Of a DNA stretch of 64,000 nucleotides, positions 1 through 64,000 are shown piece by piece. Every line of letters begins with the position of its first letter. Position 1 is the first letter of the stretch. The notes under the pieces are model-generated. The model saw nothing but the letters and a program-made list of their open reading frames with translations. It was not told the origin of the DNA and did not search any database. A program made the position numbers and the translations under genes. The stretch spans positions 70,315 through 134,314 of the forward strand of contig JBAZRV010000004.1 in the NCBI GenBank assembly GCA_041662745.1, in the 5' to 3' direction. The DNA is from Patescibacteria group bacterium. Its GTDB lineage: Bacteria; Patescibacteriota; Patescibacteriia; 2-01-FULL-39-33.

Positions 1-951
1 GGCCTTAAGATAAGCCTTGGCATTCTCACGGCCCGTGCCCAGCTTCTCTTCACCGAAAGTATAAGTATTGCCGGCTTTGCTGACGACACCCTTCTCCAGA
101 CCGACATCCAGCAGATCTCCGGAAACGGAAATGCCTTCGTTATACATAATATCAAATTCACAAGTCTGAAAGGGCGCGGCCACCTTATTCTTAACCACCT
201 TGACCTTGACGCGATTGCCGATATTCCTATCGCCTTGTTTGATTTGCGCGGCGCGGCGGACTTCAATGCGGACCGAAGAATAGAACTTCAAAGCGGTACC
301 GCCGGTAGTAGTCTCGGGATTGCCGAAAAACACGCCGATCTTCATGCGAGTCTGGTTGATGAAAATCAATACGGCTTTGGACTTGGAAATAGCGCCGGTC
401 AGCTTCCTTAGCGCTTGGCTCATCAAACGCGCCTGCAAGCCCATATGCGAATCGCCCATGTCGCCCTCTATTTCCGCCTTAGGCACCAAAGCCGCCACCG
501 AATCCACCACCACCACATCAACGGCATTGGAACGAATCAGCGTCTCTACTATCTCTAAAGCCTGTTCGCCGGTATCGGGCTGGGAAATAAACAACTCATC
601 AACCTTCACGCCGATCTTTCTGGCATAATCAGGGTCCAAGGCATGCTCGGCGTCCACGAAGGCGGCTACACCGCCTAATTTCTGCACCTCAGCCACGATG
701 TGCTGGGCCAAGGTTGTCTTACCTGAGGCCTCCGGCCCGAACACCTCGACAATCCTGCCTCGAGGCACTCCGCCCACGCCCAAAGCGATGTCCAAGGACA
801 AGGCGCCGGTAGATACGGCATCAACTTCCATGGCTCGGGCTTCCCCGAACTTCATAATCGCTCCGTCGCCAAAACGATCTTTAATCTGGCTAATTGCCGA
901 TTCTACGGCCTTAAACTTCTCATTCCCCTCCTCATTGGTCTTTTTAGGCAT
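1..951 (-). CDS. recA: Recombinase RecA, truncated by the window edge (C-terminus missing)
   Basis: The minus-strand translation reads [81 protein letters not shown], the canonical RecA N-terminus and Walker A motif. The start codon is at 949-951. The plus-strand ORFs 320..628 and 698..973 are antisense shadows. Confidence 0.93.
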
Positions 952-962
952 AAATATAAAAA

Positions 963-1598
963 TTACTGGTTAATCTCGTTAAATAGCACGCGGATAGTCG
1001 CTTCCGATTGGCGGCTGTAACGCTTCTTCGCAGTTATTTTAATCAAATTCAAACCCTTTTGCAAGTCAACGGTAGTGGAAAAATTACCTCCCGTATCCAC
1101 GAACACCGCCTTATTGTTAATGACGATTTCCGCCTCGCGCGAAGACGTGCCCGCTACCTCCAATTGGCGATTGACCGTTATTAATCCGTCAGTCGGACGC
1201 GAAACGATTAATTGCGGCGGCCGAAAAATTTCATTGACGCGCCAAAGCAAAAAAGCCGACAGCGCAACGATGCCTATGATAACCACTGCCCGGGAAATGA
1301 AATTGGACCAAACAAACAAATTTTTATTTTTCAACGATTTGTAAGATACGGTTTGCAACTTATCGGCGGCTTCCTGGCATAAGGGATGATCCAAACCCAA
1401 ATAATCGCAATAGGTTTTGAGAAACTTGGGCAAGTAGTCTTTACCCGGCAATAACCAGGGCTGATTGTGCTCTAGCGCCTCCAGATATTTGGTGGCGATC
1501 CTGGTTTCTCCCGACGCCTTAAGCAAACTCACGCCCCTTTTCAGGCGCGCTTCTTTCAAATTCTCTCCCAAATTTTCAATCAGGTTTTCTTCCGACAT
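963..1598 (-). CDS. Membrane protein with an Xre-type HTH, a TM helix and a C-terminal beta domain (RodZ-like)
   Basis: The HTH reads [30 protein letters not shown] and is followed by one hydrophobic helix ([16 protein letters not shown]) and a C-terminal domain. The start was chosen at MSEENL (1598); the ORF extends to 1643. Confidence 0.55.
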
Positions 1599-1691
1599 AA
1601 AATAACCGCTTATAAAGCCAAAAACCTGCCGGCCGGCAGGCAAGCCCGTAATGTCTTTAGACCTTACGGACCTTCAACTTCTAATTTAAAA

Positions 1692-4508
1692 CTAAGCCCA
1701 TTCATCATCATCAAAATAGTTCTTTGACGATTTTTCTGATGGTTTTTTATTTTTAATCTCTTCTGATTCCTCTGCTGTTTCTTCGGATTCTTCCGGCATT
1801 TCCTCTGCCTCCTCTGCCGCCTCTGCTGTCGCCTCCGTCTCTTCCGAAACTTCCTCCGGAATTTCTACCGTTTCTTCCTCCGGAAAAATCTCCTCCGATT
1901 CGGCTGCCGTTATTCCTTTTTCTTTATTCTTTTTCGGCTTATCCTCCTGCGGCGCCGACTCAAATTCTTCCACCTCCGCGAATTTGGCTGCGGGCAATTC
2001 CTCCTCTTTTTCACCTCGCTCTTCCTGAGCAGAATAATTGTCTTCCGGCTCGTTTAGATCTTTCTCCACAAAAGACGGGATATCTTCTTCGGCTGAGTCC
2101 GCTATTTCCTCATCAGTTTCAAGCAACTCATCACTGTCATCCTCCGGCGGACGGAAGGCGGTAAAACCGGGTTCATCTTCGGCTTCAGCAGAATCCTCTT
2201 CAATGAAGGGATTATCATCTAACGGCCTTAATTCTCCAGTCAAGCCATGTTCGCGCGCGGCAAATTCCACCGGATCGGCTCCGCCCAGTTTATCCAAAAA
2301 TACCTCTCGGGGCTTAGCGCCGTCAGCCGGACCGATCACGCCCCTCTCCTCCAACAGATCAAGAATCCTGGCTGCTCGAGCATAGCCTAATTTAAGGCGA
2401 CGTTGCAACAACGAAGCCGAAGCCTTGCCGTTCTGCTTGATTACTTCTACCGCTTCGCCCAAAAGCGGTTCATCGTCGCTAGCAAAACCGTTGTTGCCGC
2501 CGTTACTGCCGAAACTGCCGCCGGTTGCAGCCAAGCCCTCAACATAATCAGCCGAGCCCTGTTTCTTGATGTAACCGACCACATCATTAATTTCATGATC
2601 GGACAAAAAGACGCCCTGGATGCGCTTGGCTTTGGCGAATTCCGCTCCCAAATACAGCATATCGCCGCGACCCACTAATTTTTCCGCTCCGGTACCGTCA
2701 AGGATGGTGCGCGAATCAATGGAAGAAGCGACGGCAAAAGAAATGCGCGTCGGAATATTAGCCTTAATCAAACCAGTAATAACCTCGGTAGACGGTCGTT
2801 GCGTGGCCAAAACCAAATGAATGCCCACGGCGCGGGCCATTTGCGCCAATCTCACAATGCCCGCCTCCATATCGTTGGGATTAGAGGCCATTAAATCAGC
2901 CAACTCATCAATAATGACTACGATGTAAGGCATCTTCTCGGCGTGTGTTTGGTTATAAGAAGCGATATTGCGGTTGCCGAATTTGGCCAAAAGCTCAAAA
3001 CGCCTTTCCATTTCCGTAATCAGCCACTTTAAAGCGCTGACGGTTTTCTTAACGTCAGTTACAACCGGAGTAAGCAGATAAGGGATATTATTATACACCG
3101 GCATTTCTACGCGCTTGGGATCAATCAGAATAAATTTCAATTCATCAGGACTGTTCTGATACATCAGGGAGACGATAATGGAATTAACGCAGACGGATTT
3201 GCCGCTGCCGGTCTGGCCGGCGATAAGCAAATGAGGCATGCGAGCCAAATCGGCGAATACCGGTTTGCCGGACACGTCCTTGCCCAAAGCCAAAAATAAA
3301 TTATTACTCCGCTCCTTGAACTCCTTGCTGGCCAGCACCTCGCCCATAGTCACCTTGGCCGCAGTCTGGTTGGGTATTTCTATGCCCACCAAGGCCTTGC
3401 CGGGGATGGGCGCCTCAATGCGGATCGGATGGGCGGCCAACGCTAAAGCCAAATCGGCGTTAAGAGTAGTCAGGCGCGCCAGTTTAATGCCGGCGGCCGG
3501 CCGCATAGTGTATTGGGTAACGGTCGGGCCAACGTTAACCTCGCCCATTTCCACAGCTACCCCGAAATTAGCCAACGTGCGCTTAATAATCTCCTGGTTA
3601 GCCTTAATGTCGCCGGAGGTGGGCTTGCCTGACTTGGCGGATAGCAAACTCAGGGGCAAATCCAACCGGCCGAATTTACGGCGCTTGGCTTCCGGCGTAA
3701 ATTCATCCTTAAGGCCGGAATCGGTCAATGGCTTATTGGTGAAATTAGGATTATCATCATCAATCGGCCCGGCCGCTTCATCCTCATCTACGTCTTCCTG
3801 CTCAACCGATTCATCCATTGATTCTTCCTCATAATCTTCTTCGGCCGCCAAATTGGCCAGCTTGCGCTCGTTACGCTTAAGCCGATAATAAAAATACCAA
3901 TCCTTCAGTTTAGCGAAGATAAACTTAAATAATTTTAGCGGCCACATCAAACCGTAAAAGGAGGTTTCTAACGCCAATAAAATACCAACCAGTAATAAGG
4001 CGACCAAGACGACCAAAGCGCCCCAAAAACTCATCAGGCGCACCAAAGGCAAGGCGACAAGGGCGCCAAGATAACCGCCCCCCTGTCCCAACTTGGCCAT
4101 CTCCAACGCCTGCCAAGAATCGTACTGCAAATGAAATAAACCGCACAAGCTGACAATCAAAAATAAGGCGCCCAAATAATTAATAAAACTAATAGGATAC
4201 TTTTCCTCATAAAGCAAGAAAAAAATCAAAGCGGCCAAAAGCGCCGGTATCAGCCATTTAGCGCCGCCAAAGACTATGGACAGAACATAAGCCACCACCT
4301 GGCCTATCTGGCCGGATAAATCAAATAAACCCAAAATAGCCAGGGCGGCAAAAACAAACAGGAAAATAATGAATATCCCCTTTTTGGTTTCCGGCGACAA
4401 ACTGCGCCAATAATCAAGAAAATTAAAACGTGGCGCCGCATAACGGCCACGGTTGGATCCTCCGCGATTCCAGAAAGCGCGGTTTTTTTTATGGTAGTGA
4501 CGAGGCAT
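1692..4508 (-). CDS. ftsK: DNA translocase FtsK/SpoIIIE with an N-terminal multi-TM domain, motor domain, gamma domain and a long acidic C-terminal tail
   Basis: Motifs include Walker A GQTGSGKSVCVNSIIVSLMY and LATQRPS. The gamma domain reads LLQRRLKLGYARAARILDLLEERGVIGP. About 170 further E/D-rich residues follow the gamma domain. Confidence 0.9.
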   Translation of the reverse strand: MPRHYHKKNRAFWNRGGSNRGRYAAPRFNFLDYWRSLSPETKKGIFIIFLFVFAALAILGLFDLSGQIGQVVAYVLSIVFGGAKWLIPALLAALIFFLLYEEKYPISFINYLGALFLIVSLCGLFHLQYDSWQALEMAKLGQGGGYLGALVALPLVRLMSFWGALVVLVALLLVGILLALETSFYGLMWPLKLFKFIFAKLKDWYFYYRLKRNERKLANLAAEEDYEEESMDESVEQEDVDEDEAAGPIDDDNPNFTNKPLTDSGLKDEFTPEAKRRKFGRLDLPLSLLSAKSGKPTSGDIKANQEIIKRTLANFGVAVEMGEVNVGPTVTQYTMRPAAGIKLARLTTLNADLALALAAHPIRIEAPIPGKALVGIEIPNQTAAKVTMGEVLASKEFKERSNNLFLALGKDVSGKPVFADLARMPHLLIAGQTGSGKSVCVNSIIVSLMYQNSPDELKFILIDPKRVEMPVYNNIPYLLTPVVTDVKKTVSALKWLITEMERRFELLAKFGNRNIASYNQTHAEKMPYIVVIIDELADLMASNPNDMEAGIVRLAQMARAVGIHLVLATQRPSTEVITGLIKANIPTRISFAVASSIDSRTILDGTGAEKLVGRGDMLYLGAEFAKAKRIQGVFLSDHEINDVVGYIKKQGSADYVEGLAATGGSFGSNGGNNGFASDDEPLLGEAVEVIKQNGKASASLLQRRLKLGYARAARILDLLEERGVIGPADGAKPREVFLDKLGGADPVEFAAREHGLTGELRPLDDNPFIEEDSAEAEDEPGFTAFRPPEDDSDELLETDEEIADSAEEDIPSFVEKDLNEPEDNYSAQEERGEKEEELPAAKFAEVEEFESAPQEDKPKKNKEKGITAAESEEIFPEEETVEIPEEVSEETEATAEAAEEAEEMPEESEETAEESEEIKNKKPSEKSSKNYFDDDEWA

Positions 4509-4730
4509 GAAAATAGGGACGTTTCTTTTACTGGATTATACCATAAAAAGCGAAAAGACGCCAAGAAATCTTGGCGTCTTTTACGGCCGGTCAAACGCTT
4601 TACTGGTGCAGAGGTTAAAGCGCCCAAACCGCCAATATCAAAAGAGGCACGACAAGCCAAATTAAATCAATCAGGGCCTTTCTCGGATCCTTGCGTTTCT
4701 GGTAAATTTCAATGCTTAGGAAGGTCATAA

Positions 4731-4976
4731 TCAACGGCGAAAATACTTTTTTATTTCCCTGATGGTCAGACGGCGAGAGGCCTGCAATCGCTGGATTTCC
4801 TTCAGGCGTTTTAAGGCCCATGACCGGTCATACAGACGGTAACCGCCCGGCGATTGATCGGCGAATTTAAGCAACCCTTCCCGCGTATAGTAATGGATGG
4901 TGGAGGGCAAAACTCTGGCCGCTTGGGCCAATTCTCCGATTTTTAACAACTCAGCCAACCGGCCGCTCTTGTCCAT
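4731..4976 (-). CDS. Short MerR-family transcriptional regulator (HTH only)
   Basis: The HTH reads LKIGELAQAARVLPSTIHYYTREGLL. The protein is 81 aa. Confidence 0.6.
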   Translation of the reverse strand: MDKSGRLAELLKIGELAQAARVLPSTIHYYTREGLLKFADQSPGGYRLYDRSWALKRLKEIQRLQASRRLTIREIKKYFRR

Positions 4977-5137
4977 AATTATAGCTCCCCGCTGTCGCCG
5001 TTTCCGCCGTATTCAAACGTGGCGATCCAGCTTGACAGCCGAGAGTAACACTAACCATAAAGTATGAAGTATGAAGTAATAAGGTATACTTTATAGTTGT
5101 TATATTACAATAGTTTTTACCGCTTGGCAAGAGACAG

Positions 5138-5146
5138 TTATCCACA
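5138..5146 (+). promoter_or_regulatory. Perfect DnaA box TTATCCACA between rpoC and the MerR-like gene
   Basis: An exact 9-mer. The adjacent direct repeat is AGTATGAAGTATGAAGTA. Confidence 0.35.
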
Positions 5147-5184
5147 GGACGAATAATTTATGTTTTAAACGACAAATAATGAAT

Positions 5185-5219
5185 GATAAAAAAACCGCTC
5201 CCCCCGAAGGAGAGCGATT
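5185..5219 (-). terminator. Rho-independent terminator downstream of rpoC
   Basis: On the minus strand the stem CGCTCTCC / GGAGAGCG flanks a TTCGGG loop and is followed by a T-run. The element lies just 3' of the rpoC stop. Confidence 0.6.
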
Positions 5220-5242
5220 TTTATAATAAATTTAATCTGAAC

Positions 5243-8200
5243 CTATAGTTTGCCGTAGACAAAGCCGGTGCCGGCCGGAATCTTGCGGCCGATGATAATG
5301 TTTTCTTTCGGTCCGGTCAAATCGTCGGTTTTGCCGGTAATGGCGGCATTAATTAACACTTTGGCTGTTTCCTGGAAAGAAGCGGAGGCCAGCCAAGAGC
5401 GAGTGGACAAGGAAACCTTAGTAATGCCCAGAAGCAGCTGTTCGTATTGAGCCAAATTTTTCTTTTGTTTCTTCAGTTCGCTATTGGCGTTAGCGACATC
5501 CACGTATTCCACCACTTCGCCCGGCATAAAGTCGGAATCGCCGGAATCAAGGACATAAACTTTGGAGAACATCTGACGTACGATCACTTCAACATGCTTG
5601 TCGTTTATTTTCTGGCCTTGGCTGGAATAAATATGCTGGATTTCTTTCATGATATATTTCTTGGTGAAATCAGCTTCCTTCAATTTATGCAATTGATGCA
5701 AATCAAGCGGCCCCTCGGTCAACTGATCGCCGGCTTCAACTTTGGAATTATCCTTGACCATGATAGACTTAACCGAAGCCACCAAATATTCTTTAACCCC
5801 CAACTCATTGCCCAACAAAATCAAGGAACGCCCGTCAATCTTAACCGTGCCGGCAAACGGCGCAAAATATTTATTCTCGCCGTTCTCATACAAAACCTGG
5901 CCGTCTTTGACTTCATCGCCGTCCTTAACCTGAAGAACGACTTTCTTGCCTTTGGGTATGTTGATTTTCTTTTCTTTATCCTGATCAAAGGAGATTTCCA
6001 GAATTCTCTCTTTGCCCGAAGTCTTGATAACGGGCTGGCCGTCCTCGCCGATGATTTCGCGTTGGCGCGGTTCTTTGATGCGTACGATGCCGGAAACGTC
6101 AGCGATAATCGCCTTATTTTTCGGCGTGCGAGCCTCAAAGATTTCTTCCACGCGCGGCAAACCTTGCGTGATATCGCTTTCCGAAGCCACACCGCCGGTA
6201 TGGAAAGTTCTCATGGTCAGCTGAGTTCCGGGTTCACCCACGGATTCAGCGGCGATAACGCCTACGGCCACGCCCAGCTCTACCGGTTTATTATAAGCCA
6301 AATCGTAACCATAACATTTGGAGCAGACGCCGCGGACATTCTTACAAGTCATAACCGAACGATAGGTCGCCTCTTCAATCTCCGCCGAACCGATTTTGGC
6401 CGCCACTTCTTCGGTAACCATTTCCCCGGCCTTAGCTACGACTTTTTTGCCGGCGATCAAATCTTTGACCAAATAGCGTCCCAACAAGCGGTTAGCCAGC
6501 TTGTCGCCCATCACCTCGGACTCGGCCTTAGTTACGGTCAAACCGGAAGTATCATGGCAATCTTCGTTGTTAATGACTATATCTTGCGCCACATCCACCA
6601 AGCGGCGAGTCAAATAACCGGCTGAGGAAGTACGCAAAGCCGTATCGGACAAGCCTTTTCTGGCGCCATGGCTGGAAATAAAGAATTCCAAAACATTAAA
6701 ACCGCGTTTAAAATTATTTTTGACCGGCAGCTCAATAACTTCATAATTAGGATTGACCACCGGGCCCTTCATGCCGATCATCTGCGATAATTGTCCCCAG
6801 GAACCGCGGGCGCCCGAATCAATCATGGATAAAATAGAATTGCCTTCGGTCATGCAATGTTTGACCTTCTCCAAAATCTGAGTATTAATGCGCAACCAAT
6901 TCTCCACAATCTTTTCGTGGCGCTCATCCTCAGTCAAAAGGCCCATCATATACTGACCGTCAATCACATCAACTTCTTTATCTCCTTGCGCCACCAATTC
7001 GTCGCGTCCCTCCACATTAACCAAATCGGCAATACCGAAAGATTGGGCGGACAAAGTCAAATATTTGAAACCGGTGTCCTTCATGGCATCTAAAGTCTTG
7101 ACAGTCGCCTCGGGACCGAATTGATAAAGCACATCGGCTAAGATCTTGGACAGATCCTTCTTGCCCACGCGCTTATTGATGAAATCAAACTCTGTCGGCA
7201 AAACCGAATTGAAAATAATGCGTCCGACGGAAGTCTCCAATAATTCTTTCTTGGAACGTTTGTCGGCTTTCCTGGTATATAAAACTTTAATCTTTGACTG
7301 CAAAGAAATAATCTTTTTATCAACGGCCAGAATCGCCTCATCCAAGGAAGAGAAGGCCCGAACCGGCTGACTTTCATCCAGCGTGGTCAGATAATAACAA
7401 CCCCAAACAATATCCTGGTTAGGCGTAACGATCGGCTGGCCGCTGGCCGGCTTCAACAAGTTCTTGGAAGCCAGCATTCTTTCGGACGCTTCTTTGTTGG
7501 CATCCTCGGAAAGCGGCACATGGACGGCCATTTGATCGCCGTCAAAATCAGCGTTGAAGGCGGCGCAAACCAAGGGATGGATTTGAATGGCCAAGCCCTC
7601 AATCAAGATTGGCTTAAACGCCTGAATACCCAAACGATGCAAAGTCGGAGCGCGATTCAATAAAACATGGGCGCCCTTGACCACCTCCTCCAGAATATCC
7701 CAAACCTCATCATGTTTGGCATCAATATAGCGATTGGCGCTTCTGATATTATGCACAACGCCGCGCTCAATCAGTTTGGAAATAATAAACGGCTTAAACA
7801 ATTCCAAAGCCATAATCTTGGGAATACCGCACTGGTCCAAATGCAGCTTGGGACCGACGACGATAACCGAACGGCCGGAATAATCGATGCGTTTGCCCAG
7901 CAAGTTCTGACGGAAACGGCCCTGCTTTCCTTTCAGGATATCAGCCAACGATTTAAGCATGCGTTTCTGGCCGGTAGAAGCCACCACGGTCTTGCCATGG
8001 CGGGCGTTGTTATCAATCAAGGAATCAACCGCTTCCTGCAACATGCGCTTCTCGTTTCTGGTAATAACCTCGGGAGCATTAAGCTCCTGCAACTGTTTCA
8101 AGCGATTGTTGCGGTTAATGACGCGGCGATACAAATCATTCAGATCGGAAGTGGCGAAACGTCCGCCGTCAAGCGGCACCATCGGACGCAAATCCGGCGG

Positions 8201-9130
8201 AATCACCGGAACGGCGGTCAAAACCATCCATTCGGGACGGAGATTATTCTTAATGAGATTATTAAAAAACTTTACGCGGCGGATCAGCTTGTCTTTCTTG
8301 GCGCCAACCGTAGCGGCGATTTGCTTATTCAATTCTTCCACGGTCTTAGCCAAATCAATGCGCGACATCAATTCGCGAATCGCTTCCGCACCGATGCCCG
8401 CTTCAAAAATATGCCCGTACTTCAGAGACAATTCATGAAAAACATGCTCGGAAATAATCTTTAGGGGGCGGATTTCTTTCAATTCATTCTCCGCCATTAA
8501 GACGGTTTCCTCCAATTCTTTCAATTTTTCATCGCGCAGTTTGGTAAAATTTTCCAAAGCCTCGGACTTTTCCGCCTCAGAACTCCCAGCGGCGTTCAGT
8601 TGTCTGGCTTTATTATCATAATCGGACTCAATCTGCTTGCGATATTGCTTGTATTCGCCCCGCAGCTGTTCAAAAGTCTGATTCTTCAAGTCTTCATTAA
8701 CATTGGTGATGATAAAATCGGCAAAATAAATAACTTTCTCCAGATTCTGAATAGACATGTCCAGCGCTAAGCCGATCTTGGACGGAATGCCGCGCAAAAA
8801 CCAAATATGAGAAACCGGCGACGCCAAATCAATATGGCCCATGCGTTCGCGGCGCACCACGGCGCGAGTCACTTCTACGCCGCACTTATCGCAGACAATG
8901 CCTTTATAGCGGATTTTCTTGTATTTGCCGCAATAACATTCCCAGTCCTTAATCGGACCAAAAATACGCTCGCAGAATAAGCCGTCTTTTTCCGGCTTCT
9001 GCGTACGGTAATTAATGGTTTCGGGACGCGTTACCTCGCCGTGCGACCAGGCATGGATATCCTCGGGCGATGCCATTTTTAACCTAATGGAGTCAAAATG
9101 GATGTTGGGCACTTGTTCTTGATTGAACAT
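5243..9130 (-). CDS. rpoC: DNA-directed RNA polymerase subunit beta'
   Basis: The 1295-aa protein has the zinc-binding N-terminus [23 protein letters not shown], the catalytic motif [16 protein letters not shown] and a trigger-loop region. Confidence 0.97.
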
Positions 9131-9158
9131 ATTATATTAGTAATTAGAAATAAAAAGA

Positions 9159-12100
9159 TTAAGCGTCTATTTCTTCGTCATCCTTCATCATGCCGGATTC
9201 AATTTTATCATCAACATTCCTGATCGGCTTATTGTTTTCCAATAATTCCACATTAAGCGCCAAACCCTTAAGTTCGCGAATCAAAACATTAAACGATTCC
9301 GGAATATATAAATTGGTAATAGGCTCGCCCTTGATGATGTTCTCGTAGGTCTTGCTGCGGCCGACTACGTCATCTGACTTAATAGTCAAAATTTCCTGCA
9401 AAGTCGCGGCCGCGCCGTAAGCTTCCAAGGCCCAAACTTCCATTTCACCGAATCTTTGTCCGCCGAATTGCGCCTTGCCGCCCAAAGGCTGTTGGGTGAT
9501 AAGAGAATAAGGACCAATGGAACGGGCATGGATTTTATCTTCTACCAAATGATTCAACTTCAGCATATACACCATGCCGACGGTTGATTTCTTGGCAAAA
9601 GATTCACCGGTGCGGCCGTCATATAATTGGATGCGGCCGTCTTCCGGATAGCCGGCAGCCTTGAGTTGTTCGCGAATATTGTCTTCAGTCGCGCCGTTGA
9701 AAACGTTAGTCGCCACTTTGTAGTTCAAAGCCTTGGCGGCCAAGCCCAAATGAGTTTCTAAAATCTGTCCCAAATTCATGCGGGAAACGACGCCCAAAGG
9801 AGACAAAATAATATCAACCGGCGTTCCATCGGCCAAATGCGGCATATCTTCTACGGGCACTACTTTGGAAATAACGCCCTTATTGCCGTGACGGCCGGCC
9901 ATCTTATCGCCGACTTGCACCTTGCGCAAAGAAGCGACGGTCACCTGGACCATCTTAATCATGCCGGCTGACATCTTATCGCCGTTTTCGCGGGAGAAAA
10001 TCTTAATGTCAATCACTTTGCCGGAAGAGCCGTGTTCCAAATATAATGAAGAATCGCGGACGTCCCGGGCCTTTTCGCCGAAAATGGCGCGCAACAATTT
10101 TTCCTCGGCCGACAATTCAGTCTCGCCCTTAGGCGTAATCTTGCCGCACAGGATATCGCCGGATTTAACGGTGGCGCCGATACGCACAATTCCTTCCTCG
10201 TCCAAATCCTTCAATTTTTCTTCGCTGATGTTGGGAATATCGGAAGTAACGATTTCCGGGCCCAGCTTGGTTTCGCGAACTTCGCAAGTATAATTTTCAA
10301 TATGGATTGAAGAGTAGCGATCCTTCTGCACCAATTTCTCCGACAAAATAATCGCATCTTCATAGTTATAACCCTGCCACGGCATAAAAGCGACCAAAAC
10401 ATTCTGACCCAGGGACAGCTCTCCCTGATCAGTGCCGGGACCGTCAGCCAAAACATCGCCCTTCTTAACCTCCTGATCAATGGCGACAATCGGTTTCTGA
10501 TTAATGCAAGTGGAGGCGTTGGATCTGGTATATTTGGTCAAGCGGTAGGTATCAATCTTATTGTTTTTATTCAAAATTTCAATCTTGTCGCCATGCAGGC
10601 CGATGACTTTGCCGTCTTCTTTGGCTAAAGCCACGTGGCCGGAATCGCGGGCGGCGATGCGTTCTAATCCGGTGCCGACTAAAGGCGCTTGCGGCCTGAC
10701 CACGCAGACGGCTTGGCGTTGCATGTTCGTACCCATCAAAGCGCGGACGGCGTCATCATGTTCCAAAAAAGGAATGCAAGAAGTGGCGATGGAAACGATC
10801 TGGTTGGATGACACATCCATGTAATCAACCTGGTTAGTGGGAGCGACAGTCGGGTTCAGCTTGACGCGAGCTTCCACCTTATCCGATTTAAAGTATCCTT
10901 TTTCATCAAGTTCGGTATTGTACGGAGTAGTGGTGGAACGGGATTCTTCAAAAGCGTCAATATATCTTATTTCATTGGTCACGCGCGGTCTAACGCTGAT
11001 TTTATTCAATTCAATATTTTCCGCCAAAGCTTTAGCGGCGTCTTTTCCGATTTCCTCTCCGGCTTTGACTATGATTGAACCGTTTGCGTCTCGCAAATCA
11101 ACTTGAGCGATTTCGCCGACGGCGGTTTTTCCGTCATTAGCCAAAGTATGCGCCACCTTATAATAAGGGGCTTCAATAAAACCGTATTCGTTAATGCGGC
11201 AATAACCGGCCAAATGACCGACCAAACCGATATTGGGACCTTCCGGGGTGGCGATAGGACAGATTCTGCCATAGTGAGTCGGATGCACGTCGCGCACTTC
11301 AAAACCGGCGCGTTCACGGGACAAGCCGCCCGGACCGAGCGCGGAAATTCTGCGTTTGTGCTCCAGCTCGGCCAAGGGATTAACCTGGTCCATGAATTGC
11401 GACAGCTGCGAAGACATGAAAAACTCCTTGACCACCGACATTAGCGGTCGAGCATTGGTTAATTTAGACGGACTAAGAGTAGTGACATCCAAAGTGGACA
11501 TGCGATCTTTGATGATCCTTTCCATTCTGGCCAGACCGATGCGGAATTTGGCTTGAACCAATTCGCCCACGGCTTTGACGCGACGATTGCCCAAATGATC
11601 AATATCGTCAGCTCGTTCTTGGGTCAAGGTCAGACGCATGATTTCTTTCAGGATATTAATGATGTCCTCTCTTAAGAGAACTCTGCTTTCCTTGTTGATT
11701 TCACGGTCGCTCTCAAAGCGCTGATTCATTTTGTAACGGCCGACCGAACCGAAATCATAACGCGAAAAATTGAAAAACATGTTATCAATCAACTGCTTGG
11801 CGTTATCGGGCGCGGCCAAATCTCCGGGGCGGATACGCTTATAAACTTCAATCAAGCCCTCGGCTTCATTTTCCGAAGCGTCTTTTTTAATGGTCGCTTC
11901 AATAAATTCGCTGGCGCCGTCAAAATCGGTAAACTGACCAAGTATCTCTTCATTGCTGGAAAAACCGAAAGCGCGCAACAAAGCGGTTACGGCTACTTTT
12001 CTTTTGCGGTCAATTTTAACCCAGAGAACTTTGTTCAAGTCAGTCTCAAATTCCAGCCAAGAACCGCGGTTGGGAATAACCTTGGCGCCATATAATTTGC

Positions 12101-12563
12101 GATCAACGGCCGGGGTGGAGGTAAAGAAAACGCCGGCCGACCGGACCAGTTGAGAAACGACAACGCGTTCAATGCCATTGACGATGAACGTGCCGCGATC
12201 AGTCATTAAAGGATAGTCGCCCAAATAAATCTCCTGTTCCATGCTTTGGCCGGTCTTTTTGTTGACTAATTTAACATTAACGCGCAACGGCGCTTCGTAG
12301 GTAATGTTTTTTTCCTTGGAGGCCACCTCGTCAAACTTGGGTTCATCCATGTAATAATTCATGAAATAAACTTCCAGGTCACGGCCGATAAAATCAGTGA
12401 TGGGAGAGAATTCATCCAAAAGCTCGCGTAAGCCAACCTTCCAGAACCAGTCATAGGACCATTTCTGCAATTCAATCAAATCAGGCGCCTGAAACAAGTT
12501 TTTTGTCAGAGGCGCAAAATTAACCCGACCGTTAATCACGTTCAAATTATTTTTATTAGACAT
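9159..12563 (-). CDS. rpoB: DNA-directed RNA polymerase subunit beta
   Basis: The 1134-aa protein has conserved beta-subunit motifs (GEMEVWALEAYGAA, RFGEMEVW and others). It lies immediately upstream of rpoC on the same strand. Confidence 0.97.
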   Translation of the reverse strand: MSNKNNLNVINGRVNFAPLTKNLFQAPDLIELQKWSYDWFWKVGLRELLDEFSPITDFIGRDLEVYFMNYYMDEPKFDEVASKEKNITYEAPLRVNVKLVNKKTGQSMEQEIYLGDYPLMTDRGTFIVNGIERVVVSQLVRSAGVFFTSTPAVDRKLYGAKVIPNRGSWLEFETDLNKVLWVKIDRKRKVAVTALLRAFGFSSNEEILGQFTDFDGASEFIEATIKKDASENEAEGLIEVYKRIRPGDLAAPDNAKQLIDNMFFNFSRYDFGSVGRYKMNQRFESDREINKESRVLLREDIINILKEIMRLTLTQERADDIDHLGNRRVKAVGELVQAKFRIGLARMERIIKDRMSTLDVTTLSPSKLTNARPLMSVVKEFFMSSQLSQFMDQVNPLAELEHKRRISALGPGGLSRERAGFEVRDVHPTHYGRICPIATPEGPNIGLVGHLAGYCRINEYGFIEAPYYKVAHTLANDGKTAVGEIAQVDLRDANGSIIVKAGEEIGKDAAKALAENIELNKISVRPRVTNEIRYIDAFEESRSTTTPYNTELDEKGYFKSDKVEARVKLNPTVAPTNQVDYMDVSSNQIVSIATSCIPFLEHDDAVRALMGTNMQRQAVCVVRPQAPLVGTGLERIAARDSGHVALAKEDGKVIGLHGDKIEILNKNNKIDTYRLTKYTRSNASTCINQKPIVAIDQEVKKGDVLADGPGTDQGELSLGQNVLVAFMPWQGYNYEDAIILSEKLVQKDRYSSIHIENYTCEVRETKLGPEIVTSDIPNISEEKLKDLDEEGIVRIGATVKSGDILCGKITPKGETELSAEEKLLRAIFGEKARDVRDSSLYLEHGSSGKVIDIKIFSRENGDKMSAGMIKMVQVTVASLRKVQVGDKMAGRHGNKGVISKVVPVEDMPHLADGTPVDIILSPLGVVSRMNLGQILETHLGLAAKALNYKVATNVFNGATEDNIREQLKAAGYPEDGRIQLYDGRTGESFAKKSTVGMVYMLKLNHLVEDKIHARSIGPYSLITQQPLGGKAQFGGQRFGEMEVWALEAYGAAATLQEILTIKSDDVVGRSKTYENIIKGEPITNLYIPESFNVLIRELKGLALNVELLENNKPIRNVDDKIESGMMKDDEEIDA

Positions 12564-12902
12564 AAAAAAGCCCTCATTTCCCTTATTTTAGCCAAATATT
12601 TGGCTATGAGCGTTAGAAATGAGTTCGATTATTTATTTATTGAGTTGTATTTTTAGAATAAGACACTAATTTTTACGGCTTATTAGTGTTCACGAGCACT
12701 CTAAATGACTTCTCCGCCCGTTAGCGGATAAAGATTCAATATAATTATATTAACAGAAACGATAAAAGAAGTCAATAGTTTTTTGACCACTTGAGCAAGA
12801 TTTTATTATTTGTCAAATAATAATTAATTATTACCTAAATTTAGCCAATAACACATCAAAAATAACCAAAAATTAAAAACTATTGATTAAAAATTATTTG
12901 AG

Positions 12903-12911
12903 TTATCCACA
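12903..12911 (+). promoter_or_regulatory. Perfect DnaA-box consensus TTATCCACA in the AT-rich divergent intergenic region
   Basis: An exact 9-mer. It sits in the 486-bp AT-rich spacer between the rpoB start and the radical SAM gene. Confidence 0.4.
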
Positions 12912-13049
12912 GGGTAATTACTAATCAACTCAATAGTCAAACCGCAATAGTTGATTTTTTTATCATTAACAACTATACTTATCAATACATTTTAGCAAAA
13001 AATGAGGCACCTTACAAAAAATTACATAAAAAAACCAAAGGAGTAAAAA

Positions 13050-14759
13050 ATGGACACGAAACTCTTGCGTCTGATCATACCCGCCTCTCCCCCGTTTAAT
13101 CCTTATAAACGATTTTATGGCCGTACGACCGCCCTGGGAACGATCCTAACCGCCTCGGCGGCTAATAAAATACCGGGCTGGGAAGTTGAAGTGATTGACG
13201 AAAACAACTGCCATAATCTTCCTGCTTGGCTTAAGCTAACGGCAGACGGCCGGATTGATCATGGATTGCTGCAACAAGAACGGCCGGCCCAAATTGTCGC
13301 TCTCTGCGCTTCACTTAGTTCAACTATGCCTCGTGTCTTTGAGTTGGCTGGGATTTACCAATCATGCGGAGCGCTTACGGTGGCGGGGGGCTATCATGCA
13401 AGCGCTCTGCCGGAAGAAGCGCTTGATCATCATCTGGATATCATAATCATGAACGACGGAGAAAAAACTATTAGGCAAGTCATAAATACTTATGACTCTT
13501 TATGCCAGGATGTTAATTATGGCTTGCATCTGACCTGCCGAGCGCAGGGGGCCTATAAAAACAACTGCTCGTCCCATTTTTATGAATTGGAAGAAAAAAT
13601 AAAAAACTATTGGCTTAAAGTGGACGGCATCGCTTTCCGGCATATTGATAAAACCATAATTAATCCGTCCGCCGATCAATCGCACAATTGCCGATCGGCC
13701 TTATTGCCTAATTTCGGTTTGTTACGCTATGGCAAATTGGAAGTCTATCCGATTAATTGGCGCCGCGGCTGCTCGCTTAAATGCGAATTCTGCGCCGTCA
13801 GAGAAAAACCCGGCAAGGAGTCAGCCCTTGATCTGTTTAAGGTTGTCCGGCATTGCCACGAAAAATTCGGCGCTGATAAATTTTTTATCGTTGACGATCG
13901 CTTCGGCGGTAATCTGATAAACAAGACAGAACGCGCTGAACTGATCTCGGCCTTGAAACTGCTTATCGCCTACCAGAAAAAAATCAACCGGCATTTTAGC
14001 TTTAGCGCTCAACTGGAACTCAACGCTTCCGGCGATACCGAGCTCCTCTTTTTGCTGCGCCAAGCGGGGGTAGATACCGTACGCCTAAGCTACGATTCGT
14101 CAATTATTGAGGCTCCAGAGTTTAATGATGGGACCTACCATCGGACGACTAAAGGCCAGACCATAAAATGGCGCACCATGGTTCATTACACTCGGCAATG
14201 GCGCCAGGCGGGATTCCTTGTTCATGGCATGTTTATCTTTAACTATCCAAAAAAAACAGAGGCGATTGCCGATTGGCCTGATGGGGCGGAACGGCAGGGC
14301 CGGTTAAGCGCCGAAACAAAAAAGATTATTGAGCTTGTGGCCGAAGCCGAACAAGCTTACGGCTTAAGCAAATTGCCGACAATAAAAAACCGAGTCCGCG
14401 CCGTCAAGGAATTCATCAAATGGGCGGGAATAAACACAGTCCAAGTGGCTTTGGCCGTACCCTCGCCGGGGACTGCCTTGCGCGACCGATTGGAAAAATC
14501 CGGACAGCTTTTCCCCGTAACAGCAATCGGCTGGGAATATTACGACGGGCAATTCCCGCTCTACCAACCGAGCAACTGCGAAGCGGAAGAAATGTGGCAA
14601 GGAGCCCAGGACATCATGTCCGGCTTTTACGGTTTGAGAAACTTTCTCCGCCAAGCTTCTTTCAACGGCTGGCCGTTCCGGCGAAACCGGCTGAATGAAT
14701 CCGTACGCCGTGATTTTTCAGCTAAACTAAAAAGAGCCAGAGCGGCTCTTAATCAGTAA
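13050..14759 (+). CDS. B12-binding domain-containing radical SAM protein
   Basis: The N-terminal region resembles a cobalamin-binding domain. The radical SAM motif is CSLKCEFC (CxxxCxxC). The protein is 569 aa. Confidence 0.75.
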   Translation: MDTKLLRLIIPASPPFNPYKRFYGRTTALGTILTASAANKIPGWEVEVIDENNCHNLPAWLKLTADGRIDHGLLQQERPAQIVALCASLSSTMPRVFELAGIYQSCGALTVAGGYHASALPEEALDHHLDIIIMNDGEKTIRQVINTYDSLCQDVNYGLHLTCRAQGAYKNNCSSHFYELEEKIKNYWLKVDGIAFRHIDKTIINPSADQSHNCRSALLPNFGLLRYGKLEVYPINWRRGCSLKCEFCAVREKPGKESALDLFKVVRHCHEKFGADKFFIVDDRFGGNLINKTERAELISALKLLIAYQKKINRHFSFSAQLELNASGDTELLFLLRQAGVDTVRLSYDSSIIEAPEFNDGTYHRTTKGQTIKWRTMVHYTRQWRQAGFLVHGMFIFNYPKKTEAIADWPDGAERQGRLSAETKKIIELVAEAEQAYGLSKLPTIKNRVRAVKEFIKWAGINTVQVALAVPSPGTALRDRLEKSGQLFPVTAIGWEYYDGQFPLYQPSNCEAEEMWQGAQDIMSGFYGLRNFLRQASFNGWPFRRNRLNESVRRDFSAKLKRARAALNQ

Positions 14760-14766
14760 TCGCACT

Positions 14767-15075
14767 TTAGACCGTTCGTTTTAATGAACGGTTTTTATTT
14801 TGCCAAAATTCTTCAATCTGTTCGGCGACGATCGCCGGCTTGGCAGTATAAACAAACAGGAACTGCCGGGCGTTAACGCCGCGAATCATTAACTTTAATC
14901 CCGCCTCAATCGCGGTTATTTTCATTCGACGCGGACCAGGCTCAATGGATTTTATTTCTCCGGTGACGATTTTTGCAACCAGCGGGTGGCGGTACAGGAA
15001 TTTCACCAATTTATCCGCTTCGCCGATAACCGTTGAATGGCCCGAAGCGACTTTCTTTCCGGCGATATGAGGCAT
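14767..15075 (-). CDS. Hypothetical protein (102 aa)
   Basis: The ORF has a plausible composition but no motif was recognised. Confidence 0.35.
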   Translation of the reverse strand: MPHIAGKKVASGHSTVIGEADKLVKFLYRHPLVAKIVTGEIKSIEPGPRRMKITAIEAGLKLMIRGVNARQFLFVYTAKPAIVAEQIEEFWQNKNRSLKRTV

Positions 15076-15115
15076 AATTAATTAATAGAAGAAAATAATA
15101 AATTGTGGGGATCTT

Positions 15116-16435
15116 TTAGAAGCCGAAAAACTGTTTAAGCAGTTCTCTAACCACTTCCCGTTCATCCCATTTTAATTTAAGGCCGTTAGCGACGCAAATC
15201 ACCTGTTCCGAACCTTTGCCGGTCAAAAGCACTAGATCGCCGGCTTGCGCCCGGCTTAAAGCAAACTTAATGGCCTCGCGCCGATCCAAAATCCTGAATA
15301 AATTATCGCCTTCAATCTTGCCGATAGCCTTGGCGCCTGCCGCCACTTGATCAATAATCATCTGGGGATCATCGTCGTAGGGATCTTCATCGGTTACTAT
15401 GCAAACATCGGCATTTTGCGCCGACAATTCGCCCAAGACAGATCGACGGCTAACATCCCGGCCGCCGCCGCAAGACCCGAAAACATGGATTATCTTATTG
15501 CCCGAGTCAACCAACTGATGCTCCCTGATAGTGGCGAACAATTGCCGCATTGATTCCGGTTCGGGAGCATAATCAACCAAAACCTTAAACGGCTGGCCGG
15601 CAATGATAAATTCCATCCGGCCCGGCACGCCGCCGACTTGCTCTAATGCTTGACGGCATTGCTCCAACGATATTCCCTGCGATTGCGCCACGGCCAGCGC
15701 CGCCAGAGAATTATAAATATTGAACTTGCCAAACAATTTAAGATCAAACTTTTCCTCTCCGACGGTAAAGCTGACGCCATTGGGCCGATAGGAAATGTTT
15801 TCCGCTTTAAGCTGATTGCCATCGGCTAAACCAAAAACAATCTTTTTATCAACTTGAAAATCCAAAAATTCTTTGGCCTGCCGATCATCGCCGTTAACAA
15901 CTATGGCTTTGGCAATCTTTCGGCCGCCAATCGCCTTAACCGGCGCATCCGCCAAATGCTTGAACAACTTTAATTTGGCTTTTTTATAATTGTCAAAGCC
16001 GCCATGCGCTTCAATATGTTCGGGCGTCAGATTGGTAAAAACGCAAACATCATAATGAATCCCCAGGTGGCGGTATTGCTCAATGCCCTGGGAGGAAGTT
16101 TCAATCACCGCGTAACGGCAGCCGGCCGCGACCATCTGCCTAAGGAGTTTCTGCAAGGCGAATCGTCCCAACATGGTCATCTTTTTATCGTTCAGCCATT
16201 CCTTATCGGCAAGCTTAAACAAAGTCGTGGAAGCGGCGCCGACCCTGTAACCGGCTTTCTCCAGGATTTCAGCGATCAGGCTGACCGTGCTGGACTTGCC
16301 GTTAGTGCCGGTCACGCCGATGACAACCATTTTTTCCGACGGCCGGCCGTAAATAATATCAGCCAAAACCGCCAACAATTTATGGTAGGCGGCCAGCCAA
16401 ACGGCAGGAATTAATTTTTTTATTTCAGTTAACAT
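15116..16435 (-). CDS. murE: Mur ligase family protein, MurE-like (UDP-N-acetylmuramoyl-tripeptide synthetase)
   Basis: The P-loop is VIGVTGTNGKSST. The motif ETSSQGIEQYRH...DVCVFTNLTPEHIEAHGGFDNYKKAKLKLF matches the MurE EVSSH...FTNLxxDHLDFHG signature. The start was chosen at MLTEIKK. Confidence 0.6.
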   Translation of the reverse strand: MLTEIKKLIPAVWLAAYHKLLAVLADIIYGRPSEKMVVIGVTGTNGKSSTVSLIAEILEKAGYRVGAASTTLFKLADKEWLNDKKMTMLGRFALQKLLRQMVAAGCRYAVIETSSQGIEQYRHLGIHYDVCVFTNLTPEHIEAHGGFDNYKKAKLKLFKHLADAPVKAIGGRKIAKAIVVNGDDRQAKEFLDFQVDKKIVFGLADGNQLKAENISYRPNGVSFTVGEEKFDLKLFGKFNIYNSLAALAVAQSQGISLEQCRQALEQVGGVPGRMEFIIAGQPFKVLVDYAPEPESMRQLFATIREHQLVDSGNKIIHVFGSCGGGRDVSRRSVLGELSAQNADVCIVTDEDPYDDDPQMIIDQVAAGAKAIGKIEGDNLFRILDRREAIKFALSRAQAGDLVLLTGKGSEQVICVANGLKLKWDEREVVRELLKQFFGF

Positions 16436-16446
16436 AAAATTACGCC

Positions 16447-17028
16447 TTACCTTCCTAAAATCTTTAACGCTTCTTTGATTTTCTCGCCCGCATCCGGCGA
16501 CTGGCATTGGCCAAGCGCCTCGCGCGCCTGACCGGTTGAATAACCCAAAGACACCAGGGCCTCCAAAGCATCGCCGAAACCGTCATTCCAAGAGGCGGCG
16601 ACTCCAGCCATGTTCCCGCCCAATTTATCCTTAAGACCTATTACGATCTTTTCCGCCGTCTTGGGTCCGATGCCGGAAACCTTGGCTAAAATCTCGTGAT
16701 TGCCGCTCTGCACGGCGGTTACGATATCGTCAATCTTGGCTTTGCGCAAAATATCCAAAGCGCTTCTCGGGCCGATGCCGGATAAAGATAATAATAATTC
16801 AAAAAATTCCAATTCTTCTTGGGTGGCAAAACCGTACAAATCCAATACGCTTTCGGCTACTTGCGTATAAATAAAAACTTCCGCCGTCTGCCCGATAGCA
16901 AAATCGTTCAATAATCGATCCAAAACATAAACTTTGTAGCCGACTCCGCCGACATCAATCACAACAAAATTTTCCTTTTTCAGTTGCTGGGATTTTAAGC
17001 GGATTTGGCCCTTAAGATAAGCAATCAT
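16447..17028 (-). CDS. ruvA: Holliday junction branch migration protein RuvA
   Basis: The N-terminus reads MIAYLKGQI...VVIDVGGVGYKVYV. The HhH region reads LLSLSGIGPRSALDIL ... VSGIGPKTAEKIV. Confidence 0.85.
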   Translation of the reverse strand: MIAYLKGQIRLKSQQLKKENFVVIDVGGVGYKVYVLDRLLNDFAIGQTAEVFIYTQVAESVLDLYGFATQEELEFFELLLSLSGIGPRSALDILRKAKIDDIVTAVQSGNHEILAKVSGIGPKTAEKIVIGLKDKLGGNMAGVAASWNDGFGDALEALVSLGYSTGQAREALGQCQSPDAGEKIKEALKILGR

Positions 17029-17119
17029 AAAGCTTGACAAAAATTGTTTACCTCACTATAATACAGCAAAACAGAACATTTTACAACTCGCTCGAACCAG
17101 ACAATAAAGGAGGTTGCTT

Positions 17120-17329
17120 ATGCCTGATACCTGCCGGCATGTCCCGGAATTCGCGACAAGAGACGAGAAGGTTTGCCGATTGTGCGGCAAGGAGCTTGGA
17201 AAACATGAACCGCTTACGCCGGAAAAAATAACCGCATTGCTGGGAGCGGAAATGCCGGCGCAAAAAAGATTCGTCATTACCGGCGGCCTCGGATGCTTCC
17301 TATTGTCTCTGCTGAAAAAAACAGGCTGA
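17120..17329 (+). CDS. Small Cys/His-containing protein A (70 aa)
   Basis: A strong RBS AAAGGAGG lies 6 nt upstream of the ATG. The protein reads MPDTCRHVPEFATRDEKVCRLCGKELGKHEP with C-x13-CxxC. Confidence 0.45.
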   Translation: MPDTCRHVPEFATRDEKVCRLCGKELGKHEPLTPEKITALLGAEMPAQKRFVITGGLGCFLLSLLKKTG

Positions 17330-17349
17330 TAAAGTGGGGGGAGAATCAT

Positions 17350-17550
17350 ATGCCTCAAGGCAAAGAAGGGCAACCACATCAGCACCATTGGGAGGCGGTT
17401 GATTTTGATAATATGGCGGATGACCGCATTAAATGCGCGGTCTGCGGATTAACTAAAGTTTGCGAACACAACGCCGGTGAATTCATTGAGAATCCCAGCG
17501 GCTGCTGCTTTTGCAGGCTCTGTGGCCGCTTCCGCGGATTGGCCCATTGA
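17350..17550 (+). CDS. Small Cys-rich protein B (67 aa, 8 Cys)
   Basis: The RBS GGGGGGAG precedes the ATG. The protein reads MPQGKEGQPHQHHWEAV...KCAVCGLTKVCEHNAGEFIENPSGCCFCRLCGRF. Confidence 0.45.
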   Translation: MPQGKEGQPHQHHWEAVDFDNMADDRIKCAVCGLTKVCEHNAGEFIENPSGCCFCRLCGRFRGLAH

Positions 17551-17572
17551 TCGGCCAGACAAAAAGTACAAC

Positions 17573-17609
17573 AAAAGCTGTCGAAAATTTTCGACAGCTT
17601 TTTATTTTT
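17573..17609 (+). terminator. Rho-independent terminator (perfect palindrome plus T-run) after the two small ORFs
   Basis: The sequence AAGCTGTCGAAAATTTTCGACAGCTT is followed by TTTATTTTT. Confidence 0.8.
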
Positions 17610-17610
17610 C

Positions 17611-18546
17611 CTATCGCTTTACTCTGATTAGTCCGGAAAATGCTGCGACTTCCACGCCCTGCCCTTCCAATTCATCCAAAAACAGATTAACGCCCAGGGA
17701 ATCGGAAGACATATGCCCGGCAATCACCACATTGACATGATGCTTCTGCGCCTCTTTCTTATGTTCTTCGCTCATATGCATGCCGACAATCGTACCGATG
17801 CCGGCGTGCGCCATCTTTTCATAAATATCCTTGGAATTGGAAGTGCCGCCGGTGATTTCCGTCAAAACAATTTTACCGCAATAGTTGTCCTCGCTGCCGG
17901 CAAAAATTTTCGGTCCGGTTTTCTTCTTGGCCGCCAATTGATATTCGGGAATTTCTTTCAGCAATTTCATCAATTCGCCGACCGTCTCCAATTCCACCGC
18001 TTCCACCCTGTCTTTCAAGAATTTAGCCGCCAAATTATCGCAAGGGGTATGCAGGCAGACTAAATTAATATCCAACAATCGCGCCGCATCCACCGGACGC
18101 TGATGGTTGGCCGGCGAAACGCCTCGCGCCACTTCAGACACCCTTTCTTTAGTGATGGCCTGCGCCACATTAATTGGCACGCCGTACTGCGCCAGCACCT
18201 CGGCCTGCAGGTGCATGACATCGCCCAGATCGGCCAGGGCTTCGCCTTCCGGATGATGGGCGATAACCGTATCATAACCCAACTGCTTGGCCAAGATCAA
18301 CTCCGGCGTTTCAATATCAATGCCACACAGGATTTTTTTCACCTCCCGGCCGTTATCGTACAGAATCCTGCTATCGGCATAAGGATTAACGAGTTTCTCC
18401 GCATCAAAATCTTCTTTCTGTTCCTCGTTCAGCTTATCAAACTTTTCCTTAGTCTTGGCTAAGTTTTTTCTCACTCTCTCGCCGCCGCGCAAATCCGCCT
18501 CAATCCCCAGTTTGACAGCCAGATTATAAATGTCTTTAAGCAACAT
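17611..18546 (-). CDS. Nif3-like dinuclear metal center protein (GTP cyclohydrolase 1 type 2 family)
   Basis: The length and conserved His/Glu metal-ligand regions fit the family (HHPEGEALADLG, VCLHTPCDNL, IAGHMSSDSLG). Confidence 0.75.
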   Translation of the reverse strand: MLLKDIYNLAVKLGIEADLRGGERVRKNLAKTKEKFDKLNEEQKEDFDAEKLVNPYADSRILYDNGREVKKILCGIDIETPELILAKQLGYDTVIAHHPEGEALADLGDVMHLQAEVLAQYGVPINVAQAITKERVSEVARGVSPANHQRPVDAARLLDINLVCLHTPCDNLAAKFLKDRVEAVELETVGELMKLLKEIPEYQLAAKKKTGPKIFAGSEDNYCGKIVLTEITGGTSNSKDIYEKMAHAGIGTIVGMHMSEEHKKEAQKHHVNVVIAGHMSSDSLGVNLFLDELEGQGVEVAAFSGLIRVKR

Positions 18547-18652
18547 AAAATTAAGATTAAAATTATTAATTAATCTAACCATTAATTGGAAAAAAAGTCA
18601 AACAAAAATCATCCCAGGCTTCTGACGGCCGGGGATGATAGGAAAATAAAAT

Positions 18653-19696
18653 TTATATTTCCTTGCCCATGATCACTTGGGGCAATTCACGGAAATCCTG
18701 CACCACTCTTTCCAGCTTGCTGGTTTCTTCGTTGCCCACCAAGCGATCAAACAGCACTGTCCAGCCGGCCCACTGAAAGGTGGTAATCAGTCCGGTAACT
18801 GCAAAGATTATTAGCAATATGGCGATCAAGCAAACAAGGGAAATAATCATTTTTATCCAAAAAGCTAAAAATGGAAAATATAACGGGATCACCACGACCG
18901 AGACGGCAACAAAAACCAAAACCAAGAAGGTAACAATAAAGGCGGCAACCATATAAGCCAAAAACATAAACAAAGCCATCTCCAAAGAAATCAGCCAATT
19001 GGCCCTGAATAACTCCCAAGCGGAAACCAAAGCGGTTTTCATTTTTTGCTTCTTAAGCAAAATGAAAAAAATCTGATACTTGATTACAAAAGAAATTATC
19101 AAAGCCAAAATCACAAAAATCAAAAAAGACAAAATATAAATCACTACGCCCCAGGCGCCCAGGCCGGAAATCAAGCCTGCTTGCCAGCCCAATAAAGAGA
19201 ACAAGGCAAACAAAACCAGTTTCAGCAAAACCACTGCGCCAAAAACCGGCCAAAAGTTGGCCCAGGCAAACTGCAAGGCCTCTTTCAGTAAGGGTTTCTT
19301 GTTGCGGTTATGCAAGGCAATATTGCGGATAAGCCCGGATTGGCATAAAACAGCAACGGCGATGACGGCAAAAATTATAATCAAAGAAATTAACAGGATC
19401 AGCAGGGCAACACCCAAAAGAAGAGCGCTGGACGGCCAAGCCGCCTGAAAAGCCGACCAACTCAATGCGGCGCCGCCGGCCACAGCCGTGGCCGCGCCCT
19501 CCTGGAAACCGCTGACCACTGAGCTGACGATATTGGTTGAGGAATTATTGAAAAAAGCGCGGGAGATTATTTCATATTCGCCGCCGGACGAAATCAAAAC
19601 GGCAACAAGTCCCAGCCACCAAAGCTTTTTATAGCTCCAGGTTATTTCCCAGGCCCGTTTCAAGACAGGACGATAAAGATAATTGGTTGTTTGCAT
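18653..19696 (-). CDS. Polytopic membrane protein, function unknown (possibly GDPD-membrane/DUF975-like)
   Basis: There are at least 8 predicted hydrophobic helices and no catalytic motif. Confidence 0.45.
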   Translation of the reverse strand: MQTTNYLYRPVLKRAWEITWSYKKLWWLGLVAVLISSGGEYEIISRAFFNNSSTNIVSSVVSGFQEGAATAVAGGAALSWSAFQAAWPSSALLLGVALLILLISLIIIFAVIAVAVLCQSGLIRNIALHNRNKKPLLKEALQFAWANFWPVFGAVVLLKLVLFALFSLLGWQAGLISGLGAWGVVIYILSFLIFVILALIISFVIKYQIFFILLKKQKMKTALVSAWELFRANWLISLEMALFMFLAYMVAAFIVTFLVLVFVAVSVVVIPLYFPFLAFWIKMIISLVCLIAILLIIFAVTGLITTFQWAGWTVLFDRLVGNEETSKLERVVQDFRELPQVIMGKEI

Positions 19697-19806
19697 ATAT
19701 TTGATTAAATTGCTTACTTATATATTATAGCATAAAAAAACACTAAGACAAGAAGCAAATATAAAAACCGCCGCAATCAGCGACGGTTTTTTAAAAAATG
19801 TCTTCA

Positions 19807-21619
19807 TTAAACGAATAACTTTTCAAATTCTTCCGACTCTATGGTTTCCTTTTCTATCAGCGTATTGGCGATCTTATCCAGATACTCCCGTTTCTCGGTA
19901 ACGACTTTTAAGGCCAGCTTGGCGGCCTCGTCCAGCAAACGGCTAATCTCTTTATCAATTTCTTCAGCGGTTCGGTCGGAATAATCGCGCTCCTCGTGCA
20001 GCTCCCGGCCCAAAAAAATCAATTCTTCGCGTTCGCCGAAAGTCCGCAGTCCCAGTTTTTCGCTCATGCCGAAGTCCGAGATTAAACGGCGCGCCAGCTT
20101 GGTGGCCTGGCGCAGATCATTCTGATCGCCGGTAGTCACTTCGTTGAATACTTCTTCTTCAGCGATACGGCCGGCCAGCATTACCGCCAAATCCTCTAGG
20201 AACTCACTCTTCGTATGAAGTTTTTTATCTTCTAATGGTAACTTTAAGGTATAACCGGCGGCGGAACCGCGGGCGATGATAGAAACTTTTCTGACCGGAT
20301 CGGTGTTAGGCAACTCATGAGCGACCAAGGCATGACCGGCTTCATGATAAGCCGTAATCTTTTTCTCCTTATCATTCAAAATATGGCTCTTGCGTTCCGG
20401 ACCAAGCAAAACCTTGTCAATGCAGGATAAAATATCATTTTGGATTACCGATTTCTGATTGGTTAGGGCGGCTTTAATGGCTGCTTCGTTCAAGAGATTC
20501 ATTAAGTCGGCGCCGGAAAATCCCGGCGTGCGTTCCGCCACTTGGCGCAAATCCACATCCTTGGCCAAGGGTTTCTTCTTGGCGTGGACTTTCATGATGG
20601 CTTCGCGATCATTGATGTCGGGCAAATCCAGAGTGACTCGGCGATCAAACCGGCCGGGCCGCAACAAGGCGGCGTCAAGGACATCGGGACGGTTGGTGGC
20701 GGCCATGACAATTACGTTGTCTGACGGTTCAAAACCGTCCATCTCGGTTAAAATCTGATTCAGGGTCTGTTCGCGTTCATCGTGCGATCCGCCCAAACCG
20801 GCTCCGCGTTGGCGGCCGACAGCGTCAATCTCATCAATGAAGATAATGCATGGCGAATGTTTTTTGGCTTTCTTAAACAGGTCGCGGACGCGGGATGCGC
20901 CCACGCCGACAAACATCTCCACGAACTCCGAACCGGAGATGGAAAAAAACGGCACGTTGGCTTCGCCGGCTACAGCCTTGGCCAGCAAGGTCTTGCCGGT
21001 GCCGGGAGAGCCCAACAGCAGAACGCCCTTGGGAATAGTGGCGCCCATGGCCAAAAACTTTTTCGGGCTTTTCAGAAAATCCACAACTTCCAATAATTCC
21101 TGCTTGGCCTCTTTAACGCCGGCCACGTCCTTGAAGGTAATCTTATTGTCTTTGTCCGGATTAAATTGCCGCGCGCCGCTTTGGCCGAAAGACATGGCTT
21201 TATTATTGGCGCCCGAAGCGGATTTTAGCATAAACCAGAAAAAGGCCAAAATTATAATGGCCGGAATAACGATAGGCAAAAGCGTGGCCAGCCAAAATTT
21301 CCAACCGGCTTCGTTCTTAATATTAATGGCGACTTGGCGAATCTTTTCCGGCGCCACATTATAGTTTTTCAGCATGGCGCTTAGGGACTCCTCGGTCTCT
21401 TTCTGCACCATTAACTTGCTGCCGTCAGTCAGGATAACGGTTAAAGTATTGGACTCCACATCAATTGATTTGACGGTGTCACTTTCAATCGCGCTGACCA
21501 AAGTGGTAAAATCCGCTTCCTTGGGTTGACTTTGCTGGACTTGCAAGAAAGAAAAAACCACTAAGATGACGATAAAAATTCCGATATAAATCAGGGTGTT
21601 TTTGGAAATATTTTTCATA
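19807..21619 (-). CDS. ftsH: ATP-dependent zinc metalloprotease FtsH
   Basis: The Walker A motif is [23 protein letters not shown]. The zinc motif is [10 protein letters not shown]. Two N-terminal TM helices are present. The start was chosen at MKNISKN; the ORF continues upstream to 21834. Confidence 0.92.
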
Positions 21620-21670
21620 GGTTGTGAATAATTTGCTATAATTAACTTAGACGAATCATAACACATAACT

Positions 21671-22279
21671 ATGGCTAAGTCAAACATTGCCGATGGAAAG
21701 ATTGCCCGGCCGCTGGACGGCTTCTGGCGCGCCACTTTAATAAAGATTTTACCTGACTGGATCACTCCCGATGGATTGTCCTTGCTAAGATTGATTCTGA
21801 TACCGGCCGTGCTCTTAGCTTTTGCTTTTGGCAATTTCTTGCTGGCGGTTATTCTATTTGCCTTAGCCGCTCTTTTGGACTCTGTTGACGGAGCGCTGGC
21901 CAGACAAAGAAATATTCATACCTCTTGGGGATTAATTATTGATCCTTTGGCTGATAAACTGCTGATTATGATGACAATCCTGTATTTGGCTTTAATTTTT
22001 CCCGCGCCCTGGCTGATCTTGGCGGTCTTCGGCTTAGAGACATTGCAACTTCTGGGCGCGGCCCTGGTCTTGAGCATCAGTAGCAGACCGACGCTTAAAG
22101 CCAGCATCTTCGGCAAAACCAAAATGCTTCTGGTTTCCGTAACCGTAGTGCTGATTTTCCTTTGGTTGATTATTAACTGGTCCTGGCTTCTGGCTTTAAC
22201 GATTATTTGCCTCTGGCTGACGATAATTTTGCAAGCTATGACTTGTTTGCATTATCTTTATCGGCTGGCCAAAAAATAA
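21671..22279 (+). CDS. CDP-alcohol phosphatidyltransferase family protein (PgsA-like)
   Basis: The motif is DSVDGALARQRNIHTSWGLIIDPLADK (D-G-x2-A-R...G-x3-D-x3-D). The protein has multiple TM helices. Confidence 0.8.
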   Translation: MAKSNIADGKIARPLDGFWRATLIKILPDWITPDGLSLLRLILIPAVLLAFAFGNFLLAVILFALAALLDSVDGALARQRNIHTSWGLIIDPLADKLLIMMTILYLALIFPAPWLILAVFGLETLQLLGAALVLSISSRPTLKASIFGKTKMLLVSVTVVLIFLWLIINWSWLLALTIICLWLTIILQAMTCLHYLYRLAKK

Positions 22280-22287
22280 CTAAAAGA

Positions 22288-22326
22288 TAAAAAATATCTC
22301 CATTGAAACGGAGATATTTTTTGTTT
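22288..22326. terminator. Bidirectional hairpin terminator between convergent genes
   Basis: The hairpin ATATCTCC-ATTGAAAC-GGAGATAT is flanked by an A-run and a T-run. Confidence 0.65.
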
Positions 22327-24438
22327 TTAGACCTCTATAATCACCGGCAAGATCATCGGGCGCTTCTCTGTTTTTTGAAACAGGAATTTGCCGATTTCAT
22401 TGCGCAGCTTTTCTTTCAGGTATTGATCGTCGGGGGCGGTTACCGGATTATTATCCTTAAGAATCTTCTTAATCTTAATCCGAGTCATTTCAATCAGGCG
22501 CTTGTTCTCTTTCAAATAAACAAAACCGCGGGAAATAATATCGGGACTTTGGATCAATTCTCCGGTCTTGGCGTCCACAGTGGCGATAATAACCAACATG
22601 CCGTCTTCCGCCAATTGCTGACGGTCGCGCAACACGATATTATTCATATCGGTAATGCCCAGGCCATCAACAAACACATAGGAAGCCGGGACTTTTTTGC
22701 TTAAGATGCCGGCGTTATTGCCGTCAAACTCAATGATACTGCCGTTATCCGGCACAAAAATCCTATTCGGACTGAAACCGATGTCTTGCGCCAGCTTGGC
22801 CGCCTCCTTCAGCATGTAATGATTGGCATAAGAAGGAATAAAATAATCCGGCTTAATGGATTTAAGCATGTAGGCGATATCCTCGCGATTGCCATGGCCG
22901 GACACGTGGATATCCATGATATTGCCATGGATAACATTGTCGCATTGGCGATACAGATTGTCTTTCAAACGCTGGATAGTCCGTTCATTGCCCGGAATAA
23001 CCGAAGAGGAAAGGATAACGGTATCGTTTTTACGCAATTTAACCGACTTGTCATTGCCGTCAATAATACGAGACAGGGCGGCGTTTCCTTCGCCTTGCGA
23101 ACCGGTGCATAAAATAACGATTTTCTTTTCCGGATATTGATCAATATCCTCCACTCTGATAACCGAGTTTTTTTGGTATTTGATATAACCTAACTTCTTG
23201 GCAATCTCCACGTTATTCTTCATGCTGTAGCCCATCAAGGCCACTTTCTTGTTGAGTTTTTCACAGGTAGCGATAATCCAACTGATTCTTTCTATTTGGG
23301 AAGAAAAAGTGCCGATAATCATGCGGCCGGGAGCTTCCGTAATCAGCCGGGTAATATTTTTTTGCATTTCTTCAGTCGTGGCCGATTCTCTGATATCAAT
23401 AGCGCCTAATGACTCCAACATCAGAATGGTCGGGCGCGGCAGCTTGGCCAGATAATCATAGCCCAGCAGAGGCTTGCCGTTCTTATCTTTCTCTAACGTC
23501 CAATCGCCGGGATGTATAACCGTGGCAACGGGCGTTTTGATGATTACGCCGACCGCATCCATAATGGAATGATCAATGGGGAAGAAAGAGATGTCAAAGG
23601 CGCCCAATTTCAAGCGGTCGCTGATTTTCTGCACCATAATGACTTTCAATTTTTTAGAACCGTCCTTTTTATAATCCTCAACGCGATGTTTCACCAAAGC
23701 GATGGTTAGCGGCCGGCCGACAATAGTCGGATTACCCAGCTTCTCCAGCAATATCGGCGCCGCACCGATATGATCCAAGTGGCCATGGGAAAAAATCACG
23801 CCCTTGACGTTTTTTTCTTTGCCTCTCAGATACTCAATATTGGGGATGATATAATCAATGCCCGGCATATCCTCTTCCGGAAACTGTATGCCCATATCCA
23901 AAATCACGATATCGTTTTTGTATTCAAATATCGTCATATTGCGGCCAACCTCTTCATAACCGCCGATCGGGATAATACGCAGCTTATCGCTACCCTTGAC
24001 TCCGGTCGCGGTTGCCGCAGCTGTTTGGCCGGTGCGTAAAGCGCCGGAACGCAAATCACGCACCAGGGGTTGGCGGAATTGTTCGCGCGCGGTTTTAATG
24101 GCAGTCTGCTGTTTCTGACGCGAGTCTCCTGCCTGATAATTGCCGGCCCTATCGCGTTTCGGCCAAAAACCCCCGGGCTTCTGTTGTTTCAAAGCGGCTT
24201 GTTTGGCTTGAACCGAACGATTGGCCGGCACATCCATGCCGCTCAACCATTGATCCAGGCTTAAGTTTTTTTTGTCCGCTTTTTCTTCAACCGGCTTGCC
24301 GGAAGATGTCGCTGCGGGACCGCGAAAAGCGCCGGAGGGCTTTCGTTGCGGTTTGTGCGATTTTTTCATGGCAGAAAATGCCGGCCCCTTGAATTCCTTC
24401 TTGGGCGCATTCCGCCTGTAGTTTGTACTACTATTCAT
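22327..24438 (-). CDS. rnj: Ribonuclease J (metallo-beta-lactamase / beta-CASP) with a basic disordered N-terminal extension of about 150 aa
   Basis: The motif HGHLDHIGAAP is present, with beta-CASP and C-terminal domains. The N-terminal 150 aa are rich in K, R, Q and P. Confidence 0.88.
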   Translation of the reverse strand: MNSSTNYRRNAPKKEFKGPAFSAMKKSHKPQRKPSGAFRGPAATSSGKPVEEKADKKNLSLDQWLSGMDVPANRSVQAKQAALKQQKPGGFWPKRDRAGNYQAGDSRQKQQTAIKTAREQFRQPLVRDLRSGALRTGQTAAATATGVKGSDKLRIIPIGGYEEVGRNMTIFEYKNDIVILDMGIQFPEEDMPGIDYIIPNIEYLRGKEKNVKGVIFSHGHLDHIGAAPILLEKLGNPTIVGRPLTIALVKHRVEDYKKDGSKKLKVIMVQKISDRLKLGAFDISFFPIDHSIMDAVGVIIKTPVATVIHPGDWTLEKDKNGKPLLGYDYLAKLPRPTILMLESLGAIDIRESATTEEMQKNITRLITEAPGRMIIGTFSSQIERISWIIATCEKLNKKVALMGYSMKNNVEIAKKLGYIKYQKNSVIRVEDIDQYPEKKIVILCTGSQGEGNAALSRIIDGNDKSVKLRKNDTVILSSSVIPGNERTIQRLKDNLYRQCDNVIHGNIMDIHVSGHGNREDIAYMLKSIKPDYFIPSYANHYMLKEAAKLAQDIGFSPNRIFVPDNGSIIEFDGNNAGILSKKVPASYVFVDGLGITDMNNIVLRDRQQLAEDGMLVIIATVDAKTGELIQSPDIISRGFVYLKENKRLIEMTRIKIKKILKDNNPVTAPDDQYLKEKLRNEIGKFLFQKTEKRPMILPVIIEV

Positions 24439-24594
24439 AAAATTCTAATTACACTCCTTAATATTTAATGTGCCAAAAAACAAAAATGTCTTTTTAGCGA
24501 GCGACCGTGCGGTCGCTGAGAGTTAACCGCGTTAAATCCAGCTAAGCTGAAATTTTTCTGAAAGAAAAATAATTTAACGAAGCAAATGTAATTG

Positions 24595-24678
24595 TGCCGA
24601 CGGAGAGACTTGAACTCTCACGGCCTTGCGGCCACACGGCTCTGAACCGTGCGTGTCTACCAATTTCACCACATCGGC
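24595..24678 (-). tRNA. tRNA-Leu (anticodon CAG), long variable arm
   Basis: The cloverleaf was folded by hand. The acceptor stem is GCCGATG/CGTCGGC and the anticodon loop is TTCAGAG. The gene is 84 nt. Confidence 0.85.
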
Positions 24679-24774
24679 AAGAACAGAAACCTCAGTTTAA
24701 TGAGGTAATTAATTAAGTGAGGTATAAAGCATTAATACTGTATTATACAGCAAAAAAGGAAAAAAGTCAAGGGG

Positions 24775-26613
24775 TTAATGGCGCCAAGCGTATTTTACCC
24801 TAACATACCACTCGCTGACGTTAGCCAAGCGATCGCTGTAGCTGGCGATGGAAGTAACGTCAAAACCCTTTAGATTGCTGGACTGGGGATAGGTATAGGA
24901 GGGGCTATAAAGAAAAATCGCCGGCAATTGCTGGGAAATTATTTTTTGGAATTCCCAGTATTTTTCCTGCCTTTGGCCGTGATCCAAAATACGCCGCGCC
25001 GCCTCCAATAAAGCGTCAACCTTGCTATCGGAAAAAACCGCTAAATTAGATCCGGGATATTCATTCTGCGAAGAGTGCCAAAAGGCAAACGGATCGGGAT
25101 CGGAAGACATGTTCTCCGAAAACAGCAGGATTTCGTAACGGCGATTGTTGATATTCTCTTGGATAATCTTATTCTTATCCACCGCCTCAATCGTGGTAAT
25201 AATGCCTAACTGATCCCAAGATTCCTTGATAATCTTGGCGATAGCCAAATACTGCGGCTGGTCGGGAACGGTCAAAGTAAGACGCAATTCATAATCTTTT
25301 TTCTGCAATACCTGCTCAATCATGCTATCGCCGGTGGAAGTAGCCACCAGCTTCCAGCCATTGGTTTGCAATAAAGCGGCGGCGGCTTCCAAATCGTAAG
25401 AATATTTCTTGATATCCGGGCTATTGTCAATGCCGGGAAGAATCGGCGCATCAATTATCTTGGCTTGGCCGCCGAACGCTTCCTTAACCATTCGTTCCTT
25501 GTCCACAGCCAAAGCCAACGCTTGGCGGATATAATCCGCCTGAAGCAAGGCATTCTTCTTTTGATTGAAAAATATTGCGGCATATTGCGGCTGTTCCAAC
25601 TCATGCATAACGATATTCTTATGGCGTTTCAAATCAGTCTGATTCTCCCGCGGCAAATAAGCCAAACCGTCCACGCTTTTGTTCTTTAGGGCGTCCAAAG
25701 CCGAATTAACATCGCCGTAGAATTTGAATACTAATTGTTTCAAGTAGGGTTTAGCGCCATAATAATCGGCATTGGCCGATAGCGTATAAGATTTAATTAC
25801 GCCGCTTTTGTCTTTTTTAAAACTCTCCACCTCCCAGGGACCGGTGCCAACGGGCTTCTTGTTCAACTCATTCAAATCGGCATTGGCTGGCGGAATATTA
25901 TACCATAAATGTTCGGGCAGAATGCCGAAGGTCAGCATACTGGCAAACGGCGCAAACGGCTCTTTGAGCGTAAACTTCAGGGTATAATCGTCAATCTTTT
26001 CCGCCACCACTCCGCGGAAACTTTTGGCTAAAGGGCTTTTAAATTCCGTATCCTGCAAAGAGGAAACGGTAAAAATAACATCATCGGCTTTGAAAGATTC
26101 ACCGTCATGCCATTTAATATCTTGACGCAGATAAAAAGTATAAACCAAACCATCATTGGAAACCTCATAACGCTCGGCCAGATCCGGGGTCAACTGATGA
26201 TTCTTGTCATAGGCCAGCAAAGAGGAAAAAATCAGCCGGCTCAAATCGCCGTCCACGCTATTGGTTTGAGATAGGATCGGATTAATAAAACGCGGCGAAC
26301 CGATCAATCCCTCCGAATACTCCCCGCCAACCTGCGGCAAGGGCACAGAAAAAATGACAAAAACCTTAAACGCCAAAAAAATAAAGCAAACAACGGCAAC
26401 AGCGCTAAAAAAACGCAACTGCCTGTTTTCCGACGCTGATAAGAATTTGGGCAAATATTTGAAATGCTTCAAGCGCAAACGCCTGTTTACATTCAAGCCG
26501 AACAGAATCTTTCGGTCATAATGGTGCTGGCGCTTAAAGCGACGCAATTCCAAGTTTTGCCGATCAAAAAATCTCTCAACTTTCCTTCTGAGATTTTTAA
26601 ATAAAAAATCCAC
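24775..26613 (-). CDS. Extracellular solute-binding protein, family 5 (Opp/Dpp-like), membrane-anchored
   Basis: The protein has an N-terminal TM helix and the characteristic DIKWHDGESFKADDVIFT region of cluster C/family 5 SBPs. No permease or ATPase genes lie adjacent. Confidence 0.7.
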   Translation of the reverse strand: MDFLFKNLRRKVERFFDRQNLELRRFKRQHHYDRKILFGLNVNRRLRLKHFKYLPKFLSASENRQLRFFSAVAVVCFIFLAFKVFVIFSVPLPQVGGEYSEGLIGSPRFINPILSQTNSVDGDLSRLIFSSLLAYDKNHQLTPDLAERYEVSNDGLVYTFYLRQDIKWHDGESFKADDVIFTVSSLQDTEFKSPLAKSFRGVVAEKIDDYTLKFTLKEPFAPFASMLTFGILPEHLWYNIPPANADLNELNKKPVGTGPWEVESFKKDKSGVIKSYTLSANADYYGAKPYLKQLVFKFYGDVNSALDALKNKSVDGLAYLPRENQTDLKRHKNIVMHELEQPQYAAIFFNQKKNALLQADYIRQALALAVDKERMVKEAFGGQAKIIDAPILPGIDNSPDIKKYSYDLEAAAALLQTNGWKLVATSTGDSMIEQVLQKKDYELRLTLTVPDQPQYLAIAKIIKESWDQLGIITTIEAVDKNKIIQENINNRRYEILLFSENMSSDPDPFAFWHSSQNEYPGSNLAVFSDSKVDALLEAARRILDHGQRQEKYWEFQKIISQQLPAIFLYSPSYTYPQSSNLKGFDVTSIASYSDRLANVSEWYVRVKYAWRH

Positions 26614-26695
26614 GGTTAAAATTACAAATTATAACTAGCCTAACTATGACTGCCCGCAAGCTCGCGACCGTCAATCAATCGCCAGCTAAGCGCCG

Positions 26696-26905
26696 CTAAT
26701 AAAGCGCGTTGAGCAGAGAAACCCCTAAAAAGATTATCGCAATAACGATAGTGGCGTTAAACAGCACTTGTTCCAAACCGCGCTTGGTCCTGTACACGTT
26801 GCCTTCGCCGCCAAAAGCCGCGCCCAAGCCGGTACCGCGATTCTGCAACAGGATTACTGCCACCAAAGCAACGGCGGAAATAAGCTGAATGACATCTAAA
26901 ATCAT
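26696..26905 (-). CDS. secG: Preprotein translocase subunit SecG
   Basis: The motif is LLQNRGTGLGAAFGG. The protein is 69 aa with two TM helices. Confidence 0.8.
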   Translation of the reverse strand: MILDVIQLISAVALVAVILLQNRGTGLGAAFGGEGNVYRTKRGLEQVLFNATIVIAIIFLGVSLLNALY

Positions 26906-27079
26906 ATTTAATACGTTTTAATATCTGGTTTTAAGCTGATTTAATACTATCATAAGCGGGACCAAAAGTCAAACCGAAAAAGCAACGCCCAACGAACGAT
27001 TTTCCTTAATCAGCTGGATTTATTACTGATTATTATGCTATAATAAAAAAGATAAAAAGAAGCATTTCCTAATTTATAT

Positions 27080-28693
27080 TTGCCTTTTAATCTAACTTTT
27101 TCTATGCCCCAAACCACAGGCGAAGCCGAATGGCTTTTACAGGCGCTAAAAAAGAATTACAGTCGCTCCGCGCCCAAGGATTCATCCAAAATAAAACTCA
27201 ATCAGCTGATATCCAAATTGGGATTTTTTTACGAAAAAGTCAGAAACGCCATTGATTATAATGACGAACATTTGATCCGACGCAATTCCCTGCGCCGGCT
27301 GATCACCAGGCAAATGAAATTCCTGGCCGAGCGAGATCCGGTTAAGATCGCCGAAACCGTAATTTTTGAATTCATTCGCGCCAAATACCTGCCCAACGAT
27401 GCCCTGCCGGAAAGCGACATCGAGCAAACCGCGGCCGTTATCGCCAAATACCTGACGCTATTCAATCACCTGCAGAACCATCCGGTGGCGGAAACCAAAA
27501 AAATCAACGATTGGCTTTTGGATCTCCTGACTTGCGAAGTTGACGAATACCTTTTCCCCAACGGCCGGGATATGGCGATGGTTAATTTCATGTACGGCGA
27601 AATGATCAAAAGCATTTCTTTCGTCAAAAGCTCCCTGGACGAAAAAGAACGCAATCTGCAAATCTACATTGCCGTCCTGAAAAACTTAATCAAGGCCGAT
27701 CTGCCGCTGATCCGCTATTGGCTCGTCAAATTATACAATCCGCGCTGGAATTCCTTCACCCCCGACGATATTAAAAAATTCGCTCCCAATTTGGCCGCTG
27801 CCAGAAACAGCATTGAGTTGCATCTTAACCATTATTCCGGCTATCAGATAACGCAGATGATCAAGAAACAGGCCGTCTTCTTCCAAATTCTCAGAGAAAT
27901 CATTGAGCAGAGCGACGACGACATCCGAGAAACAATCAATGATGAGAATAAATTAGAAGAAAAAATCAGCGAGGTCTGCAACAAGAACTACAAACGCATC
28001 CGCGGCAAACTGATCGGTTCAATCGTCCGCGTCATCATTTATATCCTGTTCACCAAGACTATTCTGGCTGTCATTTTGGAACTGCCCTACGACCAATTCA
28101 TCGTCGGCCAGGTCAATTGGTATGCGCTCTTGATCAATATTGTTTTCCATCCCTGCCTGATGTTTGTCATCGCCATGTCCATCAAGGTGCCGGGACAAAA
28201 AAACACCCGGGTCATTATTGAGGAGATCAAAAAAATCATTTACGGCAGCGAACGCAAACTGGTTTATAAGCCGCGCAAACTGTTGCGTCGCGGCTCCTTC
28301 ACCTTTATTTTCTTCAACGCCATCTACTTAGTCATGTTCGGCATCTCCTTTGGCGCCGTAGTCGCGGTTTTGCATCGTTTGGACTTTAACCTGCTTTCCG
28401 GCGCGCTGTTCATCTTCTTCTTGACTCTTGTTTCCTTTTTCGGCTTCCGCCTGCGCAATTTTGCCAATCAATTCCTGGTCGTGCCCCGCAAAGAAAACCT
28501 GTGGAATTTCCTGTTAGACTTTTTCTCCTTGCCGATCATCCGCGCCGGCAAATTCTTTTCCACTAATTTTTCCAAAATCAACGTTTTTTTATACATCCTG
28601 GATTTCATCATTGAAACGCCGTTCAAAATGTTAGTGGAATTGCTGGAGAAAGCGCTGTCATTCATCGGTGAAAAACGAGAAGAAATATCTTAA
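27080..28693 (+). CDS. Hypothetical membrane protein (cytoplasmic N-terminal domain and C-terminal multi-TM region)
   Basis: The ORF is 537 aa with a hydrophobic C-terminal half. No motif was recognised. Confidence 0.45.
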   Translation: MPFNLTFSMPQTTGEAEWLLQALKKNYSRSAPKDSSKIKLNQLISKLGFFYEKVRNAIDYNDEHLIRRNSLRRLITRQMKFLAERDPVKIAETVIFEFIRAKYLPNDALPESDIEQTAAVIAKYLTLFNHLQNHPVAETKKINDWLLDLLTCEVDEYLFPNGRDMAMVNFMYGEMIKSISFVKSSLDEKERNLQIYIAVLKNLIKADLPLIRYWLVKLYNPRWNSFTPDDIKKFAPNLAAARNSIELHLNHYSGYQITQMIKKQAVFFQILREIIEQSDDDIRETINDENKLEEKISEVCNKNYKRIRGKLIGSIVRVIIYILFTKTILAVILELPYDQFIVGQVNWYALLINIVFHPCLMFVIAMSIKVPGQKNTRVIIEEIKKIIYGSERKLVYKPRKLLRRGSFTFIFFNAIYLVMFGISFGAVVAVLHRLDFNLLSGALFIFFLTLVSFFGFRLRNFANQFLVVPRKENLWNFLLDFFSLPIIRAGKFFSTNFSKINVFLYILDFIIETPFKMLVELLEKALSFIGEKREEIS

Positions 28694-28699
28694 AAACAT

Positions 28700-29350
28700 A
28701 TGAAATTCAATCTTAAATCGGAAATAATTCCCTGGCTGCTAATCATAGCCAGCAGCATCGCCGCCATTTATTTTTATTTCAATTTCCCCACCGTCGTGGC
28801 CACGCATTGGAATTTTTCCGGCCAAGCCGACGGATTTTCCGGGCGCGGCTTCGGCGCTTTTTTCCTGCCGGTACTGGTCATTATCTTTTATTTGTTTATG
28901 ACCCTGTTGCCCTACTTGGATCCCAAAAAGGAACGCTACCAGGAATTCTTCGGCCCCTACCTGGGGTTTAGAACGGTTTTAATCCTTCTTTTCGTGTTCT
29001 TGCAATTCATTACCGGTTTTTACAATCTCGGCTACAAGCTTAATATCGGCCTTGCCGTAGCTTGGCTGATCGGACTCTTAATGCTGTATATCGGCTGGCT
29101 GATGCCAAAAATAAAAAGCAACTGGTTTGTCGGCATTCGCACCCCCTGGACCTTAAGCTCGGAAAACGTCTGGAACAAAACCCACGCCCTCGGCCGCTGG
29201 CTGTTTGTGATTTTCGGCCTGGATCTTATTTTGATGCCTTATCTGCCGGAGACCTGGGCGATTACGGCCTTCATCTTGGGACTCGCAATTCTGCTGCTGG
29301 GCAGTTTCGGCTACTCCTATTGGTTATATCGGCAAGAGAAAAAATCCTAA
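28700..29350 (+). CDS. SdpI/YhfL-family membrane protein (DUF1648-like N-terminus)
   Basis: The N-terminus has the typical ...THWNFSGQADGFSG motif, followed by TM helices. Confidence 0.6.
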   Translation: MKFNLKSEIIPWLLIIASSIAAIYFYFNFPTVVATHWNFSGQADGFSGRGFGAFFLPVLVIIFYLFMTLLPYLDPKKERYQEFFGPYLGFRTVLILLFVFLQFITGFYNLGYKLNIGLAVAWLIGLLMLYIGWLMPKIKSNWFVGIRTPWTLSSENVWNKTHALGRWLFVIFGLDLILMPYLPETWAITAFILGLAILLLGSFGYSYWLYRQEKKS

Positions 29351-29410
29351 TTTTTCGTCATTGCGAGCGTAGCGCGGCAATCTCTTTTACCGTCCTACTC
29401 GCTTTTTTCT

Positions 29411-30496
29411 ATGAACCGCTACATTGCTATTAGCGCCATCACAATTTTTTGCTTGCTTGCCATCGGTATCGGCGTCGCTTGGGCGCCGATTTTTCCTCTG
29501 GCCAAACAATTGACGGGAGCGCCGCTGACGGCTCTGCCGCCGAAATCCGACTCCCTGCCGGCCGAGCCGAAACAGGCAACTGCCACACTGATTTTCGGCG
29601 GCGATGTCATGCTCTCGCGCAATGTCGGACAAAAAATGGCCAAATACCAAGATTGGTCCTGGCCGTTTGCAAATATCGCCGGACTGCTGGCGGACGCCGA
29701 TTTAACGGTCATCAATCTGGAGTCGCCCTTTACCATCGGCGGTTCGCATTTGGTTAAAACCGGATCATTTTCTTTTAACGCCGATCCGCAAGCGCTGGCC
29801 GGACTGGCTCAAGCGGGCATTGATGTGGTCGCTCTGGCCAATAATCATATTTTAAACCAGGGCAAAAAGGGCGTAATTGATACGCAAAAACTTTTAACCG
29901 CTAACGGCATTGCTTTTGCCGGCGCCGGACTCAATGAAAGCGAAGCCGGCAGGCCGGCAATCAAAGAAATAAACGGAATCAAATTCGGTTTTTTATCTTA
30001 TGCTTATCCGAATGATTATTCCGTGGCCGGCGCTTCTACGCCCGGACTGGCCGGCATGGACATAAGTAAAATGACAACGGCTGTTGCCAATTTAAAAACA
30101 GAAGCTGACTTGGTGGCGGTCTTAATGCACGCCGGAATTGAATACGTTAACACGCCCAATAAACAACAGGTCGCTTTTGCCCATGCCGCCATTGATGCCG
30201 GGGCCGACCTGGTAATCGGCCATCATCCGCACTGGGCGCAGACCGTTGAGATTTATAACGGCAAACCGATTGTGTATTCTTTGGGCAACCTGATCTTTGA
30301 TCAGATGTGGTCGCTGGAAACGCAACAAGGCGCCTTAGCCGAAATAAAAGTGGCTGACAAGCAGATAAGTTCAATCAAGATTATTCCGATCAAAATCATT
30401 GATTACGGCCAAGCGATTCTGGCTACCGGTACGGACAAAGAGTTGACCTTAAAAAGGATGGGATTAAATAATGAGGTAATTAACATTAATAATTAA
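29411..30496 (+). CDS. CapA/PGA_cap family metallophosphatase (poly-gamma-glutamate capsule biosynthesis-like)
   Basis: Motifs are GGDVMLSRNV, ANNHILNQG and GHHPHW. The protein has an N-terminal TM helix. Confidence 0.75.
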   Translation: MNRYIAISAITIFCLLAIGIGVAWAPIFPLAKQLTGAPLTALPPKSDSLPAEPKQATATLIFGGDVMLSRNVGQKMAKYQDWSWPFANIAGLLADADLTVINLESPFTIGGSHLVKTGSFSFNADPQALAGLAQAGIDVVALANNHILNQGKKGVIDTQKLLTANGIAFAGAGLNESEAGRPAIKEINGIKFGFLSYAYPNDYSVAGASTPGLAGMDISKMTTAVANLKTEADLVAVLMHAGIEYVNTPNKQQVAFAHAAIDAGADLVIGHHPHWAQTVEIYNGKPIVYSLGNLIFDQMWSLETQQGALAEIKVADKQISSIKIIPIKIIDYGQAILATGTDKELTLKRMGLNNEVININN

Positions 30497-30562
30497 TAGT
30501 TAAACCGATTAAGAACCGAATTGATTCATTCCCCGGATCAAACTTATATTAAGCAATTTTAA

Positions 30563-30599
30563 AAGCGGAGCATGTCATCACGACATTCTCCGCTTTTTT
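30563..30599. terminator. Hairpin terminator between convergent genes
   Basis: The hairpin GCGGAG-CATGTCATCACGACATT-CTCCGC is followed by TTTTTT. Confidence 0.65.
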
Positions 30600-30618
30600 G
30601 TGCTATTTGGTGGCGCCC

Positions 30619-31680
30619 CTACTTTCGGGTCGCCAACTGGGCCGCTTTGCGCGCCGCCGCCAACATCGGATTGTCTTCCAGACTGGATCCGAATTGGCGA
30701 TCGCGATGAGGCTTCTTGAAACCGGCTCGGCCCGCTTCGGTGAAGGACGCGTCAATAATCTGGCCGAGGCGGTAGATAAGGCCCCGGAGTCGGCGCTGAA
30801 GACGGCTTTTATTGATGGCATCCGGCGAATCATCGCTGATTTCGTCGGGGTCTTTGCCACCCAGCAGAGCCACAGCCGCCTGTCGTTTGAGGTTCTGGCC
30901 CTCGACGAAGATGGGCTCGCCGTCCGGCTTCTCCCAATAGTAGGGACCAACCAGAACTTGCCGTCCGGTCGGCTCACCGGTTTCGGGATTTACTTCCTCC
31001 TCCCGCCGGTAACCCACGCCACACTTCCACTGCTCGAGATTGATCCCGAGCCGGCCATCAGCGAAATGGATCACCGTGACCTTGACGAAGCGCTGACCGA
31101 AACCCGACTCCAGCACGGTCGTGTGGGAGAATTCCCCACACTCTTTGTCCATCAAATTTTTGTTGATGGACGGCGTAAGCGGCATAAACCGCTTACCCAA
31201 CGAACCGCGACTCATGCCACGGATCTTAGCGGTACCGATCAGGATCGGTTCCACCATTCCGGGCATATCCGCCGGCGCCACGATCTGCGTGGTGCTTCGT
31301 CCTCGACGAACCACAACCTCGCCATCGTTGATGCCATTGGCGATGGCGACTTTTCCGATGTCCAGAAACACCTTGTCCATCAAGGCGTTGCTGATCTCGA
31401 CGGCGATAGGGACGATCGTCGTCGCTTCCTGGTTGACGGTACCGTCGTCATTGACGGTACTGCAAACCACTGGCAGTCCGCCCGCCTGGAACATCTCCAG
31501 ACTGACATTGTCTTCACCATAGCCGGCTTCTTTCACCGTCAACGTCGCTTCCGACGTCTCCGGCGCTTCCGGCTCCTCGGCGACGGCAACGGCGCCACGT
31601 TCCTGCATGGCCGCCAACTCGGCCGCCATCGCTGCATCCGACGTACCATTGCCATTGCCACGACGACTCTTCTTGCTCAT
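30619..31680 (-). CDS. Hypothetical protein (353 aa) in a compositionally atypical segment of about 60% GC
   Basis: The start at MSKKSRRGNGN is preceded by the RBS AAGGAGA. The long antisense ORF 30598..31725 is an R-rich GC artefact. No family was recognised. Confidence 0.55.
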   Translation of the reverse strand: MSKKSRRGNGNGTSDAAMAAELAAMQERGAVAVAEEPEAPETSEATLTVKEAGYGEDNVSLEMFQAGGLPVVCSTVNDDGTVNQEATTIVPIAVEISNALMDKVFLDIGKVAIANGINDGEVVVRRGRSTTQIVAPADMPGMVEPILIGTAKIRGMSRGSLGKRFMPLTPSINKNLMDKECGEFSHTTVLESGFGQRFVKVTVIHFADGRLGINLEQWKCGVGYRREEEVNPETGEPTGRQVLVGPYYWEKPDGEPIFVEGQNLKRQAAVALLGGKDPDEISDDSPDAINKSRLQRRLRGLIYRLGQIIDASFTEAGRAGFKKPHRDRQFGSSLEDNPMLAAARKAAQLATRK

Positions 31681-31792
31681 GTTTGTCTCCTTGCCGCTAA
31701 TCGCGGCTTTTATGGGGATTGTTAGGTGCTTGCCACGCCCACCAGGACGTAACAAATAATTATAGCACACTGATATTTTTTTGTCAATAGAC

Positions 31793-31801
31793 TTATCCAC
31801 A
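31793..31801 (+). promoter_or_regulatory. Perfect DnaA box TTATCCACA upstream of the GC-rich orphan gene
   Basis: An exact 9-mer in the AT-rich tract at 31700-32180. Confidence 0.4.
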
Positions 31802-32183
31802 GTAAAAGCGAAATATTTATGTTTTATAAACAAAAATATCTAAATTTAAACAAAAAAATAAATAGCTAAATGCTATTTATTCCTGATTATTCAAGCTAAA
31901 TTATCGCTCTGCGGCCATTATCTGATGGAAACGGAAAACAATCCGGTTAAATACGATAAAATCGGGGTCAAAATGATAATGCCCAAATTCCACAAAGGTT
32001 TAATAAAATTTTCCCATACGCCGATAACGGCCAGGGTATACAAAACCACCATTACCCAAAAAATTGTCTTTAAATAAGTATCGTCCACAGAATTAGCTTA
32101 TGGCTTATAGAAAATGGCTTATAGTAAACCAATTTCAGATTCTACACCAAAAAACAGCAAATGTCAATGTCAAATGTCAATAT

Positions 32184-33233
32184 TTAGTTGCTGAACCGGA
32201 AATGACAGACATCGCCGTCCGCCATGACGTAATCCTTGCCTTCCAATCGGATCAAACCTTTTTCGCGCGCTCGCGCTTCTCCGCCTGCCGCCGCCAAATC
32301 CTGCCACTTGATCACTTCGGCGCGAATAAATCCTTTTTCAAAATCCGTATGGATGACTCCGGCCGCTTGCGGCGCTTTAGTGCCGCGCTTGATGGTCCAG
32401 GCCTTGGTTTCCATTTCACCGGAGGTAAAATAAGTAATCAAGTCCAAAGCGTTGTAAGCCTTGACGATCAGCCGATCAAGCCCGGACGCCTCCAACTGCA
32501 ATTCCTTTAAATACGCTTCGGCTTCTTCCGCCGGCAATTCAGCCAGCTCCGCTTCAATCTTGGCGGAGATGGTCAGGTAGTCGGTTTCCTGATAAACTTT
32601 ATCCTCGTCAACATTCAAAACATAAATCATCGGCTTCATGGTCAGCAAACATAAGTCCTTAACTAATAATTTTTCTTCCTCGGCGCTGACAATCTCGCTG
32701 GCTAATTTTCCCGCTTCCAAGCCCGTCTTTAATTTCTCCAAAATCGGCTGGAGTTCCAGGGCTTCCTTTTTGCCGGCGCGCGCTTCTTTGTTGTTAGCGT
32801 CATATCTCTTTTCTATTGTCTGCATATCAGCCAAAACAAGTTCCAGATTAATCACCTCGCGATCCGACTGCGGATTGACTTGGCCGGCCACATGAATGAC
32901 GTTCTCATCGGAAAACTGACGCACCACTTGGACGATGGCGTCCACTTCGCGGATATTGGCTAAAAATTTATTGCCCAGCCCTTCGCCCTTGCTGGCGCCC
33001 TTGACGATGCCGGCAATATCAATGAACTCAATCGCGGTCGGCACGATTTTCGCGGAATTGGAAACGCGCGCCAATTGTTCCAGACGCTCGTCCGGCACCG
33101 GCACTACACCGACATTAGGATCAATCGTGCAAAAAGGATAATTGGCTGCATCAACTTGTTTTTTGGTCAGGGCTTTAAATAACGTGGACTTGCCCACATT
33201 GGGCAGGCCGACGATGCCGATGGAGAAAGACAT
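32184..33233 (-). CDS. ychF: Redox-regulated ATPase YchF (Obg-family GTPase)
   Basis: The N-terminus reads [25 protein letters not shown]-terminal TGS domain is present ([11 protein letters not shown]). Confidence 0.92.
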
Positions 33234-33449
33234 AATTTAAAAGGTTAAAAATCGTAAAAACAAGAATCTGTGAAATCATTAAGATTTAGTTGCTCGTGAA
33301 TTTAAATAAACTGCATTTATTGCCTAAACTATAGCAAAGTAACCTGAAAAAATCAAGGATTGCCCTCGGCAAAACTATTAAATTAAAAGGGGGCAGTAAT
33401 CGCTTACTGCCCCGCAAATAAAGTGCTTTTTTAATTCAGCTTGTTCAGT

Positions 33450-34178
33450 TCAGTTTGCCTTGGCCGCCTGAAATTCGGCCATCAGACCGGCGTCAATATC
33501 CTGAGCGTCCAGCTGAGCTAGCGCCGCATCCACGTTGAAGCCGGAGGAGGCATCCAAATCGCGGTCGATGTCGCCATCCGATCGGAATTCTGCTTGAGCC
33601 GCAACCAACTCACCCTGGAGTTCACCCAGGAATGCGGTATCAACCTTAGCGCCGCCCTGAGCCCGCGCCCGATCGCGCATCGCTACCGCTTGCTTATGAG
33701 CTTCAATCGCCTTGAGCATAGCGGGTCCGTTTTGGCGGATCGTGTTCAATCCGGATAGGGCTTCATTGTAATTGGCCCGAGCGAGCTTGTAACTCTCCTC
33801 GAGAGTACCATAGGTTACCTTCTGACTCGCGATCGCGTCGTCAAGGGATTTGACCTCCTGCGATACCTGGCCGAGTTGCGCTGTCTTGTCCGGTTGATCA
33901 ACCAGGCTGCCGCCCAAGCCGACGAGCTTGATCCGACGAACCTGCAGAGCTTCCAACGGCTCCAATTCTTTGGTTTCCGGATCGGCGATCGCGCGCATTT
34001 GGGCGCCGATCTGCCGCGCCAATATTCGCTTTTCCTGGACTTGCTTTTCCAGTTCCGCGATGATTTGCGTCAATTTTTCTTCCGGCGATAAGGCCGAGGC
34101 CAAAAGCCCCTGCAATCGACTGCCCATCGCCTTGAAAAACATGCCAATATTAACTTTCTTGTCCATCGCTTGCGACAT
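33450..34178 (-). CDS. pspA: PspA/IM30/Vipp1-family protein
   Basis: The protein is about 240 aa of coiled coil and aligns in register with PspA. The start was chosen at MSQAMDKK. Confidence 0.6.
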   Translation of the reverse strand: MSQAMDKKVNIGMFFKAMGSRLQGLLASALSPEEKLTQIIAELEKQVQEKRILARQIGAQMRAIADPETKELEPLEALQVRRIKLVGLGGSLVDQPDKTAQLGQVSQEVKSLDDAIASQKVTYGTLEESYKLARANYNEALSGLNTIRQNGPAMLKAIEAHKQAVAMRDRARAQGGAKVDTAFLGELQGELVAAQAEFRSDGDIDRDLDASSGFNVDAALAQLDAQDIDAGLMAEFQAAKAN

Positions 34179-34251
34179 TGATTTGTCTCCTCTTTTGTTG
34201 CGATTTCTGGTTTCTGATTTGAATAACGACTTACGGCTTACTAACAAAAAA

Positions 34252-34989
34252 TTAAAGCAAATCACTCACATCAACCGACGGTTCAAACTTTTCTCCCAGA
34301 AACAGTCCGCCGGAACCTCTGGCCTCGCCCTTTCTGGCGTCCAAATAAATCAGCTGCCTGTCACCGCCCCGTTCGCGCGAAGTGACAAAGTACAACCGAT
34401 CGTCGTTTTCAATGGCATCGCATTCTCCGTCCACCTGAGCATCAAACGTACCGATATCAATGATTTCCCAAGTAACACCGGAAGTTAAACTCGACGGCAA
34501 TTCGTATGGCACGGGTTCAGACTGGTCATTCTCCTTAAAGATCCGTGCCGGTCCCGGCTTACCCTCAACCCCTTTATAAAATTTCATCAAGGACATTGAT
34601 TCCAACTTCGTGGCCCTTAGCCAAATCGGTTTACCGCCTTCTTGGCTGGGTACCTTAAAAATCCAGATACCTCCCGCCAAAGCCAATGCCTTGGAAACTG
34701 CCTCGGTTTTAGACCAAGGCGAATCCGGTGTCTTCTTAAACATCTCCCACAAAGTAACTGAGGCTTTGACTGCCCGTTCCGACTCTCCCAATAGAGTAAT
34801 CGTTTGCTGGGCCAATGTCTGTTCCAACCGCTTATGCATAGGCGGTGGGGTATCAAGTGAAACCAGGTTACGAGGTTGTTTGGCCACTTTATTTCCAACA
34901 ACCAGCGCTTTTTTGTTTTTAATCAGACAACCAATACCTACGCCGGAAGCCAAGATAACAAAGAGCCCTAATAGTGACAAAAAATCCAT
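34252..34989 (-). CDS. Membrane-anchored hypothetical protein (one N-terminal TM helix and a globular domain)
   Basis: The N-terminus reads MDFLSLLGLFVILASGVGIGCLI. Confidence 0.45.
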   Translation of the reverse strand: MDFLSLLGLFVILASGVGIGCLIKNKKALVVGNKVAKQPRNLVSLDTPPPMHKRLEQTLAQQTITLLGESERAVKASVTLWEMFKKTPDSPWSKTEAVSKALALAGGIWIFKVPSQEGGKPIWLRATKLESMSLMKFYKGVEGKPGPARIFKENDQSEPVPYELPSSLTSGVTWEIIDIGTFDAQVDGECDAIENDDRLYFVTSRERGGDRQLIYLDARKGEARGSGGLFLGEKFEPSVDVSDLL

Positions 34990-35048
34990 GTCTTTTCTCC
35001 TTCTTCGTTTAGACTACCAATTGAATAAACAATGTTCATTCTTTTTGT

Positions 35049-36872
35049 TCACCAACCGCCACTGTCGCTGCTGGAACTGCTACTGCCCCAACCGCCACTG
35101 TCGCTGCTGGAACTGCTACTGCCCCAACCGCCACTGTCGCTGCTGGAACTGCTACCGCCCCAACCGCCACTGTCGCTGCTGGAACTGCTACTGCCCCAGT
35201 CGCTCCAACCGCTGCTGGAACTGCTACCGGAACTGTCGGAGTCAAAAGAAAACGATGATGTGCTCTGACTATCTTGGTAATCGTCGTAGGCTTTTTTAGC
35301 CTTCCGACCAGTGTCATCAGCTAACTGATATGCTTGATCGGCATTAAACACAGCCGATTCGTAACGCCTGTCGGAAGCGTCACGGCGAGCTTGGGCCAAA
35401 TGGCTTTTAGCGGAATCAAAATCCGACTGAGCCGACGAAGAATGGCTGCCATAACTTTCAACACTATCTTCGTTGTCATCAATCATTCGTTCAGCTCGGC
35501 GTTCTTGATTGGGCCAATCTAAACGATACGATTCTAAATCATCAACTCTCTTCGTGAACTGTAGCAAAAAACGATTGACCTGAGACAAATCACGATCGCC
35601 ATTGGTTATTTCCGAATCAGCCAATTTGTAATCTTGATCCTCGGTCGCAATTCTTTGGGCTTTAGCCAAGCGCTCCCTGACCCATGAAAGATCGTCGCTG
35701 GCCAATGTTACATTGTCAGCCACTGGCGACCAAACGGTTTTCGCATGAAGATCAAGTTTGGCGCGGAGCTGCCGCGCCTGATTAAGGCCGTTTTGAGCAG
35801 TCGCAATGTTAGAAGCCAAAATTGCAATATTATTCCTAACCTTCTCCGCCATTATTAGTTGCTGATCGGCCCCCCTAATCGCTTCGTTAGCCAACTCAGC
35901 CGCCTTAAGCGCGTTGCTGTAAACCAAGGGCAGATCATATTTGCCCCCTTCAATAATTGCTTGCGAAGCCTCGGTGGCAACGGCAAACAACTGTTCCGCT
36001 TGACGCAAATCGGCGTAAGGTTGCTTGAGCGCCTTAGCTGCCAATAGCGGGCCTTTGCCGACCAAATTGTCAAGATAACTGTTGGCCGACGAAATGCTGT
36101 TTTGAGCCGACACCAACCTGTCTTTCGCGTTGGCTTGCGCTTCTTGATAGAAGTCAAGATTGCTTGCCACTTTGGAAACAAAGGAGTCAATGGAGTCGAC
36201 GAGCAAAGAGGTGGCGGTTAGCAAGTCGCGCGCTTGATTGGGATCACCCAACTGGTCGGAACTCTCAACCGGCAACAAATCGGAAATCTTTTTCAAATTG
36301 CCGGAAGCCTTATCAAGACTGATTTTTGCTTCCGACAACTCTTCAAGATTTTGGGCTGCATACTTGGACAAGTACTGACTGCCCTCGCTGGACAACCTTT
36401 CCTTGGCCGAACCGTAAGCCCGATTCTTCTCCTCCCATCCCAGCTGAAGCTGGCTCAATTCCTGACGATCATCCTCGGTTACTTTTTCTATAGCCGCCAA
36501 TTGTTCATTGGCGTTTTCCAACGCTCTCTGCGAAGCCTTGATAAATTTTTCGGCTTCAATAGCCTGCGCCTTCTTTTGCTTGGACTTGCCGGCCGCATCC
36601 GCCTGCTTGATGTCTTCCTCAGCCTGACTGAGATTGATTCGCCCCAACTCAATTAAGTCGGAAATCGGGACTGAATATTCCGGTTTATACCAACTGGAAA
36701 CAGTGCCGAATTCAGATTGGAATTGCTCAATAGCCAATGATTGCTCAATCGCCTCCTGCCTAACTCCGGCCAAACACTTGTCGGCCAGACGCTTAGGCGC
36801 GGACATGACCAGCCATAGGCCGGACATCATAGCGATAATCAACAGAATAATCAGGACTTTTGACTTGTTCAT
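35049..36872 (-). CDS. Membrane-anchored long coiled-coil protein with a C-terminal Ser-rich tandem-repeat tail ending in GW
   Basis: The N-terminal TM helix is LIILLIIAMMSGLWLVM. About 500 aa of helical sequence follow. The tail is 4-5 copies of SSSSSSDSGGWG. Confidence 0.6.
   Translation of the reverse strand: MNKSKVLIILLIIAMMSGLWLVMSAPKRLADKCLAGVRQEAIEQSLAIEQFQSEFGTVSSWYKPEYSVPISDLIELGRINLSQAEEDIKQADAAGKSKQKKAQAIEAEKFIKASQRALENANEQLAAIEKVTEDDRQELSQLQLGWEEKNRAYGSAKERLSSEGSQYLSKYAAQNLEELSEAKISLDKASGNLKKISDLLPVESSDQLGDPNQARDLLTATSLLVDSIDSFVSKVASNLDFYQEAQANAKDRLVSAQNSISSANSYLDNLVGKGPLLAAKALKQPYADLRQAEQLFAVATEASQAIIEGGKYDLPLVYSNALKAAELANEAIRGADQQLIMAEKVRNNIAILASNIATAQNGLNQARQLRAKLDLHAKTVWSPVADNVTLASDDLSWVRERLAKAQRIATEDQDYKLADSEITNGDRDLSQVNRFLLQFTKRVDDLESYRLDWPNQERRAERMIDDNEDSVESYGSHSSSAQSDFDSAKSHLAQARRDASDRRYESAVFNADQAYQLADDTGRKAKKAYDDYQDSQSTSSFSFDSDSSGSSSSSGWSDWGSSSSSSDSGGWGGSSSSSDSGGWGSSSSSSDSGGWGSSSSSSDSGGW
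35055..35240. repeat. 36-bp tandem repeat (about 4.5 copies) encoding the SSSSSSDSGGWG tail
   Basis: The unit ACCGCCACTGTCGCTGCTGGAACTGCTACTGCCCCA is repeated head-to-tail. Confidence 0.85.
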
Positions 36873-37228
36873 GGTACTTGATTCTCCTTTTGTTGCCGGT
36901 TAATTAAGTTGCCTCAAATTGAGATACCCTGAAAGACATTATAAAAACTATTAAATTTTAAGGTTCCCAGCCTAAAGAAACCAAAATTATAGCCACTTTA
37001 GAATTTTGCATTCTATCATATCCTTAATAATTTGTCAAATAAAAATACAACAAAAAGATGCGAGGGATTGAATAATTCAACCGCCTGGGGCATTTTAAGT
37101 CGAGACCAATCCGGCCGAAAACAGAAACAGATTTATGGTATTGTCATGAAGAGAGGGTAATCCGCGCTTTTTTGATTGAAAATATAACTGCTTTTTGTTA
37201 AACTAAAGAAGTTAACCCAACACGGTTT

Positions 37229-38260
37229 ATGCGCATAATCTACGGCTTGGCCGGTCAAGGATTCGGCCACAGCGCCCGCTCGCGGGAAATTCTTAGGCAC
37301 TTAGCCGCCGCCGGCCACGACATTAAAGTTTTTACCTATGGCCAAGGGGCGTTTTTTTTGCACCATGATTTTGACGTCTTTGAAATCCCCGGATTAACCT
37401 TAAGCTATAAAAACAACCGAGTCAGGTACTTCAAAACGCTGCTGGATAACACCAAAAAGGTTTATGGCCAAACGCGGCAATGGAACGGGATTAAGAAAGT
37501 TTTTAAAGACTTCGCGCCGGAACTGGTGATTACTGATTTTGAACCGCTAACGGCCTTACTGGCAAAAAAATTCCGCCTGCCCCTTGTTTCCATAGATAAC
37601 CAGCATCAATTGACCAACACTGAAATAAAAATCAGCCAGAAACATCTCAAAGATCTGATGACCGACAAAGCGATTATCAGGCTGGTTATCTGGAGCGCCA
37701 AGTATTACCTGATAACTTCATTTTTTAAAACCAAGGTAAAGAAAAAAAATACTTTTCTGTTTGCGCCGATTATCCGGCAGGAAGTATCGGATTTGCAACC
37801 GGTCAAAGGCGATTACTTTTTGGTTTACGAAGGCGCCGATATGGGCCGGCTGACTGAATTGTTCAAGAGATTGCCGTACCAGTTCGTTATTTTCGGGCCG
37901 CAACGCCAAGGCGAAGAAGGCAATATTATTTTTAAGCATTTTGACACGCATGAGTGGTTGATGTATCTGAACCGCTGCCGCGCCGTTATCGGCACCGCCG
38001 GTTTAAGTTTATTGGGCGAAGCCATCTACCTTAAAAAACCCTATCTGGCCCTGCCGATTAAACGCCAAATTGAACAGCTGGTCAACGCGCAATATTTGCA
38101 ACGGCTGGGCTACGGCCAATTCAGTTATGATTTAACCGGCGAAGAATTTGAGGATTTCGTCGCTCGGTTGCCTCAATATGAAGATAAATTGACTTTCGCC
38201 GATGCCTGTGGCAATGAAGAACTGTTCAAAAAGCTGGATGAGATCATTGCCGGCTTATAA
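37229..38260 (+). CDS. Glycosyltransferase, MGT/MJ1255 (GT28/GT1-like) family
   Basis: The N-terminus reads MRIIYGLAGQGFGHSARS and the protein has a C-terminal UDP-sugar-binding half. Confidence 0.7.
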   Translation: MRIIYGLAGQGFGHSARSREILRHLAAAGHDIKVFTYGQGAFFLHHDFDVFEIPGLTLSYKNNRVRYFKTLLDNTKKVYGQTRQWNGIKKVFKDFAPELVITDFEPLTALLAKKFRLPLVSIDNQHQLTNTEIKISQKHLKDLMTDKAIIRLVIWSAKYYLITSFFKTKVKKKNTFLFAPIIRQEVSDLQPVKGDYFLVYEGADMGRLTELFKRLPYQFVIFGPQRQGEEGNIIFKHFDTHEWLMYLNRCRAVIGTAGLSLLGEAIYLKKPYLALPIKRQIEQLVNAQYLQRLGYGQFSYDLTGEEFEDFVARLPQYEDKLTFADACGNEELFKKLDEIIAGL

Positions 38261-38309
38261 ACCGATCTTGATTTTTTCAAATGACTGTGATAAAATAGTG
38301 AAAGATTTC

Positions 38310-38355
38310 GGGTCGTTAGCTCAACCAGTAGAGCAGTTACCTCTTAAGCAAACGG
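38310..38355 (+). pseudogene. Truncated 5' copy of tRNA-Lys (acceptor 5' strand, D-arm and anticodon arm with CTT), diverged from the intact gene
   Basis: The copy reads GGGTCGTTAGCTCAACCAGTAGAGCAGTTACCTCTTAAGCAAACGG. The intact gene at 38498 reads ...CAGCTGGTAGAGCAGTTGCCTCTTAAGCAAACGG. Confidence 0.7.
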
Positions 38356-38454
38356 GTTGCCGTCTGGGCAACGGGCAGAAGCGAGACGAGCCGAAAGCGA
38401 AGTCGAGCGTTGATGAATGCGACCATAAGGAGCATTCAGTGCTACCCAGGAACG
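38356..38454 (+). ncRNA. Candidate structured RNA element E, copy 1 (99 nt)
   Basis: A 5' hairpin GTTGCC-GTCT-GGGCAAC and a 3' hairpin TGAATGC-GACCATAAGGA-GCATTCA are present. A second copy at 41939-42036 is near-identical and its 5' hairpin carries compensatory changes. Confidence 0.5.
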
Positions 38455-38497
38455 TCAGGTTCAAGAACCTGCGACATTAAATGAAAAGAAAGATTTC

Positions 38498-38570
38498 GGG
38501 TCGTTAGCTCAGCTGGTAGAGCAGTTGCCTCTTAAGCAAACGGTCGCAGGTTCAAATCCTGCACGACCCA
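38498..38570 (+). tRNA. tRNA-Lys (CTT)
   Basis: The cloverleaf is GGGTCGT-TA-GCTCAGCTGGTAGAGC-A-GTTGC-CTCTTAA-GCAA.. / T-arm GCAGGTTCAAATCCTGC / ACGACCC-A. Confidence 0.85.
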
Positions 38571-38623
38571 CTAATGACGGAGGCGCACCAAAAGTGCGTC
38601 TCTAATCGTGTAAGCATCCGCAA

Positions 38624-38675
38624 GCACCCCTGGTGAAATGGATATCGCGACTGGCTTCGGACCAGTTATCGGGGG
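38624..38675 (+). pseudogene. Truncated 5' copy of tRNA-Arg (through the variable loop and T-stem 5' strand), diverged
   Basis: The copy reads GCACCCCTGGTGAAATGGATATCGCGACTGGCTTCGGACCAGTTATCGGGGG. The intact gene starts GCACCCATGG...TTATTGGGGG. Confidence 0.7.
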
Positions 38676-38853
38676 TCGCGAAGCGACAAGATAGCAATGA
38701 ACTGCGAGTTATGTCGGAAGACATAACGAGCGAGTGAATGCCGCCGAGGCGCCGGTGGCGCGGCGGCGCTATCCCTGGACAACGAATTGTTTCGTTTTCT
38801 GACGAAACAGTGAGGCGAAAAGAACCGCCAATAATAATATAAACTAAAAATCT
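38676..38853 (+). ncRNA. Candidate structured element E', about 178 nt, partly related to E
   Basis: Hairpins are GTTATGTC-GGAA-GACATAAC, the GC-rich GCCGCCG...CGGCGGC and TGTTTCG-TTTTCTGA-CGAAACA. The core CGAGCGAGTGAATGC..CCC.GGA.AACG matches E. Confidence 0.4.
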
Positions 38854-38855
38854 AA

Positions 38856-38927
38856 GCACCCATGGTGAAATGGATATCACGACTGGCTTCGGACCAGTTA
38901 TTGGGGGTTCGAATCCCTCTGGGTGCA
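38856..38927 (+). tRNA. tRNA-Arg (TCG)
   Basis: The cloverleaf is GCACCCA-TG-GTGA-AATGGATA-TCAC-G-ACTGG-CTTCGGA-CCAGT-TATT-GGGGG-TTCGAAT-CCCTC-TGGGTGC-A. Confidence 0.85.
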
Positions 38928-38949
38928 TAATTAAAATTAAAACAAAACT

Positions 38950-39849
38950 ATGGCTATTTTCTGGATTATCCTTGCTATTTTTGTTCTGATCGTCTTGGTT
39001 TTTGCTTCCGCTTTCACCGTCCAGCAACAAACCGTGGCCGTCATTCAAAGATTCGGCAAATTCAAAAAAATGTCCCATTCCGGACTCAATCTGCGCCTTC
39101 CCCTGATTGACCACATTGCCGGTCATATCAGTTTGCGCATCAACCAATTGGACGTTAAAATTGAAACCAAAACCGAAGACAATGTCTTTGTCCATGTTAC
39201 CGTTTCCGTGCAGTACCAGGTTTTGCCGGAAAAATTGTATGACGCTTTTTATAAATTAATCAACCCTAAAGAGCAGATTTCCTCTTACGTCTTTGATATT
39301 GTCCGCGCTCAAGTTCCGAAACTGAAACTGGACAATGTTTTTGAAAACAAAGATGAGATTGCCAATGCCGTTAACACCGAATTATCGCAAGCCATGTCTG
39401 ACTTCGGCTACCAAATCATCAAATCGTTGGTTACTGATATTGAACCTGACGCCCAAGTCAAAGCGGCCATGAATGAAATCAATTCCGCTCAGCGCCTGCG
39501 CGTCGCCGCCCAGGAAAAAGGCGAGGCGGAAAAAGTTTTGATGGTAAAAAAGGCGGAAGCCGAATCAGAAAGCAAAAAATTGCAAGGCGAGGGCATCGCC
39601 AATCAGCGTCGCGCCATTATCAACGGCCTCAAGGAATCGGTTGACGATTTCCAAAAATCAATCAAAGGATCAACCGCCCATGATGTCATGAATCTGGTAA
39701 TGGTCACTCAATATTTTGACACCCTGAAAGACATCGGCGCCTCTTCCAAGGCCAATGCCGTTTTCATCCCGCACTCTCCGGGAGCGGTTGCCGACTTAAC
39801 GGCGCAAATCCGCGACGCCCTGTTGCAGGCCGACGGAGCCAAACAATAA
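38950..39849 (+). CDS. SPFH/Band 7 (stomatin/prohibitin-like) domain protein
   Basis: The protein has an N-terminal TM helix and an SPFH core (AVIQRFGKF...NLRLPLIDH...). Confidence 0.8.
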   Translation: MAIFWIILAIFVLIVLVFASAFTVQQQTVAVIQRFGKFKKMSHSGLNLRLPLIDHIAGHISLRINQLDVKIETKTEDNVFVHVTVSVQYQVLPEKLYDAFYKLINPKEQISSYVFDIVRAQVPKLKLDNVFENKDEIANAVNTELSQAMSDFGYQIIKSLVTDIEPDAQVKAAMNEINSAQRLRVAAQEKGEAEKVLMVKKAEAESESKKLQGEGIANQRRAIINGLKESVDDFQKSIKGSTAHDVMNLVMVTQYFDTLKDIGASSKANAVFIPHSPGAVADLTAQIRDALLQADGAKQ

Positions 39850-39874
39850 GCTTAACAGTTCCAACCGATAAAAA

Positions 39875-39905
39875 CAGCCCGCTTTAACAGCGGGCTGTTT
39901 TATTG
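39875..39905 (+). terminator. Rho-independent terminator
   Basis: The hairpin CAGCCCGC-TTTAACA-GCGGGCTG is followed by TTTTATT. Confidence 0.75.
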
Positions 39906-39993
39906 ACAAAAAAATCATTTATGATAAGCTGACTGAAGCTTAAAACTCATGAACTTAATGAATTGCAAAAATCAACCGGGGAGGATCAGCCAG

Positions 39994-40692
39994 ATGAATA
40001 TCGCTCATTACATTGACCACACCTTGCTTAAGCCGGATGCCACTGTTAGCCAAATTAAGGAGCTTTGTGAGGAGGCAAAACAATACAAATTTCATTCAGT
40101 CTGCGTTAATCCTTGCCGCGTCTATCAATGTTTGCAAGCCCTGTACGGCACTGGCGTTAAAATTTGCTCGGTAATCGGATTTCCCTTGGGCGCCAACGAC
40201 GTAAGAATAAAATTGGCAGAGGCAACAACTGCTCTTGACGACGGCGCCAATGAGCTTGATCTGGTAATCAACATCGGCTACCTTTTAAGCAATGATTTGC
40301 TCTTTATTACTGAAGAGATTGGTATGATTGCTAATGTGACCCATCGTAAGGGTTCTTTGCTTAAGGTTATTATTGAAACCGGACTCCTAACCGACGAACA
40401 AAAAATCATCGCTTGCAAATTGGCGGCTCGGGCTGGAGCTGATTTCGTTAAAACCTGTACCGGTTTCAACGGCGGTCAAGCAACGCTTGAAGACATTAAA
40501 TTAATGAGGGCTACAGTCGGCCCCAAAGTGAGAGTCAAGGCCTCGGGCAGTATCCGCGATTATGCCACGGCTATGGCCATGATTGAAGCTGGCGCCAGTC
40601 GTATCGGCACCTCCAGCGGAGTCAAAATTGCAATGGAAGAATTGGAAACGCTGGCCGACCGATTTAACGGTCGGTTAGAAGCTGGGGAATAG
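39994..40692 (+). CDS. deoC: Deoxyribose-phosphate aldolase
   Basis: The N-terminus reads MNIAHYIDHTLLKPDAT. The Schiff-base lysine region reads DFVKTCTGF. The RBS GGGGAGG precedes the start. Confidence 0.88.
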   Translation: MNIAHYIDHTLLKPDATVSQIKELCEEAKQYKFHSVCVNPCRVYQCLQALYGTGVKICSVIGFPLGANDVRIKLAEATTALDDGANELDLVINIGYLLSNDLLFITEEIGMIANVTHRKGSLLKVIIETGLLTDEQKIIACKLAARAGADFVKTCTGFNGGQATLEDIKLMRATVGPKVRVKASGSIRDYATAMAMIEAGASRIGTSSGVKIAMEELETLADRFNGRLEAGE

Positions 40693-40701
40693 GACTTTAA
40701 A

Positions 40702-40736
40702 ACGGCTCGCAAATGCAAGCCGTTTTTTATTTTTTA
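40702..40736 (+). terminator. Rho-independent terminator after deoC
   Basis: The hairpin ACGGCTCGCA-AA-TGCAAGCCGT is followed by TTTTTTATTTTTT. Confidence 0.7.
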
Positions 40737-40989
40737 AAATCGGTTAAAATCTTGAGTCCCGTGTTTAGATAATTTAAAAGAGGCATAAACGACCCTGTTA
40801 AATTAATGCTCTATTCTTAAAATAGTCCGAACGCATTTCGCCGCCGCAGGCGGCGAGGAATTCCCCCCGCGAAAATATGAAAAGGCGGCGGAGCCGCACC
40901 GCTAACAATTTCAAGTTTTTCTTAGACGACAAATTATAAAAAAAATAGGCCACCTACCCGCTGTACGAGTAAATGGCCTATGAAATGGC

Positions 40990-41514
40990 CTAAGTCGGTT
41001 GATTAGCGACCGAGAGGAGCAACTCTTCAATTCGATCGCCGTAGTCAAGAAGAAGATGTTCAAATCCTTTCTCGCCGTAGTCAAGAATTTTCAAACGAAC
41101 ACCGTCGTAAGAAAAATTCTCTTTGCGGTCAAAGGTGTGTGAACACGGCAATAGTGCTTTTAGATACTCACGATCGCCGGTTCTGTAAACCTTTTCGGTC
41201 AATTCATCGCCACCAAAAGTGAAATTGCTTACTCCGTTCTCCCGATGGTAGATATTAACGAAAATGAGAGGGAGATAAAGACGGGCGAGCAATTTGTGCC
41301 TTGTGTGAAGATAGCAAACCGCTTCACGCATATTCTCCATGACCCCGCCGAGAACTATCATCTTGAAAAAGCACCAGCTTAACCAGAATCGCTTCCGATA
41401 TTTGATAACATCTTCAAAAATAAGGGTGAAAAAATGAATAAGCCTCACTCTTGGTATTTTTATAACAACAGGTCCGATTACACAGACATACCTATGAACG
41501 CCGATGTACCACAT
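40990..41514 (-). CDS. Hypothetical protein in a low-GC islet abutting the 3' end of tRNA-Leu(TAA)
   Basis: The ORF is 175 aa from MWYIGVHRYV. The longer ORF to 41673 overlaps the tRNA. No motif was recognised. Confidence 0.35.
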   Translation of the reverse strand: MWYIGVHRYVCVIGPVVIKIPRVRLIHFFTLIFEDVIKYRKRFWLSWCFFKMIVLGGVMENMREAVCYLHTRHKLLARLYLPLIFVNIYHRENGVSNFTFGGDELTEKVYRTGDREYLKALLPCSHTFDRKENFSYDGVRLKILDYGEKGFEHLLLDYGDRIEELLLSVANQPT

Positions 41515-41648
41515 TTTTTTCACCTCTTTTCCGCCTGGTTTAAAATGTACGTTTCTAATTAAACCCGCTTTAAGCTTAATGACCCATTGTACACTTTTCT
41601 CTGAAAAAGTCAACCGCAACAACAAAAACGTAAATTCACCATAATTAG

Positions 41649-41730
41649 TGCCCAAGGTGAGACTCGAACTCACACGGCCTTGCGACCAACAGATTTTAAG
41701 TCTGTCGTGTATACCATTTCACCACTTGGG
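41649..41730 (-). tRNA. tRNA-Leu (TAA)
   Basis: The cloverleaf is GCCCAAG-TG-GTGAAATGGTATACAC-G-ACAGA-CTTAAAA-TCTGT-long variable arm-GAGTTCGAGTCTC-CTTGGGC-A. Confidence 0.85.
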
Positions 41731-41816
41731 CTCACAAAAAAAGAAATTAAGAAAAAAGAAATAAACAGTATCGGTCCTTAATTTCTAATTTCTCAATTTC
41801 TAATTTCTTTCATCTA

Positions 41817-41890
41817 AGCGGCGAAAGGGATTCGAACCCTCGACCTCTTCCTTGGCAAGGAAGCGTTCTAGCCAACTGAACTACCGCCGC
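41817..41890 (-). tRNA. tRNA-Gly (GCC)
   Basis: The cloverleaf is GCGGCGG-TA-GTTCAGTTGGCTAGAAC-G-CTTCC-TTGCCAA-GGAAG-AGGTC-GAGGGTTCGAATCCCTT-TCGCCGC-U. Confidence 0.85.
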
Positions 41891-41938
41891 ACAATAAAAT
41901 ATAAAGTAACTTTTCCGCCACAGAGGTCGACCAAAGGT

Positions 41939-42036
41939 CGTTCCGGGGCAGCGCTGAATGCTCCTGATGGTCGCATTCATCGGCACTCGATTTCGCTTTC
42001 AGCTCATCTCGTTGCTGCCCGTTCAGATTACTGAAC
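41939..42036 (-). ncRNA. Candidate structured RNA element E, copy 2
   Basis: The minus-strand sequence GTTCAG-TAAT-CTGAAC GGGCAGCAACGAGATGAGCTGAAAGCGAAATCGAGTGCCGATGAATGCGACCATCAGGAGCATTCAGCGCTGCCCCGGAACG is collinear with copy 1. Confidence 0.5.
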
Positions 42037-42083
42037 CCTCTTCCTTGGCAAGGAAGCGTTCTAGCCAACTGAACTACCGCCGC
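42037..42083 (-). pseudogene. Truncated 5' copy of tRNA-Gly (47 nt, identical to the intact gene through the anticodon arm)
   Basis: The copy reads GCGGCGGTAGTTCAGTTGGCTAGAACGCTTCCTTGCCAAGGAAGAGG and is fused to element E. Confidence 0.7.
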
Positions 42084-42166
42084 ACAAATACCAATCAAAT
42101 ACGACTAAAACGAACATCGGTATTTTAACAAAAAATATCGCCTAAGTCAAGAGCGCTTTTTATAAC

Positions 42167-43189
42167 CTACAAATACAGATTGCTTTCCATTACTTCCTTG
42201 GTGATTATCCCTTGTTTATACAAGCCGTTAAGCGAATTATCCATGGTTACCATGCCTTCTTTGGCGCTGGTCTGAATGACCGTTTTCAATTGGGAAATCT
42301 TGTTCTCGCGAATCAGATTGCTGACCGCCGGAGTATTGATCAGGATTTCTCGCGCTGCTACGCGACCGCCACCAGAGGCCGGAATCAACCGCTGGGAAAT
42401 AATGCCCTTCAAAGTGATAGAGATCTGCATGCGGACCTGATTCTGCTGATGGGGCGGGAAAATATCAATAATACGATCAATGGTCTGGGCGGCATTATAG
42501 GTATGCAAGGTGGCAAAAACCAAATGGCCGGTTTCCGCCAAGGTGATGGTGGTGGCGATGGTTTCCAAATTGCGCATTTCTCCTACCATCACCACATTGG
42601 GATCTTGGCGCAAAACATGCACCAGGCCGTCCTGAAACGACAGCATGTCCGTGCCCAGCTGTCGCTGGCGGATAATGCTCTTATCATGCTGAAAAATAAA
42701 CTCCATCGGATCTTCCAAGGTGATGATATTCTCGTTGCGATTCTTATTGATATATTCAATCATTGAAGCTAAGGATGTGGATTTGCCGCAGCCGGTCGGA
42801 CCGGTAACCAAAATCAATCCCCTGTCCAAATTGCATAAATCATAAACCACCTTGGGCATGCCAATATCCTCCATGCTGGGAATAATATTCGGGATGGTTC
42901 TGGCAGACAAAGAAATAGCTTCCTTTTCAAACTGTAAATTGACTCTGAAACGAAAACCGTCGCCGTCGTCATAAGCAAAATCAAGATTTTTTTCAATCAA
43001 AAACTTCTTGAAACGGCTTTCTTCCACCATGCCGCTGACCATGGTTTCAATCTCTTTAGCGCTAAGCGGTTTGCCTTCCATGGGCTTCAATTCGCCGTCT
43101 ATGCGCAAGTAAGGCGGCAATCCCGCGACCAAATGCAAATCCGAAGCATTGGCTGCAACGACCTGCTTAAACACGCTTTCTAAAGTCAT
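42167..43189 (-). CDS. pilT: Type IV pilus twitching-motility ATPase PilT
   Basis: The Walker A motif is LILVTGPTGCGKSTSLASMIEYIN. The protein is 340 aa. Confidence 0.88.
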   Translation of the reverse strand: MTLESVFKQVVAANASDLHLVAGLPPYLRIDGELKPMEGKPLSAKEIETMVSGMVEESRFKKFLIEKNLDFAYDDGDGFRFRVNLQFEKEAISLSARTIPNIIPSMEDIGMPKVVYDLCNLDRGLILVTGPTGCGKSTSLASMIEYINKNRNENIITLEDPMEFIFQHDKSIIRQRQLGTDMLSFQDGLVHVLRQDPNVVMVGEMRNLETIATTITLAETGHLVFATLHTYNAAQTIDRIIDIFPPHQQNQVRMQISITLKGIISQRLIPASGGGRVAAREILINTPAVSNLIRENKISQLKTVIQTSAKEGMVTMDNSLNGLYKQGIITKEVMESNLYL

Positions 43190-43205
43190 AAAAGTATATT
43201 ATGTT

Positions 43206-43901
43206 TTACTTTTCCCATTTTTTAATAGCCAAAGCCGCTTTTGCCGCAGCAATTTGCGCCTCCTGCTTGCTGGATCCCTCGCCGAAAGCGATCAAGTCTT
43301 TTTCTAAATAAACGCCGACCTTAAAAATCTTGGCATGGTCGGGGCCGGAAGAAGAAATGACTTTGTAAGCCGGGGTAATACCCAACTTTTCCTGGGCTTT
43401 CTCCTGAAAATGGCTTTTGGGATCAATATAAAGTTTTTTCTCCAAAATATCTTCCAGTTTGGAAACGATGTTCTTAATGACAAACTTGCCGGCCACTTTA
43501 AAGCCATGCTCTAAATAAATCGCGCCGATTACCGCTTCCATGGCATTGGCCAAAATATACTGGCGCGCCTTGGAATTCTTGTCCCGGCTCTCGCCTTTGG
43601 ACATCAACAGGTATTCCTCCAAACCCAGCTCCGCGGCCACTTCGGCCAACGAGTCGCCATTGACCAATGAGGCGCGCCAATTGGTCAGCTCGCCTTCGGG
43701 ATTGGAAAAATTTTCGTACAGATATTCAGTCACCGCCAACTCTAAAACCGCATCGCCTAAAAACTCCAAACGCTCATTATGATCAAGCTTGAAGTCGGGA
43801 TGCTCATTAATATAAGAGCGATGAACCAAGGCGGAAATCAACAGATCATGATCCTTAAACTTTACGCCTAGGCTTTTTTCCAGTTTGGTTATTTCGGACA
43901 T
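43206..43901 (-). CDS. rnc: Ribonuclease III
   Basis: The signature is ERLEFLGDAVLELAVTEYL. A C-terminal dsRBD is present. Confidence 0.9.
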   Translation of the reverse strand: MSEITKLEKSLGVKFKDHDLLISALVHRSYINEHPDFKLDHNERLEFLGDAVLELAVTEYLYENFSNPEGELTNWRASLVNGDSLAEVAAELGLEEYLLMSKGESRDKNSKARQYILANAMEAVIGAIYLEHGFKVAGKFVIKNIVSKLEDILEKKLYIDPKSHFQEKAQEKLGITPAYKVISSSGPDHAKIFKVGVYLEKDLIAFGEGSSKQEAQIAAAKAALAIKKWEK

Positions 43902-44001
43902 GTCACCTTCTAAAAACAGATACCAAATATTGAATAGTGAATATTCCTACGATTACCGAAAAAATATTCAATATCTAATAGCCGATATTTGCTATTAATA
44001 A

Positions 44002-44490
44002 TTATTGTTGCGGCGCAGGGCCGGCGGACTGCTCCTTTTCTTTGGCTCGCTTTTCCGCCGAACGCTTATCAATCTCTTTTTCGCCCATATCCTTGTAAAC
44101 AGCGCCTAAAACGCCATTAACAAATTTTCCGGAAGATTCGCCGCCGAACGCCTTGGCCAATTCTATGGATTCATTTATCGCCACCTTGGCCGGAACGTTT
44201 TCATCATAGCGCAATTCATAAGTGCCTAAGCGCAAAACATTGCGATCCACGATAGTGATCTGATCCAGTGGCCACTCCGGAGCGAATTTGGTAATCAGGG
44301 CATCAATTTCTTCAACATGATCCATCACGCCCTGCACCAATTGCCTCATAAAACCTCCATCGGAAAAATCCGGGGCAAAGGCCTCTTTGTTTTGTTCTAA
44401 AATTTCTAACGGGTTGCCTTGACGATCATTGAAATCCCACTGATAAAGAGTTTGGACTGCGATGGTGCGCGATAAATGGCGATTGGACAT
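44002..44490 (-). CDS. nusB: Transcription antitermination factor NusB (with a basic C-terminal extension)
   Basis: The N-terminus reads [20 protein letters not shown] and the NusB fold spans the usual length. Confidence 0.8.
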
Positions 44491-44525
44491 ACGATTAAAG
44501 TGCTTAAAGGTGCTTTAAAATAAAA

Positions 44526-44738
44526 TTACTTTTTCTTTTTGGCTTTGGCGGCTTGCGATTTGATCTTAATCTTAATCGCCGTCCGGCCCTTATAATTACC
44601 ACAAATACCACAAGCATGGTGAGGCATCACCGGTTTGCCGCATTGAGTGCACTTGGCTAAAGCTTTGGGCTTGAGCGCAAAATGAGATGCTCGTTCCTTT
44701 TTTGATGTTTTGGTTCTTCGTTTGCTAGGTAAACCCAT
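44526..44738 (-). CDS. rpmF: 50S ribosomal protein L32 (with a Lys-rich C-terminal tail)
   Basis: The sequence KRRTKTSKKERASHFALKP...CTQCGKPVMPHHACGICGNYKG matches the L32 zinc-ribbon pattern. Confidence 0.75.
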   Translation of the reverse strand: MGLPSKRRTKTSKKERASHFALKPKALAKCTQCGKPVMPHHACGICGNYKGRTAIKIKIKSQAAKAKKKK

Positions 44739-44899
44739 AAATTTGATTGAATGTTTTCCTGTCTCCGTCCGCCGATTATAACGGGCCGGATTAAGAATTC
44801 AGAAATTATTTGTTAGTTTTCTACACTTAGAGTAACATAATAACGAGAAAAAAGCAAATGTATAATAAAACCCGACACTGTGGCGCCGGGCTGAAAGAT

Positions 44900-45679
44900 C
44901 TAATGATTAAAAACAAAAACGGTTCCGAAATTGTGGCAATTATCGCCTAAACTTCCACCTTCACTGTTATCATCGGTGCGCAGATTGTTAACAGCCCAAA
45001 CCAAAAAATTCGGTTCATGGCCGGGCGCCAGGCTAAACTTAATTCCCATTTCAGCAATTTGCCGGCCAACCGCCAATTTAACCTTGGCTCCGTCCTGACC
45101 CGCTCTGTGGGCATTGCCACCGGACACATATTCGTACAACTGATCGTAATTCTGCCGATTAATAACCCTGACATGGCCGTCATTATCGCTAATGGCCGGC
45201 TGATCAATGCCCATAATCGCCATGCCGGGATAGAGCAGCTGACACAGTCGTAAAAAAAGATGGTCATTATCCGCAAGCTCCGATAAATTCCTAATCTCTT
45301 CATTACTGACCACATCATTGGCATTAAAAATTGGCACCACCCCTTGGGTTAACGCCTCTTCAATCACTGTTTTAATAAAAGCGCTGTTTTTCTCAAAATC
45401 CCAATCAACCAAAAGCATTTGCGCCGCTTCCAAGCCATAGATTCCAAGATACTCAATATATTTGGCCATTAGCCGGGGCATGCCCACAGCGGCGCGCAGA
45501 TTGCCGGATCGAGTCGCATGCGGGTCGCTCTTGATTGCGCCGGAAGTCACCAAAAAAATCTCATGACCGATCGCTGTCAATTTGGCAATCTGTTGGCACA
45601 AATCAACCATGAACGGATAGTTTATGCCATTGCCCTTTTTAGTCAGAAGCGATGAGCCAACCTTAATGCCGATACGCAT
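44900..45679 (-). CDS. Amino-acid kinase family protein, ProB-like glutamate 5-kinase without a PUA domain
   Basis: The sequence MRIGIKVGSSLLT...GHEIFLVTSGAI...VPIFNANDVVS aligns with ProB. Confidence 0.7.
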   Translation of the reverse strand: MRIGIKVGSSLLTKKGNGINYPFMVDLCQQIAKLTAIGHEIFLVTSGAIKSDPHATRSGNLRAAVGMPRLMAKYIEYLGIYGLEAAQMLLVDWDFEKNSAFIKTVIEEALTQGVVPIFNANDVVSNEEIRNLSELADNDHLFLRLCQLLYPGMAIMGIDQPAISDNDGHVRVINRQNYDQLYEYVSGGNAHRAGQDGAKVKLAVGRQIAEMGIKFSLAPGHEPNFLVWAVNNLRTDDNSEGGSLGDNCHNFGTVFVFNH

Positions 45680-45759
45680 GCATGTTCTCCTTATTGTCCT
45701 TGCCTCAATTTGAAAGTTCAATATGATTCATATCATTATAGTAAAATAAATAATATTTG

Positions 45760-46311
45760 TCAATAACCGAAAACCTGCGCCTCAAAAACGTACAGCTCGG
45801 TAGCCGGATCATCGTAAGCATCCGGCTCCAATCCGGCTTTATCCACACAGAGGTGTTGCAAAAACTCTTCCCGCGTCCAACCGGTTTCCTTGGCCACCTG
45901 CGGCAGAAAAACTCCGCTGCGGCCGTCGCGTTTGACTATTACGCCCTGCCGGCCCAATTCAATCTTACGCCAATCAGTTATCTTTTCCGGCCGGGATAAA
46001 ACACTCACTTCATATTCCAATTCCGGCAACTCCTCCGCCTCAAGCGGCATAAAGCGCCAATCATGCGTCGCCGCCTCCACCGCCATTTCTTTAACCGTCT
46101 GCCACAACGGCTTAGCCGCTTCAATCATACCGATACAGCCGCGCAATTCACCGCCCCGCCTTAGGGTGACAAACGCCCCTTCCGGTTCCGCCAAACGCCG
46201 ATCAGTGTTGTTATATTCTTTAAATCCGACCCCGCCGATGCGTTCCTCCACCGCCGACCTGGCAATATCCAATAGATCTTTTTGCTGTTTTTTGCTGAGT
46301 AAGGCGATCAT
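45760..46311 (-). CDS. AMMECR1 domain protein
   Basis: The motif is LRGCIGMIE. The length is 183 aa. Confidence 0.8.
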   Translation of the reverse strand: MIALLSKKQQKDLLDIARSAVEERIGGVGFKEYNNTDRRLAEPEGAFVTLRRGGELRGCIGMIEAAKPLWQTVKEMAVEAATHDWRFMPLEAEELPELEYEVSVLSRPEKITDWRKIELGRQGVIVKRDGRSGVFLPQVAKETGWTREEFLQHLCVDKAGLEPDAYDDPATELYVFEAQVFGY

Positions 46312-47186
46312 ATATAAATATTTTTCAAGCCGGCTTTAACGCCGATGCTTTTGGCTTTGGCAATGGCCTCCTGAGCCGTAGCGGGCAATTGTTTCAGTTT
46401 CCACGCCACCTCCGGAGAAAATCTAAGCAGATGCCAAGGCGTTTCCGCTCCCAATTCTCTAGCAATGAATTCAGCCAGATTTTTAAGCATGCTTTCTTCA
46501 TCGGACAGGGTCGGCACGATAAGCGTAGTGATTTCCAGATGCACGCCGGCGGCTTTGACGGCCTGCAAATTTTCCAGCACCGGCTCCAATTTCGCCTGGC
46601 AAACCTTCAAATAAAATTCCGAATCATAAGACTTCAAATCAATATTGACAGCATCCAAGTGAGGCAAAACTTCCGCTAAGCATTCCGGCGACATATAACC
46701 GTTGGATACCCAGATGTTTTTTAATCCTCGTTCCCGCGCCAATTTCATAATGTCTAAGGCGTACTCGGCAAAGATCGTCGGTTCCGAATAAGTGTAAGAA
46801 ATGGACGGACAGTCGTTTGCTATCGCCTGCGTCACGATTTGTTCCGGCGTAACCAGCGGCGGCGTTTCTAATAACTCCTTCCTGTCGCCAACCTGACTAA
46901 TGTCGTAATTCTGGCAATTAGCGCAATGAAAATTACAACCGAAGGTCCCGAACGAATAAGTCATGGTGCCGGACATGAACCGCCTCAACGGCTTCTTTTC
47001 AATCGGATCAATGTTTATGGCTACGGGTCGACCGTAAGTGTAAGCGCGCAGTCGGCCGTCAATATTTTGCCGTACGCCGCAGCGGCCGAATCGGCTAGTG
47101 GCGATAATGCAATAATGGCAACACAGCCGGCAGATTAATCGTCCGTCTTCTTGTAGGGCATAAAATTTAGCTTCTTTGGGCGGCAT
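46308..47186 (-). CDS. AmmeMemoRadiSam-system radical SAM enzyme (PFL-activase-like)
   Basis: The radical SAM cluster is CNFHCANC. The gene overlaps the AMMECR1 gene by 4 nt (translational coupling). Confidence 0.75.
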   Translation of the reverse strand: MPPKEAKFYALQEDGRLICRLCCHYCIIATSRFGRCGVRQNIDGRLRAYTYGRPVAINIDPIEKKPLRRFMSGTMTYSFGTFGCNFHCANCQNYDISQVGDRKELLETPPLVTPEQIVTQAIANDCPSISYTYSEPTIFAEYALDIMKLARERGLKNIWVSNGYMSPECLAEVLPHLDAVNIDLKSYDSEFYLKVCQAKLEPVLENLQAVKAAGVHLEITTLIVPTLSDEESMLKNLAEFIARELGAETPWHLLRFSPEVAWKLKQLPATAQEAIAKAKSIGVKAGLKNIYI

Positions 47187-47483
47187 ACGGTTATGGCTTA
47201 TGACTTCATTATATGATATTCCAACTATTTTTAGTAATTATCCTTGTGGTTTAAATTGTAAATATGACAATAACCAATCTTTTTGCCAAGCGACATTTTG
47301 CATTTTCGTCCAAAACGCAGACGCTAACTTTTAATACCAATAAAATACCTAAAATTAAACAAAAAAATATACAAAATAAATAAAATAATACTAAACTTGA
47401 CATTTATGGCTAATATATGCTAAGGTAGCAGGTTAGCTCATTACAATTTAATAATGAACAAACAATGGAAAGGAAGAACAAAC

Positions 47484-48368
47484 ATGCCTGATTTGGAAGT
47501 TGCAGCAGGATCAATTATTGGCCGGGATCATTTAGGTTCCGGCAATGTATTGCTGGGCAGGAATAATCAAGATGCTTATCATGTCTGCGCTGATCAACAA
47601 AGGGCAGTAGCGGTGATTTGCGATGGTTGCGGTTCCCAAAAACATTCGGAAGTGGGGGCCAATGAAGCCGCTCGATTTATTAGCGAGAGGATTTATCAAT
47701 TATTGGCAACCCGTCAAGCTGTCAACACGTCGATCTCTTTACCTCTGACTCTGGGAGAACTGCGCCAAGAAATGTTGGCGGATATAAACCAACGAGTCAA
47801 ACGCTTATCGCCTAACGGTGGCAAGACCAAAACGGTTAATGATTTTTATTTGTTTACGGTTATCGGCGCGGTGGTTGACGATGACGGCTGCAGCATCTTT
47901 GCTTTAGGTGATGGTTGCTATGCCATCAATGGCGAATTCCATCAACTGGGACCGTTTAACGATAATGAACCGCCTTATTTGGCTTATGGTCTGACTGGCA
48001 CAAAAAGCAAACCGCCAAACTCGCGAGATTGGATGTTTAGGGTGGAATCATACTGCCCATTGGATTTTTTCCAACATCTTTTAATCGGCAGTGATGGCGT
48101 AGTCAAATTGGAGGCCAGCGCCGAGAAAAAAGTTCCCGGCTTAAAACAACCGGTCGGACCGCTATCGCAATTCTGGGAAAACGACAAATACTTTGGTAAT
48201 CCGGATGAAATCCGACGCTATTTAGCTCTGATCAATCGGCAATATGTTACACTGGGGTTGCCGGCCCGCGAGATTATTCGTGAACCGGGACTACTGCCCG
48301 ATGACACGACTCTGGTGGTCATCCGCAAAAAACCGATCAAGGAGCAGAAATATGAATGTGACAATTGA
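47484..48368 (+). CDS. PP2C-family Ser/Thr protein phosphatase
   Basis: The sequence GRDHLGSGNVLLGRNNQDAYHV...AVICDGCGSQKHSEVGA has the metal-binding Asp pattern. The start was chosen at MPDLEV after the RBS GGAAAGGAAG. Confidence 0.7.
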   Translation: MPDLEVAAGSIIGRDHLGSGNVLLGRNNQDAYHVCADQQRAVAVICDGCGSQKHSEVGANEAARFISERIYQLLATRQAVNTSISLPLTLGELRQEMLADINQRVKRLSPNGGKTKTVNDFYLFTVIGAVVDDDGCSIFALGDGCYAINGEFHQLGPFNDNEPPYLAYGLTGTKSKPPNSRDWMFRVESYCPLDFFQHLLIGSDGVVKLEASAEKKVPGLKQPVGPLSQFWENDKYFGNPDEIRRYLALINRQYVTLGLPAREIIREPGLLPDDTTLVVIRKKPIKEQKYECDN

Positions 48369-50220
48369 CGGCAAGAGATTTCGTTTGAATCCTCAAAATG
48401 CAATTGGCAAGGGCGGCGAAGCTGATGTTTACAGCATCGGCGGCGGCGAGGCCCTGAAAATTTTCAAGGGTCCGGATCATCCGGATTTAAGCGGCTTTCC
48501 AGAATTGCAAAGACAAGCAAGGGATCGGATTGCCACCCATCAAGCCAAACTGCCCAACTTTCCTTCGGGACTGCCCGCGGCAGTGGTAAAACCACTCTCA
48601 TTGGCTACTGATGCCAAGGATCAAATCATCGGCTATAAAATGCCGCTGATTTCCGGGGCTGAAGTTTTATTCAGATACGCGGACACTGATTGGCGGCAAA
48701 CCGGCGGCATTAAAGACAATGATGTCTTGAGCATATTTGCCGATCTGCATCCGACGGTCGACGGTATTCACCGAGTTGCGATAATTTCCGATTTCAACGA
48801 CCTCAACGTGCTGATTCAAGGGAAGAAGGCTTTTATTATTGATGCCGACAGTATGAGTTTCGGCCGTTGGCTGTCGCCGATGTTCACCGCTCGTTTTGTG
48901 GACCCGCTTTTGTGCGATCCGCAGAAAACTTCACCGCAACTTATTAAACCACACAACGAAAACAGCGATTGGTATGCTTTCTGTATTATGTTGATGCAGG
49001 TACTGCTTTTTGCCGGACCGTATGACGGCGTCTACCGCCCCAAAGATTCGGCCAAGCGCCTGCCGCATGATCAAAGGCCGCTTAAGCGTATTACCGTTTT
49101 CAATCCGGAAGTCCGCTATCCCAAGAACGCCCGGCCATACAATACCTTGCCGGACGAATTGCTCCATCATTTTTCTATGGTATTTGAGAAAGACCAGCGC
49201 GGATCCTTCCCGCTTCGGTTAATCACCGACGCTCGTTTTACTACTTGCACTGCTTGCGGTTATACGCATATGCGTAATATCTGCCCTCATTGCCAACACA
49301 CAGCCCCAGCCGCAGTCATTACCAAAATGACGGTCAAAGGCCAGGTTACGGCCACGCAGATTTTCCGCACTTCCGGCACAATCGTTTGTTCATCTGTGTT
49401 TAATAAAAGACTGTTTTATCTTTATCATGAAGCCGGAAAGTTTCGGCGGGAAGACGGTTCAAAAATCATTGAAGCTCCCTTGGATGCACAAACGCGCTAT
49501 CGCCTCTCGCCGGAACTGACTTTGTTCGGCAAGGGCGGGATAATCAGAACGTTTAAAAACGGCTTAGAACAGGAAATTCTGGGCGTAGATTGCTTCAATG
49601 GCACCTTACCGGTTTTTGATGTAACGGAAAACGGCCGCTATTGGACTTACGGTGGAGAACTCTGGCGTGACGGCCAATACGCTCCGGAATTGATCGGCCA
49701 AACACTAAAAAATCAAACTTTGATTTGGGCCGGAAAAAAATTCGGTTTTGGCTTTTATCGAGCGGCGCAAGGCCTAGTGCATTTTACCTTTGACGCCAAA
49801 CAGCCCGCCATTAATGATAGTATCAGCCTGCCTAAACTGCCCGGACAACTACTGGATACGACTTGCGTTTTCGGCGATGACTTCTGTTGGTTTTTTACGG
49901 CCGTGCAAATGGCCGGAAAAATAATAAACACCGCATCACTGATAAATTCAAACGGCGACGTATTGGCGCATCAAGAGGAGGAAGCTAATGTCAGCAGTTG
50001 GTTAAGCTCTATTCGCGGTAAATTTCCTATCGGTCCGGTATTACTAGCGGCTACCGATGAAGGCATCGTACAAGTTAAGGAAAGCGGCGGCCGCATCCAA
50101 GCCACTAAAACCTTCCCGGACACAGAACCGTTTGTTAATAGTAAGATCAAGCTTTTCGGTTTGGCCGACGGCCTGTATGCCATCGGTAGAAACACTATCA
50201 CTAAATTGGTAATCAAATAG
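48352..50220 (+). CDS. Protein kinase-like protein with a central zinc ribbon and a C-terminal beta-rich domain
   Basis: The G-loop is IGKGGEADVY and the Lys motif is ALKIFK. The catalytic-loop-like sequence is HRVAIISDFNDLN and the DFG-like sequence is IIDADS. The zinc ribbon is CTACGYTHMRNICPHC. The RBS AAGGAG precedes the start, which overlaps the phosphatase gene. Confidence 0.65.
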   Translation: MNVTIDGKRFRLNPQNAIGKGGEADVYSIGGGEALKIFKGPDHPDLSGFPELQRQARDRIATHQAKLPNFPSGLPAAVVKPLSLATDAKDQIIGYKMPLISGAEVLFRYADTDWRQTGGIKDNDVLSIFADLHPTVDGIHRVAIISDFNDLNVLIQGKKAFIIDADSMSFGRWLSPMFTARFVDPLLCDPQKTSPQLIKPHNENSDWYAFCIMLMQVLLFAGPYDGVYRPKDSAKRLPHDQRPLKRITVFNPEVRYPKNARPYNTLPDELLHHFSMVFEKDQRGSFPLRLITDARFTTCTACGYTHMRNICPHCQHTAPAAVITKMTVKGQVTATQIFRTSGTIVCSSVFNKRLFYLYHEAGKFRREDGSKIIEAPLDAQTRYRLSPELTLFGKGGIIRTFKNGLEQEILGVDCFNGTLPVFDVTENGRYWTYGGELWRDGQYAPELIGQTLKNQTLIWAGKKFGFGFYRAAQGLVHFTFDAKQPAINDSISLPKLPGQLLDTTCVFGDDFCWFFTAVQMAGKIINTASLINSNGDVLAHQEEEANVSSWLSSIRGKFPIGPVLLAATDEGIVQVKESGGRIQATKTFPDTEPFVNSKIKLFGLADGLYAIGRNTITKLVIK

Positions 50221-50240
50221 CAACCGCAAGGAGAATCATC

Positions 50241-60200: not shown

Positions 60201-60275
60201 GGTGGATGACCGGATTTGAACCGGCAGCCGCTCGGACCACAACCGAGTGCTCTAACCAATTGAGCTACACCCACC
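60201..60275 (-). tRNA. tRNA-His (GTG) with G-1
   Basis: The sequence is G-GTGGGTG-TA-GCTCAATTGGTTAGAGC-A-CTCGG-TTGTGGT-CCGAG...CATCCAC-C. Confidence 0.8.
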
Positions 60276-60322
60276 ATTATTAATTAAAATCCCAAAAACC
60301 GCGCACCTGTTAAACACCACCC

Positions 60323-60394
60323 TGCCTCCGGCAGGAATCGAACCCGCATCTTAGGCTCCGGAAGCCCATGTTCTATCCGTTGAACTACGGAGAC
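60323..60394 (-). tRNA. tRNA-Arg (CCG)
   Basis: The sequence is GTCTCCG-TA-GTTCAACGGATAGAAC-A-TGGGC-TTCCGGA-GCCTA...GCGGGTTCGATTCCTGC-CGGAGGC-A. Confidence 0.8.
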
Positions 60395-60459
60395 GAAAAT
60401 CAGACCAATCAATGCCTGTGATTCTGCTTCCAATATCCAAACCACAACAATCAAGACAA

Positions 60460-60532
60460 TGTCCGCGGCAAGAATCGAACTTGCGACCAATAGCTTAGAA
60501 GGCTACTGCTCTATCCACTGAGCTACGCGGAC
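60460..60532 (-). tRNA. tRNA-Arg (TCT)
   Basis: The sequence is GTCCGCG-TA-GCTCAGTGGATAGAGC-A-GTAGC-CTTCTAA-GCTAT...GCAAGTTCGATTCTTGC-CGCGGAC-A. Confidence 0.85.
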
Positions 60533-60620
60533 AAATAAAAAATTAAAGGCTAATCAACAAGAAAAATCATAGCACAAAAAATTACAAAAGTCAACACCTG
60601 ACTAAATTAAGGAAACCTTC

Positions 60621-61661
60621 TTATTGTTTATTTTTAATTCTATAATCATCAATCACCCGCTGATAAACTTTCTGATAACCGGAAACCATTTTTTCTATGC
60701 TGAAAAGTTTTTCAACCCTTTCTCTTGGCGCCTTTCGATTAATTTTATCTACGTTTTTTATAGCTTTAACCATCCCCTTAACGCTATCTACCACATATCC
60801 AGTTTTTTTATCCGAGATAACCTCTGATACAGCGCCATTTTTCCAACCGATTACAGGTGTGCCGCACGACATAGCTTCAATCATGACATACCCAAAATGC
60901 TCATTAACTTGGGTAGGAAATAATAAAGCGGTAGCATTCCTTAAATATTCTATCTTCTGTTCAAAATTAGCCTCGCCAACATATCTAATAGTTGTTCCGT
61001 CAATATGTTTTTCTATCTTTTCATGCCAATACCCTTCATCTTGATAACTGTAACCGGCGATAATCAATTGCATGCCAACGGCTTTAGCCGCCTCAATTGC
61101 CAAATGTACGCCCTTTTGCTCAGTTACTCGTCCCAAATAAAATAAATAAGGTTTCGGTTTAGGGTTGAATGAAAAAATCTCAGTATCAACGCCATGGTAA
61201 ATATTGCCAACCCAATTCAATTTAGGCAAACTTTTTCTTTGGGCTTGAGAAAAAGATACGTATCTTACATTTTTAAAATTATTCATTATCTTATACAAAC
61301 TGTCATCAATCGGAAAATGAACTGAAGCAATAGTCGGCGTTGAAACCAAAGAAGAAAAAAATCCATGGGTTATATTGAAATGAGAATGGATAATATCAAA
61401 TTCTTTGGCAGAACCATAGCATTTAGAAGCTAAAAGCTGGGTGTAATATTTTCTAATGTCTTCTTTTAGATTAAGGGCCGAGGCCTGGTCATTCAATACT
61501 GATTCTATCTTACAATCTACTTTTGATTTTGGACTGGCAAAAAGAGTAACCTCATTTTCTTTAGCTAAGCCATCGCAAAGCCAGGCGACATGGGAATAAA
61601 TGGCATGGGATGAATTCGGTTCCGTATTGTAATAATTTAGTGCTAGTTGGGCAATTTTCAT
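60621..61661 (-). CDS. Glycosyltransferase family 4 (GT-B, group 1)
   Basis: The signature is EHFGYVMIEAMSCGTPVIG (E-x7-E). Confidence 0.8.
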   Translation of the reverse strand: MKIAQLALNYYNTEPNSSHAIYSHVAWLCDGLAKENEVTLFASPKSKVDCKIESVLNDQASALNLKEDIRKYYTQLLASKCYGSAKEFDIIHSHFNITHGFFSSLVSTPTIASVHFPIDDSLYKIMNNFKNVRYVSFSQAQRKSLPKLNWVGNIYHGVDTEIFSFNPKPKPYLFYLGRVTEQKGVHLAIEAAKAVGMQLIIAGYSYQDEGYWHEKIEKHIDGTTIRYVGEANFEQKIEYLRNATALLFPTQVNEHFGYVMIEAMSCGTPVIGWKNGAVSEVISDKKTGYVVDSVKGMVKAIKNVDKINRKAPRERVEKLFSIEKMVSGYQKVYQRVIDDYRIKNKQ

Positions 61662-62854
61662 TTGTTTTTGATTAATTGTTTAAAGAGTCTTATATAATCT
61701 TTAAAAACTTTATCGCTTTGATGACTGGAGAAAAGAAAGTTTCTAAGTTTATCAGGCATCGGTTTATTAGCGATAGCTAATATTTTTTTGATGGCCAGAT
61801 TAGCATTATTAAAATTAATTACCCAGTCGTTGGCGCCATATTTTTTAAAATCATCCACAAAGCCGACATTTTCCGAAATAGCAATTGGGGTATCACAACC
61901 CGTTGCCTCCAAAACAACATTAGGTGAAACATCAAAATGCGATGGCAAGATCAATAAATCCATTTGTTGGCAGAATTTTTTAATGCCTTTTTGATCAAGT
62001 GGCGGCACTATAACAATGTTTTTACGATAAAAATCTTTTAACTCCTTATTTTTATTGGTTTTAGGGATTACCGTTACCGAATAAAATTTCCATGGCAATT
62101 TAAATTTTTGAACTTGTTTAACCAAAGCCGCTACCGCTTTATGATTTTTTATCCTGTCCCAACGGGCGATAATACCGATATTAAAAGTCTGGCCAATATT
62201 CTTGCGATGCTTGACGCAGGCATAATTCCTAAAATCCACCGGCAAAGGAATGATATGGGTCTTATTCTTATCAGTTTTAGCCACATTAACATTAAAATAC
62301 CTTCGACTCCAGTCATTAAGAAAAATTTCCGCATCGGCTATTTTCGGTATTTCTTTTTCCATTCCCTCCATTATCTTTCGTCCGGCCAAACTAAAAAAAT
62401 CCTTATAAATTCGCAACTCTTTAGTCCAGATACCGGCGTGCTGAATCGCTACCGGAATCTTCTCTTTTTGCGCCGCCTTTAAAATCAACCAATTGGAAAC
62501 CGCATAACCATTCAAAAAAATAATATCCGGCCGGGTTATTTTGATTAACTCAGCAATCAAATTAATCGCCGGTTCAAACAGTTTTTCGGCATCTATTTTT
62601 TTCGGTGTCCGCCCTAATTTTTTTACTAATACTCCGGGGATTTCCAATTTATAATATTGCAAGCCTTTGATCTTGCTAACCGGTTTTAATTTTGAAAACT
62701 TGGTTGAATTAAACTCAACAATTAAACCAAACCAAGAATGTCCTTCCTTTTTTAAAAAACTTTTGAAGCGCTTGGCAAAATTCGCCGGCCCGCCTTTGGC
62801 GTGATGCTTGGAATTCGGCAAATTATTGGAATAATCATTAGATAGAATCAACAT
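61658..62854 (-). CDS. Glycosyltransferase family 4 (GT-B, group 1)
   Basis: The C-terminal signature is PSHFDVSPNVVLEATGCDTPIAIS. The gene overlaps the downstream GT4 by 4 nt. Confidence 0.75.
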   Translation of the reverse strand: MLILSNDYSNNLPNSKHHAKGGPANFAKRFKSFLKKEGHSWFGLIVEFNSTKFSKLKPVSKIKGLQYYKLEIPGVLVKKLGRTPKKIDAEKLFEPAINLIAELIKITRPDIIFLNGYAVSNWLILKAAQKEKIPVAIQHAGIWTKELRIYKDFFSLAGRKIMEGMEKEIPKIADAEIFLNDWSRRYFNVNVAKTDKNKTHIIPLPVDFRNYACVKHRKNIGQTFNIGIIARWDRIKNHKAVAALVKQVQKFKLPWKFYSVTVIPKTNKNKELKDFYRKNIVIVPPLDQKGIKKFCQQMDLLILPSHFDVSPNVVLEATGCDTPIAISENVGFVDDFKKYGANDWVINFNNANLAIKKILAIANKPMPDKLRNFLFSSHQSDKVFKDYIRLFKQLIKNK

Positions 62855-62855
62855 T

Positions 62856-63380
62856 TTATTTTTGGTACTTATTAATTGATTCTCTGATGGCGGCAATCGC
62901 CTCAGCCTTATCGCCGAATTCATAAACCCTGCTCCATCTGTCCTTTTCCGTTTCCTTATAATGCCTGAAGAATAAGCTGATTTTTTCTTTTACCGGTAAA
63001 GCCAAATCCGCCGAATCCTTGATTCGGCTGTAATTTTCATCCGTTTCATTTACCGGCACAACCAGTATTTTATTGTCTCGGCCGTGCTCATCCGTCATTT
63101 TCAGTATCGCCACCGGACGGCCAACCGCGGTTCGGCCCTTTACCAATATTTGATCCGACAGGATCATCGCGTCTAAGGCGTCGCCGTCATCGGCCAAAGT
63201 TTCAGGAATGAAACCGTAATTAAAAGGAAACGGCAAAGTCGTCGCCAACACTCGTTCCGCTTCCAACGAATTAGTCCGCGGATTGAGTTCAAATTTTTTT
63301 ATTTCGCCTAAGGGTATCTCCACTAGAATATTTAATTCTTCTGGCGCCTTGTCGCCGATTTTTGGCTTGTTAATGCTCAT
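62856..63380 (-). CDS. ppa: Inorganic pyrophosphatase (family I)
   Basis: The motif is DGDALDAMIL...PVNETDE. The start was chosen at MSINKPKIG. Confidence 0.88.
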   Translation of the reverse strand: MSINKPKIGDKAPEELNILVEIPLGEIKKFELNPRTNSLEAERVLATTLPFPFNYGFIPETLADDGDALDAMILSDQILVKGRTAVGRPVAILKMTDEHGRDNKILVVPVNETDENYSRIKDSADLALPVKEKISLFFRHYKETEKDRWSRVYEFGDKAEAIAAIRESINKYQK

Positions 63381-63471
63381 AATGACAATCGACGTTAATA
63401 TAAAAATATTAGCATTTACCGCGATTTTAAGCAAGAAAAAAGCCGCTGACAAAAGCGGCGCAAAGAGCATG

Positions 63472-63912
63472 TTATCGCAAAACGGGATTGTCGTGACTTT
63501 GCGCAAAATCCATTACTGACCTGATTGCTTCCATCCGGCCTTGCGCCTGGTTAATATCAGTAATGACTTTTGACGCCACAGCCGCGGCTTCGCACAAAGC
63601 ATCATTCAAGTCGCCTCTCAAAAGAATAAAATCACGATTAGTCGGAGAATGCGCGAATTGATGCAATTTCAAACCGGTAAAACGATTACCCCATTCCCGA
63701 TACAACCGATCAACGACCGCTCCGCAACATTCCATAACCACATTCATTCCTAAAAAATTAAAATGGTGGCAATCATCCTTCCAATAAGTACCGCATAAAC
63801 CGCAAGTTTCATCGCCTTCGCTGCCATACATTACGCTGACTTCCTGCCAAGGCAATTTTGACGGACCCTGTGACACGTCAAACCAACGGCCTTCGCTCTT
63901 TTTTTCCGGCAT
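63472..63912 (-). CDS. Hypothetical Cys-rich protein (146 aa)
   Basis: The sequence CGLCGTYWKDDCHHF...MECCGAV has 8 Cys. No family was recognised. Confidence 0.4.
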   Translation of the reverse strand: MPEKKSEGRWFDVSQGPSKLPWQEVSVMYGSEGDETCGLCGTYWKDDCHHFNFLGMNVVMECCGAVVDRLYREWGNRFTGLKLHQFAHSPTNRDFILLRGDLNDALCEAAAVASKVITDINQAQGRMEAIRSVMDFAQSHDNPVLR

Positions 63913-64000
63913 GACTGTTATCCTTTCTGTTGTTTAAGGTGCTTATTAAACTCATTGCCGTTCTTCCCGCATTGTTTCCTTTAAAATTTTACTTTTCAAG

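Follow-up and report, generated by a model that had tools for sequence, protein, structure and literature searches.

A conserved three-gene operon of Patescibacteria encoding a candidate divergent PspA/IM30-like protein and two membrane-anchored proteins

The PspA/Vipp1/ESCRT-III proteins are considered an ancient superfamily of membrane-repair proteins, nearly universal in distribution. In E. coli, PspA responds to phage secretin stress, and elsewhere DUF4178 and DUF4247 proteins are partners in PspA-DUF350 operons. A different kind of membrane-anchored protein is EzrA, a division regulator of Firmicutes that combines an N-terminal transmembrane (TM) anchor with spectrin-like repeats of about 90–100 residues, for a total of about 600 residues. 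Among systems with known partners, the pspA-ydjGHI operon of B. subtilis encodes PspA together with two membrane anchors, YdjG and YdjH, and an SPFH protein, YdjI; recruitment of PspA to the membrane depends on YdjG and YdjH, the latter of which interacts with PspA (PMC8581546). From the cloning primers given in the same paper, we deduced by translation that YdjH ends in ...GAGAVF and YdjG in ...MGGGF. In YgcG, a TPM protein of E. coli, the TM region is succeeded by a basic stretch and then by the C-terminal end ...SDSGGF...ASGRW. In searchable surveys and full-text literature searches, Patescibacteria (CPR) received no mention in the context of PspA, Vipp1, or ESCRT-III.

Here, we describe an operon on a 64,000-nt stretch of DNA from a member of the Patescibacteria (hereafter the window), with the following features, listed in the order of transcription:

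37010–37038, minus strand: promoter-like site TTGACA-17-TAGAAT with extended TG, about 138 nt upstream of gene A; a consensus match only
35049–36872, minus strand: gene A, 607-aa bitopic membrane protein, first in the operon; open reading frame with GGAG ribosome-binding site
34252–34989, minus strand: gene B, encoding a 245-aa protein with a membrane anchor and a predicted cytoplasmic, beta-rich domain of no recognised fold; open reading frame
33450–34178, minus strand: gene C, encoding a soluble helical protein of 242 aa that is a candidate divergent PspA/IM30-like member of the ESCRT-III superfamily, last in the operon
33390–33413, minus strand: intrinsic-terminator-like hairpin with a 10-bp stem (six GC pairs), then a T-rich tail

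The three open reading frames are genuine genes, organised as a single operon. Transcription of A, B, and C as a unit is indicated by the promoter-like site (top-scoring in the region, with 11 of 12 consensus positions matched), by three ribosome-binding sites, by short intergenic gaps of 59 and 73 nt, and by the terminator-like hairpin 37 nt past the stop codon of gene C, which itself starts at an ATG downstream of a GAGGAG ribosome-binding site, giving 242 aa. A preliminary description of this DNA had reported three co-directional minus-strand genes, and open reading frames occur at exactly the limits it claimed; it had also listed the PspA-like gene as the first, and here it erred, since transcription runs A, B, C and places gene C last.

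Protein C is probably a divergent PspA/IM30-like protein, as judged from profile–profile comparison and predicted fold. Its homologs form 26 clusters, with 52 representatives among 1.84 billion proteins. Comparison of a 65-sequence C superfamily with ten PspA/Vipp1 sequences in hhalign gave Prob 80% and P 1.4e-5 over 187 colinear columns (query 29–246, template 13–204), a span that covers nearly the whole protein. A 20-sequence C alignment gave Prob 53% (P 1.3e-4), and the narrow 26-sequence C family alone gave just Prob 3.8%. In control comparisons, forward against reversed profiles yielded P 0.03–0.04 and reversed against reversed P 3.3e-5; we regard the profile–profile signal as moderate, not conclusive. 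The AlphaFold2 model of C, of moderate confidence (pLDDT 72.6, with the N-terminal 17 residues below 50), consists of a hairpin of helix 32–92 (32–64 and 74–92) and helix 96–174, then helix 182–203 and short C-terminal helices. When this model was searched against the PDB with Foldseek, the top eight matches were all Vipp1 (209–237 columns, E 0.027–0.17, prob 0.89–1.0), at E-values that are weak, none being ≤ 0.001; other matches were to SH3BP5, starting level with the eighth Vipp1 match at E 0.17, and to YscO at E 0.6–0.7. Comparison with the E. coli PspA hairpin (4WHE) gave a TM-score of 0.77 and an rmsd of 3.9 Å over 141 columns. Long helical hairpins match many unrelated proteins in fold searches.

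Inspection by eye placed two blocks of C in register with PspA—one from P32 to R51, aligned with PspA P25 to R44 and described by P-x3-[LV]-x-[QL]-x-[IV]-x-[ED]-[ML]-x3-[LV]-x3-R, and the other from V216 to A238, aligned gaplessly with PspA L193 to A215, the conserved FAxL...LAxLKA block. Near the N-terminus, where PspA has an amphipathic helix alpha0 and then an (E)DP-x-K motif, residues 11–27 (IGMFFKAMGSRLQGLLA) carry hydrophobic residues at i, i+3, i+4, i+7, i+11, i+14, and i+15, in a stretch where AlphaFold2 confidence is low and whose hydrophobic moment is not the highest of the N-terminal region; SPEEKL comes next, aligned in register with EDPQKL of PspA. Within the C family, conservation is strongest in a block at residues 60–77 (QMRAIADPETKELEPLEA) that lacks a counterpart in PspA. 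Neither PspA_IM30 nor Snf7 was among the families listed by Pfam hmmscan of C (E ≤ 1) or of 26 family members and 20 wider relatives (E ≤ 10), no Pfam or NCBIfam model matched C, a PDB profile search with C returned no PspA or Vipp1, and against an HMM built from ten PspA/Vipp1 sequences, C-family members scored no better than their own reversed sequences. The preliminary description had called this protein PspA-like and had offered to give up its proposal if a PspA_IM30 hit were lacking. At the HMM level the hit is indeed lacking, and the identification is upheld solely by the more sensitive methods of profile–profile comparison and predicted fold.

Protein B is attached to the membrane at its N-terminus:

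34918–34983, minus strand: B residues 3–24, N-terminal TM helix (helix in the AlphaFold2 model), predicted N-out and C-in

Across 30 homologs, the mean number of Lys and Arg residues was 0.03 in the N-terminal flank versus 3.17 in the C-terminal flank, so that by the positive-inside rule the domain of B is clearly predicted to be cytoplasmic. The AlphaFold2 model is confident (mean pLDDT 90.3, pTM 0.77); Foldseek found at best prob 0.38 in the PDB and 0.44 in BFVD, with every TM-score below 0.4. Homologs form 34 clusters, all unnamed and free of Pfam domains, and a Pfam scan gave no match in 32 of 32 members. Against DUF4178 and DUF4247 proteins of Paenibacillus, hhalign of the B profile gave P 0.53 and 0.17, respectively, in what is a weak test given the single-sequence templates. 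The predicted beta-rich domain is apparently without a described relative.

Protein A consists of an anchor, a long, presumably helix-rich arm, and a low-complexity tail:

36798–36857, minus strand: A residues 6–25, sole hydrophobic TM helix or signal anchor (Kyte–Doolittle 19-mer mean 2.63)
35253–36785, minus strand: A residues ~30–540, helix-rich region (helicity predicted) with an internal repeat of ~90 aa (hhalign self-comparison)
35052–35252, minus strand: A residues 541–607, low-complexity tail (37 Ser, 15 Gly, 7 Asp, 6 Trp, 2 Phe)
35052–35228, minus strand: 36-bp tandem repeat encoding the 12-aa tail units (TRF: 35052–35227, 4.9 copies, 93% matches, score 296)

A Kyte–Doolittle scan detected no further hydrophobic segments in A, and the single TM helix earlier ascribed to each of A and B corresponds to one N-terminal hydrophobic helix in each protein. 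The orientation of A is ambiguous—mean Lys plus Arg counts across 10 homologs were 2.3 on the N-terminal side versus 3.3 on the C-terminal side, slightly favouring C-in in seven of the 10 and tying in three—and, with so weak a difference, the arm and tail could be outside the cell. The arm, about 500 aa in length and described earlier as coiled coil, which it may be, is rich in Ala, Leu, Ser, Asp, Gln, and Glu and poor in Pro (Ala 13.9%, Ser 10.8%, Leu 10.4%, Pro 1.8%). Self-comparison matched segment 389–428 to 479–517 (hhalign P 2.7e-6), and additional segment pairs offset by ~90 aa reached P ~1e-3. Besides the window's own protein, five homologs were found (38–78% identity), plus orthologs in all eight loci described below. 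None of Pfam, NCBIfam, PADLOC, PHROGs, and the PDB sequences yielded a match to A; the earlier remark that no TPM domain is recognisable holds, with no Pfam or NCBIfam match in A or in six homologs at E ≤ 10.

The tail comprises five 12-aa units of the SSSSSDSGGW type and ends in ...SSSSSSDSGGW-COOH, confirming the Ser/Gly/Trp tail of the preliminary description with the addition of Asp. The 36-bp repeat that it had called perfect is present in about five copies and is near-perfect: units 2, 4, and 5 are identical, unit 3 is off by 1 nt, and unit 1 (GSSSSSGWSDWG) is degenerate. The repeat is a possible slipped-strand variable locus, as the preliminary description proposed, and unit numbers do differ between orthologs (see below). 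Because the unit is 36 nt long and in frame, a change in repeat number cannot switch gene A on or off by frameshift. An independent assembly contains an identical repeat array, and two assemblies from short reads are interrupted within it. Tails of the same kind were found in all 14 of 14 A homologs, with units of the form [GS]SS[SG]SD[GS]GG[WYF], and all end at or within one residue of an aromatic. At the DNA level, orthologs have two to three repeat units of 30–39 nt and 73–90% identity, compared with 4.9 units here, and units are homogenised within each lineage; no other open reading frame in the ~190 kb sampled encodes the motif. The comparison with TPM/YgcG tails drawn earlier is apt, in that ...SSSDSGGW of A resembles the ...SDSGGF...ASGRW of YgcG, as short low-complexity motifs whose likeness does not imply homology. 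Tails of this kind also close YdjH and YdjG, which, like TPM/YgcG, are otherwise unrelated to A.

The three-gene synteny, whose absence from homolog neighbourhoods had been named as a possible refutation, is present in eight of eight orthologous loci examined (six of six genome loci plus L017 and L018), where the order A-B-C is kept and flanking genes differ. To date, most occurrences of the cassette are in Patescibacteria of the Parcubacteria type (Candidatus Buchananbacteria, for example), and the C-family members with a source name, together with the loci examined, come nearly all from Patescibacteria metagenome-assembled genomes. In the window, the operon is surrounded by core genes (ychF, ftsH, and rpoBC, for example), with no integrase or transposase nearby. 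The known PspA partners—PspB/C, LiaI/F, Toastrack, TPM, and an adjacent conserved SPFH gene—are absent at the locus. An SPFH gene lies 2 kb from the operon on the opposite strand, in this genome only, and tRNA genes are located at 38.5–38.9 kb, with no sign of integration beside them.

The preliminary description had also placed the operon in a segment of about 60% GC and had proposed horizontal acquisition from this composition. The measured value is 50.3% for the three-gene region versus 46.6% for the window, at the 94th percentile of 3.4-kb windows (maximum 51.8%). Only gene C is GC-high (56.2%, z = 2.1), and most of its excess falls in codon positions 1 and 2, thus reflecting amino-acid composition. 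Codon use and GC3, which had been suggested as checks for atypicality, are ordinary in all three genes (GC3 z-scores of −0.1, −0.7, and +1.3 for A, B, and C). Across the eight orthologous loci, operon GC consistently exceeds that of the flanks by 3–12 points and roughly follows the host, at 42–57% where flanks are at 33–50%. With GC3 ordinary, the overall GC at 50.3%, no integrase, and core genes as neighbours, horizontal acquisition is unsupported.

Taken together, these observations make it reasonably probable, in our judgement, that the operon encodes a self-contained, three-gene membrane-maintenance module of the PspA/IM30 type. Protein C, soluble and entirely helical with a PspA/Vipp1/ESCRT-III fold, would be its effector and may bind the cytoplasmic face of the membrane, polymerise there, and stabilise or remodel it. 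The bitopic proteins A and B would make contacts with C and recruit or regulate it at the membrane, B by displaying its compact beta-rich domain to the cytoplasm and A by displaying, presumably also in the cytoplasm, a long arm of ~90-aa helical repeats. This arm would end in a flexible acidic Ser/Gly tail with two to five ...SD(G/S)GG-aromatic copies, which, by analogy with the tails of YdjH and YgcG, might act as a multivalent docking element. A more specific version, to which we give rather little credence, is that the operon is a minimal, lineage-specific ESCRT-III-type remodelling machine in which the polymer is recruited via the Ser/Gly tail with its Gly-Gly-aromatic end and the B domain is the receptor for this motif.

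The membrane-maintenance role that we infer has to be weighed against other accounts, among which we would assign a minor but real share of the probability to C being a generic helical-hairpin scaffold with no PspA ancestry, in a CPR-specific envelope or division scaffold composed of an EzrA-like A and the adaptors B and C. The failure of every sequence-to-profile method to give a PspA_IM30 match for C is what such a scaffold would predict, as are the weak Foldseek E-values, with other hairpin proteins scoring almost equally, and the build of A, whose N-terminal TM helix and about five ~90-aa helical repeats in ~600 aa resemble EzrA. Against this reading, the profile match between C and PspA is colinear over its 187 columns and is lost when one partner is reversed, PspA signature blocks are in register at both the N- and C-terminal ends of C, and Vipp1 holds all eight top fold ranks. 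Further, a search of six A homologs with the Pfam EzrA model (E ≤ 10) gave no match, the A-B-C loci showed no link to FtsZ or division genes, and no division gene was a conserved neighbour among them.

We think it distinctly unlikely that A is a surface protein whose helical stalk is extracellular and whose Ser-rich tail of Trp repeats is possibly glycosylated or wall-binding, in an operon that serves surface architecture or host attachment in an episymbiotic CPR cell and has C as a cytoplasmic accessory. The lone N-terminal hydrophobic segment of A could be a signal anchor, its positive-inside signal is weak, and the number of tail units varies between lineages, Ser-rich repeats of variable copy number being typical of surface proteins; but B is clearly predicted to have its domain in the cytoplasm, a signal sequence is missing from C, the slight charge bias of A leans C-in (seven of 10 homologs, three ties), Pfam finds no cell-wall-binding or sorting motif in A, and the closest analogue of its tail, that of YgcG, follows a TM region and a basic stretch and so points to the cytoplasm. 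A horizontally acquired mobile anti-phage or phage-derived module is highly improbable: while flanks do vary between genomes, operon GC stands above them in all eight loci, and PspA of E. coli responds to phage secretin stress, neither PADLOC nor PHROGs gave a significant match, integrases, transposases, and signs of integration at the tRNA genes are missing among the core-gene neighbours, and the GC excess is borne by codon positions 1 and 2, with GC3 ordinary in the window and operon GC roughly tracking the host.

If C is truly homologous to PspA, an entire branch of the family, in ultra-small bacteria with minimal genomes and unusual envelopes, escapes the standard domain models. This branch would bring with it two wholly unannotated partner families, A and B, the latter with a confidently predicted domain that has no detectable structural relative. 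As a small self-contained cassette, the operon would be a convenient system for studying the membrane tethering of PspA-type polymers, and it could reveal the function of the widespread Gly/Ser-rich, aromatic-ended tails on PspA-associated membrane proteins—which, if the more specific version given little credence above is true, would be a general, hitherto unrecognised docking signal for PspA-type polymers or their adaptors.

Compared with described systems, protein A is an architectural analogue of EzrA, alike in its N-terminal TM helix and ~500 aa of tandem helical repeats in a ~600-aa protein, whereas EzrA lacks the Ser/Gly/Asp/Trp tail. From the PspA/IM30 family (Vipp1, LiaH; PF04012; the bacterial branch of the ESCRT-III superfamily), C differs in the strongly conserved, family-specific ADPETKELEPLE block that breaks helix alpha1, in escaping the Pfam model and every HMM-to-sequence search, in the position of its gene at the end of the operon, and in the absence of the known partner genes. 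In common with that family, C has a similar length (242 versus 222–267 aa), the same predicted order of helices (a long alpha1/alpha2-3 hairpin, then short C-terminal helices), an [SD]P-E-x-K-L...R block past the putative N-terminal helix, in register with PspA, and an end block of the type ...[FL]A-x-L...[LM]A-x-[LF]-x-A. Relative to pspA-ydjGHI, the gene order of A-B-C is reversed and the SPFH gene is missing from the operon; A lacks a TPM domain, zinc ribbons and a YpeB/NTF2-like domain are both missing from B, and neither protein shows detectable sequence similarity to the B. subtilis partners. The organisation is nonetheless alike, in that a PspA-type protein (here a probable one) is encoded with two membrane-anchored proteins, one of which has a TM helix together with a long coiled coil or a Gly/Ser-rich, aromatic-ended tail; like the TPM-type partners YdjH and YgcG, A joins a membrane anchor to a Gly/Ser-rich low-complexity tail with an aromatic end.

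Three co-directional minus-strand ORFs were recovered at precisely the positions given in the preliminary description, and they are transcribed in the order A, B, C:

37038-37010, minus strand: sigma-70-like site, TTGACA-17-TAGAAT with an extended TG, 11/12 matches, the best in the region
36872..35049, minus strand: gene A, ORF of 607 aa
34989..34252, minus strand: gene B, ORF of 245 aa
34178..33450, minus strand: gene C, ORF of 242 aa, its ATG preceded by GAGGAG
33413-33390, minus strand: hairpin with a 10-bp stem and a T-rich tail, just 3' of C

A longer ORF for C, of 271 aa and starting at GTG, is regarded as an over-extension because the homologs all begin MSQAMDKK. Given the short intergenic gaps (59 nt between A and B, 73 nt between B and C), the Shine-Dalgarno sequence before each gene, the promoter-like site, and the hairpin, A, B, and C look like a single transcription unit. 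The proteins are identical to NCBI MAG entries WC668_03640, 03645, and 03650 of a ‘Patescibacteria group bacterium’, and the window represents core chromosome of a Patescibacteria (CPR) genome, in which the operon has ychF, ftsH, RNase J, ftsK, rpoB, and rpoC as neighbours. An SPFH/Band_7 gene (38950-39849, plus strand; E 2.5e-31) lies 2 kb upstream on the opposite strand, with a glycosyltransferase gene and two tRNA genes between it and the operon; in Bacillus, PspA has SPFH proteins as partners. As a conserved associate of the operon this gene was rejected, being missing at all six genome loci examined.

The identity of C was approached from both sequence and predicted fold. It had been described as PspA-like, a reading to be checked by a PspA_IM30 match; Pfam scans gave none for C, and neither PspA_IM30 nor Snf7 was among the families listed for 26 members of its family and 20 wider relatives, even at E ≤ 10. 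Against Pfam and NCBIfam, C returned only weak coiled-coil noise (GAS, Rad50), a PDB profile search returned a mitoribosomal protein alone, and a PspA HMM built here scored C no higher than reversed C. The Pfam model as it stands does not reach C. Its AlphaFold2 model (mean pLDDT 72.6) has a long hairpin, in which H32-64/H74-92 packs against H96-174, and then shorter helices. Vipp1 chains take the first eight places among the Foldseek matches of this model to PDB entries (209-237 columns, prob 0.89-1.0, E 0.03-0.17), and the E. coli PspA hairpin 4WHE fits the model with a TM of 0.77 and an rmsd of 3.9 Å.

Profile-profile comparison was made against a reference alignment of ten PspA/Vipp1 sequences—E. 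coli PspA, Synechocystis Vipp1, and eight annotated PspA/IM30 proteins from plasmids, from six phyla. The narrow C family gave a short N-terminal match only (hhalign Prob 3.8%), adding distant relatives of C raised this to Prob 53% (P 1.3e-4, 169 columns), and the alignment of 65 superfamily sequences reached Prob 80% and P 1.4e-5 over 187 colinear columns, nearly the entire protein. The match was lost when one partner was reversed (P 0.03-0.04) and regained when both were (P 3.3e-5), and therefore does not merely reflect shared composition or heptad periodicity; a single-sequence PspA template was uninformative. By direct inspection, P32...R51 of C is in register with P25...R44 of PspA, and V216...A238 is in gap-free register with L193...A215 (L220 facing F197, and F236 facing L213). 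Unlike PspA, C carries the block QMRAIADPETKELEPLEA (residues 60-77, several positions invariant), the best conserved of its family, which has no PspA counterpart and interrupts helix alpha1 in the model. Fold and profile comparison thus uphold the similarity to PspA that had been claimed, without the Pfam match, and on these two grounds C probably belongs, as a highly divergent member, to the PspA/IM30 branch of the ESCRT-III superfamily.

Homologs of the three proteins fall into 26 (C, 45-100% identity), 34 (B), and 6 (A) clusters, all unnamed and none with a precomputed Pfam domain. Searched exhaustively with the C-profile HMM, 1.84 billion representatives yielded only 52 proteins at E ≤ 1e-3. 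The A-B-C order is kept at six of six loci from a GTDB genome scan (L001-L006) and at two further loci, L017 and L018, so that the synteny proposed as a check on the operon is present at all eight. Ortholog lengths are about 590-610 (A), 231-251 (B), and 240-249 aa (C), and identity declines from C (57-67%) through B (51-59%) to A (25-39%); at the six genome loci, none of the window's flanking genes recur. Of the two C homologs that diverge most, one is found at L017. Its cassette (1-3267) lies on a 53% GC contig and adjoins DUF6638 and DUF2333 genes and two small membrane proteins, a setting which hints that the cassette may also occur beyond typical low-GC Parcubacteria. The genome records of L004, L005, and L006 carry the label ‘uncultured Gammaproteobacteria’ or ‘Saccharibacteria’, in what looks like MAG mislabelling. 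C also has a distant sister family, P0102-P0118 (20-25% identity), whose proteins of about 245-259 aa share the DP-containing helix 1 block and have a conserved Trp close to the C-terminus. Compared on its own with PspA, this family gave an hhalign P of 0.004; the divergence of its alignment precluded a pattern scan, and a single-protein metagenome scan found only a 46-residue gene remnant (L016, 7001-7138).

Protein A comprises a single hydrophobic helix (residues 6-25), an Ala-, Ser-, Leu-, Asp-, Gln-, and Glu-rich middle part of about 510 residues (Pro 1.8%), and a 67-residue tail. Segment-wise profile comparison revealed an internal repeat with a period of ~90 residues (389-428 against 479-517, P 2.7e-6; several further pairs at ~90-residue offsets, P about 1e-3), which suggests that the middle part is better described as tandem helical repeats than as one continuous coiled coil. 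No search made matched A to a known family. Pfam found neither LemA nor TPM in six homologs, bearing out the earlier statement that A has no recognisable TPM domain, and a run of PspA-like hairpins was rejected (hhalign P 0.08 against C and 0.2 against the PspA profile).

The tail of A is encoded by a 36-bp tandem repeat (TRF: 4.9 copies, 35052-35227, 93% matches). It had been called perfect; the repeat is real and near-perfect, with units 2, 4, and 5 identical in DNA, unit 3 one base off, and unit 1 degenerate. On the coding strand, units 1-5 encode GSSSSSGWSDWG, SSSSSSDSGGWG, GSSSSSDSGGWG, SSSSSSDSGGWG, and SSSSSSDSGGW-stop in turn. The same type of tail occurs in all 14 A homologs (for example, with the unit GGSSSSDGGGW), finishing at an aromatic or at most one residue from one (W, Y, F, WN, WE), and the 12-aa unit is therefore considered ancestral and presumably functional. 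DNA tandem repeats of 30-39 nt (2-3 copies, 73-90% identity) occur in the tails at seven of the eight orthologous loci, which represent six distinct tail sequences, L004 and L018 sharing one; L017 keeps the motif without a DNA repeat of that period. Copy number drifts and units are homogenised within lineages, the window array being the largest among the loci compared. No other ORF in ~190 kb of the window and related loci has such a tail. A comparison of copy number across strains yielded only one identical second assembly (ENA assembly L021, 100% identity over all 3,423 nt, array included) and contigs broken within the repeat: two short-read assemblies, L022 and L023, start 30 nt before the A stop codon and thus break inside it. 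As independent assemblies of the same organism, they illustrate how such arrays fragment metagenome assemblies and mask copy number. The slipped-strand variable locus that had been suggested would be a possible reading of the array.

Protein B is anchored by a TM helix (3-24) whose flanks differ in mean K+R over 30 homologs (N 0.03, C 3.17), and its short N-terminus is therefore predicted outside and its domain cytoplasmic. In a high-confidence AlphaFold2 model (pLDDT 90.3, pTM 0.77), the domain (residues about 60-245) is beta-rich, with about twelve strands; Foldseek found nothing convincing (best prob 0.38 and TM < 0.3 in the PDB, 0.44 and TM < 0.4 in BFVD), and there was no match in Pfam (32 members), NCBIfam, a PDB profile search, PADLOC, or PHROGs. 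The best conserved motif of the family, LDARKGEA-x-GSGGLF, lies near the C-terminus. A relationship to PepSY was rejected (E 0.15, in only 2/32 members), as was one to DUF4178/DUF4247, proteins of a Paenibacillus plasmid operon to which hhalign found no similarity. That operon (L026, 560-3071; NZ_CP013206.1) is a canonical PspA-DUF350-DUF4178-DUF4247 arrangement, and its DUF4247 protein, with a lipoprotein-signal-like N-terminus and a long Ser/Gly/Arg-rich tail at its end, is a further example of a low-complexity tail on a PspA-operon protein.

Base composition did not bear out the GC island of about 60%, nor the horizontal acquisition read from it. The region measures 50.3% GC against 46.6% for the window, placing it at the 94th percentile of 3.4-kb windows, the highest of which has 51.8%. 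Relative to 32 other genes of the window, A (z = 0.6) and B (z = 0.1) are ordinary and C is high (56.2% GC, z = 2.1), its excess coming mainly from the first two codon positions; in GC3, none of the three stands out (z = -0.1, -0.7, and +1.3 for A, B, and C). Operon GC is 3-12 points above the flanks at all eight orthologous loci (45.1% against 33.2% at L004) and roughly follows host GC. Because GC3 is normal here and operon GC tracks the host, we put the excess down to Ala/Gly/Arg/Asp-rich proteins and not to recent transfer; there are no mobility genes near the operon. The GC-richest gene measured nearby is a 404-aa ORF adjoining ychF (30619-31833, minus strand; 56.6% GC, GC3 66.7%), which has no Pfam or NCBIfam match and is also called in L021. 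Low-GC patches lie at 12001-13000 (36.8%) and 61001-63000 (35-37%), against the mean of 46.6%. Elsewhere in the window, a 957-aa ORF (56703-59576, minus strand) gives a clear Pfam match to MVP_shoulder, the shoulder domain of the major vault protein (residues 618-731; E 6.5e-23); a vault-like domain related to SPFH is unexpected in a CPR bacterium. The remainder of this ORF is without a Pfam match at E ≤ 1e-5, as are two large ORFs at 27080-28693 (plus strand, 537 aa) and 48244-50220 (plus strand, 658 aa).

In the mechanism that we propose, C would bind the inner leaflet via its N-terminal helix and polymerise, as PspA and Vipp1 do. B would tether or regulate C through its cytoplasmic beta domain, and A would do so as an extended arm whose multivalent, aromatic-ended tail may dock onto C or B. 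The proposal can be weighed against three other readings. In one, the system would be a helical scaffold without homology to PspA, or a division module of EzrA type. SH3BP5, the best unrelated hairpin protein matched by C, first appears at E 0.17, level with the eighth Vipp1; Pfam gave no EzrA match in six A homologs. We consider this reading unlikely, the reversal controls arguing for a specific PspA match. Less likely still is that A belongs to the cell surface, its Ser-rich tail lying outside the cell. The flanks of its TM helix carry 2.3 (N) and 3.3 (C) K+R; in E. coli YgcG, where the tail comes after the TM region, a basic stretch directly follows the membrane segment, which argues for a cytoplasmic tail, and by analogy the arm and tail of A would be cytoplasmic too. 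A mobile defence cassette is highly improbable, a defence-system or phage origin having been rejected when PADLOC and PHROGs gave no significant match.

Under the preferred reading, a membrane-associated PspA-like system, two partner families without any annotation come with the PspA-like protein, which is relevant to ESCRT-III/PspA evolution and to CPR cell biology; in the literature searched, we found no papers linking PspA or ESCRT-III to CPR bacteria. Among the membrane proteins of Bacillus-type operons, the conserved PspA partner is YdjH (Ravi et al. 2024, PMC11237479). According to Scholz et al. (2021, PMC8581546), YdjH interacts with PspA and probably serves as the anchor, and recruitment of PspA and of YdjI, an SPFH protein, to the membrane depends on the membrane proteins YdjG and YdjH. 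Primers from the latter study, translated here, imply the C-termini ...GAGAVF (YdjH) and ...MGGGF (YdjG). No known PspA partner genes occur at the CPR operon, which, unlike the Bacillus type, is without a TPM, zinc ribbon, or YpeB-like domain or an SPFH gene, and which has its PspA-like gene last rather than first. The two share one logic, that of a PspA-type protein with two bitopic membrane proteins; in the CPR partner A, a long arm of helices leads to a Gly/Ser tail with an aromatic at its end, and this tail is, as had been suggested, similar to the one of YgcG, a TPM-domain protein of E. coli.

Follow-up and report, generated by a model that had tools for sequence, protein, structure and literature searches.

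An uncatalogued family of structured elements joined to tRNA genes in Patescibacteria

Integrative elements in tRNA genes are known from three sublocations, which are the anticodon loop, the T-loop and the 3' end. Bacterial tRNA genes can also hold group I introns, which are common in Patescibacteria, a group with genomes of about 1 Mb. The paper on tRNA introns in this phylum places its group I introns at position 35/36, and cases in the T-loop or in tRNA fragments are not mentioned there. An arrangement in which a 5' tRNA fragment is followed by an element and then by a tRNA has been described in Caldiarchaeum (PMC3293823). The literature was searched for the element reported here, which we designate E, and no description of it was found. 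E is a previously uncatalogued family that is structurally constrained, varies in its presence among close relatives and is always joined to a tRNA gene. Three copies lie in the window, by which we mean the whole 64-kb stretch of DNA that was analysed.

The Lys, Arg and Gly loci

At each of the three loci, a 46-53-nt copy of the 5' part of a tRNA is followed by E and, downstream, by the intact gene. A reading of the sequence only had located these intact genes and partial copies. ARAGORN and Rfam found the intact genes in the same places, and the positions of the partial copies are confirmed. The features are as follows.

Lys locus (38268-38570, + strand)
38268..38296, +: preceding the partial tRNA-Lys copy, a sigma-70-like promoter (TTGATT, 17-nt spacer, TG-TAAAAT)
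38310..38355, +: partial tRNA-Lys copy, positions 1-46; 42/46 identical to the intact gene, weak tRNA model match
38356..38372, +: hairpin P0, GTTGCC GTCT GGGCAAC
38373..38456, +: E core, in which the closing stem P1 around two hairpins forms a three-way junction, followed by the tail AGGAACG; model R1, 78.3 bits, covariation
38455..38488, +: decayed rest of the upstream tRNA-Lys copy, with T arm TCAGGTTCAAGAACCTG, acceptor strand CGACA and decayed 3' flank (compared with the intact gene and with L004)
38498..38570, +: intact tRNA-Lys(CTT), by ARAGORN and Rfam

Arg locus (38624-38927, + strand)
38624..38676, +: partial tRNA-Arg copy, positions 1-53, stopping in the T-loop; 50/53 identical to the intact gene
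38675..38687, +: hairpin P0', GTCGC GAA GCGAC, at the joint of tRNA fragment and E'
38689..38784, +: core of the divergent member E', with P1 (GATAGC/GCTATC), two hairpins and the tail CCTGGACAACG; model R1, 27 bits, E = 2e-4
38786..38829, +: right-end module of E', with hairpin H3 (38786-38811), the conserved linker GAGGCGAA (38812-38819) and a small hairpin
38856..38927, +: intact tRNA-Arg(TCG), by ARAGORN and Rfam

Gly locus (41817-42150, - strand)
42122..42150, -: preceding the partial tRNA-Gly copy, a sigma-70-like promoter (TTGACT, 17-nt spacer, TG-TAAAAT)
42037..42083, -: partial tRNA-Gly copy, positions 1-47; 47/47 identical to the intact gene, tRNA model 27.7 bits
42021..42036, -: hairpin P0, GTTCAG TAAT CTGAAC
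41937..42020, -: second copy of the E core; model R1, 80.9 bits
41891..41936, -: spacer and decayed remnant separating E from the intact tRNA-Gly
41817..41890, -: intact tRNA-Gly(GCC), by ARAGORN and Rfam

The upstream Lys copy had been described as a 5' part of the tRNA together with some of its 5' flank. The flank is confirmed, since the leader AAAGATTTC occurs twice at this locus, before the partial copy (38301-38309) and before the intact gene (38489-38497). A partial copy is indeed present, but the description as a 5' part is too narrow: what lies upstream is an entire tRNA gene that carries E in its variable loop and continues behind it with a decayed T arm, acceptor strand and 3' flank. 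On the + strand between 38150 and 39000, the site at 38268..38296 is the sole promoter-like one, and in the examined Lys-Arg and Gly stretches promoters are found upstream of the partial copies only.

The proposed third instance at tRNA-Gly is borne out by its E core (42020-41937), which is identical to the Lys core (38373-38456) at 71 of 84 positions (85%). These two are mutually nearest among all copies, which speaks for spread within one genome, and their P0 hairpins differ by three compensatory pairs. The motifs common to both cores occur nowhere else in the 64-kb window, and 100 shuffles gave approximately zero matches. The relationship of E' to E had been deduced from short motifs only. 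A model built without E' still scores it at 27 bits (E = 2e-4) and its L004 orthologue at 34 bits, so that the deduction holds; the E' core is 96% identical to that of the orthologue. The right-end module (hairpin plus GAGGCGGA) also occurs in L045, L049, L067 and L092.

Fold, antisense segment and distribution of E

The covariance model R1, derived from E, retrieved 19 distinct copies from 14 Patescibacteria sources (the window and further loci), including the divergent Arg copy. All 19 are joined to a tRNA gene and lie in tRNA orientation, and the one core is found at at least 10 different tRNA genes. The structure is thus conserved beyond the window. Across the copies, 95.1% of the stem cells are paired, and both sides change in 20 of the 23 pairs; this level of pairing and covariation was reached by none of 500 shuffles, and slid controls gave about 33%. 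The core measures 84-106 nt, or 100-250 nt with the end modules; variant cores were seen in L042 and L067. Of the 13 unpaired positions that are conserved, 12 carry purines on the tRNA-sense strand, which indicates this strand as the one that folds. The stems contain eight G-U and eight A-C mismatches, an equality that gives no sign of strand-specific RNA selection on individual copies. A tandem G-A motif is found at the base of the H1 hairpin and, by eye, also at the base of H3. An acceptor-like stem was sought with RNAalifold on three tRNA-Gly units, which returned an alternative fold without covariation.

Searches with Rfam 15, at the gathering threshold on the window and at E-values <= 10 on three short stretches, returned tRNAs only and nothing credible over E. 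No family in Rfam 15 at the gathering threshold identifies E as a known riboswitch, leader, self-cleaving ribozyme or sRNA. Together with the 19 tRNA-joined copies and their strong covariation, this agrees with the earlier proposal of a family of tRNA-associated elements outside the known classes. Hammerhead and hairpin ribozymes were rejected by comparing their cores by eye, in which the junction strands did not fit, and had no Rfam match; hatchet (RF02678) and twister-sister (RF02681) were set aside on the absence of Rfam matches alone. The core has no tRNA-model match and so is not itself a tRNA. A group I intron was rejected as well: there was no Intron_gpI match even at E-values <= 10 on the short stretches, the core of 84-106 nt compares with a minimum of about 190 nt, a U-G splice-site pair and a terminal G are missing, and the interrupted copies are decayed next to an intact gene that is always adjacent. 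E is not a MITE either, as its inverted arms are copies of the host tRNA that differ from locus to locus and its duplications (19-53 nt) vary in extent.

Blastn against phage and plasmid databases gave no match to E, and IMG/VR viral contigs gave none apart from one chance match in coding DNA. The pattern GAGCNGAAAGCGAANTCGAG, which is too specific to the E subfamily of this genome, had 33 matches in genome contigs (17-70 expected); the Vogelbacteria locus that was inspected is unrelated, and the remaining 32 were judged to be chance matches from their non-Patescibacteria record titles and the expected number.

The comparison with relatives reveals gain and loss. In L004, where gene order is the same and the protein of the neighbouring glycosyltransferase gene is 90% identical to that of the window, the Lys and Gly genes are single and free of E, and the Arg copy with E' is present. 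In L006 (89%), E is absent at Lys and Arg, and a copy is found in the D-loop of a tRNA-Gly fragment. Empty Lys and Gly sites in syntenic relatives, together with a copy at another site, indicate that E has been both gained and lost. The tRNA-Val copy of L045 likewise has an empty counterpart in L042. Tandem duplications free of E, the other outcome of such an empty-site comparison, were seen in no relative compared.

Most relatives show the mirror image of the window's layout, i.e. an intact tRNA, a spacer, an inverted tRNA 3' part, E and a direct copy of tRNA positions 58-76. The earlier suggestion that the elements use tRNA 5' halves thus describes a peculiarity of the present lineage; most relatives duplicate the 3' part. 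Flanking the insert are direct copies, either of positions 58-76 with a further 14-17 nt of flank or of the tRNA's 5' part. Every insertion is accompanied by a duplicated piece of the host tRNA, so that one intact tRNA is kept. Insertion points are located in the T-loop (57/58), the variable loop (46/47), the D-loop and at the 3' end. The 3' end of E reads ...GCGGA, and tRNA position 57 is a purine; the right junction (GAGGCGGA joined to AATCCC) contains no T-stem/T-loop core. L067 carries a tandem array of E, and L042 and L045 differ at tRNA-Leu by a nested or replacement arrangement. In L049, a radical-SAM gene and a small peptide gene are situated between tRNA-Trp and E, a cargo of about 1.5 kb.

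Copies of the T-loop type carry, immediately 5' of E, 9-14 nt that are exactly antisense to the host tRNA, starting from its G53. This antisense segment or 'guide' covers tRNA positions 53-66, thus both sides of the 57/58 insertion point, and its invariant part TCGAAC is complementary to GTTCGA. For each of the 8 T-loop-type copies, no tRNA gave a longer antisense run than the cognate one (9-14 nt versus a baseline of 6), and the inverted and direct repeats of the tRNA 3' part were confirmed. Copies with a P0 hairpin are different: in Lys, Gly and Arg of the window, and in the tRNA-Gly copies that L084, L045 and L042 carry in the variable loop, the strand at the guide position does not match the host T-loop and is paired with a partner strand close by; the 3' strand of the Lys P0 occupies the same place as the guide of the relatives.

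Possible origins of E

We consider it probable, if only just, that E is the conserved core of small, non-coding, structure-dependent insertion elements of Patescibacteria that are specific for tRNA genes. Three explanations had been offered by the sequence-only reading, and a miniature non-autonomous mobile or integrative element is the best supported of them, given the empty sites, the variety of tRNAs and loops, the arrays and the one copy with cargo. The mobility of E is judged from comparisons only, because no enzyme, excised form or autonomous copy was found. Pfam detected no recombinase or transposase domain in the neighbour genes of the window and seven loci, the gene tables of L001, L004, L006 and L042-L045 list no recombinase, and none of seven loci holds an autonomous copy with a recombinase adjoining E. 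Furthermore, no Y1 transposase (TnpA or RAYT) was seen in the 64-kb window, and the 100-250-nt elements contain no ORF.

Insertion might proceed in the following way. The antisense segment (TCGAAC versus GTTCGA) would recognise the T-loop, or be copied from it, and E would enter either in folded single-stranded form or as a small circle whose tRNA segment recombines with the gene (Campbell-type). The enzyme would be provided in trans or by the host, and survivors would be only those products that keep an intact tRNA. In the window, transcription from the tRNA promoter would necessarily include E, as a leader for RNase P to remove, and E would thus ride on tRNA transcription. The duplications of 19-36 nt and the inverted arm match no single known transposition chemistry.

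That E is primarily a functional small RNA of the host seems doubtful to us. Such an RNA would bind a protein or ligand or act as a ribozyme, it would be matured on a scaffold of tRNA pieces, as RNase P and 3'-end enzymes could excise it by way of the T arm, acceptor strand or 5' half next to it, and gain and loss would reflect gene turnover. Conservation in situ speaks for this, being well above that of neighbouring spacers: E' of the window and of L004 agree at 149 of 155 positions, against a divergence of about 35-40% in the spacers next to it, and L084, L045 and L042 share a conserved tRNA-Gly unit but not the spacers. In such copies, conservation above the neutral level fits an RNA useful to the host at least as well as a purely selfish insert. 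Further points in its favour are the purine-rich conserved loops on the tRNA-sense strand, the tandem G-A motifs and the co-transcription of E with the tRNAs in the window, as judged from promoter positions. The tRNA-Gly units of L084, L045 and L042 can also be drawn as a cloverleaf in which E takes the place of the anticodon loop, with 100% conservation of the T arm and acceptor strand. However, the commonest layout places E behind a terminator-like palindrome, and several diverged copies per genome occur at various tRNAs and loops and are missing in relatives of 89-90%. Tandem arrays and nested replacements, the decay of the scaffold's acceptor-side pairing in most T-loop copies and the equal numbers of G-U and A-C mismatches also argue against a host RNA. 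Processing from tRNA precursors, another of the earlier explanations, may still apply to E as a structured RNA, given that promoters lie upstream of partial copies only.

The remaining earlier explanation, att-site remnants, would make E an attP-like arm left behind by tRNA-targeting integrase elements, an 'att-only' remnant mobilisable in trans in the manner of cis-mobilisable elements. We regard this as quite improbable. As in classical elements, a tRNA segment is directly repeated on either side of the insert and an intact tRNA results; T-loop and 3' end are among the sites, one copy marks the limit of 1.5 kb of cargo, and the element in the archaeal '5' fragment - element - tRNA' precedent bears a recombinase (PMC3293823). 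Yet there is no integrase in or near the copies examined, and the right junction is devoid of the T-stem/T-loop core expected of an attR. Three compensating helices with purine-rich loops point to a folded single strand rather than to duplex arms that bind protein, and variable-loop and D-loop sites are used too, with the guide inverted.

A bolder version of the insertion-element explanation, which we likewise hold to be rather unlikely, is that E is the RNA or single-stranded DNA module of a self-targeting element. Its branched fold with a programmable guide to the T-loop sequence GTTCGA would insert without an element-encoded protein, either by ribozyme chemistry or through a recruited host enzyme, and it may spread via a rod-like circle of 250-300 nt, with E closing one end of the tRNA 3' stem and the terminator hairpin the other.

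Finally, it is very unlikely that these are ordinary tandem or tandem-inversion tRNA duplications at palindromes (T arm, terminator) with E as a captured repeat or a degenerate group I-like intron, for although the Lys locus can be read as a tandem duplication (-9 to about +12) whose joint shows microhomology, the forward-inverted-forward order in relatives resembles a tandem inversion duplication with one joint at the terminator hairpin, and the guide resembles an internal guide sequence, no relative has the duplication without E, the same covarying core recurs at at least 10 different tRNA genes, and as an intron E is too short and has no group I core, Rfam match, U-G splice site or terminal G.

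The elements matter in several respects. Three of the eight tRNA genes in the window, and three of five in one related locus, carry such inserts, which in genomes of about 1 Mb is a considerable and hitherto uncatalogued burden on the translation apparatus in a major bacterial radiation. As the elements make tRNA pseudogenes, tandem and inverted tRNA fragments and long palindromes, they will confuse tRNA annotation and assembly. They may also account for the replacement of acceptor stems or whole tRNA genes between close relatives. The host-matched antisense beside a conserved fold makes E a candidate for nucleic-acid-guided insertion into the T-loop, the most conserved sequence in biology; if confirmed, guided insertion would be of mechanistic interest and a possible tool. 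The covariance model and the pairs of empty and filled sites make the question testable in public metagenomes and metatranscriptomes.

Comparison with known systems

With tRNA-targeting tyrosine-integrase elements, including the archaeal pNOB8-type, E shares an insert in a tRNA gene that carries a replacement piece while an intact tRNA persists, a displaced tRNA fragment at the other end, T-loop and 3'-end sublocations and, in one copy, cargo. It differs from them in its size (100-250 nt), in having no integrase in or near it and in a core that is a compensating three-way junction. An inverted copy of the T-loop region abuts it, the duplicated tRNA part may be the 5' or the 3' one, and variable-loop and D-loop sites are used.

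Like IS200/IS605 elements, PATEs and REPINs (RAYT), E is non-coding, hairpin-based and probably dependent on single strands, would be mobilised in trans, and often lies behind genes. A short segment complementary to the target directly 5' of the hairpin foot (TCGAAC versus GTTCGA in E) is shared with the IS200/IS605 type. However, elements of this type do not duplicate their target and have guides of 4-5 nt and simple subterminal hairpins, whereas E duplicates 19-36 nt of its target and has an inverted arm of up to about 40 nt and a branched core.

The group I introns of bacterial tRNA genes are likewise non-coding, structured and found in tRNA genes of the same phylum. The guide near the 5' end of E pairs across the insertion point as P1/P10 do, which is a resemblance only and not membership. 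In contrast to these introns, E has no group I core, is under half the minimum size, lies outside the anticodon loop and has neither U-G nor a terminal G; the copies that it interrupts have decayed, each with an intact gene in addition.

Integron attC sites and the attP of CTX phage also keep structure over sequence and have inverted arms around a variable, sometimes branched tip. As in E, the site lies at one end of the unit and units can be arranged in tandem (L067), a purely anatomical likeness. E is distinguished from them by its target, which is a tRNA loop and not attI or dif, by its long asymmetric 3' module of tail, hairpin and linker, and by its other motifs.

Partial tRNA copies and elements in the window

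ARAGORN and Rfam agreed on eight tRNA genes in the window, which is ordinary chromosome of a Patescibacteria member (Buchananbacteria-like). Upstream of three of the eight, in the same orientation, lies a partial copy of the gene's 5' part:

tRNA-Lys(CTT), intact at 38498-38570 (+); partial 5' copy 38310-38355, 42/46 identical
tRNA-Arg(TCG), intact at 38856-38927 (+); partial 5' copy 38624-38676, 50/53 identical
tRNA-Gly(GCC), intact at 41817-41890 (-); partial 5' copy 42083-42037, 47/47 identical

Together with alignment, these annotations bear out the order of 5' tRNA copy, element and intact tRNA that the sequence-only reading had proposed for all three genes. A structured element begins directly where each copy ends. 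At tRNA-Lys and tRNA-Gly it consists of a small hairpin, P0, and an 84-nt core, E (38373-38456 (+) and 41937-42020 (-)). The two cores are identical at 71 of 84 positions, their P0 hairpins differ in three compensatory pairs, and the motifs common to both cores occur nowhere else in the window, nor would chance be expected to produce them. The Lys copy proved to be more than the 5' part first described: it is an entire tRNA gene whose variable loop holds E, followed by a T arm, acceptor strand and 3' flank that are all decayed. After this remainder, the leader AAAGATTTC is repeated before the intact tRNA-Lys.

Sigma-70-like promoters in the window loci were found only upstream of the partial copies, and no sense-strand terminator was found between these and the intact tRNA genes. 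Any expression of the intact tRNAs would therefore make E part of their precursor. The spacer that separates tRNA-Lys from the Arg unit contains a hairpin without a T-run (GAGGCGCACC AAAA GTGCGTCTC, 38580-38603) that is kept in the window and in the related metagenome loci L004 and L006 despite diverging spacers around it, and may be a processing signal. Weak Rfam matches cluster on both strands at 39816-39980 (STnc370, Trp/Thr leaders, OrzO-P); they seem to be due to a single strong bidirectional terminator hairpin, located between the Band_7 gene and the DeoC-like gene, and not to sRNA genes.

A covarying family with a patchy distribution

A pattern scan of metagenomes yielded 10 related loci, mixed with chance matches. 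The covariance model R1, built from 11 cores, detected 19 distinct copies from 14 sources. Left out of its training set were E', the element at the window tRNA-Arg (core 38689-38784 (+); 27 bits, E = 2e-4), the L004 orthologue of E' (34 bits) and the L006 copy (57 bits). The kinship of E' with E, claimed earlier from a shared core motif, is thus confirmed by a model trained without E'. Across the 19 copies, standard pairs fill 95.1% of cells and both-sided changes occur at 20 of 23 pairs; none of 500 shuffles reached the observed values of pairing and covariation, and pairing was only about 33% when partners were slid as a control. Structure is thus conserved well beyond the starting copies, and E and E' belong to a genuine family under structural constraint. 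It had no match in Rfam 15 at gathering cutoffs, nor when short stretches were scanned at E <= 10, so that the absence of a known class noted from sequence still holds. No true match was found in annotated phages, plasmids or IMG/VR contigs, and no description of such an element in the literature searched.

The fold comprises a closing stem of 5-7 bp, the dinucleotide AA, hairpin H1 with tandem G-A at its foot (GCGAG...CGAGCG), hairpin H2 and a tail (consensus C(N)GG(N)A(N)ACG), which in many copies is followed by an extra hairpin and the conserved linker GAGGCGGA. Read on the tRNA-sense strand, 12 of the 13 unpaired positions that are conserved carry purines, and we therefore take this strand to be the folded one. 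Stem mismatches are evenly split (8 G-U versus 8 A-C), which points to decay of individual copies without an RNA-type strand bias.

Empty sites were found in relatives. L004 has the gene order of the window (glycosyltransferase 90% identical) and the Arg 5' copy with E', but its tRNA-Lys and tRNA-Gly are single, with ancestral flanks and without E. L006 (glycosyltransferase 89% identical) lacks the Lys and Arg elements and carries, upstream of intact tRNA-Gly, a tRNA-Gly 5' fragment with E in the D-loop. In L045, copies lie behind tRNA-Gly, tRNA-Leu and tRNA-Val; in L042 the tRNA-Val site is empty, with a 3' flank matching that behind the L045 tRNA fragment, and the tRNA-Leu element has another core than in L045. 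Units form a tandem array in L067. By these sequence comparisons, E is gained and lost among relatives. E-Lys and E-Gly are closer to each other than to any other copy, which indicates spread across two tRNA genes within the window lineage.

The glycosyltransferase/tRNA-Lys interval of L006 (11060-11360) holds an unrelated repeat block, absent in the window and L004, with some eight TTTGTCATTCCCG-type units in tandem and with inverted GCGGGAATCCAGGTT repeats. The tRNA-Lys genes of the window (38498-38570) and L006 (within 11374-11576) have identical bodies but wholly unlike, fully compensated acceptor stems (GGGTCGT versus GCGCTCA). Close relatives also have two tRNA-Arg(TCG) gene types (window 38856-38927 versus L006, within 11374-11576); the window type has an unusual GTGAAATGGATATCAC D arm that L067 shares. 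These differences point to replacement of tRNA genes in whole or in part, possibly through a link with the elements.

Mirrored layout, putative guide segment and neighbouring genes

In relatives the common layout begins with the intact tRNA, about 17 nt of flank, a short loop and an inverted copy of the flank and tRNA positions 76-53. The E core, tail, hairpin and linker GAGGCGGA follow, and then a direct copy of tRNA 58-76, in some cases extended by 14-17 nt of flank. A two-way terminator often coincides with the palindrome centre; as E lies 3' of this terminator-like hairpin, only read-through would allow its expression. In the inverted arm the acceptor part is decayed, and the stretch next to E is perfect. 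This T-loop-antisense segment directly 5' of the core, a putative guide, is exactly complementary from G53 over 9-14 nt in the eight T-loop-type copies, with the cognate tRNA as best or tied-best match in 8/8 against a non-cognate baseline of 6 (TCGAAC). It therefore tracks the host's own T-loop/T-stem variant. The segment covers the 57/58 insertion point; in the window, and likewise in the L084, L045 and L042 tRNA-Gly units, this position is taken by the 3' strand of P0.

Insertion points of the elements
D-loop: L006
Variable loop 46/47: window Lys and Gly; tRNA-Gly of L084, L045 and L042
T-loop 57/58: most copies and window Arg
3' end: L043 and L068

Other GC-rich structured cores, negative with R1, occupy the same slot between T-loop-antisense segment and tRNA 3' fragment (L067 8766-8917 and 9262-9344; L042 13340-13446); several core families thus have a common insertion architecture.

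In L049, 1.5 kb separate intact tRNA-Trp from the end of E plus fragment. The two ORFs enclosed at 952-2072, one radical-SAM/SPASM-like (332 aa) and one for a Cys-rich 34-aa peptide, seem to be RiPP-like cargo of an insert with E at its boundary. At 419-808, a tRNA-Trp 5' fragment reaching the anticodon loop precedes a GC hairpin, an 83-aa ORF that by eye looks like a GIY-YIG nuclease, and intact tRNA-Trp: the layout is that of the window, but the insert differs and is protein-coding. Close to its syntenic tRNA cluster, L043 has a gene of the bAvd/23S_rRNA_IVP type (8204-8569). Its product is an accessory protein of diversity-generating retroelements, a hint that these genomes may have reverse transcriptases at their disposal.

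Insertion element or functional RNA

On the best-supported reading, E forms the core of an insertion element that is non-coding, depends on structure and is specialised for tRNA genes; one tRNA copy always stays intact. In the rarer orientation seen in the window, the tRNA 5' part is duplicated and E, to judge from promoter positions, would become a transcribed leader. Alternatively, E could also, or mainly, be a functional RNA. The E' unit is identical between the window and L004 at 149 of 155 positions, whereas the adjoining spacers diverge by about a third and contain indels; in three species the tRNA-Gly unit, taken from P0 through the tRNA fragment, is near-invariant between variable spacers. 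Some copies are thus clearly constrained in situ, and this conservation, together with purine-rich loops and a tRNA-like packaging, leaves room for an RNA function. An origin of E as an attP remnant of integrase-type elements has a lower probability, and capture of a degenerate intron the lowest. At the copies examined, the neighbourhood of E contained no gene for a recombinase, transposase or reverse transcriptase.

For the insertion element, three candidate routes can be considered: a TCGAAC-containing segment might pair with the T-loop, target-primed synthesis might produce the inverted arm, or a small circle with a tRNA segment might recombine. Each, we infer, would account for part of the anatomy. 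The putative TCGAAC/T-loop pairing would have its analogue in the guides of IS200/IS605 elements or in the internal guides of group I introns. There is a modest chance that E represents a new, nucleic-acid-guided insertion mechanism. The group I introns at position 35/36 in recent work on Patescibacteria tRNAs are a separate matter; among known kinds, E is grouped with the elements that target tRNA genes.

Follow-up and report, generated by a model that had tools for sequence, protein, structure and literature searches.

In the tyrT operon of Escherichia coli, which we checked on NC_000913, 178-nt repeats lie distal to tRNA-Tyr, and four rtT units in them are recognized by the RtT model (RF00391) at 133–138 bits. 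Each unit presents an arm in which the 3' side of the T stem and the acceptor 3' strand of tRNA-Tyr recur in inverted form (GGGGAAGGAU..., with 86% complementarity over 22 nt), a three-way junction with CGAGCG-CCAG-CGAGAG as its first hairpin, a purine-rich joiner, and finally a sense copy of tRNA-Tyr from A58 onwards (AAUCCUUCCCCCACCACCA; AAUCC...CCA). A role of RtT in the processing of the tyrT transcript and in the stringent response is cited in 10.1101/2024.07.17.603846. An analogy with RtT supplies no mechanism.

Other combinations of tRNA-related and unrelated sequence are also familiar. The tRNA-like domain of tmRNA and the bacterial Y RNA YrlA are tRNA-like modules of other small RNAs, in which tRNA-derived or tRNA-mimicking helices frame a non-tRNA domain. 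The element described here, termed E, is framed in the same way, but has no match in Rfam, and what its units hold are verbatim copies of the adjacent tRNA instead of a generic mimic. At the DNA level, Williams reportedly described in 2002 how fragments of tRNA genes remain at the ends of integrated elements whose att sites lie in those genes. Finally, group I introns are frequent in the tRNA genes of Patescibacteria (PMC13011429), the phylum in which E is found.

The window, by which we mean the whole stretch of 64,000 nucleotides that was analysed, contains two copies of E. Each is an RNA of approximately 100 bases, comprised of a variable hairpin, P1, followed by a three-way junction of the helices Pa, Pb and Pc. 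Both loci share one layout, namely a promoter, the 5' part of a tRNA (Lys or Gly), E, a tail and the intact tRNA. The features of the tRNA-Gly locus (copy 2) are:

42122 to 42150, minus strand: sigma-70-like promoter with extended -10 (TTGACT-17-TAAAAT), a consensus match that would drive the chimera, tRNA-Gly and tRNA-Leu
42037 to 42083, minus strand: partial tRNA-Gly(GCC) duplicate, positions 1-47, 47/47 identical to the intact gene
42021 to 42036, minus strand: hairpin P1 of E copy 2 (GUUCAG-UAAU-CUGAAC), a hypervariable stem, from the single-sequence fold
41939 to 42020, minus strand: core of E copy 2 (Pa, Pb, Pc), covariance-model match at 41937-42022 with 84.8 bits, fold z-score -4.3
41920 to 41940, minus strand: conserved tail, 100% identical to that of the ortholog L010 although the flanks are unalignable
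41891 to 41919, minus strand: AT-rich spacer, beginning with GUGGCGGAAAAGUU
41817 to 41890, minus strand: intact tRNA-Gly(GCC), found by ARAGORN and by the Rfam tRNA model (68.1 bits)
41648 to 41731, minus strand: tRNA-Leu(TAA), downstream in the same presumed operon, an arrangement syntenic in L010, L043 and L044

Those of the tRNA-Lys locus (copy 1) are:

38268 to 38296, plus strand: sigma-70-like promoter with extended -10 (TTGATT-17-TAAAAT), a consensus match upstream of the chimera
38310 to 38355, plus strand: partial tRNA-Lys(CTT) duplicate, positions 1-46, with 3 mismatches against the intact gene
38356 to 38454, plus strand: E copy 1, with P1 (GUUGCC-GUCUG-GGCAAC) at 38356-38372 and the core at 38373-38454
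38455 to 38480, plus strand: decayed 3' part of tRNA-Lys, a T-arm-like hairpin CAGGUUCAAGAACCUG plus GCGACAU
38498 to 38571, plus strand: intact tRNA-Lys(CTT), found by ARAGORN and by the Rfam tRNA model

The first-pass annotation had read the minus strand at the tRNA-Gly locus as the first 47 nt of tRNA-Gly (42083-42037) fused to E from 42036 onwards, then a 48-nt AT-rich spacer and the intact tRNA-Gly (41890-41817), and had called copy 1 collinear with copy 2. The coordinates, the fusion and the collinearity were all borne out. The window holds exactly two occurrences of each of two conserved blocks (28 and 38 nt), where shuffles predict 0, and a covariance model built from 21 cores finds two copies within the window (84.8 bits, and 79.8 bits at 38371-38456 for copy 1) and no third. 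The spacer had to be divided: 41919-41891 is indeed AT-rich, but the first ~20 nt (41940-41920) are GC-rich, identical to L010, and contain a 9-nt antisense match to tRNA-Gly. The fusion of copy 1 to a tRNA fragment, the large tRNA-linked family, the tRNA-antisense arms of most units and the RtT layout of one type of unit go beyond that annotation.

The tRNA-Gly duplicate covers the acceptor 5' strand, the D arm and the anticodon arm, up to the variable loop. In the core that follows, Pa is GGGCAG(C)/(G)CUGCCC, Pb has the base CGAGAU/AUCGAG, tandem G.A pairs and a GAAA loop, Pc is CGAUGAAUGC-GACCAUCAGGA-GCAUUCAGCG, and the 3' end is CGGAACG. The tail holds a small hairpin, CGACC-UUU-GGUCG, and an arm, UCGACCUCU (41930-41922), exactly complementary to tRNA-Gly 43-51 (AGAGG|UCGA), a stretch that includes the insertion point 47/48; in L010 a part of the tail falls within an 83-nt direct repeat. 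We considered whether this tail could be a decayed T arm plus acceptor, and set the idea aside, as the acceptor pairing (6/7) is not kept in L010. The GUGGCGGAAAAGUU at the start of the spacer may be a decayed copy of the tRNA 5' end. At the tRNA-Lys locus, the 10 nt preceding the duplicate (GAAAGATTTC) are duplicated too. Within the decayed 3' part, GAACCUGCGAC (38465-38475) matches tRNA-Lys 46-56 in antisense orientation, but the self-complementarity of the T arm makes sense and antisense indistinguishable for this stretch. ARAGORN calls neither chimera as a tRNA, and the tRNA-Gly chimera scores below the gathering score of the Rfam tRNA model (RF00005), with 27.7 bits against 29 at 42013-42083, P1 serving as a pseudo T arm.

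E is a genuinely structured RNA. RNAalifold derived from the core alignment of 21 sequences a consensus with Pa as SGGCAG/CUGCCS, Pb with the base helix CGAGAY/RUCGAG, tandem G.A pairs and a distal part of variable length, and Pc as a 10-bp stem with one A.G mismatch, (C/A)GAUGAAUGC...GCAUUCAGC(G/U). In a model-based alignment of 23 distinct copies, 98.2% of cells hold standard pairs, two-sided changes are seen in 8 of the 19 pairs, and the covariation score of 0.220 exceeds that of shuffles (0.084; 0/500 reach 0.220) and that obtained when partners are slid (at most 0.026). That Pc is invariant is in part a matter of ascertainment, because the scan pattern was derived from Pc, and diverged copies found by the model carry another hairpin in its place (L016 499-584; L041 8618-8715). 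The tRNA-bearing strand folds better in 22/24 cores, G.U pairs outnumber A.C pairs in the cores by 6 to 3, and the loops are of the GNRA type. In the single-sequence folds of both window copies the P1 hairpin is followed by the three-way junction.

These results bear out the earlier proposal that E acts at the RNA level, which now rests on covariation of Pa, Pb and Pc across the family, at least 5 compensatory pairs relative to L010, the GNRA-type loops and the folding bias towards the tRNA strand; the covariation persisted once homologs were added. The sign of RNA selection offered at the time was the exchange of both strands of the P1 stem between the two copies. The stems do differ fully, but this is weak evidence, as the window copies are non-orthologous and P1 is hypervariable across the family. 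An open frame through both copies had also been noted. Both open reading frames exist, yet across 24 homologs none of the frames stays open or is conserved, and the Pc loop contains a frame-shifting 1-nt indel, so that the preference for RNA over peptide conservation stood and a peptide-coding reading was discarded. We also rejected a guide role for P1: in the window its 5' strands recur as 6-mers of the cognate tRNAs, GTTGCC within the anticodon stem of tRNA-Lys and GTTCAG within the D arm of tRNA-Gly, but the identity is absent in L010 and was dropped as chance.

No Rfam 15 family matches E at gathering or permissive thresholds (E-value up to 10) in the window region or in 25 loci, where tRNAs alone were found, and a literature search turned up nothing describing the element. 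The family thus appears to be unannotated, and its leader-borne mirror layout seems to be undescribed. Comparison by eye with hammerhead, C/D-box, HDV-like, tmRNA, SRP and RNase P RNAs gave short similarities, such as UAGAUGAAUG to RNase P J18/2 and GGAUUCGA/GACGCGG to tmRNA ends, and all these candidates were put aside as lacking covariance-model or structural support.

Conserved-hairpin scans, one of genomes and one of metagenomes, gave 40 loci, which are Patescibacteria-like; the PilT protein of the window is identical to one from a Patescibacteria MAG. Of 46 hairpin matches, 27 have a tRNA on the same strand within about 200 nt. The first-pass annotation had recommended a search of metagenomic relatives for E beside other tRNA identities; more than 10 identities are represented, including Pro, Gln, Leu, Ala, Met, Glu, Arg, Ser, Tyr and Val besides Lys and Gly. 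Two types of unit can be distinguished. 1) The upstream type, to which both window copies belong, is also seen at tRNA-Gly (L010/L017), tRNA-Ala (L004/14/27/35) and tRNA-Lys (L016); it consists of a direct repeat of the upstream flank and the tRNA 5' part, ending at the D or variable loop, then E and the intact tRNA. 2) The downstream type, which forms the majority, begins with the intact tRNA, a short flank (usually a terminator-like hairpin), a 10-20 nt antisense arm and the E core, and continues with a purine-rich joiner (AGGACAAGGAG), one more hairpin and a sense-oriented copy of the tRNA stretch between about A58 and the 3' end. Units ending in such a 3' copy are L001, L007, L019, L023, L026, L029, L031, L033, L039 and L043; the tRNA 3' flank, including the terminator-like hairpin, is often copied as well. 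The inferred insertion points all lie in tRNA loops (D loop 20/21, variable loop 47/48, T loop 56/57), and the last base of E is usually G (GGAACG|, GCGG|). Tandem units occur in L029 (77-nt repeat), L033, L003, L018 and L002, the window loci having one unit each, and two contigs of about 290 kb hold at least 3 copies each. In L002 and L040 the copies are devoid of tRNA parts, and units with tRNA-Pro arms are present at a distance from any tRNA (L008, L036 copy 2). Assemblies break at E loci.

Relatives share the gene order L32-NusB-RNase III-PilT-tRNA-Gly-tRNA-Leu. When the window is compared with its ortholog L010, PilT is 74.5% identical, four-fold degenerate sites are 43% identical and hence essentially saturated, and the upstream intergenic DNA is unalignable. 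E plus tail is nevertheless about 86% identical, with the 21-nt tail unchanged and the compensatory pairs distributed over the helices: in P1 an A-U pair became G-C (GUUCGG-UAAA-CCGAAC in L010), in Pa two G-C pairs became A-U, and at the base of Pb G-C changed to A-U and U-A to C-G. Judged by this comparison, E at tRNA-Gly is under strong purifying selection for its RNA fold. At the same time its presence is patchy: it is absent at the same tRNA-Gly in L041, L043, L044 and L046/47, and at tRNA-Lys in L010 and L044, and in L016 it occupies a different position of the tRNA-Lys copy, the D loop instead of the variable loop. In L014 E interrupts a tRNA-Ala copy cut off at position 37, and the junction of the tandem duplication is a microhomology, CGTTT(T)GCAT, common to the anticodon loop and the promoter region, which suggests that the duplications arise by tandem duplication at microhomologies.

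Such a distribution invites the view that E is a mobile DNA element or its scar, i.e. a miniature integrative element or transposon end targeting tRNA genes, with the tRNA fragments as att-type or target duplications and the hairpins as recombinase sites in single-stranded DNA. As at att scars, a partial tRNA copy forms a direct repeat beside the intact gene and the breakpoints cluster in the T loop; the direct repeats that flank E, of 20-83 nt, include non-tRNA flank, and tandem arrays, presence/absence polymorphism, several copies per genome and the assembly breaks fit the same view. Unlike att scars, E loci show 5'-part duplications and repeats that include promoter or terminator flank, and what lies between the repeats is 90-250 nt long and contains an antisense arm and a conserved RNA fold. 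Among the 35 loci whose open reading frames within 4 kb were clustered, no integrase, recombinase, transposase or island remnant was found, nor any recurrent protein gene beyond local synteny. The repeats vary in length, as expected of ordinary tandem duplication and as the L014 junction illustrates. P1 differs between copies in one genome and is thus no common protein site, and the GNRA loops, tandem G.A motifs and strand asymmetry favour RNA. A phage or viral origin was likewise rejected, as neither a strict nor a loose pattern found a copy in 2.9 million viral contigs of IMG/VR. Given the RNA-like fold, the absence of a nearby recombinase and the purifying selection on the tRNA-Gly copy across saturated divergence, we regard mobility at the DNA level as the least likely reading, and a very improbable one.

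The downstream-type units bear a close likeness to RtT. Both stand on the same strand just after a tRNA and can be tandemly repeated; the succession of arm, three-way junction, purine-rich joiner and tRNA 3' end from A58 is the same; the Rfam RtT consensus topology, a terminal helix enclosing a three-way junction, matches the folds of downstream-type units; and the first rtT hairpin almost equals the minimal Pb of L002 (CGAGCG-AAG-CGAGAG). In minimum free energy folds of 12 downstream-type units the arm pairs with the tRNA fragment around Pa, Pb and Pc, and in copy 2 the equivalent of the RtT terminal helix would be AGAGG/CCUCU. However, the conserved hairpin Pc has no RtT counterpart, the T-loop portion of the RtT arm contains an interruption while the arms of E match perfectly through G53, and RtT belongs to Enterobacteria. 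Neither the window region nor any of 25 loci matches the RtT model (45-bit gathering threshold), even when E-values up to 10 are admitted, and the E model, with filters off, reaches 5 bits on the rtT locus (E-value 1.2). Neither covariance model detects the other family, and homology being thus not demonstrable, RtT is the closest analogue in design and not the same family. The window copies differ further. RtT units are distal to the tRNA and copy its 3' end, whereas these lie upstream, carry the tRNA 5' part and follow a mirror order (tRNA 5' part, E, arm) that is undescribed for RtT.

We give roughly even odds to E being an RtT-like passenger RNA of tRNA operons that forms the core of the unit and possibly pairs with its own tRNA. 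E is a self-contained folded domain (P1 plus Pa, Pb and Pc) inside a partial duplicate of the neighbouring tRNA gene, and both window copies sit in such a duplicate at position 46-47/48, in the variable loop. One promoter-like site lies upstream of each window chimera and none between chimera and intact tRNA at either locus, so that E is probably part of the tRNA 5' leader. As the tRNA copy keeps the promoter and 5' part of the tRNA, the chimera would be transcribed as the 5' leader of the real tRNA, in a predicted Lys(-Arg) transcript for copy 1 and a Gly-Leu transcript for copy 2; most relatives show the mirror layout, with E downstream and ending in a copy of the tRNA 3' part. In most units, copy 2 included, E is clamped between the sense fragment and an arm that is complementary to the intact tRNA on both sides of the junction. 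The tRNA-processing machinery may excise the chimera from the precursor, RNase P cutting at the 5' end of the real tRNA and so defining the chimera's 3' end, and the product would be a stable small RNA whose arm could pair with the tRNA fragment in cis or with the cognate (pre-)tRNA. Against the passenger reading stand the lack of demonstrable homology to RtT, the upstream position of the window chimeras, the copies that carry no tRNA parts, and certain properties of the arms.

A downstream antisense match of at least 10 nt is present in 13/69 distinct tRNA loci and an upstream match of at least 9 nt in 4/69, among them both window copies; the reversed-sequence control gave 0 in each case. Arms of 9-20 nt cross the junction in 17 loci against 0 in controls, a count that describes pairing potential. 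Since a sense fragment and an antisense arm flank E in most units, the common design is fragment-E-arm or its mirror. In the downstream type the arm is exactly antisense to tRNA positions from about 53-66, up to 72, and the arms follow unusual T loops (UCCGAUU in L021, UUCAAAU in L016, UUCGAUU in L043). They also cover T-loop positions 53-57, which are missing from the unit's own tRNA fragment, and in L033, L008 and L019 they fit the real tRNA better than that fragment; in L006/L021 a 20-nt arm has no sense fragment beside it. The arms are thus longer than a closing helix requires, which makes direct contact with the cognate tRNA a live possibility; this excess length, together with the L006/L021 arms, points to pairing with the real tRNA, for which a passive passenger would have no need. 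The core is not always kept: at L043 8106-8200 perfect arms are retained and the core is deleted, and the leaders of L046/47, without E, have a 9-nt antisense match to their own, different, tRNA-Gly. The anatomy of E, the selection at the RNA level, the tRNA linkage, the arms, and a patchy presence combined with long-term conservation at a single locus are established, whatever use is made of them.

One use would be regulation in cis, with E as a leader or trailer whose arm pairs either with the decoy fragment, harmlessly, or with the adjacent real tRNA, whose folding or maturation it would block, the folded domain, possibly ligand- or protein-binding, setting the balance. This agrees with the place of E on the strand of the cognate tRNA, usually adjacent to it, with the predicted sharing of the tRNA promoter in the window, with the strong purifying selection on the tail and with the antisense match in the E-less leaders of L046/47; mutually exclusive pairings are possible, and in the minimum free energy fold of the entire precursor the 5' part of the decoy is joined to the 3' part of the real tRNA. 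Such alternative folds, though, follow trivially from direct repeats of self-complementary sequence, no motif of a ligand class was recognised, and the tRNA-Pro-arm units far from tRNAs, the armless units and the close relatives without E at the same tRNA are hard to reconcile with a regulatory duty. We consider this account rather unlikely.

Another use would be catalysis or guidance, E being a guide-bearing intron-like ribozyme or RNP RNA acting on the cognate tRNA, with the arm comparable to the internal guide of a group I intron and the sense fragment serving as an exon for trans-splicing or replacement, or with cleavage as the outcome. Across the junction the arms complement the uninterrupted tRNA exactly, a contiguous guide pairing with both sides much as P1 plus P10 do in group I introns. 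The downstream-type unit starts with the arm and ends with a '3' exon', so that its order of guide, folded core, G and '3' exon' resembles that of an engineered trans-splicing group I ribozyme (IGS, ribozyme, 3' exon), and the upstream type is its mirror image. The better match of some arms to the real tRNA, the loop location of all three inferred insertion points, the terminal G, the multi-copy, patchy occurrence and a candidate pseudoknot spotted by eye (GCGU/ACGC) would all fit. Yet no match to the group I model (RF00028, E-value up to 10) or to any other ribozyme family was obtained, and known group I introns lie in the anticodon loop and exceed 200 nt, whereas the E core of about 100 nt has no recognisable G-binding P7, the lone P7-like candidate pairing shifting register between variants. 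The arms form Watson-Crick pairs alone with the T or variable loop, there is no U.G wobble at the putative 5' splice site, and the 5' flanks end in GG and not in U; the 5' exon is not contiguous, and in the window copies the guide is at the 3' end. The pseudoknot, GCGU(C)/(G)ACGC in downstream-type units, was rejected as well, for the variant CGCC/GGCG pairs in another register, which leaves no clean covariation. E was never found interrupting the sole copy of a tRNA, and the perfect arms of L043 persist without a core. A ribozyme or RNP of this kind is, in our estimate, about as unlikely as regulation in cis.

A wider form of the same idea would make the E units, and by extension RtT in E. 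coli, programmable RNAs directed at tRNAs, in which a 9-20 nt guide aims the core at the exposed loop of one tRNA; we hold it to be just as doubtful. Here the core would be catalytic or protein-binding, and the spare tRNA part would allow exchange, repair or cleavage. If true, this would amount to a natural trans-splicing or RNA-recombination system, or to an RNA-guided tRNA-targeting RNP, in ultra-small bacteria.

On the practical side, E loci create partial tRNA duplicates, which lead to assembly breaks and possibly to confusion in tRNA annotation. With respect to the biology of these organisms, the tiny, densely coded genomes of Patescibacteria still hold multiple copies of E, and at one locus E is kept under tRNA-like purifying selection. 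The family represents a distant structural counterpart, in many independent instances, to the 40-year-old puzzle of RtT in E. coli, and these many instances make the shared design of antisense arm, three-way junction and spare tRNA piece testable. If the arms are indeed used, E would be the first bacterial RNA family to single out individual tRNAs via base pairing.

The arm that accompanies E, the ~100-nt structured RNA of tRNA operons, and the tRNA fragments beside it were also encountered in reduced or divergent settings. Among the leader copies of tRNAs, two cases are pertinent:

L046/L047 (loci of relatives), about 7045-7150: tRNA-Gly leaders without E.
L041 (a further relative), 8380-8500: pseudo-tRNA start (GGGCGCCCATA) upstream of tRNA-Lys.

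The former retain CCGGCGACC, the antisense of positions 46-54 of their own tRNA-Gly, after which comes a decayed version of the tRNA's 5' end; relative to the window, arm and tRNA sequence co-vary. In the latter, the pseudo-tRNA start is split at position ~9/10 by a GC-rich hairpin of 39 nt, whose sequence recurs as the distal Pb of unit L003b, and D-arm-like sequence comes thereafter; this locus is a further kind of insertion into a leader tRNA copy.

A comparable arm was recovered from the repeats distal to tRNA-Tyr in the E. coli tyrT operon:

L049 (E. coli NC_000913 1286000-1288000), 1640-690, minus strand: rtT repeats.

Each repeat begins with an arm in which the 3' strands of the tRNA-Tyr T-stem and acceptor are copied in inverted orientation; with 8 nt (GAGAAGCU) taken out, this arm is an almost exact antisense of tRNA-Tyr 53-70, with one mismatch. 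To our knowledge, this antisense relation has not previously been mentioned for RtT.

The spacers separating tRNA-Arg(TCT) from tRNA-Arg(CCG) supplied one further example and a possible second:

L043 (a locus of a relative), 8106-8200: minimal unit between the two tRNAs.
Window 60395-60458, minus strand: the corresponding 64-nt spacer.

In the L043 unit the arm is perfect over 15 nt and the sense 3' fragment measures 17 nt, but the Pa/Pb/Pc core has shrunk to GGTC|GCTGACC. Either this unit arose by a recent deletion, or it signals that arm and fragment are preserved irrespective of the core. Judging by a comparison of GCAGAATC with the expected arm GCAAGAATCGAAC, the window spacer may harbor a decayed remnant of the L043 unit.

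Several public assemblies stop within the tRNA/E repeat region directly downstream of the protein gene PilT:

L045-L048: contig ends 130-360 nt past PilT.

These breaks seem to be caused by the partial tRNA duplications of the region. Neighboring genes include:

L016 (a relative), 1290-720, minus strand: two small ORFs inserted between tRNA-Lys and tRNA-Arg(TCG).
L041, 12755-13120: gene with bAvd / 23S_rRNA_IVP Pfam matches, ~4 kb from the tRNA/E cluster.

The former, missing from the window, are possibly a toxin-antitoxin pair, and the latter may serve a diversity-generating retroelement as an accessory gene. Weak leader-like or sRNA-like Rfam matches on both strands of window 39816-39980, between two convergent-looking ORFs, probably mark a bidirectional terminator hairpin.

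The Pc hairpin UGAAnGCGACCAnnAGGAGCnUUCA was also observed in other architectures that lack the Pa/Pb core (L005, L009, L011, L015, L022, L028, L032, L034 and L038), several of which once more have tRNA 3' duplications and short antisense segments on their flanks. Some of these loci lie on GC-rich contigs, perhaps outside Patescibacteria, and Pc may be an independent module.
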